Below the pieces are notes generated by a model, which worked only from the letters and a program-made list of their open reading frames with translations, had not been told where the DNA came from and searched no databases. The position numbers were made by a program, and so were the translations under genes. Below, piece by piece: positions 1-64,000 of a stretch of 64,000 bases of DNA. Position 1 is the first letter of the stretch. Every line of letters starts with the position of its first letter. The stretch is from Marsupella aquatica (lineage: Eukaryota > Plantae > Marchantiophyta): assembly GCA_973895155.1 (NCBI GenBank), contig OZ316892.1:4486510-4550509 (forward strand), given 5' to 3'.

Positions 1-2000
1 GACACTCTGATCACATTGGACTAAAGCCCATGTTGCCACTTGTTATTCCTTGTCTACTGAGGATCAGCCTTGAATGAAGATCAAAGAACAATGATATTAA
101 CTATTCGGGCCAATTCAGAAATGGGGAGGAAATTCCAGGCATTATAGCCTGAAAAAGTTTGTAAGATGCTAAATGCCTCAGAAAATGTGTGTTTCTATTG
201 ACATAGACCACAAACTCATGATCTGGCTAGGTGTCAGCAGATATCCAGAAAAGGTAGACCTAGAACACTCTTTGGCTGGGAACAATTTTTACAAAAGATT
301 GGAAGCAAGTAATCATAAAGTTTGCCAATCAAAGAAGTTTCCCAATCTTTGTTTGCAAATCAGGTTACGACAGTAACTAAGTGTAGTTGGAAGGACTTCA
401 CTTAGTACAAAGTTGCTTAAGTCTTAGTTAGAGAAAAGGTTTCGGTCCTAAGCCTTCTTTGGATGGTAAGATCTATTTGAGGTACAATTGGAATTAGAAA
501 GTAAAAAAACAGCCCTCGTCAATGAATGTACTCTGGGGGCTGAATTTCATGACCTAGCTTTACCTAAAAAGTATCCATGTGCAATTTATAGGGGAGGTTT
601 CTAGCCAGGTTATTTGAGTCAGTTATTTTTAATTTGTATAGCTTGTGGAAGACCATATCTGGTATATATTTGACCACACTGTCAATTTTTACAATTTTTT
701 TTAACAAGAATCAAATTAAACTAGAAACTTGACTGTATTACATTAATGCCTTCATTGTAACTGCTCACGCTCAGTAAAAATGGAAAAACCCAATCCTTAG
801 GTTCAAAGTCCACTCTGACATTTCTCTACAATTATAACCTATGTAACAAGAACATTTTTGAGAGTGCTCAATTGCAAGTTGGGGTCATACTCTATGACAA
901 TTTAAGTATCCAAAGTAAAATATCCCATGGCATTTTGAAAGTCAGATCTGTCTTAGACACAAAGTGGCCACATAGAAAAGCCACATTGTTAATGATTGAG
1001 ATAATAGTGCAAATCCAACAAAACAATGAACACATGCATTTTGCCTGAATGTTATGCTCTTTGTTGACCTCAACGCAACCATAGGAGTATCTTTGTAGGG
1101 AAATTTGATATTAATTACGTACAATTTCATATTTTTTACATTTGTGCCCCCTCCTCCCCCCTCCCTCCCCTCCAACTAGTTAAAATTACTCACCTGCCTC
1201 CAAAACTGGATTTTTTTAAATCAGGTTGCCCATATTTTGCATGTGGGCTGGCTTAACCAGACTTGACTGACCTGAGATGGCAAGTAATTGGTCTACGGAA
1301 ATACTGTGGAGACTCATAATTTGTCCAAACTAACCCCTGGCTTCCAGCCATAAGAGATATGAGAGGGACCAAGATGCCAAAGTTTTTTCACTTTGATAGT
1401 AGTTGACACTTGCATTCTGGAGTGTCAGATGGGGGAACCTGGTCCAAGGTGAAGGTATAGATGGTTGGAGGGGGTTAGCGCAAGCCTCCGCATGTATAAT
1501 TAGAAAACCAATTACAGTGTGCCATCTCAGGTAACTAGCTAGTATAGTTGAGTGACGCCAACATGTAATATACAAAATGGGGGCTGGTTAATAATTTCAA
1601 CTAGTGCCCAGAAAGGCATGGCTTTGTGGTAGCTCACTTGAGTGGAGACTCATGGGTCTAGAGTTAAAATATTGTGACTGTCTGTTCCCTTTCTGTGGGG
1701 TTTCACATATTTCCCCTTTTAGAAATAATAATAATATTTCAACTAGTTTGGGGCCAGGGGTAGGATAGGATAGAACACATAGATTAAAATTTCTTCTCAA
1801 GTTATTGAAAGAGAAATCAGGATTGAATTGATTATATGTGGCCTAGATTTACAAATATATTTGGCCAGCCAATTAATCCTCAGCCAAATCCATACTATTA
1901 AGTTAGTATTCACTTGTCATTCAAAGAAGATTCAAAATAGATTTGATAGATTTTCCTTGAGTGAAGCTGATGGGAGCAAGGAAAGTAATCAGTTGAATAC

Positions 2001-4803
2001 TTACAACACAGACCAGTAGTTGTCAAAGACAATGTCACCTGCTAGTGGAACAAGCCCTACAGGCCTAATGAAAGGCTCATGCTTTAGGTGGTCAGAAAAC
2101 TCTGAGGTCCACCTACCCAAAAACCTCCAATTGCCTTCTTCGTCATAGTTGTAGAGCTCAACATGTGCAATAGATGCACAAATCCCATTTAATGGACTGC
2201 CATAGTATTGGAAGATCATACCATGGCGCAAGACTCGATCATGTGCACTCACAAAGCTGAATATAAGGAAGTTACAAGAAGGTTACTACCGGACATTAAA
2301 GTTGTATATTTAATAATGGCCATGTTTTCTCGATGATTTGGTGGAAATGAGTACGGGGCAAAAATTCCATTGTTTCCAATGCCAGAATGTGATTTTCCAA
2401 ACCAGTATATAATTAAGGGACAAAGGGCATCCTATGGACAGATAAGTTGTGATAGGTTGAGTTGGAAAACTTCAGTGTAACTCATGGAGGAAACAAAATC
2501 ATGGTCATTGCAAAGCCCAAAATCCAACAATCATGTAGCACCTTCCCCCACCATAGTGGAGAGAAGGACACCAAGTAAACATATTGCCAATCAATACTCT
2601 CAGGGCCAGCCAGGTCAGACATCAGAAATGTAAATTAACCAGATGTAAGTTGTAACAAGACAAGAAGAACCACTTACATGTTTTGCCCGATACCTTCCAG
2701 CATGGGATTCCACACATGACACTCCAATTTATGATCAAATGGTGGAGCAAAGTTTTTGGAATTCTTATGGTGATGGATCAACAGATCCCCATAGCGCAGT
2801 TGAAAGTGTGGTGCCTTTACACCTAGAGGCATGTTGGCCGGGGCAACAGGTGGGGGTATTGACAAGGTTGCGCCAAGCGGACCCCCATACTGAAGTAACC
2901 CATGATCAATCCAATACCAAGGGTGCAAGATCTTTTTGTCAGAACCAAGTGGAGGTCTCAACCCTGGCCAATACATGTAGAAGTTGATGGTGGGATGACG
3001 ATTCCAAAGCCACCGTTGATTGAAATTTCCAAATCGTACAACAAGATCCCCTTGCTCCAATGGGTATTTGTCCAAAAAGTTTTGCCTGATTAACAATTCT
3101 CATCATAGAAGCCAATTAATTTAGAAATTAAAACAGTGTCTATAATTGGGAGTGAGCATGAGTTACTGATGCTCAAATTAAAGTGGGGCTCAAAGAAGTG
3201 TTGGATGAAGACTTGCTTCTTTTTTTCCTTGCTTGATCCAACCATCTGAACTTAGCTAATCAATTTAATACTTCATTGTACAAACCTTGACTTAGGGCAA
3301 AAGGGATTTCTCAAGTCATGGTGCAAGCTGTAGAAAGTTAGGGTAAAAAATTATGAGCGTTGGTCTTCACATACTAGATATTGATGAATCTAGGTATGTG
3401 TGTGGGATCACCTGGGCATGATCACCCCACCCGACACTCTTAACTCACCTCTATCCCTACTTCGCTTATACTTTTGGGGTTTGTTAGGTGTAAAACCTAG
3501 ACTATTTTGGCTCATGTTGCTGGCGCAGTCAGTGTGGTCTAGGGATGATCCTTCCCTTTTTGGACACGCACCTCTGAGCCTGAGAGCTAAAAAATGGATC
3601 ACCTGGGCAACAGCTTTACGCCTTGGATTACCATTTCTGCTATCTTAGTGAGCACTTGTTAGGAATTGGAAACAGGTCACTCACCTAAACTGCCCATGAT
3701 CATCAAAATAATGGCGATCCTCATAGATGCTGACCAAACATCTCAGCGTAGGAGGCTCACCAGCCACCGTACTTTGTTTAAGCCTTGGCCTGGTAAAAAT
3801 GATAACATCTCCTGGGATCAACCGAAAGTCTTCTTCATAGAAGTACATCAAATCAGGGTGCTCCATAGGGTGTCCATTCCATTTGATAGACTCTGTACTT
3901 CTTAGGTGTGGGAACCACAAGCCTCCAACTTGAACACCTTGAGGAACATTGTTATTGCTCGTCTCAGGCATTGACTCTCTAGAATTGGGTGTCTCTCCAT
4001 CTGAAAGTGTTTGCGTTGCTGAAGGATGGCGACTGTCTAGAGGAACAGGCTTTGGAATTGGGGGAGGACTCGCTGGCTCCATGGGCCCATAGTAGTATTC
4101 CTCCTCTGGTGTCAAAACTATAGGCTCCTTGTTCCTGTACTTTCAATTGGTTGGTTGATGCTTGAAATTTGCATTTCACATTTGTGACAAGATGTGCACA
4201 TTCAAATGTTTTAATTTCACAGGATGGGAATTGCTTAGCAATTTGTTTTTTCAAAAAATGGGGCAACAAAGCAATTGCTGGGAAATATTACTGATCCATA
4301 TTGTAAATATTTTTGAAAATTAGAGCATTGATTTCACGTTTACTCATTATCTATTAGGTAGTGAATTTGGACATCCGTACTCCAGTTCAATCTTAATTGC
4401 ACATTATTGCAATTCTTGCCAGGTTAAGGTACCTTGTGTTCAAACTTGGATCTACCTCAAGAGGATTTGGACCAACTGGCCCTTTCCGACCTACAACAGA
4501 ACCATATAAATCATCGGCAACCCATTCAACTGGTTTTGGCCTCTCCATGGGGTTCCGTCTCCTATTTTGTTCCATTATTTTCTTGTACATTTTATGCTCT
4601 TCAATCACTTGCTGGTTTGTGCAATACTTCCTCAAAACAAACGCATTATTACAAAATTCCAGTGGTGTTAAAACTTTTCCTTCTACATCTTCCTCGTTAG
4701 GATCTGGCTCATATTCTTGATCAGCTAAGATCCATTCCGTCCCTGGGGTATAGTTGAATCTTGGAACTTCTTCATCGTCCCCATTTTCTCCATTTAACTC
4801 CAT
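2001..4803 (-). CDS. Orphan multi-exon gene or partly decayed gene of unknown function
   Basis: ATG at 4803. Exons 4433-4803, 3685-4134 and 3449-3579 join in frame via GT-AG junctions (AAG|gtacct...tacag|GAAC; TTTAG|gtgagt...ctcag|G). Further exon-like ORFs lie at 2678-3085 and 2001-2256, but I could not resolve their joins cleanly. Confidence 0.5.
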
Positions 4804-7665
4804 TGTGATAAGCTTTTAGAGTCTCAGACTCTAAGGCCGCTCCGGGTCTTGTAGTGAGGTACCAGTGTCCACGTGTGACAAAATTATCCACTTGCCCCGC
4901 CACTTGCAAATGGAGGGGTATTTGTTTTCTCAAAAAAACTTCCTTTGTATGACTCTGACATCTGAACTCATCTATTCAACCGGCATTTTGTTATCATGAG
5001 CTGTCAAATGGAAAAAAGGGGGCAAAATCTGATCACAAACCTAAGTCCACTCCTACACAGCAATGTGCATATATATATATAGATATGTACACTCTTGTAA
5101 TGTGTACCAGACACAAGGGATGGAAGATTTTGACACATTATTTAGTTGCACATTGCTGAAGAAATTGCTTTCTTGCTCAGGACATGAATAAAGAATCAAG
5201 GCTGCTACCCTGCTACACACAAGCGTTATTCCACAATTTCCAAATTTGGGTTGAGAATTTGTTAGTGACAATCTCAAATTATCACGCAGAAAAAGATGTG
5301 TTCCGATGTGGAAGCACCCAACAAGAGGACTGTAAGACCAAAACAGAGCTCATTTGACTGGACAGAACTTTGTATGACCTAAATAATGATAACCAAGGGG
5401 CATTCCAGAGTTTGACCAAATCTTATATTGAAGGGGTGTATCCTTTGGAGAATGTAATCAGGTTTGCACCTATAAATTGTCCCTTTAATCTGGAAAGTCA
5501 TTTAGAGTTGTCTACCAGCCAGGTTACTTTACAATTGGGGTGTGAGGAAGACGAGGGACTTGCTTTTACTCTGGGCTTGTGTTTACTCTGGGCTTGCTTG
5601 ATTGGGTCTCATTCATTTGGGATCCTGTCTCCGGGTCTGGTGCTTTTTGTTCTTTGGTTGTGTGATATATATATTTATGGGTTTGAGTATTCTATGTGGT
5701 TTTGGGTTGTGGAGGAACTACCATAGTGCTTGTAGATACTGCACAAGAAAGCAGACTGGCACCCTTTTGGTTTCAAAAATAAATGCAAATTGTTTGTAGA
5801 CTTGCATGAAAGTTAGTGACTAGTTGAGAGTGGTGCGAGTAGTAGGAAGTATTTTTTGAGTATTTGCCAAATTTCTAATAGTATTTTTTCAATTGATTCC
5901 ATGTAAATAAATGATCCTGCCATACTTCAGTTGCGCAAATACCCTGAGAGGCATATGAGGACAGTCAGTGCTGATTTCTTGAGGAATGATATGATATGTA
6001 CAGCTTGTTACATCACTTGAAGATTCGTTTGGTTCAAACGCTTGGTGCATTGTCACCAACAGGGTCACCAAGCACTTGGTTTTTCAGTTGCCCAACTGAA
6101 GGTGATTTTTGGGAACAGTCATATTAAGTCTTGGCCTGAGACTCCATTTGAGACTAGTGAAAGCTTCTTCCTCTCAGATTGATGAACTTCATATTGGAGA
6201 TGGATCACCCATCTACCTGCTTACTTCCCCAGCTGCAGTAAACTACATCAGAATAAAACTCCAAATATACTGACAGAGACTTAATCCAATACATATGTTC
6301 CATCGTCAGTTAATGATCTAAAGTGATTTATCTGCATCACCAATCTACCTCAAGTTGACATTGCTAGAAAACAAATAGTGCCAATTGTAGATCCTGGTCA
6401 GTTTACAATTGGTGTCTCTTTGTCAATTTGAAAGGTATTTGTTCAGTCGGTGTCTAAGTTGGAACTAATGTTTCAATTCAACCCGAGCTTTCCCAACAAA
6501 TTGCAACAATGCTCTGTGATTTTGTCATCTCATACTTGAGTTACAAAATATGGTTTTTCCAAACAGTACAGATGGCTGGGTTCCATGGGCAGGGGGCGCA
6601 GCAGGGGTTAGGAAGTACAAGCACTCCCTTTGACACTCTTGGGCCAGATACATGGTATTCTAAGGCATAGATAGTGTTTGAGAAGTATGATATTTGGACT
6701 TGATCACTAATGATTTGTACTTGAGAGCCAATGAGAATGCCCTGCACTGCTACTATCAGGGGAAGGGGTACCCCCTGAGTGGGCTTGGGGGTGAGGGAAA
6801 ATCATGAGTACTCCATACTACTGACAATAGCTGGATACCCCTCACTCCTTGTAAGTGCTGCCATTTTGTTGGCTAAAATATTATGACAACACATCTGTAC
6901 TCATCACTTCGGGCCATTTGAGTCCCACACCCCTGGATTCTCGTTTAGCTACTGAGTGTGTAACCATAGATTGAACTCTCATTTCAAAAGATACCTCGAT
7001 CACAAAGCGTAGTTTTTTCAAACAGGGCTAGCTCTAAAGATATGGCAGGTCTGTTTAAGTCCAAGGACCTTGGATTCTTGTTTAGCTAGCACATAACCAT
7101 ATGGTGGTCATCAAACACTATTAATATATCCCATCTGCCAACCTTCTGTTTACAAAATGTCATCTGGGTGGGAAGCAATCCAGTTGTTAGCTGCAAAACT
7201 ATGTTTCTGTCACTGTTGGATTAGCCAAAAGCACCTCCTTGCACACCCTCTGCCTTCCTGTATGTGTTTCACCCTCATGCTCTGCACCTCGCCTTGCCGT
7301 CCATACCTCACCCTCCATGCCTCCACCTCGCCCTCCACGCCTCACCATCCGTGTCTCACTCTTCATGCCGCCATCCGTACCTCACCATCCATGCCTTGCC
7401 CTCCCTGAAATTGTACGTGCTCGCAACCGTACAAAGCACAGGCATAGGGCCGGTTCAGACAGATTGGTGGCATTCTGATACATCTCAATTTTTCAAGAAA
7501 TAGGGACAACTAAACCCTAAACCATGCTGGGAACCCATACCAAAAGTGGTTAATAGTTTACATATTTTTCTGTATGAAGCCTTCTTTTTGCAAACAAGTT
7601 TCTACAGCAGGTAATTGAGCTGAGGCCAGCTTAAATTTTAAAAGTTTTTCCGTTTCATGTTAAGT

Positions 7666-7820
7666 TATGTGAAGGAGAAGATGCTAAGAATATTTGTTAT
7701 TCATGTTTTAATATTAAATTTTGACCATTAAATCTCCCTACATTTGAGGATATGTGAAGGAGAAGATGCTAAGAATATTTGTTATCTATATTTTAATATT
7801 AAAATTTTGACCATTAAATA
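7666..7820. repeat. Direct repeat, 2 x ~85 bp
   Basis: TATGTGAAGGAGAAGATGCTAAGAATATTTGTTAT...TTTTGACCATTAAAT at ~7666 and ~7751. Confidence 0.85.
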
Positions 7821-8569
7821 TTTCAAACTGCCAAAAAACAAAGATTCCTCAAACACGAAACCCAATCAAGAAACCTCACACATAGCCTAATGGGCTATGA
7901 AGCATGTGTGAAACTGGAAGACCAAAAACCTGACTAATTTTAGCCAAAACCGGGCAAAGATTTTTTAAGTCATGTGGAATCTAGCTAATTTTGGCCACTA
8001 AAAAAGGGACTGTATATTCGATTGGCTTTTTGTCCAAAAAGATACCCTTGAGTGCATCGACTCATGGCGCCCACAGTGTGGGAGGAAGCACAAGTCGAAA
8101 TGAGGCAGATAGAATTTGTGAGGCCACGATGTTACTCTAGAAGGTGGACCTCCGAGCTTGACAGATGGGTGGTCCACATCATTGAGATATATTGAACAAA
8201 GTGAATTGAGAATGTCTTGCCCAAAAGTGCTCAACAAGGAACTTCACCAAATTCCACGATTCATGTCTTGAGAAGGTAGACTTGGTGGAGGATGAATCAG
8301 AAAAACAAAACCAATAAGTATATGCTAATGTCCTGTTTAGAGGGTCCTGGTAATTACATATCATAATATGACATGTCATATGGTGATCCAAATCATGACG
8401 GGCATTCTTCTCCAAGAATTGCATATAATCCCAGCAGAGAGATATGTTGCCCCTCTGGATAAAAGTTCACAGACAAAACTCAGACAACTAGAGAGCGGAA
8501 CTAATGGATCACAAAAATGGAGGAGGAGTAATTGGCTCTAATCACACATCAAATTGTGGTAATATACAG

Positions 8570-8740
8570 TGTGCACCCATTAATGTAAAGAAACTAAGGA
8601 AATGTATCATGGTATGAAGGGATGTGGGACACCATATATGTCATATTTTGATGTGCACCCATTAATTTAAAGAAACTAAGTAAATGTATCATGGTATCAA
8701 GGATGTGGGACACCATATATCTTACATTTTGATGTGCAAT
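8570..8740. repeat. Direct repeat, 2 x ~83 bp
   Basis: TGTGCACCCATTAAT..AAAGAAACTAAG.AAATGTATCATGGTAT...GGATGTGGGACACCATATAT occurs twice in tandem. Confidence 0.85.
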
Positions 8741-9759
8741 TAACTGGACCGAGAAAATTCATATTGTTAAATACTTGGCACACAAGAAAGGGATCTTTCC
8801 AGTGTAGACAGATCTTTGGAAAAGTGGAAGGCCTATTATTTGTACAATTCAAGTCTAGTGCGGTTGACTGTTAATTAATGTCAGTGGACAATGGAAAGTG
8901 GAAAAGGGAAACGTTTCTGCTACAAAGGACCGTCTGCATCTGTGGAGAGTGAGAGGTATTACACACGACTGAGTGCAGTGGAGTGAAGGGCATTGCAGAG
9001 GAGCAGCTGGCTGTGAAGTAGGTGGTCGGTGAATTGTTGGGCGAAGAGGAGATTGAACAAACTGAGGTCATACAGGAGCTTGAAGAATTCACAACGGAGG
9101 TTAGCTAGCGAGAGGAGGAACTTCAATTGTAGTGCTTGATTTAATGGCATCGTACGTATGCACATACCTGATCCTAGTTTCAGTTTTTCGTGGTCTCGTT
9201 CTTGGTTGAATGGTTCAGCTTCAGCTACCTTGCCCTAGGACGGAGAATTTGACATCCCCTTGAATAACGCAGTAAAGTTCTACTCTGATTTTTACGGTAA
9301 AAAGATTCTCTTGAGATACTGGTGTGACAAAATGTATGGAGGGAATCAACGAGTGATAGCCTGAGAGAGAAGAGGGAGTGAGCTGCTTTTCAGGTCCCTA
9401 ACTTCAATTTCGGACAGAGATACAGACAGGCAGATCGAGATAGTGAATTTGAGATTGAATGAACAGCATTACCTCTTCAAGGGGGACAAACGCAATGTCC
9501 CATGATCATCAGAACTGAGGAGAGACATGACGTTTGTCAGCTGCATTTCTCGTTCGAGTTGCAATCTCCGAGATAAAGTTATTTCCGTCCATCGTTGTCT
9601 TAAAATGCCGCTGGTTTTTCTGTGAACTTCTTAACCGGTGATAGATGTTGAAGGATGGGAAAGGTGGACCTTGTTCCTATTCTCAGCTGAATTGAGGTCC
9701 AATCCTGAATCTCCGCTTGCTCACGGTGGTTGTCTGACGTGCCATATCTCAGACTTGAC

Positions 9760-11508
9760 ATGCAACAGTTCGTCGATGTCGATCCAAACTCTGAGCCATC
9801 TAGGCAATCATACATCAAATTTGTCGAAGGGAAGAGCCCTGCTGAAGTGAGGTAAGTGTCTATTCTTTGCTGAGCCTAGGATTTCTAAAAACAATTCCTA
9901 GAGCGATGCAATAGATTCATCTCTGTGCTTTCTGTCTCAAATGTCGTCTTCAAGATGTATGTACACATCTCAACTACATCTGCGTAATTTAGGGCCAAAT
10001 TCCCCCTTGGTTAAGGTTTGAAATTGGCTCACAGATAAAGTGGGTCCCATGTCGGAGGTACTATTTGAGTAGACTAGTATACAGTTTCTGCCTGGAGTCG
10101 ATTCTGGAGTCTTATGCATTCTGGGCGACATTCGCGTTCTGCTTCAGGTGGTGGTCAAAGGACACAGTGGCTGTCGTAACTGGGGCCAACAAAGGTATAG
10201 GCTTTCAGATAGTACGACAGCTAGCAAAGGAGGGTGTGACGACGATTTTGGCCGCTCGGGATGAGACCAGAGGCCTGGAAGCGGCAGATAAACTGAAAGC
10301 TGAAGGGCTGGAGAATGTGTTGTTCTACCCACTGGATGTCACCGATCCAGCTTCTGCTGCTCAGTTAGCAAACTGGTTAAAAGAGAAATTTGGAGGGATT
10401 GATATACTGGTATGTGACTTGGGGTTATCTTTGCGTCCAAGGTCAGTTTTGTTACAGGTAGGGAAAGTAGAAGGAGACAATTTTCACTACACTGGTTGAA
10501 ATATTAGAGACTGGTGGAATCTTTTGCAGGTTAACAATGCCGGAATTGGTGGTAGGGGAGAAGGCTACGATACTGCAAAATTCGTACTCAGCACGAACTA
10601 TTATGGCCAGAAGATAATAACGTCTGCCTTGATTCCGCTCTTGAAGCCATCACCACCTGGTGCACGTATTGTATTTGTAAGTTCAGAGCTTGGACAGCTT
10701 CGGGTAAGTCCTTGTGACAGCTTTTCCTGATTTCATCTTGTCACTGTCTTGGGTTCAAATACCTGCAGTCTTTCGGTTGTAATCTAGACGAGGAACAAAA
10801 TGTGACGTTGTGATTGCAAGTTCCCTCCGAGCCAACCTTGCTTTCTAAGAGTGAGAATTCTTAGTTAGTACCTGAAGTTGTGCAGTACAGAACTAGTTCA
10901 TCCAGCCACAGCATGTGTTATTTCTAACAACGATGGTTTCCTTCTCGCAAAACTGCAAGATGGTAACCGAATATAGGTGTGCCTTTTGAAAATTTGTTCA
11001 TCCGGACTTCAGCCTTCTGCAGCTCCGGTTCAATAGTACTACGGAAATTCCAGTGGCCGTTTGACAGTCCTATGAAGCTGACTCTCTCGCAACATTTGCC
11101 TTCCGTGTGATGCAGTGGCTCAGCAACGAGAAGGTGAAACAACAACTGGGTGACGTGGATCATGTCACTGAAAGTGCAATTGATTCTATCAGTGCTGAGT
11201 TTTTGGAAAATATCAAGAAAGGACAAAAGAGTTGGATTGATGGTTTTGGAGAATACTACAAGATGTCGAAAATTCTTTTGAATGCTTATTCCAGAGTTCT
11301 TGCCAAATCCCTTTCCAGCCGGCCCAGTGGCAGTAAGGTGTACGTGAACGTAATGTCACCTGGGCTGACGTTCACTGACCTGAATAATTTTGCGGCGGGC
11401 CGCACTGTAGAGCATGGTGCTGATACTGCTGTATGGCTTGCACTATTCCCAAGTGGAGGTCCCCACGGAGGATTCTTAAGAGACAGAGCAGACCATCCCT
11501 ACTTATGA
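9760..11508 (+). CDS. Short-chain dehydrogenase/reductase, carbonyl reductase / (+)-neomenthol dehydrogenase-like, ~306 aa, 4 exons
   Basis: Exons 9760-9851, 10148-10409, 10530-10703 and 11116-11508 are phase-consistent with GT-AG junctions. Motifs TGANKGIG (Rossmann), LDVTD, ILVNNAG, VSS, YKMSK (YxxxK) and GADTAVWLA. The start codon is inferred. Confidence 0.92.
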
Positions 11509-11920
11509 GAAACAATTTGACATAGAGAGGCTTTAGGGGTTGCTTGTCGATGGAGGATTCTTGAGAGACAGCAGCCCATCCGTTCTAAAGAGTAGGTTTG
11601 TGAGATCCCTACTTATGAGAAAGAACTTTACATATAGAAGCTTTAGAGTGTTTTGTCTAGAGAAACAATCTGACATAGAGAGGCTTTAGGGGTTGCTTGT
11701 CCATGGAGGATTCTTGAGAGACAGCAGACCATCCGTTCTAAAGAGTAGGTTTGTGTGATCCCTACTTATGAGAAAGAACTTATCATCTAGAAGCTTTAGA
11801 GTGTTTTGTCTATGGAGGATTCTTTACAGACAGGGTAGACAATCCGTTCTAAAAAGTAGGATTGTCCGATCCCTAGCTATAAGGAGCAACTTTACATAGA
11901 TGAGAGAAGCTTTAGAGGTA
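11468..11920 (+). repeat. Imperfect tandem duplications of the SDR last codons, stop and proximal 3' UTR
   Basis: GGAGGATTCTT.AGAGACAG..GACCATCC recurs at ~11468, ~11552, ~11705 and ~11814. ATCCCTACTTATGAGAAA recurs at ~11495, ~11605 and ~11758. Confidence 0.85.
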
Positions 11921-13049
11921 TTTTTGTCGTCCACATTACTTTCTGTCGTTGAAAAATGCCTGATCTTGCCACACAAGCAACAACGTACGTATCGGAATCT
12001 AAATGCTGGGGAGTTTGATCTCCACCTTTTTCAGTCTCGTTTCAATTCCAACAGGTGAGTGATAAGAACCATTGAAGGGCGGATTGGTAGCTACTCTTTA
12101 CCGCCTTTGTCTGAAAATTGCCAGAGTCTATACTGTTGTGTCAAGTTAAGCACAGCAATTCTACCTGCCCCCTTTCTTCAGTTTGACCAATTCAAGTGTG
12201 TGGCAGTGAAGACTTTCACATTGTGGATGCCACTTTGGCAAACTGATTAGTTCATCTGCAGCACGACCGCAACCGCTGGAAATGTTCGTCAACCGCGGCC
12301 ACTGTTTATTTTTAAATTGCAGAGATGCTTGCCTGGAATTTCATTGTCTGCGCTCCTAGTCATGTGCTCTGTTTTTTGTAATTGGAAAAACGTTTTTTCC
12401 AAAGATGAGACTGCATTGCTCGACAACAGGGGAACAACTTGAGGTTCATCTCTTGTATCCGAGAAACTCCCCCCTGAGCATTGCAATGTTTGGCTGACGT
12501 AAGAGCTTCTTTGATGGTAAAAACAACAAGAACCGCATTTGTACCTCTCATCTTAAATTAAAAGTTTGGTAGAAATCATTTCCTGCAATTCCATTTGCAT
12601 CTCAGAAGGTTGGTTTGACAAGAGGACTTTGAAGCTTCAAAAGATTATTTGCACTGGCAACCTTCAGTGGGAAATGGACCCACGAGTCTGCCTGCCAGGC
12701 TAGAGGAGAGACTATCACATCTCAAAAATTGAACTCGATACTCCTGATCAACTAAAATATTCGAGCACGGAAAATACAAATTGAAAATGCCAAGTTCACT
12801 GCAGCGGCCTACTGCTCCTGGAAGCTCACGCTGGCCTTTGTCCACCCCCGTTTTGGAACGTGGCTCCGTCATCTCTGCAGTATCTAAGATCCTAATATTT
12901 ATTTGTTCCCCGCCTCCTCCCCGGCCACTCTCTCATGACAATGATCTAGGTCTATTTGTTTCTCCTTTCTTGCAGTGGTGTTCCCAAATGCTTCATTCCA
13001 TCCTTTGACAGAGATATATCAATCAACATTGATTTTACAATTGCTTGAT

Positions 13050-13384
13050 AATGGAGTAGCACCACACCCCTAGTTGAAGCAAGATCCCAATCCAATCCAA
13101 TGTCCGATTTCCCACCCTAATCACAGAATTGTTTGCGAATGGAATTGCATCACACCCTAGTCAAAGCAAGATCCCAATCGAATGTCCGAATTTCCCACCC
13201 CAATTACAGAGTTGCTTGCGAATGGAGTAGCACCACACCCTACTCAAATCTAGATGCCAATCCAGTGTCTGAATTTCCCACCCCAATTACAGAATTGCTT
13301 GCTGATGGAGTAGCACCGCACCCTAGTCAAATCAACATGTCAATCCACTGTCTGAATCGCCCACCCCAATTTGAGAATTGCTGA
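13050..13384. repeat. Tandem repeat, ~4 x 83-89 bp
   Basis: Unit ATGGAGTAGCACCACACCCTAGT...GATCCCAATC..TGTCCGAATTTCCCACCCCAATTACAGA.TTGCTTG. Confidence 0.85.
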
Positions 13385-14342
13385 TCTTGCTGATCTAAAA
13401 TGGTGACGGACCAGAGGGGAGACACAATGGAAAATGAAAGAGTTGGTTTTTTAGACACATCTAGGACACAAAAGAAAATGCATGAGGTGGTTTAGGAATA
13501 TCTAAACCGCTCTAATCCAAAAACCCAACCGCTCTTTGGGAAAACCTAAAACCACCTGTAAGAAATAAAAATCAACGGAACCATCGTCAGACTGTAAGAC
13601 TGTTATGGGTGTAACAATCAGATGTCAAACACGACCCATTACATAGTAGTACACGAGTAAAGTTGCCAAACCAACACGGGGAGTGGAGTATCTGACGCAG
13701 TAAGACTGTCAACTTGGGACTGTAAGACTGTCATCGCTGAAGGCCGGAACAGAGTGCTGAGTGTCGTCGGGCTTCAACTTACTCTCCTCTTGTGCTCTCT
13801 CCTCTTCTCCTCTCTCGTCTCCTCTTGTCTGAGCGGGGATCACGGAGCCTTTGCTTCATCGCGCCTCCCTGTAATCTATCCTCAAGCTTCAGCGTTTTCG
13901 TTTCACTAGAAGTTCGTGTTTTCAATCGAATGTGATGGAGGAGGAGGTATTCTGCACCTTGTGGTGGAATTGGTGATTGTTGATGACCTCGAGCAAAGCG
14001 ACGACGTGGTGGAGCCCTGGTGGCCTGAAGGGAGTTTCGGCAAGAAGTGTTTTCGGTTTCGGGCGACCATGGAGGAGGCGGTGTTCGCTATCCAGCCTTC
14101 TTCGAGCCCAACGCTTCAATACTTCGCGGTGAATTGATGATTGTGGATGACCTCGACCGAAGAGGAGGAGCAGCCTTTTGGTGTAGTGTCATTGCGCAGG
14201 CAGACGTGGTGGAGCCCTCTCTTATTGGAATTTCAGCAAGGCGCTGCGAAGACCAGGAGGCCCCCGCGTGCGTGTGATCGGAGCAGGACATGGGAAACGT
14301 ATGCTTCTGCGGGTCTAAGGTTAGCAGCAGCAGCAATTTAAC

Positions 14343-15689
14343 ATGTCCGTTATGGTCCATTTGAAGTGTAATACCTGTTGTGCATCCTCCTCCCCAGTAG
14401 GACTCGTCATGGCGGCTCTGAGGAGGGGGGTTCACAATCTACACATGGGCAGTAGCAACATGGGTTCACTCTCCTACTGGCAATCTTCTTCTGCACATTC
14501 TTTTCGGAAAGGCAATGGGATAAGTCATAATAATGGCAACAACAATAAACACTGTTGGTGGCATTCCTCTAGATTGCAAATTGCAGGAATTCGTCCTGTA
14601 CATGGTCCTGTCGACGGAGTCAGAATTTCCGTAAGTACTAAACGCAGTCATGTAATCATCAAGGAGGTAAGGAAGCACAGCAGCAGTAAAGATTTCAGGT
14701 TTAAATTCATAAAGGGTGGGAGAACTTTAACTAATTCACAGGGGCCATTGGTGGGAGGGAGAGGAAGGAAAGGAGTAGGGGAGGGTGCACCCACAAAACC
14801 CTTAGTTGTCACCACAGAGGGTCCTTCCGAGCTCTCTCTTGAATCCAGTTTTGGCCAGGTCTCTGGGGATTTGGAACAGGATTCTGAAGATGCTCAATCA
14901 GGAGAGTCTTTTCCTCGTGGGACTTACCATTCTCCTGAGGTGGTAGCAGCAGAAGAACATGCAAGTGCTCTACCACACGCACACGCACACGGACACGCGC
15001 ACACAGTAGCCATCAGTGAGTCGGAAGTCGGACTCATGGCTGAACTGGAAGATGCTCTCGGCTTCCCACTCAGCCTAGCACCTCAATCCCCTGCTCCCAA
15101 GCCTCTAGTCATCGTCATCAGCGGTCCAAGCGGAGTGGGAAAGGATGCGGTCATAAAGAAACTCCAACATACTCGAGGAGACATTCACTTTGTGGTCACA
15201 GCAACAACAAGGCCAATGCGGCAAGGTGAAGTGGATGGCCTGGATTACTACTTCATGAGTAAAACTGAATTCCAGGAAATGGTCGAGAACCACGAGCTTT
15301 TGGAGCACGCCATAGTTTACGGAGATTACAAGGGCATTCCCAAGCAACAGGTTCGGGAGTTTATGAGCCAAGGCATGGACGTTGTTTTGAGGGTAGATGT
15401 TCAAGGAGCAGCCACTGTTCGATCGATCCTGGGCTCTGAGGCGATCTTCATATTTCTCGTAGCTGAAAGTGAAATGGCACTTGTGAAGAGGCTGATCGAG
15501 CGCAAGACCGAGACCATGGACAAGATGCTAGTCAGAGTAGCCACTGCCAGAGAGGAGTTGACCCGCATGGAAGAATTCGATTACGTGGTAGTGAACGAAG
15601 AGGGATGCCTCGACAGAACAGTTTCACTTATATGCAGCATTATTGATGCGGAAAAGGCTAGAGTGAAGCCCAAGTCTGCAGAAATTTAG
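14343..15689 (+). CDS. Organellar (plastid/mitochondrial) guanylate kinase, GK3/virescent-2-like, intronless
   Basis: 448-aa ORF with P-loop [43 protein letters not shown] and LRVDVQGA. The N-terminal extension is Ser/Arg-rich and transit-peptide-like. Confidence 0.93.
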
Positions 15690-18600
15690 TCTCGAATTTT
15701 TTCTAAGGTACATCATCCACTAAGAAGTCACGGGACCTACCACAACTTTCACTGCGAATTGCATACTACAGATTTTCTCGCATACTTAACTCACTGAACT
15801 GTCTCTTTCAAAAAAATTCTTCATTGAGTTAGTTCAGGAGGATGTTACCGTGGACTACTTGTTCCTCCTAGTTCTCGAGTCTGAACAGTCGGGGGACTTG
15901 AGAGAGAGGTGGTACCCATTTGCTGCTTTCCCTTTGTCACAATTATAAGGAGCTTCTGCACAATTTCATTTGATATGTACTGTGAAGCAAGGTTATTCAC
16001 GCCTGTCCATTGAAGTTGTGAGATTCGACGAAAGAGTTGGGCGGTTCCTGTAGCCAATTAATTATGACCTGACTTTTGTCTGTCTGTGGTTATTTCCTCT
16101 CCTGGCCTTCTGAACCTGTACGAGCACCTCTGAATGCTTTTGTGGGTTACTCAGGTAGTGATTTGATCTCAGGAAAGGGCTTGTGCGTTTCTTCAATCTG
16201 GCTTCTTCATCTATGTGGATCGACCTTTCTTCTGCTCATATTTGAGTTGCAATTGCTGTTGCTTTTTGGCCTCAAGAAACTAAGATGTCCAGTAATCCAG
16301 TAGGTGCCTCCGACATTCTTGTGGCCGTCCGTATATTCAAGAAGGATTGCTTTTGTTCGCTGGGAAGTTTTTTGAACAATGGAACGATTTCCACGTCATA
16401 GCAATGAAGGACAAACTGAACTTCCGTAGACAATGTAGGCGGAACAGTGTGGTATCTTTGAGAGAACTCTGGATGTGCCAGTGCCACTATCCTCATGGTA
16501 CCAAAGTAGTTGCCACTTTGGAGTTTGGTTTTTACCCCCGAAGCCAATTTTGAATTTCATGTCTCCAAGTCTCTTGCTCTAAATAGTTACCATGGATTGC
16601 TTTGTTTTTCAGCTCGAAGTGCAGCTGGCTTTAATGGAAAATGTACTGCAAGATTTAACAGCCTTCGCTTGCCTAGTATCCGGGCCAAAGACATATGAGG
16701 CCACCCTGGGGCGAACCGACCCTAGATGCCCAAAGGCAGATCACACACCACTATAGTACTCCAAACTCCTTATCCAAGAGGCAAAGAAGTAAAACGAACA
16801 AAGAGGTTTCTCTGTTCGGGTGGCTAAAAAAATTATTTATCATCAATGCCTCTGGTCTTTGCACACATCATTCCAAATTCGTCCTTCGTTATGACAAACG
16901 GACAAAGCCTCCGGCATCAGGTACGGACAAAGCCTCCGGCATCAGGTTTACAACAAGCAACCTTGTGATGGTGACAAGCCAAGGATCGCTACCCTGCCAA
17001 ATAACGCTCTTTTACAGTCTCATCAAATAAATCATCACAGGAAATTTGGGATTTGGAATGTGAAACTGAATTGACTCTCCGTCTATCTGAATTTGGAAAT
17101 GTGTTGAATCGAAAAGGTTACGCATCTATCTGGCTTCGAAGAAATATTTCGATGGTCACCACCATTTGCAGTTACCACAGCACATGTTTTAGAACTTCCA
17201 ATCAATAGATCCGACATCGAATCTGATGAGTTTTCCTTTACTTCCATTCCGATACTCTTGAGTGACACATGCTTTTTGCCAGAATGTGGCAATGTCCTCA
17301 CTGAAGAATTGCTGGGCATTTTCACAATCTATTCATGTGAGCAAGGAGATAAAAGCGAGCAAATTTTGAACTTTCAACGATGCGGATGTGATCATATGCA
17401 TGCAATTTTGAAGCTTCAACAATGCAGATGTGATTATATGCATTCACCTGTGGCATTCACCAATTTCTCGTTTAGCACCTTTGAGTGGATATATCCCCCA
17501 CAAAACCGTTAATGAGATCTAGTGCAGCTAATTGACAAGAATTTCGAACCTTCCACCTCGAGAAATACTACAAACGCCAGCCCAAGCTTCATAAGATACC
17601 GTCTTCATTAAACGAAAAGATTCCAGGGCTTGCAGATAGCTACCGACTGCTTAAAGTTCATTCCAATATAGTAACAGACAAATAGGTGGAAATTCCGGTA
17701 GTGTTATCACAAGCGCATCAAACTAGAGTTGTCAAATAAACTCAGGGACGTTATCAATGCTGTGCACAAGACTAGCCAAATGAAAGCCCCGATGGTCCAC
17801 CACAAAGGCAAACCTGATTGTTCTCGAACACCTGGAAAATTATGGCCGCCGAAAGTTTAATTGGCTAATATTCTTGATTTAGAGACATAAGTGTCGTCAC
17901 AGGTTGCTTCTAATTCCGTAGCTTGCTGCCCTTGTGTCTCACAAGACTTGCCAATCTCTCGCCTCTTCGGAGCTATGAGTATTGAGCTGAATCTGTGCAT
18001 AGTGCCCAAACTGGGGATTTGTGTACTTCGAAGTGAATTCCTTCATAATTCATCCATTCCTTCTCTCATTCACACGTCGGAAGTGAGCCGCTGCAAGGGA
18101 ACCTCTTTAACGGGCAAATCTTGAGATGGTGCTCGAAAATTGAATCAAAGAGATTTTCAGTCAATTGGAAAGACCTGCATCAATTTAGTTCAAATCCAGC
18201 TAACCATTCAATCGACCCTGGTACATTCTCTCCAGATTGTCTCCATTCCCATTTCACCTGTATTTGCACCGTGTCTTCCTGTTCCTCTGATCTTTCACAT
18301 CAACTCCACATCCTCATTGCTTGCTTGCTGCATGCCTGAGAGGACGATGGTGGCACCATATTTGAGCAGATCATTTCATTGCACTCAGTATTTTACAGTA
18401 ACTATTTGCACTCTTCCTGTACTACATTTTCTGCCTGTTCATTTGAGTTTTAGAATAAGTTTACGAGGATAGATCAAGGGCTGATTGGGTGAGGGTGGAC
18501 GATCTCATGCAACGGCAGCTGCCCCTCAAGTACTCAACGGCTTTAGGTAGCTGAATTGAATGGGGAGCTCGTGGGCAACAGTTGAAAGTAATCCAGCGGC

Positions 18601-19286
18601 AGCAGAACAACAACAACAGGAGCTGAACAACTTTTTGAGCAGCACTTCATGCTAAGGGAAGATTGTGGGTAAGATCTGAACTGATCAAGAAGAATGATTT
18701 TCTAAGATCCGGAAGTACCGCAGGACGTGATTGGATGCTATGAATCTTCGCTTTGCAGAACTATGAATAATGAAAAAAAATTTGGAATTTGAACAATTGT
18801 TGGAACGTACAATTACAGGGCCCACTCGGGAACACGATACGTGTTTGCGAAACGCACAGGAAGATATTATAGGATATTCGTCATTCTTATCAGTAGAGTA
18901 GTTCCGAACTTGAGTAGGAAAGTCTCGGCCATGGTGTGGGTCCCGATCAAAGTGTTCTACATCAACAAATTACAGCGCAGCTTAGAGTAGTTCTAAAGTC
19001 GCTCAATGATATGAACAACAGTTTTTACATTCCATACCCTGATGGCATGTCTTGTATTAAACAAATTGCCAGAGTTCAAAAGTGCTTTACTGTACATCGG
19101 CAAGAGGCAATATTTTGCAATATTGTGCGGATTCGGGTGACGCCATAGCGGCGAAAAAGTCTTCCTTTACCAAGTTGCACCGAAGTAGAGATTTGGATTA
19201 GCGAACATATTGAACTTTAACGGCAGACTTTTGGATTATGAAATCGCACCTAAGTTGTTTCTTCAACAATCTGCGCGAAAAGGAAA

Positions 19287-19577
19287 AGTGTGGGTGGGGT
19301 GTGGTGGGGGGAGTCCAGGTTTCTCTTCAGCCCCTGGCTAGTCCGCTTTGGGGCTTCGGTCCAACCCTCTCTCCCTCCTGGTACTGGGTATGACCCCAGT
19401 GTGGGTTACCCTACATGATCTCTTGTGGGCTACCCTACAGATGTGCATGCTCCGGAGTTGATCGTCTATCAGATGTGCATGCTTCGGAGTTGATCGTCTA
19501 TCTTCTGTCTCCGGAGTTGATCGTCTATCCTCTGTTGGATGGGTCAGCTTATTCAAGGCAAAAATAAAAATAAAAAT
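19287..19577 (+). mobile_element. 5'-truncated copy of a SINE-like retroposon body with (AAAAAT)n tail
   Basis: Aligns by eye with the reverse complement of 23210-23420 over ~200 bp. Has an internal triplication of CCGGAGTTGATCGTCTATC and ends ATTCAAGGCAAAAATAAAAATAAAAATA. Confidence 0.6.
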
Positions 19578-20230
19578 AGAAGGCAGCAGTGTACAGCCTT
19601 CGGCGGTCCGTCGCCTCAGTCTCGCTTTGATGCCGGCCGAACGTCCACCTCCAACGTCACCCCCGAGGTCTGCATCTGTGAGAGACGAGGAGCAGGAGCG
19701 GTGAGCGCTCTGAAACACTGATGCGAAGACGCGGAAGAACAAGGGAAGTGTAAAATCGGCTCTCGTTTCAGTTACTGTTATTGCTGCACTGAAGGGCTGC
19801 CAGTCTTCTCAATTCGTGGAGGTACTCTTTCTCTGTGTCTCTTTGTTCAATCGCTGCCTTCTGAATGGGGGGGGGGGGTGGATCGTGCTGCGCTAAACGC
19901 AGTCCTAATGCGAGCTTCCGTTTCTCGATCTAATTTGCTTGCAGGTCATTTCTCGATCGATCTGCTCTGCATTTACAGGTCATTTATCCATCTGATGTGC
20001 ATTTGCAGCTCATTCCTCGACTGTCTGTGCGCTTGGAGATCAATTGTTGGTTGGAGCGATGATGCGACTTGCACCTTCCAACTTGTCTGTGGGAGCCATA
20101 CATCTTACCACGACCTTATCAGGTTCCTTCTCGATAGAAATTCTTGAGACCTATGAGATTACAAGAAATTCTTCAACCTATGAGATTACAGTCACAAATT
20201 TTCAACTACTGCAATCTTAGAATTCCATGG

Positions 20231-20485
20231 ATGACATTAGATTGCTGCAACAAAATACTGTGAGGTTCTAGTGTTTTTCTACTCTACTCCCCTTGTGAGC
20301 AACAATCTTACGATTCATCGATGACATTAGATTGCTGCAACGAAATACTGTGAGGTTCTAGTGTTTTTCTACTCTACTCCCCTTGTGAGCAACAATTTTA
20401 GGATTTATCGATGACATTAGATTGCTGCAACGAAATACTGTGAGGTTCTAGTGTTTTTCTACTCTACTCCTCTTGTGAGCAACAA
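20231..20485. repeat. Tandem repeat, 3 x 90 bp
   Basis: ATGACATTAGATTGCTGCAAC.AAATACTGTGAGGTTCTAGTGTTTTTCTACTCTACTCC.CTTGTGAGCAACAAT at 20231, 20321 and 20411. Confidence 0.95.
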
Positions 20486-21200
20486 TGAGAATGTGTCACA
20501 TTGATTGCACCTGATCCCATCATGTTACTTAGTGCATGTAATAACACCACAAGAACTTGGGAGATTTTATCATGGTTCTAGTCTTTGTTTAGTGTATTCA
20601 TTTTCTGTGACACTAACCATGAGAGTGTCCTACATGAGTTGTACCTGTGGAACCCCTTTCAGTATCCACAGACCTGAAAGCAAAGGAAACTCTGGGGATT
20701 CTATGGAGTTATTTCTTCATGCTTTTGATCTACAATTGACAGGTTTGCATTTTAACACCATTCCTAAGATTGTAGTGATGTTGGTCTATTTTTTATGAAG
20801 TCATTGTGGATGCTTATGACGTTGTTGACACCATGATATTTTGATTGTAGGTGTTTCTAATCAATTTCTCCCAATCCTACAAACTGTGAATACATGCAAC
20901 ACAAACTTCCCGAGTTAGTCAGTTAGGTAGGACAACAACACATGCGTTTTATGTTGATATGTATGCAATAACGTTCTATTTATAGCACAGTGTCATGGGG
21001 TGTAAAATCTACACCTAATCATGACCTTTAGGTAGAACAAATATCAAGATAAGGTGTTTATTACTGGCAAACCAAGTGACACAAGTTTGTGCAGTACAAT
21101 AGACCCAGATCCATTACAGTTGAACGTTACTCTATATATATTAGTATAAAATGCGTGCGACATAGTCTAATCTCCCTCTGCAACCAACTTGAGAGGTTTG

Positions 21201-21313
21201 TGTTGCACACTCCACATATATAATTTTGAGACATTTTTCAAAAACAAGTTTGACTTTTCTGTTGCACACTCCACATATATAATTGTGAGACGTTTTTTAA
21301 AAGCAAGTTTGAC
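21201..21313. repeat. Direct repeat, 2 x ~59 bp
   Basis: TGTTGCACACTCCACATATATAATT.TGAGAC.TTTTT.AAAA.CAAGTTTGAC twice. Confidence 0.85.
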
Positions 21314-23209
21314 TAAAGTCGTCCGTGTCAACATTGTCATAGGTTGTCACAATGACTTTCTCCAAAAATAGAATAATATTTCTACAATTTTAGGGGAAAA
21401 TGTTTAAATTGTTAAATTGTTAGGTAGTATTAAGAGAGTGAAAAAAAATTTCATAGAATCTTCAAAGTCATTTTAGCATTGAGACACTGACTGTGTTGAG
21501 TTAGAACCTGACAGGGGTGGGGTGCAATTCATGTGAAACAAAGTCATTGTCATCACAACAATGGAGTAGATAAATACTGGAATCAAAGAGTAGTATAAGA
21601 GAGCCATCTAATCCCAATGGCGACATGACGGTGTTTGAGGCTATAAAAATTTGAAAGTTTTGATTGTGATCTCTCCGGGAATCCAGTTTATTTCTATGAG
21701 GAATGTGACATGGTGGTTATACAATGTATGCCGGCTTATATTGACAAGCTAGGACGACAAGTAGACTTTAGTTCAAGTTTTGAGGGACTATCATTATCCA
21801 TAAACCCTAAACTGTTTTCTATTTTTAATAAAAGTAGAGGATAAAGATCAGCTTTGAAAATTTGTAAGTCTCTCAGTTCTTAATGAAATTTGTTGATATT
21901 AGGTTTGTTGAGAACCTTTCCAGCAGTTTCTAACAAACCCAAGAAAATAAGATTCTGTCACTAAGATGTCAAGGGAGATACGAAATGCCAAAATTAGCTT
22001 CTAAAAAGCTTTAGGAAACATAAAGTGTGGACACTGAGTATTGGAGTGCTCTTTATAAATTCCTAACTCTCCCAATTATTCATGAAAAATAGAGATCTGC
22101 ATGCATTAAACATTTGGAAAGGTCTTTTGGAGCCTCTTCTAAAGAGCCCAAGAACAGTCAATTCAACCAGAAAAGGGGACATTGCTGCTGGAAACCTTTT
22201 GGAAACCCAAGGATGTCAACAAGAAGTGTTAAAGGTGTAAAGGTCCATGGGAGCATCACTTTCTCAGTCAGGTAGTAGTTGACTAACCAAGCATTTAAGT
22301 AAATCAAAATCTTCCACATCACCAACTTGCATCTCATGATGCTGAATATATGGTCTAAGGCATTTATACCCTCATAAATCTCAGGGATATGCAAGAGCAG
22401 TACAAATCATATTGTGTTGCAGGCCTAGTAAGTATTCCCATTTCTGATTTGAGCCAGAACATGGTTGGCCTGTTTGTGGCAGACATAAACTGAAATGGCC
22501 CTTGCATATATAACCTCCCATATGCCTCCCCAAACACAAAGGTTCCACAGTGGGCCATTATGCATAGTTACATGGCCTCCCATATGCCTCCCCAGACACA
22601 AACTGAAACGGGAACTGAAAACCCCCTTAACCTTTACCACTGGTTCCCCTGACTGTGGGCCATTACCCATATATGGCCTCCCATATGCCTCTCCTCATAC
22701 AGATGTATAGTTGACCTTAATACACAATAATGGTCACCATAAATAATATATCTACCCTCAGAAAAGTGTGTACAATAAATGGTCACTATTATTACAAACT
22801 TAGATTTACTACTTTGACACTTTTTTGTGAGAAATGATTATATTACAATGAATTTTAGATTATTTACTAGAATGTCACCTTTTCATAGCAATGGTTACCA
22901 CCTATAACTCATAAGCATCCAATGGTCAAAATCATTCCACATGTCTGCATCAGATGGGAGGGATTTCCCTCAAAAAATCTTTATCCAATCTGTTCTGCCC
23001 CAACTGAAGGAGTTGGTGCCCTGCCCTGCCCTCCCTCCCTCTCCCGCTGTAGGAAATCTCTTTATGGGGGTTTTTGGACGATTATGAGTTAACTATAGGT
23101 AGTTAATTTAACCACTGCTAGAAAAAAAGGTGGAATTTTAATAAATAATCTAAAAACCATTGCAAAGTAGTAATTTCCCACAATAAAGGTGGCAAAGCAA
23201 TAAATCTCT

Positions 23210-23675
23210 CTTTTTGCCTTGAATACCAAAAGCTGACCCATCCAACAGCGGATAGACGTTCAACTCCGGAGCATGCACCTCTGTAGGGTAGCCCACAATG
23301 GGGGTCATACCCAATACCAGGAGGGAGAGAGGGTTGGACCAGAGCCCTAAAGAGGACCAGCCAGGGGCCGAGGAGAAACCAGGACTCCCACCACTACACC
23401 CCATTTACACACACTCACCCTCTATAACCTGACCAAACTTCTAGCCTGCTTATATCCCTTCAGTCACTCATTTATTTGTTCTCATTTTCTGTAGAATCCT
23501 CAGATTGCCCTCTTCAATCAACTCCCACTATTAGACTCCCACTATTAAACCCCACCCACAGACACACTCACCCTCCACAACCCTTGCATGTGGAAGGGGG
23601 ATCGAACCTGGGACCTCTCGGTTCTAGGCCCAGTTGGTTCAAAACAATCAATCTCAGTTACGTTAAACCCTAAGA
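23210..23675 (-). mobile_element. tRNA-derived SINE-like element: Pol III head, body and A-rich end
   Basis: The minus strand reads GTAACTGAGATTG (degenerate A box)...CCGAGAGGTCCCAGGTTCGATCCCC (B box/T-loop). The body start GAGGGTGAGTGT..GGGGT...GTGGGAGTC is present twice. The rest of the body is shared with 19287-19577. Confidence 0.6.
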
Positions 23676-23820
23676 GTTATAACCCTTAGAAAAGGGTGTG
23701 CAATAAAAAACCCCAGTGACCTCTCGGTTCTAGGCCCAGTTGATTCAAAGCAATAAATCTCAGTTACGTTAAACCCTCAGAGTTATAACCCTTAGGAAAG
23801 GGTGTGCAGTAAAAACCCGA
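23612..23820 (+). promoter_or_regulatory. 106-bp tandem duplication upstream of RPL20 carrying site II (GGCCCA) and telo-box (AAACCCTAA) motifs
   Basis: Units start at 23612 and 23718. Each has AGGCCCAG; unit 1 has AAACCCTAA and unit 2 has AAACCCTCA. They lie ~270-480 bp before the ATG at 24088. Confidence 0.55.
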
Positions 23821-24087
23821 GTGTGAGCCGAACTCCTAAGAGCATGTTGTTCATCACAGAAGGAAGGGAGGACAGAGAATTGGAAATCGCGATCCAGCAA
23901 GGGAGAAACAAGGCAGGAGACTTGACGGGATGTGCTAGCGCAGTAGAGCGTTCGTTCAGTACTGGGATTATGATGAAGTAAAGCGTTCGACTGGGTGGAT
24001 AGGAAGGGAGCGCCTGTCAATCCAAGCACGGTGCTCCGGAATTTTGATTGTGAGGGTAGCAGACGGAGGTCGTCGAAAGCAGGAAGG

Positions 24088-25180
24088 ATGAACAACTGGG
24101 AGATTCTGCAGCTTGCGAAGGGTTTCCGTGGCCGAGCGAAGAACTGCATCCGAATTGCCCGCGAGCGAGTGGAGAAGGCGCTGCAGTATGCGTACCGGGA
24201 TCGACGCAACAAGAAGAGAGACATGCGCGGCCTCTGGATCCAGCGCATCAATGCCGGCACCCGGCAACATGGGGTCGGTTTTTTTCTCCTCTCATTGCTG
24301 GGTCTTTGCTCTTTTGTGATTTAGTTTCTCCACCAAATGGTTGCCTGAAGCGCCTCACTGGTCGATCACTGGGCTTCTTGTATTTCCCACCTTCGGTGAA
24401 ACAGAAATTCATTTCCCCCGGAGCTGGCTTTTTCTTCTGGATAAATCTCAGGGGGACTTGTGAGGGGTCGAATGTTCGTCTCCTTCACTTGGGTTTATTA
24501 TTGTACAACCTTTTGTGAACATTCTGCCTCACAAGTGCCAATCCCGTTGCCCGTATCCTGCGAAGTAGCAATCTATTTTCTCTGTGACATCGGTTGCATT
24601 GGAGCCCTTTCTGAAGCAGTAGTCCAGCTCGTGTGTGATTGGTGTGTGTTGTTTGATGGGGTATTTGGTCAAGATTATACCTTGTCTTGAACTCCAATTT
24701 CGGAGATGATGTTGTGCATTGACGTTAAGTGATTATTTTACATTGGCTTGCATTCGTACCCTGTCACCCGAAGTGAGATTTTAGGCAGCCAGATCTGTGT
24801 CCTTCTACCTCAATCTGCTGCTAGGGTTTACGATTTTGTTCATAGTAGTAGATTAAAAATGACAATGTTTGGGATCGTGTGGGCATCTGAATGCTTGTAC
24901 AGTCATTCTGCTACGAGCTTCAAGAAGTTCATTTGAGCTAAGCAAGTTAAAGGCAGTCTCTGACTGCACTGTCGCATCTTTGTTTTTATGGCAGGTGAAT
25001 TACGGACAATTCATGAATGGTTTGAAACAAGAGAATGTACAGTTGAATAGGAAAGTGCTTTCAGAACTCGCAATGCATGAGCCTTACAGTTTTAAAAGTT
25101 TGGTAGATGCGTCTCGCGATGCCTTCCAACATGCTCATGGTACCAGGATTGTAATAAAGGGTGTAAAAACAGCTCCTTGA
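24088..25180 (+). CDS. rpl20: Nuclear-encoded mitochondrial-type 50S ribosomal protein L20 (bL20), 2 exons
   Basis: Exons 24088-24273 and 24995-25180. Sequence [49 protein letters not shown]...VNYGQFM...[22 protein letters not shown]. Confidence 0.96.
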
Positions 25181-25811
25181 TTACTGGAAGATTCACACGA
25201 CTCAAATTTTGTTACAGGGATAGGCTTTCTAGTTAGTGGTGGATGTCCTATAAGTGCCAATCTGACGGACGTTGCTTTGCGTCACTGAGAAACTCTAGAG
25301 GAAGCGAAATTGGTGTATAACTGAAGGTAGGAGACATTGATTCACATATGTGTTACTCAGGTTTCTGCAATGACTTTTTCCCGATTTCCAGTTTCAGAGC
25401 GAAGTAGTCATCAATTTATAGTCAAAGCATTCTCCTTATTTCATGCCAGGTTTCTAGGCGACAGAGTAACCTGGAGAATCTGTCAGGTTGATTGGAGCAG
25501 ACTTTTTTAGTCTGTGCTGTCATTCTTGGAAAGTTTTCACAGGTCTGTTTTAATCAACTAGGAACACCCTTTAGGTCGACATTCTGTGATTGACCCCACG
25601 TCATTGGACAAGTAGTGGACTTTCCAGTACGTGTCGATGTCATCACTTGTTCATTGATTATATTGTAATGTCAGACGTTTGTTCGACACTTCGACAGACC
25701 AATTAAGAGCTACATGACGACATGAGTGACTTAGTTTGTAGATCCTCGTCTCAGATACGAACATTTATTCTCAGCTATGAAGAAGTGTAACTGCTCTACA
25801 GAAAACAAAAA

Positions 25812-28285
25812 TTATCGAGGGGCATCCTTGCTCAGAAATGAAGGTGTCAAAGCCTGTATAAAAGCTGTAAATGCAGAAATTTTCCATGTTTCAGAATGTA
25901 ATGCGATCAGCCCACTCTCATCTGTTGTGTAAGTAGTAGTCCCTGCACAGTAGACAACTTCAGATCAGATAAGCAACGTGGGCTTGCGACAGACTTCTGT
26001 GGTGCAATTAATGTTAGTCATCTACAACAGACTCACTTGCTGCTTTTACAAGCAGAGAAAGCAGAGAACGAACAAATGGAACAAAAAGCGAAAACTCCAG
26101 TTACAACTACAGCCTCACGAAGCAGAGACCGCAGTTATCCATAGTGGAACTCAGCTAAGCAGCCTTTGGAGGCATGCGACTGTAGTTTCATTCACTGACC
26201 TTCGTATGGTGGGATGTAAGGGCGCCATGGCAATTTCATGTACCTAGCAAAACCAAGGGTTTTCAGGCCAGAGTAAGTTTAGTCCCAAATCCAAAAGACG
26301 ACAGAACACACTCACATCAAGTTGATGTGACCTAGTGGTTGATTTCGAACAAATGAATTCTATCAAGTGCGCATCCACCAAAAGAGCACACGATATTTTT
26401 CGTCTGCCGTGGACACTGGCTTCTTTTCTGCAGCGTCAGCTACACCACGGTGGCCAACAACTTTAACGAAGCGTCAAAGGGCAACCCTATCCAGGTAAGC
26501 ATCAGTTAAAGGAGTACAAAAACTACCCTCTGAGCCTCCAGTCGACTTGAACAGTGCGAGGCCCTGTGACTTCAATATTTATGATCTCGTGCTTTGATGT
26601 ATCCGGCTCAAACAAGAACTGAAGAGCTGTAGTGTACTTCTTCACTCCTTCGATATCTATGGTAGGATCTTGGAACCTACATCAAAATCCCAAAGCCCAA
26701 CGAAGGTTTGAAAACTCGCGTCCGCCCCAACACAGTTTGTGTAGCCCAGGGGAATAGACTGTATGCTGGGAATCCGTTGAACTGAATTGCATTTTATTCA
26801 CGTTTTTTCACGCTCTTGACCAACTTCAGATTGCAGGGGACACTGTCAGAAAGACTCAAATCAGGGTTGGAGGAAGAATATACCTGCAATTTTCTTTGTA
26901 AATGCTCTCAGTTAGATTACCAGTCACTGGATATTGTCTCTCTATTATATCAGCTTCAATTATTTTCTGTTTTCACCAAGACAAGGTAAGTAAGGAGAAC
27001 CTGGTCAAATTCTTTCTGCGTCAAGAGAATGCTGTTTTCTAACAGATGTGAAACAAATTCCCTGAAGGTGTTTTTTCCTGTTTGAAGGTTTTCAAAGGCG
27101 CTGACCCATTTTCAGGTTCCAATTGAAGATTCAGGAAGATAATACTACAGCTTACAGCCCGCTCACCTTGACCTCTTCTATTGGACGGTTGGTTTGTTTA
27201 GCTTCGGTTGCTCCAATTTCAGGACTAAATAGCAAGTTGATTCCTCCTGACCCAGCCAATGCAGTAATTCCAGCCAAGACAGCCTCCCTTCTTGAGATAC
27301 TCTTTGCTCCATCAGAGCCTCCATCCACTGCAGCACTTTATGTCACACAGTCAAAGCCTGAGAAAGAGAATAAAGGACTGAAGATAGTCCTGGAACGTGT
27401 TATTTAATATATGCCCACGTCCCCTCTATTGAGTATCTTGGACGACGTGACAAGAACTCAAATTTTTATTAATTTCGTCATAAAATGCCGAACTCAAATG
27501 TAAAGACCTCGTCTGCAAGAGGGGTACATCAACTTGAAAGAAATCGTAGACAACATTCAAGGATTGCATCCTATTAATTGAGAAACGGATGAACAAGGTT
27601 AGACTTCATTGAGCACAGTGCATGGCTAGGACCTGGCGGAGACAAAGAATACAAAGGGACAATTCAAAATGAACCCATAACGATAGAACTTATGTACTGC
27701 AATTCACAATCAGACTTCACCCTTGTCAAACTCTGGTTTCTCTGGGTCGACTTGTACTAACCAGTTCCAAAGGGAGCTGAATACAATCCACGCCCCTTTG
27801 TGAGATTGTATTGAATTACAATGCCTTCGATTGAATTGAATCGAATTGAATTCTGTTGAGCTGATGTTGATCGAATACAAGTGATTGGATTGAATTGAAT
27901 TGAATTGAATTGAATTGAATTGAATTGAATTGAATTGAATTGAATTGAATTGAATTGAATTGAATAAATTGGATTGAAATGAAGTGGACTGGATGGAAAA
28001 GGGACCCGGCTAAGCTTTACTGAGCAACGGCTCCTATCAGGCAGAGAAATAGAAGGCAAAGAGGGACGTACAATGAGGCGAAGAAGAACGGGAATAAGTT
28101 GAGCGCACAACGATCTCCCGAGCTACCACTGCTGCTGGTGTGCAACTCACAGTTGCATCAGAAGAAGCAGCTACGACCGAATGCAGTGGGTGGCGCCGAG
28201 GTGGGTTGATGCTCTGGCGCACCTTGTTGCGATGGAGCAGCCCGGGAGAAGCCAAAAGTGAAGGTTGTAAAATTGACGACGCCAT
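25812..28285 (-). CDS. Plastid DUF2358 / NTF2(SnoaL)-like protein with bipartite transit + twin-arginine signal
   Basis: Exons 28072-28285, 27167-27327, 26884-26966, 26527-26676, 26200-26243 and 25812-25942 join in frame; a possible optional micro-exon lies at ~27721-27756. Motifs QYPVTGNLTESIYKENCRFQDPT, VDWRLRGYMKLPWRPYI and GTTTYTTDESGLIALHSETW. Mostly missed by the ORF track. Confidence 0.85.
27888..27965. repeat. (GAATT)n microsatellite in intron 1 of the DUF2358 gene
   Basis: Pure run of TGAAT/GAATT pentamers. Confidence 0.97.
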
Positions 28286-31200
28286 AGCCAATCAGCCTGC
28301 CAGCAAGTTCACTACTGTATGGGAATTCCTCACCTCACCACACCGCGCAACCCATCGTCTCCTCTTTCTAGTGTATCCTATAGCCTATGCTCTCCTATAA
28401 GGGCTTTATTTTCTGCCTTGAAACTGAAAGACTATCCACGAGCTTAATGGCCATCTTTATTTTTCTCTTTGAACTTTTCGAAGTCATTTGGATCATCTAT
28501 TATGATGGTTCTCCCAACTTTTACTCAAATTAGTAAGACTAGAAATCTCCAGGCCTTTCATTGTACTGGGGTCTAAAATCAGAGCATTATGGCAATAACA
28601 GCCCTCAAAACTAGAGCTGAAGCGCCCATTTTGGGGGTATAATAACCCACTATGCATTGTGAACAAAACTTTACTAGATGTGTCCTGAGCACTTGAGGGC
28701 AATAAGAGTCTCTCAAAACTTAAGCTGAAGCTCTCATTTTTTGTGTCCTATAACCTACAATGCATTGCAAACAGGGCTTTATTATATACTGAAGTGCCTT
28801 CAAGATTTTTCTCTTTGTAGTTTTCAGTGGTATGGTTATATTGTGTCTAGAAACAGATTTTTGTTGTCCATCTCTTTTATACTTTGCAATGTGGATATTC
28901 ACTTTTGGCAGGCAGTACTGAAGCGATACAGTTGATAAATAAAATCCCGTGTTACTGACAGGGGACCTTCATAAGCCAGATCGGTATCCAGACAATAATG
29001 TTTTGCCATAGAAAGGCCTTGGTCAAAATGAGAATTGTTGTCACAATTCTTTGATGGTCGGTCAATGTATTACTGTCTCTAGGTTTGAAATGATGAGTGA
29101 GCCAGCCAGGCCATGCAGGTCTGTTTGGTACATGGTGACCTGAAAAGTCCACAAATTAATCTTAAAAGACTTACTAGCCCCTAAGCGTCAGGTGCAACAA
29201 AACTGTCTGCTAATAGTATCACTTGGTATAAGGCAACAAAAAATACTTTCTCCCAATTGATGGAAAAAACCCTCTTTAAGGCCGCACGTGCATAGAGAGG
29301 CACATTCCATCAAAAGTCCTATAATTGATAATTTGTACAAATAAGTTGAAGAGCATCTTCATATTGGAGATCTTCTTTGACCCAAGAGGGTTGTATCTGT
29401 GTGAGATTGTGTTTAGACAACATCAATGAGTTCAGAATCTTTGTGGAATGTTATTGATTTCTACCCCTCACAATTGCGTCCAGGTAATTGCACATCAAAA
29501 TATGATACTATATCGTGTACGATGTCATTCATAACATGTCTTGTTAAAATGAGGGAGTCGGTGTTATTCTGAATATGTGAGTGTGGATTGGTGTACGATT
29601 GTAATTACTGAGACGCCTCACAACGTGTTGATCAAAGACGACATTCAGAACGGCAAGCCCATGATCATCTAACGCACAAGAAATCAACACAGAAAGATAC
29701 ATGGTTCACCTTAGCTAAGGCTATGTCCATGGGAATGCATGAGAGCTTTACCGCACTCTAGGCTTGTTGGTCATACCAAGTCTCAGCAGTACAAGATCTC
29801 TCCTTTCTCTCAACTGACTTGTAACAATGAGCATATCCCCAGAAATGCCAGTGAAATCACTGAGCCCTTTTTGTGGCACCCAACTCACATGAGGAGGATG
29901 GTTAAGACATCATGGTCAATAAGGCCATGCATGGTGAGAGAGAGAGGCATAATGGAAGATCACATTTTGCACAACTGAGGGGACTTTAAGGGATCTGTCT
30001 ATGAAATATTAGACTACATGAGAACATATGAAGGTACATTTTATCCCGTTTGTGTGATACTTGTAAATATGTAAAACTTTTAAATAATTAAGGGTTTTGC
30101 AAAAAATATTACTTTTCAGATCTAATGCACTACCTCAAAACCTCACCAAAGTAATATTATAAGGGGTACTAGGGGAGGGTCTGTTCACAGGTGCTTTATA
30201 GGGCTTTCCAGCCATTTTATGGGAGACATATGCTTGATGGACCCCCTAGGTGAAAAATCTGCAGTGATAATAATTCATCTATTACAATTTGGACTCCCAT
30301 CTCAAAATCTGTAGGCCTAGTTCTTGTGTGGTGCCTTATTTGGAAGCTCACCTTTTCAGCCTAACCATGTCACTCAAGGCAATAGCATAGTACAGCTTAC
30401 AGGCTACCCAGCTGTGCTCTGCATGCAGTGGGAAGCCTACCACAGGATGCTCTTCATGGTCGCCTAATGTTTTCTTGAAGACATGATGGATTACGTCATC
30501 AGCTGGTTTTTGAACTTTAAGGCTTGGTGAGGTACGGGTATGGAACTGAACAACTTCTGCACAATAGGCCACAGCCAAACAGGGCCGTAAGTGAGGTATG
30601 GCCAAGGACATTAACTGGTTTATGGCAAGGACAAAACTTTACAGGCTACCTAAATACATGCCCTGTAAAGATCAGACATCCAAAAATCATAGCCATACGG
30701 CAAATTTTCGTGTGGAAGTGATTTTTGACTCGCCCTATTGGGAATTGCTATTTTCTCATGGATTTAAGCTGAGACAAAGGTGGGGCGGGGTCTGACACTA
30801 GACAAGGCAGTGAAGAATAGGGCTTTTACGAGGCAGAGGCAAAGGTAGAGGCAGAGGTAGAGGCAGAGGCAAAGGTAGAGGCCATCTGTGGACTTTTTTG
30901 AACTTCCACATGGATGTTGTATTCAAGTGTCTTAAAAAACCCTAAACCCTAAACTTACCACAATTTGGGGGCTCCCAGGCTAACTTTGTAATCACAGAAT
31001 TTGTTTGGACGAGGTAAAAGGTCCTTTCTGGGAAAAAAAAACATGGATGTTGTCTTCATGTGGATACTAAGCACAACTTTGGGGCTCCTATATTGTTTAA
31101 TACAACCTACATCATGTGAACCTGTATCACGGAGGTTGTCACCCTGCGACACTTACCAACTTAGAGAGATAGACAAGTAAACATCAAAGCAATTGCAGAT

Positions 31201-31590
31201 ACACATGGAATAGAATTGAGGCTTACCTACCTAGAGACATAGACAAGTAAATGAAAACCCTAAACCCTAAGAAATTGTGGATACACATGGAATAGAGCTG
31301 CATGCAGTAATTTGCATGAACTGGTAGAATCTGTTACACATTGAACAAGAGAATTGCATCTTGCCTAAAAGATTACACTCTGAAATTTTTGAAGTTCAAT
31401 GACACTGGAGACTTGAAAGTTGAAGCACCCCCTCTTCTTGGGTTTTGGGGGTGGAACTGTCCCTGCCTTGAGGGCGCCTCTTGTGGCCCTTTGTTCCTAT
31501 CAGCTTGGGTGGTTTTGACCGTCGTCCTAGTACTAAGCCTTTATTCAAACCAAACAAAACCAAAAAAAGTCTCTTTAGTGTTGCATTTTA

Positions 31591-32241
31591 GAGCATCTCC
31601 ACCCGTACTGGAAAAGTGGCTGGCACTGCCATTGCTTGAGCGTTATCCACGGGTATTGTCACAATGGCTAAACCTGCCATAACTTGAGGCTCCCACCCGT
31701 GACCCCACAGTAAAAATTTGGGGTGGCTGTGGCCCAAACTGCACCAATGGGCCGCCACTTTTGGCATATGAAAATGGCTAAAAATGCCATAACTTGAGCC
31801 TCCACCCGTGACCCCCACAGTTAAAATTTGGGGCGGCGGTGTCCCAAACTGCACCACGGGGCCGCCAGTAGAGCAATCTTTCCACCAAAAGGTCCCCACT
31901 ACAAAATCCAAAGAAAGTCTGGCCATGCATTGCCAGATATTGTGTACACAAATCTCAGTATACAAAGAACGTCAGGCCATGCATTGATATTGTGTGTACA
32001 CAATTGTCAATATATCCAAAGAAAGTCTGGCCATGCATTGCGAGATATTGTGTACACAAATCTCTGGCTAGTGTCCTTCCAACAAGCTCGACTACTCTGC
32101 AACTTCACTGTGCACTTTAATGGGCGCAACAAGTGGTGAAGCTGTTCGTATTTGGCTGGAGCGCTGAATTCCCGGGCCTCCAAATGACCTGCCTGAAATG
32201 TGGTATAGAGGTCCACTGTCGCCATACTCGTGGACATGCTC
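31591..32241. mobile_element. PIF/Harbinger (Tourist-like) non-autonomous MITE, 651 bp
   Basis: Left TIR GAGCATCTCCAC and right TIR GTGGACATGCTC (11/12 match). TTA lies on both flanks (31588-31590, 32242-32244). Internal tandem repeats of ~110 bp x2 and ~55 bp x3. Confidence 0.8.
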
Positions 32242-32546
32242 TTAAATTAGGGGTTTTGTCCCTCTTTCTAGGTTTTCACCTGCCTCACTGAGTGGTGGGA
32301 AACCTGGATTTGTACAACTTGTACCCAATTGGGCTTTTCTGGGTGTAATGTACTTCACATTCCACTCTACGCCTTTTCTTCTAAAACGGATTCTAAATCA
32401 AAGAATTCCTGTAAACTAAGCTTCACATCAGGTCAATTCAAGATGATGCGGCCATGAATTTTCAGTCTCCGTGTTGATATACATACAAGTTGGATTTCTC
32501 TCACTGACGAACTACCGTTCCTACAAACTCAGGTGCTTGCTCTACA

Positions 32547-34223
32547 CTACGTGACCACCTCGAGCACTTGAACGACGCCCTCCGAATTGGCTGCCACGAG
32601 AGAATAGTTGTCACCATGCTCCCGCCAGCAGACAGCCCCTACGTATGGTTTTGCATATCCTACCGTGCCATAGTATCCTGGACTTTGGCCTGGAAATTTT
32701 TCATTCAGATGAGGTTGGGAACATGAATCTCTATACACGAACACCTCATTGGTTTCAGACCCACAGGCGACGATGCTGGCACCTCGGTGTATGGAGAGAC
32801 CCACGAAATGTCGGAGGTTGGTGTGTGCACCCAATGTTCTCACTGGGTGTTGCATTGTATCACTGTCATCGAATGAAGACTGCTTGACAAGCAGTCGACC
32901 ATCGTGCGCTTCTACATCTCGCAAAGGTGCTGAGATGTCCCACACCTTCAAGCTGCTGTCGATAGAAGCCGACACTAGTTTATCCTTGCCCAGGAACCGC
33001 ACATAACTGACTGCCCTATCGTGGCCGCGAAGCTTCAGCAGCGGCGACTGGGCACTCCGAAGATCATACACGTACACTAGGGAGTCCGCAGAGGCGACGG
33101 CAATGCGATAATCTGCAACCGGGCTAAATTCCGCTGAGCAGATCGAGTTGCCGCTACCTGGCCTCAGGACGAAGACGCTCTTGTCTATTCCTCTACTCCA
33201 CACACGAACGGTTCCATCTGCCGAGGATGATGCTGAAAGGGTTGGAGACACCCTGCTATAATCCAAACTCCATACTCGCTGTCCACAATGCTCATACTTT
33301 TCACTCACTGTGTGCCCGTGTTCAAGATTCCACTCCATGACAACACCATCGTAATCTCCACAGCCTATCACCTCTGATCCATCTGGACGCCACTTCAAAC
33401 TACTGAGCTTTCCCGGTGTGCAAATTTCGCCTGCGCCTGCGTATTCGTGGTCGCGAGCATAAGAACTCCTCCGCCTTCTGCTAGACGATCTCCGATGGTC
33501 ATGATCATCGTCTTCATCTGAGGAGTCCTCGTCCGATGACTCACTAGTCGCTTCACTCGCACTGACCATTTTCTCGTAGGAACAAATGCGAATTTTCCTT
33601 GCAATGCCTCCAGTGGCAAAAAAGTTCCCATCGTGATTGAAGTCAATAGTACCGATAACGTCCGATGCCAGGAGAGAAGGGCTCGTGCATCTAGAAGACG
33701 CCAAGACTCGGAACTTCCAACCTTCGTCACCTTGCATTCCTCTCTCCCGCTTAGATCGCATGGGATCAGTTCCATTTTGGTTCGGGCGAACACAAATAGT
33801 ACTCGCTGTTCCTCGATCTGAATTCTCTATCACGTCTTCAGTCGTGTGTGAAGTCTTTGACACCAAGGGGGAATTCTCAAACGACGAGGAGCTTTCATAT
33901 TGAGAGGCCGCCAGCGGTTTTGAAACACGAGGCCGGTGAGAGCAGGAGATGAATTTTCGTCGTTTGAGATGGGGGGAATCGGGCTCGAAATTCCAGAGTG
34001 CGTCAGAATGCATCCATTGTACGCTATGAGAGTTGTATTGTGTCAGAGTCGAGGGTAAAGCTGGCATGGTCCGCCGCCCAGCAACTCCACACGACACAGG
34101 GAGGCGGAACTTACGTTTTTTACTGTCAACAAAGGCTCCAAGAATCTGTCTAGATGTGTATCTCAGAAACTCCGATTCCTGATGACCGCTGACGTCGTTG
34201 GCCTGTTCACAAGAACTGATCAT
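32547..34223 (-). CDS. RUP: RUP (REPRESSOR OF UV-B PHOTOMORPHOGENESIS)-type WD40 protein, COP1/SPA WD40 family
   Basis: Single long ORF with first ATG at 34223. SDVIGTIDF..ATGGIARKIR, ICTPGKLSSLKWRP, GDYDGVVME, GHDRAVSYVRF and HFVGLS..ACGSETNEVFVY resemble RUP1/RUP2. No RING or kinase domain seen. The true start is uncertain. Confidence 0.88.
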   Translation of the reverse strand: MISSCEQANDVSGHQESEFLRYTSRQILGAFVDSKKRKFRLPVSCGVAGRRTMPALPSTLTQYNSHSVQWMHSDALWNFEPDSPHLKRRKFISCSHRPRVSKPLAASQYESSSSFENSPLVSKTSHTTEDVIENSDRGTASTICVRPNQNGTDPMRSKRERGMQGDEGWKFRVLASSRCTSPSLLASDVIGTIDFNHDGNFFATGGIARKIRICSYEKMVSASEATSESSDEDSSDEDDDHDHRRSSSRRRRSSYARDHEYAGAGEICTPGKLSSLKWRPDGSEVIGCGDYDGVVMEWNLEHGHTVSEKYEHCGQRVWSLDYSRVSPTLSASSSADGTVRVWSRGIDKSVFVLRPGSGNSICSAEFSPVADYRIAVASADSLVYVYDLRSAQSPLLKLRGHDRAVSYVRFLGKDKLVSASIDSSLKVWDISAPLRDVEAHDGRLLVKQSSFDDSDTMQHPVRTLGAHTNLRHFVGLSIHRGASIVACGSETNEVFVYRDSCSQPHLNEKFPGQSPGYYGTVGYAKPYVGAVCWREHGDNYSLVAANSEGVVQVLEVVT

Positions 34224-35049
34224 GTCAACTCGCTCCGCATGAGGGCTGCGGGACTTGCAGAGGCAGAAGATGGCTATTACACAGAACCTGATGAACAAGT
34301 CAAGGCCAAGCGATACCGTGCAATACTAAAGCACAGCTTTCCTATATTTTCCATTCTATTTGATGTAATCCCTTGAGAAAACAGATTAAATCTATTGGAA
34401 CATATTCAACGCGAGGTCAGCTAATACTCGGAAGGGTAAATCGCGACGGATACTCAAGGACAAGGCAACAACACGGCATCTTTTATCACAGAGCTGATAA
34501 TAACAAGTTGTCTACGGGATGAGATTGCTATATTGACTCCCAGAGAAGTAATGCTCCTTAAAGTTATCTTTTTTCCCGCTGAATAGCCGATCGAGGCTGT
34601 CGACAAATCCGTTCCTCACGAACGTTTCACCATTTACACTAATCTCCCGCTCAGAGGACCTACATTTGTGAGAGAAATCGAGGGGAAGTCAGAGGGAGTA
34701 AGCGTGAGCATACCATGTTCACACAGTGAAGACGACCGTCACAAGGCCTGGATCACTCTCATGCCCCCGAGGGTGGCATTTTTCTTGAATCAATAACTTG
34801 TGTTGCTCCGTAGTTATGTCACTCGGCAAGCTTGGTCCATGCCCTCGAGAGAGCTGTGTATAGAACTCCCCGCCAAATCAGCTCCTCTCTACAATTATGC
34901 TAGCTCAGCGAGTCAAAAGAGTCCCAGATTCGATTGTTCGTGGGGCCGCGGTGCCGCATGCTCTCGAGGAATACATTTTCTGCAACAAGAAATCTTTCCC
35001 CAACTAACGGAACACTGTGAAGCTACACCCGCCGCGCGTTTCCGAGCAA

Positions 35050-35979
35050 GACGTGGTCTGCAGGAACAACGCTAGCCTCATTACTGGACCAAGCAGCCCC
35101 GCACCCGCCTTCCAATAGGAACGGAGTACGAGCACTCTTGTTCTTCCGCTCCTCGATTCTCCTAAAAATAACGGAACGCATCCGCTGTCACAGCGGGACA
35201 CGTTCCTGATATCGCTCACCACAAGCCCCTAGAATCGCTCCCGTGCCCTTCTGTAAGCTGTCTGTTGGTCGCTTAAGTCGACGTGGTTGACGGATGTGAT
35301 CCACTCCGTGAAATCGGTAGTAATGACGGACAGGCGAACGGTCGCTGATGAACAAAGGCACAGCTCCTGACGATCCCACAGAATGATCATGTTCGGGACG
35401 GAAGCTGCAGGACACTACTCTCCTTTACACCAAAACAGCCATCGTCATGCGTAAGGCTCGATCATTACTCAAGTAGGCTGCGTAGGCCGTCCGGGTAGGA
35501 GCCATCCGCCCGTCCCTGTTGCAGCAGCGAGCCTGCGAGCGAGGAAATCAGGAAACCATTAAAATAATCGAGCTCATAGCGGACTGATGCTGCTCACGGT
35601 ACATCGCGACTCCTGACCTATGTGGACTGACCTGCGTCGTTCTTTGGGATCCTCAATTGCTCACATTCCTCGGATTGACACGCAGTGCGGCCAACCAGCG
35701 AGCCCGTAAATCCTCTGTCTGGAGGGATCGGGAATCTTGCGAAGACGACGACTTCGCTCCTCAATGAGGGATCAATCTGCAGTAAGTTCTGGTCCGAATT
35801 TCGATTCGCCAGCCTCTTTCCAGAGACCTTCCTCGGTTGCGACCTCGATGGATTGCGTCCACGACCAATGGCGATCCGGTTAATGGTCTGCAATCTGGCC
35901 AGCAAGGCCCTCATGATTGACGGACATCGCGTGCAACAAAAAGCTTCGCGACAGAGCTTTCGATTGCCGAGGACGTGGC
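35050..35979 (-). promoter_or_regulatory. Three C/G-box (GACGTGG) elements upstream of RUP
   Basis: GACGTGG at 35050, 35280 and 35972. bZIP/HY5-type ACGT elements are known in UV-B-induced promoters; function here is inferred. Confidence 0.3.
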
Positions 35980-36227
35980 GTTCGATTTCTCGACTCATCG
36001 AAGACGACGACTCGTGGACGACGCGGACTGGATCCGACAGCGCGTCAGGGATCACACCCCCCTGTTACCTGTTGATTACAGGAGCCCAAGGGATATTATT
36101 TTTTTCTTTTTCGCCTGTGTCATGTCACCCAGTGTATTTTTTATGGTTATATTATTTTATGGTTTTTACGTTTTCCCAGAGTGGCGAATGTCGTGAAAGA
36201 GAATATGCTCAAAATATTACTTATTTT

Positions 36228-37520
36228 ATGATCTCCCTGGCCGTCAGATTTACTCAGATTTAAGGATGGCCGTTAGATTGTGGCTAATGGGACCTGTGAT
36301 TGGGTGGAACACTGACTATTGAGACAGAAAATGACTAACTATTTTTTGCCAAACATGGCGAAAGCTTTTTGGGGAGCTGGGATTTGGCAAATTTTTGCCA
36401 CTAAAAAAAGCGCTAAAAAATGCTGATGGCTAGAGGGCACTTGAGATGCTAAAGAAAAATCAAGATTTGCTTTTCTCAGACTAATTCTGTACCGTCAGAT
36501 CTCCCTAGAATTAAGGATGACAGCTGGATTCTGGCTAATTGGGTTTGTGGCTAGGTGGGATGCCCTCGAGATGCTAAAGAAAAATCAAGATTTGCTTTTC
36601 TCAGACTAATTCTGTACCGTCAGATCTCCCTAGAGTTAAGGATGACAGTTGGATTCTGGCTAATTGGGTTTGTGGCTAGGTGGGATGTCCGCGAGATGCT
36701 AAAGAAAATCAAGATTTGTTTTTTTAGATTAATTTTGTACCATCAGATCTCCTCTATTTAAGGGTGATGGTTAGATTCTGGCTTATGGGGTTTGTGGCTA
36801 GGTGGGATGCCCTTGAGATGCTAGAGAAAAATCAAGATTTTCTTTCTTTAGATTAATTTTGTACCATCAGATCTCACTCCATTTAGGGATGATGGTTACA
36901 TTCTGGCTAATGGGGGGTTTGTGGCTAGGTGTGAATCTGGCTAATGGACTAAAGAAAATCTAGTCCTCAAAATATTCAAGATTTTTTCTTAGATTAATTG
37001 TTGACCGTGAGATCTCCCTAGATTTAAGGATGACAGCCAGATTCTGGCTGATGGGGGTTGTAGCTAGGTGGGAAACTGAGTGCCCTCGAGATGCTAAGAG
37101 ATTCATTTTTGCCTATCAGGTATCCCTAGATTTAAGGCTGACAGTTAGATTCTTATTGATGGGGTTTGTGGCTAGGTGAGAAACTGAGGGCCCTCGAGAT
37201 GCTAAGAAAATTCAAGATTGCTTTTCTTAGATTAATTCTTGACCATAAGATTTCCCTAGATTTTAAGGATGACAGTCAGATTCTGGCTAGTGGCCTAGGT
37301 GGGAAAGTGGGTAATGGACTAGGAAAATATTGTGGGAAAGATCCTAGAGAGATGGGAGAGTATCATGTAACCCAGATAGTCGAGATGCTAAGAGTACTCA
37401 AGGGTTGCTTTTCTTAGATTAATTGTTTACCATTTCAGATCTCCTAGATTTAAGGATGTCAGTCAGATTCTGGCTAATGGGGTTTGTGACTAGGTGGGAA
37501 ACTGGCCAATGGACTAGAAA
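36228..37520. repeat. Satellite-like tandem array, ~125-bp unit, about 9 copies
   Basis: GAGATGCTAAAGAAAAATCAAGATTTG...CAGATCTCCCTAGA.TTAAGGATGACAG.TGGATTCTGGCTAATTGGGTTTGTGGCTAGGTGGGA at 36443, 36568, 36693 and 36815, with more diverged copies beyond. Confidence 0.92.
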
Positions 37521-40500
37521 AAATCTAGTGCGAAATATTTTTTTAGGAAAAAATCTACCTGGAAAATCTAGTGGGAAAGGTTTGCCACTAGAAAAAGGGG
37601 TGTTAGTCTCTCTCACCAGAAAGAAGCATCTGGGGGTGCACTCAGCAGGGTTTTGCAGTTTGCACTATGTGAGCAGTGAAGAAACGGGGGATTGTGCATT
37701 TATCCTAAGAACTAGAGTGCCCCCTGGTGGGCCCCTGTCAGTGAATCTTCTGGTGACTCCACCCTAAATTGAACGTGGCTGCCCTAAAACCCTAAACCCT
37801 ACCTCATAAGTGCATTTTTTACTATAAGGCAAAATGCCATGCAATTATCAGTACGTGTCAGTCTGGAATTGTGTGCTTACCAATAAGTGTTCAAGCACAA
37901 TTATTGATGTTGTCGTTTATGGAAGCCGTTTTAGGACAAGTTAAGTGCAAAAGACAGCAAACTCCAATGGGAAAAAGGAAAGAAGGGGACCCCTTGCAGT
38001 TATGCAGGTTTTTATTTATGGAGTGTGATGCACTTAGAGAAAAGACAGTGAGCTCTATCTCCCGTTTTGCGTCTCGAAAACTTTTTGAGGAGCGAACTTT
38101 GACATGCATTATTTCCCTAGGTATCCAATGGAATCTGATTCTTTTGGGTTCGTTAGAAACAACTTGGAAAGATTTTAAGTTTACAAAAGCCTAATGTAGG
38201 TCATATTTCATTGAGAATTGAGAGACTTACAAATTCCCAAGATGATTATCTTGTTTTCTTGGCACATTTGACTCGCCTTTGTAATATGGACTAAATGAGC
38301 AGAAATTTTGGTTTTGGTACAGTCCATCTGGTTTGCTAAAGCCCGTGCAAAAGTCTACCTGTCCAATTGGACCTCCCAATAGTGGTGGGTTGGAAAATAT
38401 CCAGAAAGATTTTGGAAATGGGGAGGAAATGAAATTTGAGACATTGTAGTGTGACAAACTTGATATGAAACAAAATCGCCCTGATCACTGTATTATCTAC
38501 TGAAAAAGGCTACCAACACATGTTTTGACTAGGTATGAACAAAATACCACAACTAGCTAGACTGGGATTGGTTTTTGGACAAGATAAATTAAAATGGCCA
38601 CCCACAAACGTCTGGAAATAAGTAAACTTAACTTTTCGCAATTGAGAATTGCAAAACAAGTTACCACTTGGACCTGGACTGGACCTTGGGTGCTCTCAGT
38701 TTGGTTTGCCATTTGGGATAATTCATTGGTAGTCATTTTGCTTTTGGTATTCAATAGGTTGTCCAATCCTTGTCCCCTCCTTCCAACTCTGTTCTGCCTC
38801 CTTTCTCATGGCGGATGGTTCAGGGGTGATTTTCTTTCTCTTCCCTGGGTGTGCTCCTTCTTTCAGCCCCCTTATTTGTTTTTTTCTCTCCTGCCTCCTT
38901 CTCCTAGGCAGCTATTCTTGTTTTGTCTCTTGGAATAAAGTTTTCAGTTATTGAAAAAAAAACACAAGTTGCCACTATTTTCAAGGAAAACAAGTTACCA
39001 GTATGGGAGTCATCCTTTGGTGCTGGTACAGTACAATTATACACTATGCATGTATTTCCTCAGGAGTCTGGGAAATCATAGAGTTGGTGCAATAGGGCAT
39101 TTCAAAGCTTCAAAGTTTGCAAATTATAGTTTTTGGCCATAAACAAATAAACATAGCTTTTTGTCAAGGTTGTGTAAAAGTCTTTTTTTTTAAGTTCTTT
39201 CACTAGCCTCTCCAGTTACTTATGGTATGGAATATGACCAATCTTTGTGGCATAAAAATTATGGATTTTGGATTTGGTAGTCCATAACTTTCTTTATACC
39301 TAACCTTAACTTAGTAGTTAAGGGCCATCAAATTTTGAGGTTTTGAGACCCACTGAGGAAAGGGTACATCCCAATCATTTGGCTTTGGCCTGGGTGGCAG
39401 ATAAATGTTTTTCCTTGGGAGTGAGGGGAACTCAAAAACATATAAGTAAGATGTACCAACCTTTTTTTTGGCCTCGGGAGTTGGGAAACTACAAAATTTC
39501 AAAAAAATATCAACATTTGAGGAAATACGCTCATTATAGGATATGATGCTCCCATAGACCCTAGATAGAAATCAGGCTACAGGGGTGGGAAATATTATAG
39601 ACATTCTTTGTGAGATATGAGTAAAATGCAATCAATTTGGGTTGGACAAATCTATGGGATCATGTTGGAAAGCCTAAAGGTCCATTCAGGCTTGCTCATC
39701 AGAACATAAGCCCCTGGCATAAGCCCACATAAATTATTCTGAAGAAATATTTCCTTGTTCAAAATATATTTTCCTAGTCTGACTGTTTATATTTTAAGTG
39801 CCAGAAACAGTTTGCTCCATCCTAGTCTCCACGTCAAACACAGTGGTCCATCAGAGATCAACTTTAATATAGCGCCATGCCTTGCGAGGACAAAAGCTTA
39901 CTTAGACAGTTGAGAGAGTTTCAGGAGGGCTTTGTTTCCCCTCTTTTGTCTCCAAGGAAAGAATCTTTGCCTCTCTTTCCTCACGTTTTCACAAAACCTT
40001 GTCACTAGCAAGAGTCAAAACGTATTGACATTTTAGAAGGGAATTGATGTAGTGTACCTAAATCACAACATTTTACCAGTGCCGTGCCAAAAGTTTCGAG
40101 ACCAACTGGAAACATTTATGCATGCTGTGAAAAAGTTGTGGGGATGTTAGAATACTTTTTAAAAAATTAAATGGCAATGTAACCTAAAGCATGGACATTT
40201 AAGTGTGGTTGTTAGGACACTTTAAAAAAAATGTCACTTCATTGACAACATAGCCAGACTCTTCTACGCTAGCTTTGAAAAGTTAGAACTAGTTGAGGAA
40301 CTAATGAAGACTATCCCTGGGCAGTCTGCTCTAAAACCACCACTGGCCATATATAAGGGGGAAGTGTCCAAGACCTCCCCCATGTTCCACAGTTCACTCA
40401 CTTTTCTCCTCTAGAGTGCCAGTTTGCTCCAAAATTTCAGCAAAACGTTACTTTTAATGGTAGCTTAGGTAACCCAAAGTTTTTGAAGGGCAGTTGTGGG

Positions 40501-40834
40501 TTTAGTGAAAAATAAGTCCTTGTTACCTGTAAAAAAACCTTTCTTAGCTAAATTGGTATCTTCAATCGTAGGTTGACAAAAAGAACTGGATCCAGGGTTT
40601 GTATCACCCCAAGGTTGTGAATCTCTCATCCAAGCTGTAAAGGCTCTTGGCTTCGATAGCTAGGTAGCTTTGGACTCAACTAAGTGAAGCCTTTTCGAAT
40701 AATAGTTAAGTGTCCTTACAAAGACCGTTACCAGCAGATAACTTGTGTGGAGCTGGCAAGCAGCCTACACCACTACTTGAGGTGGTGAGGGCTCTAGATG
40801 GAGCAACGTACTTAATTTATTCCTCGAATCACGT

Positions 40835-41340
40835 ACTTATTTATTGACAAATCAGGCGGGAAAGACAATTTAACATTATAGAGAATGTTCTTATAAGGAG
40901 AGTGCCAGCACATGGCATGGGGACGTCTCATTGGCTATGGCTTTCTCACAGATTGAAGGGTATTTAGTTTGTTGGATAACGGATGCATTGCCCAGTCAAG
41001 ATTCAAACTTTGGTTGAAATTGACTTACATATTTATATGTGACATGGGAAAAGCACACAAACCCTGTTGAATTGTTGCAGAACTCAACCTTCATGTTATG
41101 TGATGAAGCACAGATGATGGACCAGCATGGAATGGAGGCACTTGATACAGTTCTCCATCAGACACAAGATGATGACAAACCTTTGGAGTTGCAACCTTTG
41201 GTTGTATTTGCAGAAGGTTTTTGACTAGTATTTATAGTGATGGCAAGGGCAAGTTTGCTAAAATTGTGAGGTGCTAATATCCCAAATCAGCTATTAGGAT
41301 TGCAAATCAAATCCTGACCAGTGATAAGGAAGTGAATTGT
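40835..41340 (+). mobile_element. Helitron Pif1 helicase remnant (pseudogenised)
   Basis: Decayed Walker A (FIDKSGG..KT), SLAMAFSQI..LLDNGCIAQSRFK and LCDEAQMMDQHGMEALDTVLHQTQDDDKPL..LVVFAEGF resemble Helitron Pif1 IWDEAPM..EALDRTL..DKPFGGKVVVFGGDF. Stops and frameshifts are present. Confidence 0.75.
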
Positions 41341-43487
41341 TCACCACAATTAGTGTTGTTTGGCAGGGTCATGGGAGAGAACTTCAAGGCCACATTCTCT
41401 ACACTGCTGCAGGCTTAGGTCTCGTGCTCGTGCTAAGTAATACTATTCATGAGTAGAGCCCAAAATTTGCTTCACTAGATTTTGTGAGAGTGACAAAGAT
41501 GAAATGTTGCCTCTGCACATATCTCACACAGTACTTTTCGGACAGAGCTGCATCACCTCCAAGTGTTCACCGATCCCTAGTTGCTTGCTGACCATGCACA
41601 TCCCAAATCGATGTTGTGATCAACACTGCAGAGTAATCAACGAGTTCAGTATAGCTCGCCTGCACCACTGAACAGTCCTGTATTTGCTGGTGAAGCATTC
41701 TTTACTTGCATGTTAAACCACAAATGAAACAAAGGCAATTTTGTAAACAAATAGGAATTAGTGTTACTTTTGACTTGAAATCAAGTACAGAGTCAACTTC
41801 ACCAAAACTAGTCTTAGTAACACTAATTTGGAGGTGACATCACGAATAGCCATGAACTATGTAGATAAAGAATTGACCATTTTCTTGAACTTCAATCGAG
41901 GTATCTCAGAACTTTGCTATGCCAGGACAAGGGCTTCCCGTAACTCAAGACTTAACATGGGAACTCTCGTAGAAGTTGTAGGAGCCAAATTTCATTGATC
42001 AGCCTTTGCAGCTCTCTGTCGATCATGGTGGGGGCCACACTCACTGCAGGCAAAGGGATGCCTTGCCACCCAGTGCTGCTACTGACCTCTGTTCCTCGTC
42101 CAGACATTCGCTCAGTAATTGCACACACTAAACTTGGGCACCCATTCTCTTCTCACTTTTCTTTCAACTCTTTGCTTTGCTGCCGTTCACCCGTCTTCCG
42201 ACAATACAAATGCAACAACTATGATTGTGCAACACACAGGCATTGGGCTCCGACAATATGTATTGCAACAACTACAATTGTGCAACACAGAGGCATTGGG
42301 CTCGTCAATGATAAGTACTTTTCTTTTTTAGTCAATGATAAGTACAGTGTTTTGCATCTGTGAAACCGAAATCATGACAGTTTTCGCAAACGGACTTGCG
42401 AGCGCTGTAAGTGAGCGCTAAAGGATCTTGCATATAAGACACGGCTCTAGAGTAGTCCCACTTTTGGGCAAGAATGTACTAGAGCCAGGCAACTAGATTG
42501 CAGACCGGACAAGTGAATACTTCTTCAGTTCATTGAAATGAAAACACGCGAACAAAAGACCCAGATCAGGAGAGTCCAGCACACATGGCCAGACTCAGTA
42601 AGATAAAGTATCGATAAGCCAAGCAACGGAGCTCATACCTACAGTGAGCTAGTACTGAACGAAGAGAAACACCCAGCTTTATTGCAAGGAAACACAAAAA
42701 CAACTTACCCTGAAGGTCCACAAGATCAGGAGAGTCAAGGTGAAGAGGAACACGCCAGGTGCAATTCATATAAATGGCCCAGAAAAGTTCACCTATCCTA
42801 CAGCGTTTTCCAAGCTTGTCAAAGTAGGGCCGGCCAAATAGGAAACATAAATCCCTTTATTGGGCGAATCAGTATCGCACCAAAATAGTGTAATTCTTGA
42901 AAACAATGGACAAGCATATCTTTTAGGTATTTGCTACTAGCAACTAACTAAAGCCACACTCTGCAACTGCCTTAAGAGGGAGCAACAACCAGACCTCATG
43001 TGACCGCATGTTCTCACCACCAATGACACCATTTGCAAGGAATAGACCAAAAGCTATGGATGCTCTCAGGGACAGCACCTAGTAACGAATTTTGTAAGAT
43101 GAGTACAAAACATGGAGTTCCAGCCCTTGCAGAGACCTTGACGACCTGAGAAGCCCGAAAGGGGTATCAAGTTGATGCAATGGGTTGCGTTCCAGTGAAG
43201 ATAAAGAAAAGCTTCGAGGTGAGTTTCCTAGGTCCACAACTTGAAACAGCTTCAGGTCCATGTCGCCTTTTTTAATCCTTTCCTGCTGAAATCTTTTCCT
43301 GTGAACTTGCCATTGTCTAACGGCCTCGTTTTATTTTCCAGGATTTTTGGATTGACCCTTCTCCCATCTAATAGATGTCATTGACATTCTATTGCAACGA
43401 TGGAGCTGGATACTCTACACTAGGATTGACTAAGTTCCTCGGTAATCTCTCAAGTCTCTACACCCTGATCCCCCAGAAACTTCGCAT

Positions 43488-46400
43488 TTAGTTGCTGTTC
43501 GTTCCAAACTTCAGCTTTCGCCTAGGAAGCGGGCTAGGAAGGCTACAACTAGTACTTCGCACAATGAAAATTTGGTCACCAACTTTGGCACTTCCATAAA
43601 CATCCTGGTTACGATGCCAAGTCCAAAGAGCATGGGTTGAATTCAGCACCTACAAAAGAATCAAACGTGGGACATCAGTAAATTGACCATAACAGTCGTA
43701 GATCCTGCATATTCTATGAATGGAATATGCACGACGTCATGTGCTCAATAATCAGCACGCAAAAAAGAGGATTACACCTATTATGTACCTCTAGGATGCC
43801 ATGTCCAAAGCTGCTGTCTCGGAATCCACTCCACTCTGGCTGCTTATCCCAGCAAAACTGGCCTGCAGCAGGTCCAGCGGTGAAATTCGCAGCACAGATT
43901 CCTCCATATTCTGGAATATTCGATGTCGGAGTGGGGCACTGTCCAGGATCATCTGCGTGCTGGATATCAATTTGTTCAATATTACCACCATCACCAACTG
44001 TAATATACACAGGCGCACAGGGATCGAGGGTGTAGTTGTATACTCGATTCGTACGCTCGTAAGCATGGACCTGAACAAACCCACGCAGAACGTTTGCCAA
44101 AGTCGAGGAATTTCAAGTGCCTTTGAGACCGACAAAGGTTGTTATGAAGTCCATAAAGTGTTATCGTTCTCAGTTCTAGGCTTTTCCTATATTCAAGAAA
44201 TAAAAGATATCAATGACCTCCAAACATGAAGGTCAAACCTTGGTCTGAGTTAAATTAACATCAAAAGCCATGTAAAGCCGTGCCTAATTTAGATCGTAAA
44301 CCACACACTAAGTGCGCAACAAGGTGTAGTTCTCCCAGATCATAACTGCTGATGCTTACCTGAGAGCTATCCAGCGTTGTCCTTCGGGTAAGGAAATTGC
44401 ATCTTTCTAGACCAAATCTCTAAAGTCACCTTCTGAAAGTTTCATGCCCTTGAAACTCACACATCCATTCTCAAAGCCTTTAAAGCAATATTTTCCAGAC
44501 TGAAAGTGACAGGGGAATCTTGGATGAGCGAGAACATGATGTAAAGTGGTGAAGTACTCACATGACCTGAAAATACGAGGTCCACATTTGCACGATACAG
44601 AGCGTCTTCCATTTGCAGCCGCATGCACTCCACTTCCTTGTAGTGAGAACTGTAAGAATTGTACCAGGGAGGATGCATTGAAGCAACGAGCCATGGTGTC
44701 ACTGATCGGTCCACAGCGCCCAAGTCTCTCAAAAGCCACTGATATTGCGCTCCTGTGTTCACATTAAAGAAATTCTACACTGATTAAGGATATATGTCAG
44801 ATCGTGATGTCCACAGCTTGTAACTGGATTGACAAACATCAAGACGTAAGGCACGGCTACGCGACTACTCATTCCTACCATTTCACAAAAGCCCTCGTCC
44901 AGTCAGTCCCTTTCTTCTGGACTACTTGGCCGTGACAATGATTCATTCATTGTGCCATTAGTAGTCTTTCAACTTGCTTCACTGTTCAAATCCAATCATT
45001 GTTCATCTTTCCAATCAGCCTAGGGTTATCACCTATGCCAATTCAATGCATCTATTTGGGAATTCAGCTCAAGTCCTTCCATTCAGCTAAAGTCCTCCCA
45101 TGATTTCTATCAAATCTGCTCCCATCAATTGCTAAGTACGCCGTCAGCTATTTCAAGTATCAGACGTGGATGGCGCAGCGATAACTTGAAGTGATTGAAT
45201 CAAACACGTTCGTTAAACGGAAACGTCCGTCCTTCAAATCCCAACTTCAATGAAATACCATTGGATAGGCCTTACCTGTCTGATTGTAATCAACATAGCC
45301 GCCGAGCATCACAAAGTGGATCCCGCCAGCATTGAATGAGTAATATAGACTGCTGCCCGATCCACTCTCTACTGAAGGGACAGCAAATCGGGCCCGGTAG
45401 GCTTCAAAGGTTGTACCATTTGCTTGTGGCTCAATCTCATGGTTTCCTTCAATCACCATCATCGGGATCTTCGATGTTAGTGGTTCCATAAACCTACACA
45501 ATCAAGTTCAAGATTTCACAGATCTCAATTCAATCATGGCTACAGCTAGGGTAGCTGAGGTAATGATAAGTACATCAAATGATTCTCCTAATAGGCAAGA
45601 AGCTAATTTCGACTGAATGCCTGGGTATCATTGGTTTGGGCGTTTTCATTGTATTTTCTAATTCAAACTGTTGTGGACTGATCGTTCCTAAGAACTACTC
45701 AGTTAGACAGGACCCAAGATTATTTACTTGAGCCCACAATTACGTGAGCAATGTACGGCAGTCCATGGCTTTGAGTCTGGACTTTTTCTGTAGTGCAAGG
45801 TCCTCTTTGGGTTGACCAAGAGTGTTTCTCTTCTATTTGTTCTTTGTTTTTACGTACATATCTTTTTCTAAAGCAAGACTGCAAAGTACAAGGTCAAGAA
45901 AGGGAGGCTTACCTCTGCCAATGGTCCCAATGAGGCTGATACGTCTCTCGTATAGGGCTGTTGGGAAATTCACAGCTGTAGCACGAAGCCGATTGACCGG
46001 TGGTGAGATATTGATTAGCATAGCTCAAATCTCCAACCATCAACAGCAATGTTGGATCATTCAGGAGTAGGTGCTCCACCGTCGTAGTAGAGTTGTAAGT
46101 CAAGCCAAGATCTCCCAACACCGCAACTCGTGCCGGATAACTAATTGGGCTGGGAAGAGGAAGCGTGGTAAAGGTGTGCTCGAGGCTCATCACCCGTTGC
46201 GCATTATCACCACAAATGAAATAGTATGTTGTGCTAGGCAGGAGTCCTGAAAATCATCAAGAATTCATGACAAATAAGGTCCAATGACTCAGATGAGTAA
46301 CTAGTTTGGAAACCCCACTACCAGAATAAATACAAACGGGAAACAGGAAACATGAAGGAAAATAGAGTACATATACACAGCTTTTGCAAAACAAATCTCA

Positions 46401-47028
46401 GTTAAGCGTTCGACATGCTGGCGATAAATATGTACCAGAGAGACGAACATGATGAACGATCCCAGAGGTGTACTCCAGCAGGCCCGCAAAGGGATAAATT
46501 TGACTGTAAATCGAAGAGTTCCCCCTCGCCATCAAGCTGTACTGACCACTCGTAATACCGTACAAAACATCACTCCCCACAGTTGAAGGGTTCAATGGTA
46601 CCACGGCCGGAGCATGTTGTGCATCTCCTGACAACCATTCAGGCTTTCAAAATCTCAGCTGCGATATTCCCATAATCCAAGGGGCAGAGGAAATGAAGGT
46701 CCCAACCTAAAAGACAACCAAAAGTGAAGATCATCATACCAGTGATCCAAGATATCCATAATGCATCAGGCGTCGACAGAGCCAAAGTGATCTGCTCAGG
46801 GGAAATGCCCAGAACCTTTTTAACAACTCGAGTATCGTTGACGGGCAGATCAATGCTGCCTTGTCGTAGAGAAGGGTCAAAAGGTACTGTCACAGGAATG
46901 AATGGTCCATCCAGAGTTGAGGGAATCTGACCCCTGGTATTGCCAATGAATTGAACCAGCAAGATGATGGCCATCCAAAGGGAGCACCAACAATGTCGCA
47001 GAGAACGAGCATCCCGCGGAGCTCCCAT
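43488..47028 (-). CDS. Purple acid phosphatase, PAP15/PAP23 (phytase) clade, secreted, 7 exons
   Basis: Exons 46740-47028, 46436-46627, 45913-46246, 45276-45493, 44562-44752, 43789-44070 and 43488-43649 are all phase-consistent. Signal peptide followed by IPSTLDGPF. Metal ligands GDLG, GDLSY, GNHE, MHPPWY and GHVH are intact. Confidence 0.95.
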
Positions 47029-47806
47029 TGTGTGCCTGTGAGGAATATTTCGAAAATCTTTTCGGTCCGGATTCAAACTTCTGCCAATCGAAATAGGTCA
47101 ACTTCGATTTTAAGTTCCAGAAAAACGATATCTGCGACTATGGTCAAAAGCAAGTACAACCCATTGGCTTGATTCGTTTCGAGGTTAGAGCTAGGTTCAG
47201 TGCAGAACTAGTCCCTTCTTAAAATATGAGTATGAATATATCTTAGACATCCGACACCATAATCACATCTTAAACCGCATGAATTGATTAATTCCACTCC
47301 GTACAGATCAGCCTTTGTAAATTGGGATATGTAGTCTCTCCTCTGTTAGCCGCAATTTCACGATTCGTCCAAAGTGAAACTGGCCTTTCCGGTTTCTCCT
47401 CCCCTATCTGTGATTCCTTTCCTATCGCATCCTGTGATCTGCCGCTATACTGTTCTCCTGGTTTTTTGGTGAGCTGGCTGCTTATCTATAGCCACATTCG
47501 GATCAATCTCTGGTAATTCCACAATGAAGGACTCCGAATTTGTACAATTGGCTAGCGCTCCCCACTTTGCCATGATCACTTGGTCGTGTCCACCACGGGT
47601 ATGATCCTCTCCCCTACTCGCCGTTCTTCTTTCCGATAGTGCCCTCTTTAAGGTATTCGTTTATGAAATAGCCTGCCCCTGCCAGTTGCACTACTGATCG
47701 TAATTAGCGTAAGCCAACCACAAAATTTGTTTCAAATGATACTCCCGATTCATCATCTTCGAGACGAAAATGCAGGTTGATCTAAAAACTCCTGTTGTTT
47801 CTGGCG

Positions 47807-48466
47807 ATGCCACCACTCGTCCTCGTGAGAGACGTCGACGACGAGGACGCAGGGGAGGCCGAGGAGGTCGAGAGCACCAGGATAATGATTGAGTAAGAAC
47901 AGAACGATATTAGCGACGACATCCTGTCTTGGCAATGCAGCGACCGCGAAGATCCGCAGATCGCTGACGAGTTCATCGGTTGCCGCGCTGAAGAAAAGAT
48001 TGATGTCGCACTGGCGCCATTACCTCCTCCTCCACCACAACCATCACCACGACCTACGCCTTGAGAAGAAGACACTGACAATGTTGCCCCGTTATCACGA
48101 ACACCACCACCACCACTATCAACACCTTCAGAACAACAGACTGGAGTTGCAACGCTATCATCAACACCACCACCACGATCAACACCTTCAGAACAATAGA
48201 CTGAAGTTGCAACGCTATCATCAACACCACCACCACGATCAACACCTTGAGAAGAACAGGCTGATTTTGCAACGAATTCACCACCACCGCGACCACTTAA
48301 ACCACCGGCGGGGAGGAAATCGATGCAGCAGCCGCTGCTGCACCGAACAGAATCGGACGAGAGGCGGGCACAACAATTCTGTCCGTTCGCCATGATTTCT
48401 ACCTCTACTGCAGTGCGCGATCGAAACCTACAGTCGTCGTGGGACAGTTGCGGAATTCTCTGCTAG
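47807..48466 (+). pseudogene. Possible decayed acidic/Pro-rich ORF with 60-bp tandem repeats
   Basis: One frame reads DVDDEDAGEAEEVE...LPPPPPQPSP...(LSSTPPPRSTPSEQ)n with in-frame stops at 47894, 48062, 48197 and 48248. 60-bp repeats span ~48095-48270. Strand and frame are ambiguous. Confidence 0.3.
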
Positions 48467-48736
48467 TCTCTCGATCGCTGTGCCTTGCTGGAGTGCAATA
48501 ATCAAAAGAGAAAGAGCATCATTCACAGCATATGCGGCTCGTAATTCACAGCATATGCGGCACGTAATTCACAGCATATGCAGCTCCGCCTCCCGATGCT
48601 GCTGCTGCTGCTGCGACTGCTCACTGCTGATGCTGCTGCGGCACGATGTAATCGATGGCGCAATTGCTAATTGAAAGCGGAGGGGTTCTCCCACTCCTCC
48701 TCCCGTTGTGCAGCGTCGACTTGAGCTCGGTCCGAA

Positions 48737-49390
48737 CAGGTTCGTTAGCTAGTGCAAAAGTGTGGTGTGCAGCTTTTTCTTTTAAAGTGCCAAAACTTAA
48801 CGGGTTCGTTTGCTAGTGTAAAAGTGTGGTATGCACCTCTATTTTGAAGTGCCAGAAAATAACAGGTTCGTTTTGTTTCCTAGTGTAAAAGTGTGGTGTA
48901 CACCTTTTTTTTCTAAGTGCCAAAAGATAGCAGGTTCGTTTGTTTGCTAGTGCAAAAGTGTGGTGTGCAGCTTTTTCTTTTAAAGTGCCAAAACTTAACG
49001 GGTTCGTTTGCTAGTGTAAAAGTGTGGTATGCACCTCTTTTTTGAAGTGCCAGAAAATAACAGGTTCGTTTTGTTTCCTAGTGTAAAAGTGTGGTGTGCA
49101 CCTTTTTTTTTAAGTGCCAAAAGATAACAGGTTCGTTTGTTTGCTAGTGCAAAAGTGTGGTGTGCAGCTTTTTCTTTTGAAGTGCCAAAACTTAACAGGT
49201 TCGTTTGCTAGTGTAAAAATGTGGTATGCACCTCTTTTTTGAAGTGCCAGAAAATAACAGGTTTGTTTTGTTTGCTAGTGTAAAAGTGTGGTGTGCACCT
49301 TTTTTTTTAAGTGCCAAAAAATAACAGGTTCGGTTCTTCGCTAGTGTAAATGTGTGGTGTGCATCTTTTTTTTTTAAGTGCCAAAAATTT
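48737..49390. repeat. Tandem array of ~62-67-bp monomers arranged as a ~190-bp higher-order trimer x3
   Basis: Monomer CAGGTTCGTTTGCTAGTGTAAAAGTGTGGTGTGCACCTTTTTTTAAGTGCCAAAA. Variants cycle A-B-C three times. Related degraded copies lie at 49430-49510 and 49870-50080. Confidence 0.92.
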
Positions 49391-52389
49391 GCTACATTAT
49401 ATTCTCCAAAAAGTTATTTCCTCTTTGGCAAAAGTGTAGTGTGCAGCTTCTTTTAAGTGCAAAAAATTGCTAGATTCCACCTCTCCAAAAATCATTTGCC
49501 AAAGTTTTGGCAAAAGGTAACTACTAATAGGATAATGGAGGTTTGTTCTGGGTTACTAGCGAGGTCTGGTCTCCGTTACTAGCCTGTAATCATGTTACCT
49601 GAAAATGATAAAAAAACTAACCTATGGTAGCCATGAAGTTTTTCTAAGCTTAAACTGACAGATGGCAGCCATAAAGCTTTTCTAAGCTTTCTTGGAGCAA
49701 GGTTCAGGATAGAAGCCATGCTCAGACCTTCATTATATACAAGATTATTGTCCGGGAAAAAGTATATTTAGGGGCAAGAGATCATTGGAATGACAAGTAC
49801 CTCCAAAAATAGTTACACACTGGTAACTTGCATTCCTGCCAGAAATTAAGCGTAATGTGCTAGAGCTGTGGGGGTTGTGTGGAGCTTTTTTACAGTGGCG
49901 AAAGAGCCCTGGAAGTTGTGTGCAGCTTTTTTAGAAGTGGCAAAAAATTTGCTACATTCCACCACCCCAAACATTTTGTCCACTTTTGCCAAAAGGGCTG
50001 TGTGCAGTTTTTTTTATGGTACAAAAAACTCACTAGATTTCACCTCTCTAAAAAGGTTTCCCCACAATTTTGGCTAAAGTTAACTACAGTAGGTTTACTC
50101 TTCCATTAGCTAGTTTTCCACCTGGCTAGCCAAAAACCCTATCTAATGGTCCTCCTTAAATCTAGGGTGTCTAACGGTCAGAGAATGATTCAGGAAAATT
50201 AGATAAGGAACCTTCATAGGAGCCCTCTTTCACACAGGCTGACATATATACCCCACACAAGCAAATACTCAGAGCATCTTCTCTTTCACATAGACTAACA
50301 TGCGCCAACTTGCAAACCGAGAAAAACCTTAACAAGTAAGTAGGTGGTGTGTGCAGCCCTACCTGTCCATCCAGGCTTCCCTTCCTGTTACTATTTACGG
50401 ACCCCCATGAGAGGTCTCTTGCAAATTCCCGCCACGAGGTTGCACCACATCACCACAACCAGCCACAAACAGGAATGATCATACTTTTAACAATAACAAA
50501 CGTGCACATTCCTGTTTGTGGCAAAAGCAACATAATTTTTGAGCGTTTTCTTTTGTACGAGCACACACCAAGACCATCGAGAGACTCAAAACCGGCGATT
50601 ACCGCCTTGTTGAAAATCGATTTCACTTCATCAAACACACATTCCTTGGATGAACATGGGCTCCACGGATGTATTTGATATTGTGACAACAACAACAATA
50701 GTGAATTTATGGTGAACCGTGCCTCAACCACACAGAGCACTATCAGAAATTAGACAAGAAGTGCCACTACATAACCCTAATTGATTTGAAGACATAAACC
50801 ATAATGTCTTCACCAAACAACAACAAAAGACTGCCTTAGTATACTCTAGAAAATTATGAAGGGCAACCCTGACTGCAAACAGAATGATTAGGTAAACTGT
50901 AGAACAAAACTGCACTACGACATGGTAAGTTGAGGTCAAAAACTGTGTAATTCTTCAATTTAGAAGAATATTTGGTCCTGCTCATTAAGAGGGGTCCTCC
51001 TAGTAGGCAACGAAACTTTCCCAATAGTCCTAGTAGGTAACAAAACTTTCATAGAGGCCATCACATAAAAATGTTTTGCTAGGGGTCCCATCAAGCATAT
51101 ACCTCTTATTCTTCCATGGACACTTTCCATATAGTACAGTCCTCAATCCTATAACAAACCTGAAATTATTTAGCTAGCTAAATGATAACTTTATAAGTGC
51201 AAAATACTTAATAAGTGTGTTTTGTACTCAAACTAAGAAAGGTTGTACACTTATTAGTAACCACATAATCCAATGACATTGCATTTACTGATAAGTGCAC
51301 ACCCTTTCTTAGTAGACGAAAACCTGCACTTATGGACACCTAAGACATCAGTAGCACACTGGAGGCAGCAGAGGAACATCTATCCCACTTGGACAGCCCA
51401 AATCTGCAAAGAAGGCATTCTCTGAATACAATCCTACCATGTTACAAAATATGATAGGGAGTATAAATTCAGGACAACCCAATCAGAGTCTTTCATCTAG
51501 TTTGTTGTTGCTCTTGTAATCATCTACAGGATGGACGGAATTCTTCCGCTTTGCAGCTATTCACTAATCAATGTTTCCAATTGCTTATCGGCCATGTTTG
51601 CAAAATTGCTTCTACAAACCTGAAAAAAGCTCACTTGATTCTCCTATACTTGAAACTAAAGTGTCCAAATATTTCCTTATAATTTTCAGGGGGTAGATGA
51701 TTTCTCTGTATCAAGTTGTTGTACTATAGGTTTGCTTCATCCCATTTATTGAGTGCCTGTTATTGGGCTCATTGTTCATCGAATCCTTCTGGATCAACTC
51801 AATTAGAAGCAAAATGTCAAATTCACACCATATTTGCAGGCTTGGCAGCACGTGCAACTTATGGAGAGTTGTGCAAGAACTTACGATTGCTGCTGCTAAG
51901 AAAGAGATACCCCTTTCTCTTATACTGTTTTGACAACTAAGATGTTTGGCATTTCTGGGTGGCTAGGACCCAAAACGACGTAGTGCAACCAAGGTCATCT
52001 CCAATCATCTGGTTGGATTCTTAGCTTCTCCTCTATTCTATCCTCATGCTCTTTTCATACGCAGGACATTATCAGCAAACTATACGGCAGAAAACTCAGT
52101 ATTGACTGAAATGGTCTTGAGCTAGTGTTCGACGACTTCTTCTGGCCATTGTCAAGTGTTGATCAATATGCAGCAAATTTTGTCACGTACTTGAGTTCCA
52201 GGCACTACCATCAAGGTGAAGTGCGATGGTGAATCATCCTGGATCAAAATTGGACACTTTTAAGGTAATACAATGTAAATATGAGTACAATAGTTTCAGT
52301 TACACACAACAGCTCAAGTTCACTGGACTCAAGTCATGAAAACATTCATCTGTAACAACAGAAACATTTATTATTTGTAACCCAATAGT

Positions 52390-52979
52390 AGGGCTTGAGT
52401 CTTAGGGCTTGAGTCTTCTGCTTTTAGTCCCATCTGCAATGATCATAAGTATATTGTAAGAATGCCTAAATTTACAGTTCAGTTAAATTGCGATGTCTAG
52501 ATAAATACTGGGTCAAAAATTCAATGCACTGGTCTTCTTTCCAATCCAATCAAATAACAAAAAATAGAAAACATAACAAAGAAGGTTGTCTATTCTTCCA
52601 ATGTGTCTGTAATGCACGTCCGATTGAACACGCACCAACAAAAATTGAGAGCTGAAGTTAGGTGAACAGGTACCTGCAGTGGAGAATCACCAGCTTCTGA
52701 TTTCAAGCCTGTTACAGAACATCCCATGATAAGGCCATGTCTTCTCACACCCATGTACAACTTGGGTCCAATCCTCTTTATTTTGACATCGGTGAAACCT
52801 GCCCTGGTAAACCATGTCAGGTATTCCCCTTTTGTGGGAAAGAGCATCCGTGCATCTGAGAGAAACCTCAAGAGCCAGAAAGTGGGATGCACAGGACCGA
52901 TCAAGCATGCCTTGCCCCCAATTTTAAGACTTTGTAGGCCTCTTTGATGCCTCTTTGTGGATCTGGCTAGTACTCTATG
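52390..52979 (-). pseudogene. VTE3: Isolated fragment of MPBQ/MSBQ methyltransferase (VTE3/APG1)
   Basis: Exon 52674-52979 reads IEY*PDPQRGIKEAY.../GKACLIGPVHPTFW..F..MLFP...KRIGPK.Y.GVRRHGLIMGCSVTG.K..AGDSPLQ. It has a premature TAG (52967-52969), a 1-nt frameshift near 52922 and an acceptor reading CAA instead of CAG. The intron and the start of the next exon (MGLKAED, from 52433) are retained. Confidence 0.9.
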
Positions 52980-54205
52980 TTGAACAAGACAGAAATCACT
53001 GATTCAGTCCTTCTAATTAATGAGCTCATAATTTGTATCTAAGAAGAAAGTGACCATCCCACATAGAACAAACACATCCAAAGTTCACTACAAGAATTTC
53101 AAGTGCACCTCCAAGCAGACACATATCAGTCAGCATCTGGTAATTACTCTTTGGCTGCCTAGAACAGTCATCCTAAACTATAATACACAGTTGTGCCACT
53201 TTTTAGAGTGGTCGTCATTCAAATTTGGGGCACAAAAATTAAAAAATATGGTCAAAGGTTAGCAATAAGACCAAAGTGTGAATTGAGTTTAGTGTGACTC
53301 ACAAAAAGTTGCACCAGTGCCCAAGACAAGCAAGAATAATCACACGAGACCCCAAAAAGAAATTGAAAGACTTTAACACAATGTACAAGCTAGGATCAAT
53401 GAGGGATATGCTCAATAGACCCCCTCCAGGAGAAACTTTACTTGATCAGCCCCCTCCAAACTTTTTTGCCCCAATCAGCCCCCTCATTATGGCCCGTACC
53501 CTTTTCTCCCGTGTAAGCCAGTTTCCCCCGTGTAAAGGCCATACTGCACAGTTGGGAGCCATGCCACCACGCAGGGTCGCCTCCCACAGTCGACCATGAG
53601 ACTCCGCTGCAGTAGGGCTGCAACTACGTGGTTTTGCGTTCTCGCACTATGGTCCCTTATGAGCGTGAATACTTCATGGTTTATGTCTTCAACAAAATTT
53701 CTGTTTAGGGCGCACATTGTCGGGGCGCACATTGTCGGGGTGGTTTAGGGTCAAGCGCGCAGTAATCAGGCAACAGGACCTCGTAATTAGAAGTCAAAAT
53801 CGGGCATTTGCCCATCCACGCCGCCACTATCAACATTAGGGTTATGTTACGCGAATGCAAATACATTGACATGATTGTATTCTATTTGTAAACTGATCTC
53901 CATAATTTTTTAATATCCTCCCATCCCAACTTTTGTCCATGCTCGATAACAAGTACACTCAACTTTCCACGAGGCGCACGGCGCACGGTGCACGCACCTG
54001 CCACCATCGATTGCAGAGGAAAACAAGGTACTACTGTGCAGATGTTAGAATGTGTAAACTGAAGGCACAAACAATGTTAGGAAACGACGTCAGTTCATGG
54101 GCTGTAGAGCCCTTTCGCATGTGGCTTAGTAAATGTTTTTGAGCTTTACGTTAAATGGACATGACTAACCTCTGCACAGTACTCATATGCACATTGAAGT
54201 ACAGG

Positions 54206-57200
54206 ATGGCAAATGATGTAAGTGACATCAATCTTTGGCGTCGAGGGGATGTCTGTGAGGTGGACATTCCCGATTCTGACAGGCAATCACCACAAAGAGC
54301 AAGGCGGGGAACAACACGAAGACATCTGAAAAATCTGAAATCAATCCTGGATGGGAAGAGTCCCGAAGAAGGTGAATCTACTGTGCTTCAAGTTAGTATT
54401 TGGAGGATTTGTTTGGCTTAAGTATGAAGTTGCTCCCGTATGAATCATAAGTTTTGCACTGTTGAAGTGGAGAGCTCCCATAGACGTTCTTCATTATGTA
54501 TTCTACAATGCTCTTGGCAGTGGAAGCAGAGGCGGCTCGCATTCATCTGGGCGAGCGTTTTAACAATTTTGATGAATTTGATAGATGTTTGGACTCGTGG
54601 GCTGTCATGCATGGCCGAGTAGTGTATAGACTTAAAACCTCCCCCAATTTTCGAACAAGGGTTTGCCGATTTAGTAAGATTGCTCATCGACATGAAAGGA
54701 AGTCAAGTGGTGACATTAGACCTGGGCCAGACAGTTTTGAATGTAGTGATAGTTCAGAAGATGAAGATTCACTATATATCCATGAATTGGATGATGAACA
54801 TGAACATGAATTAGATTGGCACTATAACAGTCGTTACGGTGAGTATAGTGGGTTCCGTGATAGAGGAATGACATCCGAACCAAGGGGGACACGAAGGACA
54901 CACAATGCCTATGCAGAACCATTATTGACAGCGGAAGAGGTAAAGCTTTTGAAGAGTCCATACCTATATCATTGTGGTTTTTTTGAAGGGTTAGAAATGT
55001 AATACTTGTCACTCTGTGTTTTGATGCATGGTATGTTTGTGCTGCCATTGCAGATGGAAGACCGTGAGTTTCAAATTGCTATTCAACAGATGGCAGGATC
55101 AACAAACCAGTCTGGAGCAATCGTTCTCACAAATGCTCCACAGGTATACCTAAACCGGAATGTCTTCTTTGCATTTTACCATCAATGTTTTGTATACGAC
55201 GTCATGAGTGTCTTCTATGTTTCATATAAACATCCCCATTGTGGTGTGTATTTTGTATACAATGACACCACTGTCTTTTGTGTTTCCATATACAATAACA
55301 TGAATATGTTCTGTGTGGATTGCAATAGGAGGTTCGTGCACCCCTTGGACCTCTGGATCCAAATTGTCTCTAGAGGAACACAACGATGGCAAAGAAACCA
55401 CGCACAGTAGTGCAGCATAGCAGTGTGTGGCTACCTGGGTCACATGCCCCTGGCACGGTAAAAGTCAGGAAGATATCTACCACAGGAGTATGTGGGGAGT
55501 TTTCTAGGTTTAGGCCCCCGCCAGAGTACGATGAAGATGGTTTTGATTGTTCAGCCTACTGCCCATTCAGGGTCCGATGTCACAGGCAAGCTCACAGCGG
55601 GGCTCATATCATTACTGTGTGTGAGCTGAAACACAATTGTCCAGCATCTAAACACAAGTGGAGGGGCCCAACACAAAAGGCAGTGTGGTTAGGAGACACA
55701 CTGGCGCCTAGAGTGTGTAGAAATCTGAAGGTGCCGGTCAAAGAACTACTCTATGGATTTCAAGGGGATTATAAAAAGAACAGCACTTACCACCAAATGT
55801 GGCGAGCAAAAGACTATGTACGGGATCTGCACCTTGGTGGGCAGGAAGACACGTTTCAAATGATTCCGGCATTAATTGCCAGGGTGAGAGAGACTGACCC
55901 TGGTGCAGTGGCAGTCTGGTCCCCAATGGAAAACTCCAACTTTTTCTGTCGAGCATTCATTTGCCCATCAGCTACACGAAAAGCATGTACCTACATTCAA
56001 CCTCTCATCTCTCTTGATGCATGTCATACAAAGAACAGGAAGTACCCCACTCAACTGTTCTTAGCTACATGTTTGGATGGAAATGGCCAAGGATTGATTC
56101 TATGTTACGCAGTAGCTCCAGTTGAGAACACAGATAATTGGATCTGGTTTCTGGAATTGGTAGATAGATCACTCTACGACATTGAATTGCCTCACATGCC
56201 ACTCATATCAGACCGACAGAAAGGCCTACTTGCCGCTGTGAGTTACGTGTGGCCAGGTAAGATACATGCAGCATGTGCAAACCACCTGAGAGCTAATGTC
56301 AAGAACAGGCATGGCAAGGCAGCAGCAGATATTTTTACAGGATGCATATATGCCAACGATGAAAGACAGTAAGTCCAAAAACCTTCATTGCTTTGATTCT
56401 ACATACATTTGACTTCTTATGTATACACCGCATACTCAGTGTTCAATACAATAATTATATTACCTCTCCTCGAATACAGAATGTGAAGTACATATCACTC
56501 ACGCAAATGTTTTCTCTGTGTATGACATGATTGTATACATTAACATCAATGTTTTCCCTGTGCACTTGTATCAGATTTGAAGCATGTTTGAAGCGACTGG
56601 CAGAGTCCGTCAAGGCATATGAGAATGCAAATGTTGTAGACTACATCAGAAGTTTTGATGCAAAACTTTATGCCAGGCATGCCTTTCCACTTCCCCGCAT
56701 GGCAAAGGTTACAAGCAACCCTGCTGAGCAAGCAAATTCAGGCTTACTCCCCTTACGCGAATTTGCTCCTTGCAAGTTGATGGAGCGCATGTGGGTATAT
56801 GTTCAGCAAAAGTTTAAAGAAAGGAAAGTAGCTGCTTTGACGAGACAGGAAGTACTCACTATTCCAGCCCTGCTCAGGTACAACAAGAATCTCAAGACGT
56901 TTGGTCAATGGCAGGTAATCTTCATGCCTGGTCTGTGTATGCATTACTAGCTACGTGTTCTGTATATACTGTAACATCAATGTCTTCTTAATAGCTCGGT
57001 GTTGAATTAAAATACACTAGTATGAATGTATTCTTTATTTGAATAGTTTAGTAATTATATCCAAGTTTTCATATGCTCAGGTGTTTGATGATGGTGCGTC
57101 CACAGCCAAGGTTCAAACTACATCCCAAAGTGAGGAGTATCTAGTGTCACTGTCACCAAAGAAATGTTGCACTTGTTGGGAGCTGCAAGAGATGGTGTGG

Positions 57201-58092
57201 CCATGTGAGCATATAATGGCTTGGGATGACCAGGAAGGCAGAAATTTTTCTGCTCATTTTCACAAATGTTGGCGGACTGCTTCAATTAGGGCCTTGTATG
57301 ACAATGTTTTACCTAGCTTTATTGTATCAGACTTAATGCCAAGTCCAAATTGTGTTGCTCTTGTGGCTGCTGTGAAAAGGGGCAGACATAGAATGGTCCG
57401 CATCGAACAGGGTCGTGGAGGGAGGCATCCACCTAGGGCTCTTGGAGAAGGCGAAGAATCAGTGATTGACTCCCTTGGACAACTGTTCTTGAGATATCCA
57501 CTAGATGATGATCCAAACAGGGTGGAACCTTTTTCAACAGCAAACACTATTGCTGGACTTCCAATTGTTCTTGTTCAATCGAGGGCAAAGAAAGCGGGGC
57601 CTAACACTGGGAAGTGCAGGTGCAGTAAGTGTGGGCAGGTTGGACATAACCGAAGATCTTGTGATAAAGTCCATAGTGTGACGCCAACAGATCCAGCAAG
57701 AGTAAGGATTCCAACATTAACAGTCTTCTTACAAGTATATATCATTACTTGTGGGCTTCATGCATGTGTGGTCTCATGCTAGGGACAAATTTTAAAATTG
57801 CCTCCATATGTAGGTGGATAATGGTGATGCAGTCAATTTGGAGCACCCACCTGTGTCACCCTTTCCTTGGGAAGACCAACTACCGCAGACTGAATATAGT
57901 ATTGAATCGACCGCACCAACAGCAGGCACAGGACCAATCCAGAGCATTGTATCTCAGCCCCTTCTCCAAAATAGTGAACAACAATTGCCACAAGCTTTCA
58001 TTGATAGGTGCATGGAATTGGCCAATGAGGCTGCAATAGAGTGTCAGGGATTTGGGTCACAATATCATGTTGATATTACTGAACCTTACTAG
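54206..58092 (+). CDS. MuDRA-like Mutator transposase, ~969 aa, 7 exons
   Basis: Exons 54206-54371, 54521-54939, 55054-55143, 55374-56368, 56575-56914, 57081-57701 and 57814-58092 join in frame. MuDR N-terminal motif GERFNNFDEF..SWAV; catalytic ISLDACH, ISDRQKGL, CANH and TSNPAEQAN; SWIM CTCWELQEMVWPCEH; zinc knuckle CSKCGQVGHNRRSC. Confidence 0.9.
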
Positions 58093-58593
58093 TTACTTAT
58101 TTACTGAACTTTGGTTGTGCATCAAAACAGACTCTTGTCACTTTTTTCCACCATTATTCTTTGATGAATACAACATATTCATGTTGTCTTTCCGTTTATC
58201 TTCCATCCTTGCACTTGAAGACAGCGACCATGTTGTCTTCTTAACTTCCTTCATTGTTATTGAAGACATTGACCATAATGTCTTCAAATTTGAATCTACT
58301 TCCGCAATGATATTGGCGCGCGGGACCGTTGGTCGACATTGAGTGTTCCATGGAGAATGTGCGCGTTTTGCGAGCGAACTAAAGCGGAGTCTTTGAAGTC
58401 ATCCACGTGAGTGACAACAAAGGGAGGAGGTCTTAGGAGACCAGTGTAGTAGAGGACGGACAGGACAGCACTGCAGCGCCAGAGAGAGGGGTCTGAGTAG
58501 ATTGTGCAGCGCCCGAGAGCGCCAGAGAGAGCAAGAGCACCAGGGACAGGAGAGCGACAACGAGAGCGCCAAGGATAGGATTGCCATTTGGCA

Positions 58594-59325
58594 ATGGCAA
58601 AGTTCAACGAAGGCAGTGTTGGTTTTGTAGTTCAGTTGTTTTGGGCATTGGGGTTCGCCATATGGACCGTATTTGCAGGTTTGAGTGCACTACTCTTCTT
58701 CCTCCATCGCATGTTGGAACGGATTTTGTGTTTGTCTTCAGTGTGGAATCGAGATAGGCTGCCTCCCCTTGCTCAAAGTACAGCGCCATCAAAATCAGAG
58801 GGTCACGATTCCCCTGTAGTGGCTGTTGTTGGGCCACCAAAACCTGTATTGGCTCGGCGCCAGGGTGCTAATGCAGGTCCATCTTTGTCAGCCTCACAAG
58901 CACAATTGGTTGACGTTGTGCAAACTCAGCCTGCCACAAGGGTGAAATTACAATCACAGACTTTGTCCTCTCGCTCTAAGTCAATTGCTCTTCCATACAA
59001 TTGTGATCTAGGCTCTACCTCAAAGAAGAAATGGTATGCCATTGCTAGGGGGCGCAGTCCTGGAATATATCGTACTTGGGAGGAGGCAGAATGTCAGGTG
59101 AGCGGATTCAGTGGAGCTAGTCACAAGTCTTTTAGGTCCCATTCTGAGGCGGAGGCATGGCTTCAACGACAATTTAGTGCAATGGGTGCACAATGGAGGG
59201 CTCCTATCAAAGCAGATGGTCATAGAGTTAATGTTGAGTTGCTGGGAGTAGATGAGTCTGGGCATGAAGTATTTAGGTGCACCTGTTGTGGGGAAGTATT
59301 TTGTAGCAATGAGCTCTTGACTTAG
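58594..59325 (+). CDS. Intronless protein: N-terminal hydrophobic helix, low-complexity linker, RNase H1 N-terminal / caulimovirus viroplasmin (Cauli_VI) hybrid-binding domain, C-terminal Cys cluster
   Basis: KKKWYAIARGRSPGIYRTWEEAECQVSGFSGASHKSFRSHSEAEAWL matches the HBD consensus (YAVxxGRxxGIYxxWxECxxQVxGFxGAxHKSFxTxxEAxxF). Ends HEVFRCTCCGEVFC. No RNase H catalytic domain follows. Confidence 0.85.
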   Translation: MAKFNEGSVGFVVQLFWALGFAIWTVFAGLSALLFFLHRMLERILCLSSVWNRDRLPPLAQSTAPSKSEGHDSPVVAVVGPPKPVLARRQGANAGPSLSASQAQLVDVVQTQPATRVKLQSQTLSSRSKSIALPYNCDLGSTSKKKWYAIARGRSPGIYRTWEEAECQVSGFSGASHKSFRSHSEAEAWLQRQFSAMGAQWRAPIKADGHRVNVELLGVDESGHEVFRCTCCGEVFCSNELLT

Positions 59326-59559
59326 TTTACACCACAGTGGTAACAAGTTCAAATAATAGCTCACAAGAAGTAGCAATTGCAATTTTGATTTAGTTGCAGA
59401 CATTGAAGTCTGCAATAGCATTGTACTCCAACAATTTAGAGATGTTCTACAAATTTTGAAACTATTTTGCAGTTGTCATGTGCATCTTGTGTGAAACCAC
59501 TAGTGTTGGCCATTTACGTACCCCCGCTCAAATTTCTTCTTGAAGCAGAATCGAATATC

Positions 59560-59940
59560 CTACCGTTGGAAAAATGGCTAAGTGTGGTGCGAAGACTATA
59601 TGGACAATGTCTTCCAAAACTCACAACATCCACCATTTACCCCTGCTCAAATGGCTTCTTCAAGCAAAATATCCTGTCGTTGGAAAAATGGCTAAGTGTG
59701 GTGCGAAGACTATATGGACAATGTCTTCCAAAACCCACAACATCCACGGTCATTTACCCCTGCTCAAATGGCTTCTTCAAGCAAAATATCCTGTCGTTGG
59801 AAAAATGGCTAAGTGTGGTGCGAAGACTATATGGACAATGTCTTCCAAAACCCACAACATCCACGGTCATTTACCCCTGCTCAAATGGCTTCTTCAAGCA
59901 AAATATCCTGTCGACAATGTGGACAATGTCTTCCAAAACT
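59560..59940. repeat. Tandem repeat, 3 x 120-123 bp, between the convergent genes
   Basis: GTTGGAAAAATGGCTAAGTGTGGTGCGAAGACTATATGGACAATGTCTTCCAAAAC.CACAACATCCAC...CATTTACCCCTGCTCAAATGGCTTCTTCAAGCAAAATATCCTGTC, near-identical copies. Confidence 0.95.
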
Positions 59941-60207
59941 GAAGGTGCAAACTGAAGGTAGTATCCAGCAGAATGAATAACTTTTATACATCAGAACACA
60001 GTGAATGCAACTTGCTTTTTATTCATAAATGTTTCCAGTACAAGTTGCAAGTCGAGTTGTGACCTTGCAGTGTAGATGTATCACGGGCCTCCTTGCCTTC
60101 CAATGAAGCTACATTGTATTTGAAGCTACCTCAAGCTACATTGCATCTAAAGACCATTGAAGCTACCACAAAAATGGCTTAGTACCACACGGGAAGGGTG
60201 TCCACGC

Positions 60208-63200
60208 TCAGTCAGCATACTGGGAAGGGTGCGGGAGTTGGTCAATAACCTCCCTGAATGTATCTTGTGAAGCAGTCATTTGGGAGTCATGCAAAAGTTG
60301 TGATGGCCCAAATGTGTCTACATTGTCACCATCATCTAGCTGGATTTCATGCAAGGGAGTTGGTTGAGTAGAACACTGTGCTCCTCTTCCTCTCCCTTGC
60401 CCCCCGCCTCTACTTGTCGCGATTTTACTTCGCTTTGGCTTGCCTCTCACTCTGTCTTCAACTTCTGATGTTGCTAAGTCATCATCTTCGGGGTGCAAAA
60501 ACACAACTTTTGTTTTGGGGTTGACTGCCAATAGAGGAACAACCTGCAATGCCTGGCTCATACCCTTGCTTGATTTAGAGGCCTCCTTCCTCTTCCTTGA
60601 GACATGAACAGGTACTAAGGACAAAGCAGCTCCTCCTTGTGGTACCTACAACCCACAAAGACATTAGAATACATGGACAAAGAGGTATTCACATTCCACA
60701 ATGAAGCAGAGGAATTTTGCTGCTCCACCTGTGAGGAGTTCGTAGCCGGTGCAGGGCCTGGTGTTGGCACTGGTATAGGGGCTGGTGCTTCTGCTGGTCC
60801 TGGTGTAGGGGCATGTGCTAGTGGTGGTCCAGGGATACCGGCAGGTGCATGTGTTGGTGTTGTTATAGGGACAGGGGCTGAGTGTTCATTTGTTGGAATA
60901 GGGGTTGGGGCAGGTGCAAGGGATTGCTCCACCAAATTTCGGTTTCCTTTTCGCCTTTTGCTTGCCTTTTCCCGTTGTTGCCCTTCCTACAATCCAAAGC
61001 AACATCAAAAGACATTGACAAAGAGGTATTCACATTACTCAACAATTGGACGCCGCTGATGAGAAGGAATTCAATTATGTGGCCTAAGACACAAAGGCGT
61101 ACCTTGGAGGGGTTGGTAGCTGGTATTGGGATTGCTAGTGCCACTGGTGCTGAGGACATTGCTGACACATCCCTTCCCCTTTGTCTTCCTCCCTACAATG
61201 AAAAAAATTATTAATTGACATAGAAGACAGTGAGGGTTGTGTATTCACTCCCTGCAAAGCAGTTTGATAAGGAAATTAGCCTGGTACATCAAGACATACC
61301 TGGGAGGGGTTGCTTGTCGGTGCTGGTGCTGCTACTGGTTTTGGGGGCACCGCTGATACACCCCTTCCCCTTTTACTTCCTCTCTACAATGGAGAATATC
61401 ATTAAGTGACTTGAATACACCGAGGGTTGTGTATTTAACCCCTGCAAAGTAATATGAATAGAAAGGAATGTGGCCTTGTACAGGAAGGCAAACCAGGCTG
61501 ACCTATATCAAATTTCTTTCCCGTGCATGGGCTAGAATGAAGAAATTGTAGTGCACGCAGAAGACAATTAGGGTGATGTATTCAAACTTCCAAGTAAGCG
61601 CTTTTGAGACTTACAATCTATGGTGCGAGGGCTGGTGCTGGTGATTCCACTGCTACAACCCCTCTAGGAGCCCTTCCGCTTCGTCTCTAGAATGAAGACA
61701 TTGCAGTGCACACCAAAGACAATGAGGCAGATGTATTCAGACATTGCAAAGCATTGGAAACAAATGTTTTTACCGAAAACACAAAGGCAAACCTGGGAGT
61801 GAAAAGACATTGGGGTTGAAGTATTTAGACTACATTGCAATTGCACGAATTCCAAGTAAGCACTTCTGAGACTTACAATCCGTGGTGCGAGGGCTGGTGC
61901 TGGTGATTCCACTGCTACAACCCCTCCACTTGTCCTTCCGCTCCGTCTCTAGAATGAAGAAATTGCAGTGCACGGCGAAGACAATGAGGCAGCTGTATTC
62001 AGACATTGCAAAGCATTGCAAACATATGTTTTTACAAAAAACACAAAGGCAAACCTGGAAGGGGTTTGTTGACATTGGAGGGGATGGTGCTGCTTTCTGT
62101 ACTGGGGATGGGGACTCCAGTGGTACACCCCTTCCCCTTCGTCTTTGTCCCTACAATATATGAAATGAATGCTTAGGGGAGTGAAAAGACATTGGGGTTT
62201 AAGTATTCAGACTAGATTGCAATTGAATGACTTCCAAGTTTGCACTTTAGAGACTTACAATCTGTGGTGCAGGGGCTGGTGGTGGTGGTCGTGCTGCTGC
62301 TACTGGTACCGACTCTAATAGTACAATCTGTGGTGCAATGGCTGGTGCTGCTGGTGCAAGTGGTGGTAAGGACTCCGAGACTAATATACACGATACAGGG
62401 GCTGGTGCTGTTGCTGCGACTGGCGCTATGAAGTCTGGGAGTAGAGTCTCAGGTGTAGGGGTTGGTGGTGCTACGAACTCCGAGATAGTCTCCGATACTA
62501 CTCCTTCCTGCAATGAACACAAGGAGCATCCGAATACGATGAGGCTCATGTATTCACAATTTGCAAAGAAATTCCAAAAGTAATTGAAGCAAAGAAACAA
62601 AGACTGACCTGGAGGGGGTAGTCGTCCTCTCCCTCTCCATAGGCGTAAAGAATATTTTGGAGGCTTGAAACCAAGTGACGCTGTTGTGAAAAGCTGATTC
62701 CTTGTTCATAAACATCCTGAATAGGATTGTCAATGGGATCCTGAACAGGATGGTCAATAGGACCCTGAATAGGATCATGAACAGGATGCTCAATAAGATG
62801 GTCTAAATCCTCAACATGAGAAGGATTCTGATGATTATTGTCTTCATCATCCTGAACAGGATGGTCAATAGGATCCTGAATAGGATCATGAACAGGATGC
62901 TCAATAAGATGGTCAACATCCTCAACATGAGAAGGATTCTGATGATCACTGTCTTCATCATCCTGAACATGAGAAGGAACCTGAATAGGATCTTGTACAA
63001 GAGGCGGGTCCTCAACTGAAGTATTGAGGACAGGTTTAGATACAACGTCTGGCTCATCTGGCTGTTGATCAGCATCATTTAGCAACAGACCCCACTTCTC
63101 AGGCCCAGGCTCATAGTCACTATCGTTAGAAGTGTCCTCCCACTCTTCATTTAGTCCAGCCTGCACATGGTTGGGACAAGATGAGAATGGAATGTACAAA

Positions 63201-64000
63201 CAACAAGCAAAGATCGCAGGAAGTAAAATAAAAGGTCATACCTCTATTCGTGCAGCTTCAGTGGTCATGCCCCGACCTTTGTATTCCTGTAGCAAATTGT
63301 TAGTGGCTGTGGCTATGCTGACAGGCTTTTGCTCTTCTTTCCACTCCTTGTAATCTTGGTATGCAGCATCGAAGTCCACTTCTTTGGGGCCATGCTTCCA
63401 CTGCAGAAGCGCTCTTTTTTGAGTCAAGTAATTCAAGGCATCTGCAATGAGAGCCTCTCGAATTGTATCAAACTGCATCAGCTCGGGAGGTTGCACCTCC
63501 ACATCTGCCCGGGGGAAAATGCATGGCAGGACACTACAATCTAATTGAAGTGCCTGCAACTTACGATCTCTAGGTAGGAGTACCGGCAAAGCTTGGATTG
63601 AAGCAACCCAGCGAGACAAAATAGGAGAAATTGCAGCAGCTAACACAGAGTCTTGCAACATCTCGTACACACTGTCATCCAACAAGGATGACCAACCATT
63701 AGCCTGCCCTGCACGTATGTGCACTTCCTTGATGACACGAATAAGCAACGATTTTGCAAGAACAAGCGGCTCATCTGCAGCAACACCATACTTCTTCTTT
63801 AGCATTGTCTTCTTCCGCAACTTAGTCTGTCTCCACCGAAGTCGCATAGTGGATCGAAGCCGGTTCCAAGAGGCCTGATTGTTGTCCTTCCTCACATTTG
63901 GCCCAGGGGCCTTATGTTTCTTGGCAATCCGAGTGGAGAAGTCGGATTTTGAGAACAACCAAGGTTTGCCCGCCTCCAATAATGCAGGTGGCAACTCCAA
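60208..64000 (-). CDS. Convergent multi-exon accessory gene (5' end outside window): unknown globular region, Asp/His-rich repeats, basic + Pro/Ala-rich modules
   Basis: Exons 63242->64000, 62609-63160, 62259-62507, 62055-62150, 61877-61948, [61615-61686 with TAG], 61300-61383, 61103-61192, 60729-60986 and 60208-60645. All are GT-AG, phase 0, and the complete ones have lengths divisible by 3. Confidence 0.75.

What the first reader, a model, noticed from the sequence alone, without database searches (positions are those of the whole stretch)
58594..59325. Nuclease-less RNase H1 hybrid-binding-domain protein with predicted membrane anchor and Cys-rich tail
Seen: a hydrophobic stretch (VGFVVQLFWALGFAIWTVFAGLSALLFFL), an S/A/P/Q-rich linker, a complete HBD with the conserved Y/W/K residues, and a short H..CTCC..C tail; there is no catalytic RNase H fold. 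Known: this domain binds RNA:DNA hybrids or dsRNA in RNase H1, and also occurs in caulimovirus P6/TAV, a silencing suppressor. Inference: it could sequester dsRNA or siRNA precursors, protect R-loops from host RNase H1, or tether nucleic acid to a membrane.
Basis: partly seen in the sequence, partly recalled or inferred. Interest (0 to 1): 0.8.

Follow-up and report, generated by a model that had tools for sequence, protein, structure and literature searches.

The report
Liverwort transposon's anchored hybrid-binding accessory gene
A large, many-copied plant DNA transposon, likely from a liverwort, carries a separate conserved gene whose protein has the RNA:DNA-gripping domain of RNase H1 but no cutting domain, plus a predicted membrane anchor and a likely zinc-binding tail, and it would likely shield the transposon's own RNA:DNA hybrids to help keep the element active.

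Summary
The ORF is real: 243 aa, with an RNase H1 hybrid-binding domain (HBD; Pfam Cauli_VI, E 2e-19) and no catalytic domain. It is an accessory gene inside a multicopy Mutator-like element (about 53.17 kb to beyond the window) whose transposase is closest to liverwort proteins. It lies between the transposase and a convergent multi-exon gene, and the element's introns and spacers carry 22 copies of one spaced palindrome. Ten relatives share the HBD and an unassigned His/Cys tail, likely zinc-binding. Differences listed among copies are mostly synonymous (12 of 17). The membrane anchor is clear in only 3 of 11 family members. Best reading: it binds R-loops without cutting them and shields them on the element (about 0.4). 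Rivals are dsRNA sequestration, transposition targeting and a TAV-like translation role. The caulimovirus analogy is weak, because that domain is reported dispensable for P6 silencing suppression. Expression, binding and localisation are untested. Cauli_VI is already tabulated in a few transposon accessory proteins; my searches found no description of this architecture. Verdict: new variant of a known kind, interest 0.55.

The parts
58594..59325 (+). Single-exon accessory ORF, 243 aa (P0001): hydrophobic helix, disordered linker, HBD, His/Cys tail
58618..58704 (+). Hydrophobic segment, aa 9-37; predicted membrane anchor
   Evidence: KD 2.16; crude insertion-scale sum -1.5; helix 5-53. No dedicated TM predictor available.
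58756..58977 (+). Variable, predicted disordered linker, aa 55-128
   Evidence: pLDDT <50; 18 of 74 identical to P0002, against 39 of 44 in the HBD
58987..59013 (+). Conserved motif before the HBD, aa 132-140, with N136 and C137; C137 is a possible metal ligand
   Evidence: N in 11 of 11, C in 10 of 11
59029..59160 (+). RNase H1 hybrid-binding domain (Cauli_VI, PF01693), aa 146-189
59206..59313 (+). Conserved His/Cys tail, aa 205-240, three predicted strands; likely zinc-binding; no family or fold assigned
58101..58593 (+). Likely promoter and leader of the ORF: CpG-rich patch, two perfect palindromes (58217-58240, 58262-58285), purine-rich leader
   Evidence: CpG o/e 1.05 in 58101-58400 against 0.44 for the element
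54496..58092 (+). MULE transposase. Inferred six GT-AG exons (54496-54939, 55054-55143, 55329-56368, 56575-56914, 57081-57701, 57814-58092), 937 codons, one in-frame stop at codon 193 in this copy
   Evidence: PF10551 E 3.4e-12; exon model; 60% identical over 208 aa to a Calypogeia fissa protein
60208..64000 (-). Second accessory gene, convergent, multi-exon, start beyond the window; many small Pro/Ala-rich exons with basic patches, some apparently broken; no family assigned
   Evidence: read by eye; no Pfam hit for 3 pieces scanned; Atlas best score 0.79
59554..59933 (.). 117-bp tandem repeat (3.1 copies) between the convergent genes, one palindrome per unit and a fourth at its end
53667..62555 (.). 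22 copies of a spaced palindrome (7-bp arms, 10-bp spacer) in introns and intergenic DNA of the element
53170..64000 (.). Multicopy Mutator-like element; left boundary about 53170-53178, right end beyond the window (at least 10.8 kb)
   Evidence: step in contig depth and pile-up of loose ends

Best explanation
This is a conserved accessory gene of a large multicopy Mutator-like transposon, likely of a liverwort, and its protein likely binds RNA:DNA hybrids without cutting them and would shield the R-loops on the element's transcribed DNA from host RNase H1, so helping the element stay active. Shown: the ORF, the HBD without a catalytic domain, the position inside the element, the family of 11, the synonymous excess among listed differences (confidence about 0.9 that it is a selected accessory gene of the element). 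Inferred: that it is expressed from its own promoter; that the HBD binds hybrids; that the hydrophobic helix anchors it in the ER or nuclear envelope with the binding domain on a long tether facing the cytosol or nucleoplasm; that the His/Cys tail binds zinc and adds a partner or nucleic-acid contact; that hybrid shielding opposes silencing. The palindromes are more likely bound by the transposase or the opposite-strand protein than by this one.
For: Element membership: in run X1 summed contig depth is 24-44 at 52.0-52.8 kb and 171-884 in all 26 bins from 53.6 to 64 kb, with 262-303 over the ORF; runs X2 and X3 show the same step. Loose ends pile up at 53170-53178 (12-29 contigs per place) but reach at most 3 per place around the ORF among the rows shown. 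Two X6 contigs join transposase exon-5 sequence to about 59004 (matched by eye). The palindrome lies on both sides of the ORF. Own gene: the transposase model stops at 58092 and a CpG-rich patch precedes the ORF, as one precedes the transposase. Selection: 12 of 17 listed differences in the ORF are synonymous against 23-30% expected, p 5e-5 to 5e-4; 10 of 14 after dropping two near-private sites and one same-codon site, p up to 0.002. HBD and tail are conserved while the linker diverges. Binding surface: W43 and K59 equivalents kept; fold matches the human HBD-hybrid complex. Plausibility from papers: persistent R-loops at transposons impair silencing in mouse oocytes lacking RNase H1 (PMC13392016, abstract only); Mutator-like VANDAL elements encode anti-silencing accessory proteins (PMC5735166, passages). 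That the HBD prefers hybrids to dsRNA is recalled, not from a call.
Against: No expression, binding or localisation data. The K60 equivalent is Ser, and K59A/K60A lowers hybrid affinity about tenfold in human RNase H1, though Ser is the commonest residue there among other HBDs (57 of 144). W162 is lost in 2 of 11 family members and K178 is Glu in 2 of 11, so binding may not be universal. A clear membrane segment is found in 3 of 11 members, a marginal one in 2 and none in 6 (two lack the N-terminus altogether, and truncated gene calls cannot be excluded). A membrane-bound protein reaches chromatin only if it gets to the inner nuclear membrane, which is not shown. The genomic context of the ten relatives is unknown, so linkage to MULEs is shown only for this element family. 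The variant table shows 40 of 221 differences, chosen by support, and copies are related, so the p-values are optimistic. The depth tool warns that summed depth is not a copy number. The oocyte result is from an animal.
Confidence: 0.4

Rival explanations
1. ER-anchored suppressor of RNA silencing: the HBD faces the cytosol and sequesters dsRNA from the element's transcripts before Dicer-like enzymes reach it.
For: The TAV homologue of this domain binds both hybrids and dsRNA in vitro (PMC5902531, passage). The ORF and the opposite-strand gene are convergent, 0.9 kb apart, which could yield dsRNA. RdDM targets non-coding regions of VANDAL elements (PMC10398659, abstract). A cytosol-facing topology needs no nuclear import.
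Against: The same review says the dsR domain is dispensable for RNAi suppression by P6. A general dsRNA sponge would harm the host; PMC12973397 notes broad anti-silencing is rare in plant elements (passage). Preference of HBDs for hybrids is recalled.
Confidence: 0.2
2. Transposition cofactor in the manner of MURB: it binds the transposase and tethers the complex to R-loop-rich transcribed DNA or to the nuclear envelope, steering insertion.
For: Maize MURB binds the N-terminus of MURA and is needed for heritable insertion (PMC12973397, section 7 and passages). The gene sits directly behind the transposase in the same orientation. This copy lies next to a host gene exon.
Against: No sequence likeness to a known cofactor was found. 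One insertion site says nothing about preference.
Confidence: 0.15
3. TAV-like translation helper: the HBD fold is used as a protein-binding surface for ribosomal proteins or TOR at the ER, improving translation of the element's RNAs.
For: In CaMV TAV the same domain binds TOR, eL18 and eL13 (PMC5902531, passages). Loss of W162 or K178 in some members would be tolerated if nucleic-acid binding were not the point.
Against: The element's genes look separately promoted and spliced, not polycistronic. Fold matches to TAV proteins have query TM-scores of 0.48 or less, consistent with the HBD alone.
Confidence: 0.1
4. Captured cargo that does nothing for the element: a host or foreign gene carried passively, or one kept because it benefits the host.
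For: MULEs often capture genes (PMC6446971, passages). The context of the ten relatives is unknown, and some may be ordinary host genes.
Against: Synonymous excess among the element's own copies; intact frame although the transposase of this copy has a stop; flanked by the element's palindromes.
Confidence: 0.1
5. First exon of a spliced RNase H1-like gene whose catalytic part lies elsewhere.
For: No RNA data exclude it; only 4.7 kb downstream are in the window.
Against: All 11 members carry Cauli_VI only and 10 end within about 12 residues of the last conserved cysteine. Three RNase H proteins hit the window only at this ORF. The downstream DNA is tandem repeat and an opposite-strand gene. 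The domain after the HBD is a conserved tail, not a spacer.
Confidence: 0.03

Closest known systems
Eukaryotic RNase H1 N-terminal hybrid-binding domain (PF01693; human 3bsu, yeast 1qhk)
   Same: Sequence and predicted fold; W43 and K59 equivalents kept.
   Different: No catalytic domain; order reversed (long linker before the HBD); K60 is Ser, F58 is His; extra hydrophobic helix and His/Cys tail; encoded in a transposon.
Cauli_VI-bearing proteins of other DNA transposons (PMC12973397 Table S6, four rows seen; Pleurotus Helitron capE, PMC4289320, passages)
   Same: The domain is already listed in 1 of 1846 MULE, 3 of 775 CACTA and 1 of 217 PIF/Harbinger accessory entries, 3 of 217 PIF/Harbinger transposase entries, and in a Helitron cargo gene.
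   Different: These are annotations only; the passages and rows seen give no architecture or function. I could not see whether the single MULE entry belongs to this family.
VANDAL/VANC anti-silencing system of Arabidopsis (PMC5735166, passages; PMC10398659, abstract)
   Same: Large Mutator-like element with extra genes; a short motif concentrated in introns, spacers and tandem repeats.
   Different: The motif here is a spaced palindrome, not a 9-base word in one orientation; P0001 has no family hit but Cauli_VI; which protein binds the motif is unknown.
Caulimovirus P6/TAV dsR domain (PMC5902531, passages)
   Same: An HBD without a nuclease in a selfish plant genetic element.
   Different: No caulimovirus genes seen in the 53-64 kb region; 243 aa against about 420-540 aa for most full-length TAV entries; hydrophobic helix and His/Cys tail; the TAV domain serves TOR and ribosome binding and is dispensable for RNAi suppression.
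ParB-like accessory genes with inverted-repeat arrays in algal giant transposons (Ectocarpus Sola1-1_Ec32, PMC12477816; Bostrychia Plavaka PAG3, 10.1101/2025.02.11.637652; passages)
   Same: Giant DNA transposon, opposite-strand accessory gene, repeated inverted repeats proposed as self-binding sites.
   Different: No ParB or methylase domain was detected in the pieces of the opposite-strand gene scanned; neither main text mentions RNase H or Cauli domains (0 occurrences).
MuDR MURB accessory protein (PMC12973397, section 7)
   Same: Small second gene of an autonomous MULE, convergent multi-gene layout.
   Different: No shared domain detected; binding to the transposase is untested here.

Membership tests
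RNase H1 (enzyme) | N-terminal hybrid-binding domain | tested here: met
   Cauli_VI 70.1 bits, full model; fold match to 3bsu
RNase H1 (enzyme) | C-terminal catalytic RNase H domain | tested here: not met
   absent from the ORF and from 11 of 11 family members; no hit elsewhere in the window
Functional HBD (hybrid binder) | W43, K59, K60 binding surface (PMC6846478, passage) | tested here: inconclusive
   W162 and K178 kept, S179 for K60, H177 for F58
Functional HBD (hybrid binder) | Measured binding to RNA:DNA hybrids | not testable with these tools
   needs EMSA or anisotropy
Caulimovirus P6/TAV | Encoded in a caulimovirus or endogenous pararetrovirus genome | tested here: not met
   neighbours are a MULE transposase and an intron-rich gene; no relative in viral contigs
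Caulimovirus P6/TAV | Likeness beyond the dsR/HBD domain | tested here: inconclusive
   BFVD matches have query TM-score 0.48 or less; only aa 124-243 were modelled for this search
Mutator-like element (host element) | MULE DDE transposase | tested here: met
   PF10551 47.1 bits, cutoff 27.6; motifs at codons 406, 471, 573
Mutator-like element (host element) | Dispersed multicopy family including this ORF | tested here: met
   depth step, loose ends, divergent contigs over the ORF
Mutator-like element (host element) | Terminal inverted repeats and target-site duplication | not testable with these tools
   right end lies beyond the window; no genome held
VANDAL/VANC-type anti-silencing system | Family-specific short motif concentrated in non-coding DNA and tandem repeats | tested here: met
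   22 sites in 10.8 kb against 3 in 53 kb; 27 of 29 outside coding intervals
VANDAL/VANC-type anti-silencing system | VANC-related protein | tested here: inconclusive
   no Pfam hit but Cauli_VI for P0001; the opposite-strand gene is incomplete and unassigned; no direct comparison with VANC sequences was made
VANDAL/VANC-type anti-silencing system | Sequence-specific loss of methylation caused by the accessory protein | not testable with these tools
   needs transgenic methylomes
Single-pass membrane protein | Conserved membrane-spanning segment | tested here: inconclusive
   clear in 3 of 11 members, marginal in 2; crude scales only
Known zinc-finger family | Profile or fold match of the His/Cys tail | tested here: inconclusive
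   no Pfam family at cutoff, no PDB sequence match, best fold row over the tail is a Dof domain at Z 2.5, rmsd 3.3, 36 aligned; tail not folded alone

The most novel reading that the evidence does not exclude
A DNA transposon encodes a nuclear-envelope-anchored R-loop reader with a new His/Cys zinc module. It holds the element's transcribed copies at the nuclear periphery and shields their RNA:DNA hybrids, working with a palindrome-binding partner as a two-part, R-loop-based anti-silencing system unlike VANC.
Probability: 0.15. Interest if true: 0.8.

Novelty: new variant of a known kind. Interest (0 to 1): 0.55.

Why it matters
Few transposon accessory proteins have a known mechanism. If this one shields R-loops, it would show a transposon using RNA:DNA hybrids to resist silencing, and would give a first function to the stand-alone HBDs that are so far only tabulated in MULE, CACTA, Harbinger and Helitron elements. 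A membrane anchor on a DNA-transposon protein would tie element activity to position in the cell. The protein is small and testable in Marchantia or in vitro, and a nuclease-free hybrid binder could serve as an R-loop probe. If it is only cargo, it remains an undescribed 11-member family with an unassigned metal-binding tail.

Tried and rejected
No whole genome is held, so copies, the right end, terminal repeats and target-site duplication could not be read. No RNA holder was listed among six runs; this says nothing on expression. Metagenome scan: 17 loci, all matching through the HBD only (the readable ORFs are RNase H-like, helicase-like or unrelated proteins), none with the element's other genes. 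Viral contigs: the tail alignment was too variable to search; with P0001, 0 of 8 candidate stretches were relatives. ESM Atlas: best 0.85 for aa 125-243 (fungal Cauli_VI clusters) and 0.79 for the opposite-strand exon, leads only. The tail profile found only its own 10 seed proteins among 7699 candidates of 89-2000 aa; the tool calls such a blank weak evidence, and P0001 as a whole was not searched against longer proteins in that database. No PDB sequence or clear fold match (no Z of 5 or more) for the tail; it was not folded alone, so a known fold is not excluded. P0046 was dropped from the family: it is an RNase H with two HBDs and no tail. HBD phylogeny (50 columns) gave no donor: the quick tree joined the 11 with four multi-HBD proteins at SH-aLRT 98, the careful tree did not star that group and its bootstrap had not settled, and monophyly of the 11 was not rejected in a 36-row subset (p-AU 0.20). 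A first transposase exon model had wrong boundaries and was corrected; the approximate intervals were also used for the coding/non-coding count. A complex prediction with the transposase N-terminus was not run because the queue was full. Look-ups of earlier findings by sequence, near place and relatives were empty. Literature searches that found no description of this architecture: (open-licence library only; listings seen; bioRxiv supplements closed, and Repbase-type records not searchable).

Full report
Observation. 58594-59325 (+) encodes an intact 243-aa protein. Pfam finds Cauli_VI, the RNase H1 N-terminal domain, at aa 146-189 over the full model (E 1.9e-19) and nothing else at cutoff. 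Three solved sequences match, all RNase H1. An AlphaFold model of aa 124-243 from 11 sequences (mean pLDDT 72) superposes on the human HBD in its hybrid complex, rmsd 0.6 A over 46 residues. By the alignment, human W43, F58, K59 and K60, named as the binding surface in PMC6846478 (passage), correspond to W162, H177, K178 and S179. Among 144 other HBDs Ser is the commonest residue at the K60 position (57) and His occurs at the F58 position in 27, so these are ordinary variants. The N-terminus has 32 uncharged residues, predicted as part of one helix, and aa 55-126 are predicted disordered (three sequences).

Context. The ORF lies in a Mutator-like element. Upstream is a transposase (PF10551) that can be read as six GT-AG exons from 54496 to 58092, with one in-frame stop at codon 193 in this copy. 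Of 13 longer relatives found, the best is unnamed, the next eight are from the liverworts Calypogeia fissa and Riccia sorocarpa, and the last four are much weaker (60% over 208 aa to the Calypogeia protein). The host is therefore likely a liverwort. Downstream, on the other strand, lies a multi-exon gene ending at 60208 and starting beyond the window (read by eye), with no family assigned. Six public runs under three organism labels hold the stretch; one may be the source. In X1, summed contig depth is 24-44 at 52.0-52.8 kb and 171-884 in all 26 bins from 53.6 to 64 kb, with 262-303 over the ORF; X2 and X3 show the same step. Loose ends pile up at 53170-53178 (24 of 931 rows shown). Around the ORF no place shows more than 3 (24 of 126 rows shown), so the ORF does not look like a separate insertion. 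Summed depth is not a copy number, but a roughly tenfold step with many divergent contigs indicates a dispersed family. A CpG-rich patch (o/e 1.05 against 0.44) precedes the ORF, as another (1.12) precedes the transposase, suggesting its own promoter.

Palindrome. A 7-bp word is enriched in the element (24 against 4 in the first 50 kb). It forms a palindrome with a 10-bp spacer: 22 sites at up to 2 mismatches in 10.8 kb against 3 in the other 53 kb, and 0-4 at the 12 other spacers tried; 1.08 are expected in the window and 0 of 100 shuffles reach 25. At up to 3 mismatches 27 of 29 sites fall outside approximate coding intervals that cover 58% of the element. The pattern was drawn from these sites, so spacer specificity and non-coding location are the independent checks. 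This recalls VANC motifs in VANDAL non-coding DNA (PMC5735166, passages), inverted repeats beside ParB-like genes of algal transposons (10.1101/2025.02.11.637652 and PMC12477816, passages), and self-activation by a Mutator transposase (10.64898/2026.08.24.746577, abstract and section 7). Unreviewed notes report palindrome-studded MULEs with ParB-like genes elsewhere in this genome; they are leads only. Nothing ties the palindrome to the HBD protein.

Family and selection. Two full-length relatives came from the word-indexed search (49% and 47% identity). The exhaustive search gave 4728 hits, mostly by the HBD alone; among the 150 listed, 11 extended to about aa 240, and one (P0046, an RNase H) was dropped, leaving 10. 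More may lie below rank 150. All 10 come from sequencing-run assemblies and carry no name; their neighbourhoods could not be read. H210, H224, C229, C231 and C237 are invariant in 11 of 11, C232 and C137 in 10 of 11: seven candidate ligands, enough for up to two zinc ions (inference). The tail matches no Pfam family at cutoff, no PDB sequence and no fold above Z 2.5. Against P0002, identity is 39 of 44 in the HBD, 28 of 36 in the tail, 24 of 50 in the N-terminus and 18 of 74 in the linker. Of the 40 differences shown (of 221) among contigs, 17 lie in the ORF and 12 are synonymous, against 23-30% expected (p 5e-5 to 5e-4); a stricter count gives 10 of 14 (p up to 0.002), and 10 of 12 in aa 130-243. 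Selection of rows by support and relatedness of copies make these p-values optimistic. Against my reading: W162 is lost in 2 of 11 members and K178 is Glu in 2; a crude insertion scale finds a clear membrane segment in P0001, P0002 and P0003, a marginal one in P0008 and P0077, and none in four others, while P0020 and P0022 lack the N-terminus. P0073 begins just after the hydrophobic segment of its close relative P0077, so truncation of gene calls may explain some of these, but I could not verify it. The origin of the HBD is unresolved.

Mechanism. Shown: a selected, nuclease-less HBD gene inside a MULE. Inferred: the protein binds RNA:DNA hybrids, the preferred ligand of this domain (recalled). 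A binder without a nuclease would compete with host RNase H1 and stabilise R-loops. In mouse oocytes lacking RNase H1, persistent R-loops go with impaired silencing, and transposon R-loops go with higher transcription (PMC13392016, abstract only). For a transposon that also bears a self-recognition motif, hybrid shielding as an aid against silencing is the most economical reading (0.4). The hydrophobic helix and long tether would place the domain at the ER or nuclear envelope; reaching chromatin needs the inner nuclear membrane, which is untested. Rivals: dsRNA sequestration at the ER (0.2), transposition cofactor like MURB (0.15; PMC12973397, section 7), TAV-like translation role (0.1), passive or host-serving cargo (0.1), part of a spliced RNase H (0.03).

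Comparison and novelty. It is not an RNase H1 (catalytic domain absent; plant RNase H1 has HBD, linker and catalytic domain per 10.1101/572842, passages) and not a caulimovirus gene (context not met). MULEs with extra ORFs are well known (PMC6446971 and PMC6431247, passages). Cauli_VI is already listed in 1 of 1846 MULE, 3 of 775 CACTA and 1 of 217 PIF/Harbinger accessory entries and 3 of 217 PIF/Harbinger transposase entries (PMC12973397 Table S6, four rows seen), in a Pleurotus Helitron gene (PMC4289320, passages), and fused to bacterial HEPN nucleases (PMC3710099, passages). Unreviewed notes report stand-alone HBD genes in a copia element of this genome and in fungal KDZ transposons. Seven searches listed no paper describing the helix-linker-HBD-His/Cys architecture or a function for transposon HBDs; the library is open-licence only, and bioRxiv supplements and repeat databases were not seen.

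Verdict. A real, conserved transposon accessory gene of a small undescribed family; new variant of a known kind. Interest 0.55: unusual anatomy and an easily tested hypothesis, but a mechanism that rests on inference, with no expression or binding data.

Noticed in passing
window 53667-62555: A spaced palindrome (7-bp arms, exactly 10-bp spacer) occurs 22 times in the element at up to 2 mismatches, against 0-4 at other spacers and about 1 expected in the whole window; it sits in nearly every intron. The pattern was drawn from these same sites. Its binding protein is unknown; unreviewed notes on this genome link such palindromes to ParB-like accessory proteins.
   Followed up: partly
window 60208-64000 (-): Unassigned multi-exon gene built from duplicated exon-intron units (Pro/Ala-rich exons with basic patches, each intron with a palindrome) and an acidic 111-bp repeat exon; several small exons look broken in this copy.
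   Followed up: partly
window about 52670-52975 (-): Exon resembling a plant MPBQ/MSBQ methyltransferase (name recalled, no family hit) with a stop and a frame change, just outside the element's left end; contigs show a second, divergent copy. Likely a pseudogene.
   Followed up: partly
window 53170-53600: Contig depth here is several times that of the element's interior (2250 against about 250-400 in X1): many short non-autonomous derivatives of the end, or a separate repeat abutting it.
   Followed up: no
window 50758-50813: One perfect palindrome and a 26-nt inverted match to 61565-61590 outside the element; possibly a relic of a related element.
   Followed up: no
window 48708-49452: Tandem array of 67-bp units with a 197-bp higher-order period.
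   Followed up: no
run X6 contigs laid at window 59004-59005: Two contigs join transposase exon-5 sequence directly to the start of the HBD region: internally deleted copies in another organism label, or misassembly.
   Followed up: partly
L012 9947-12292, L010 461-1792, L014 2435-4006: Metagenome ORFs with an N-terminal HBD followed by what reads as a Pif1-like helicase and, in L012, a uracil-DNA glycosylase-like region (names from recall, not scanned).
   Followed up: no
window 9993-10496 (+), 14325-15686 (+), 32550-34325 (-), 46639-47097 (-): Host-like ORFs reading as a short-chain dehydrogenase, a guanylate kinase, a WD40 protein and a purple acid phosphatase exon (names from recall; the last had no Pfam hit).
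   Followed up: no
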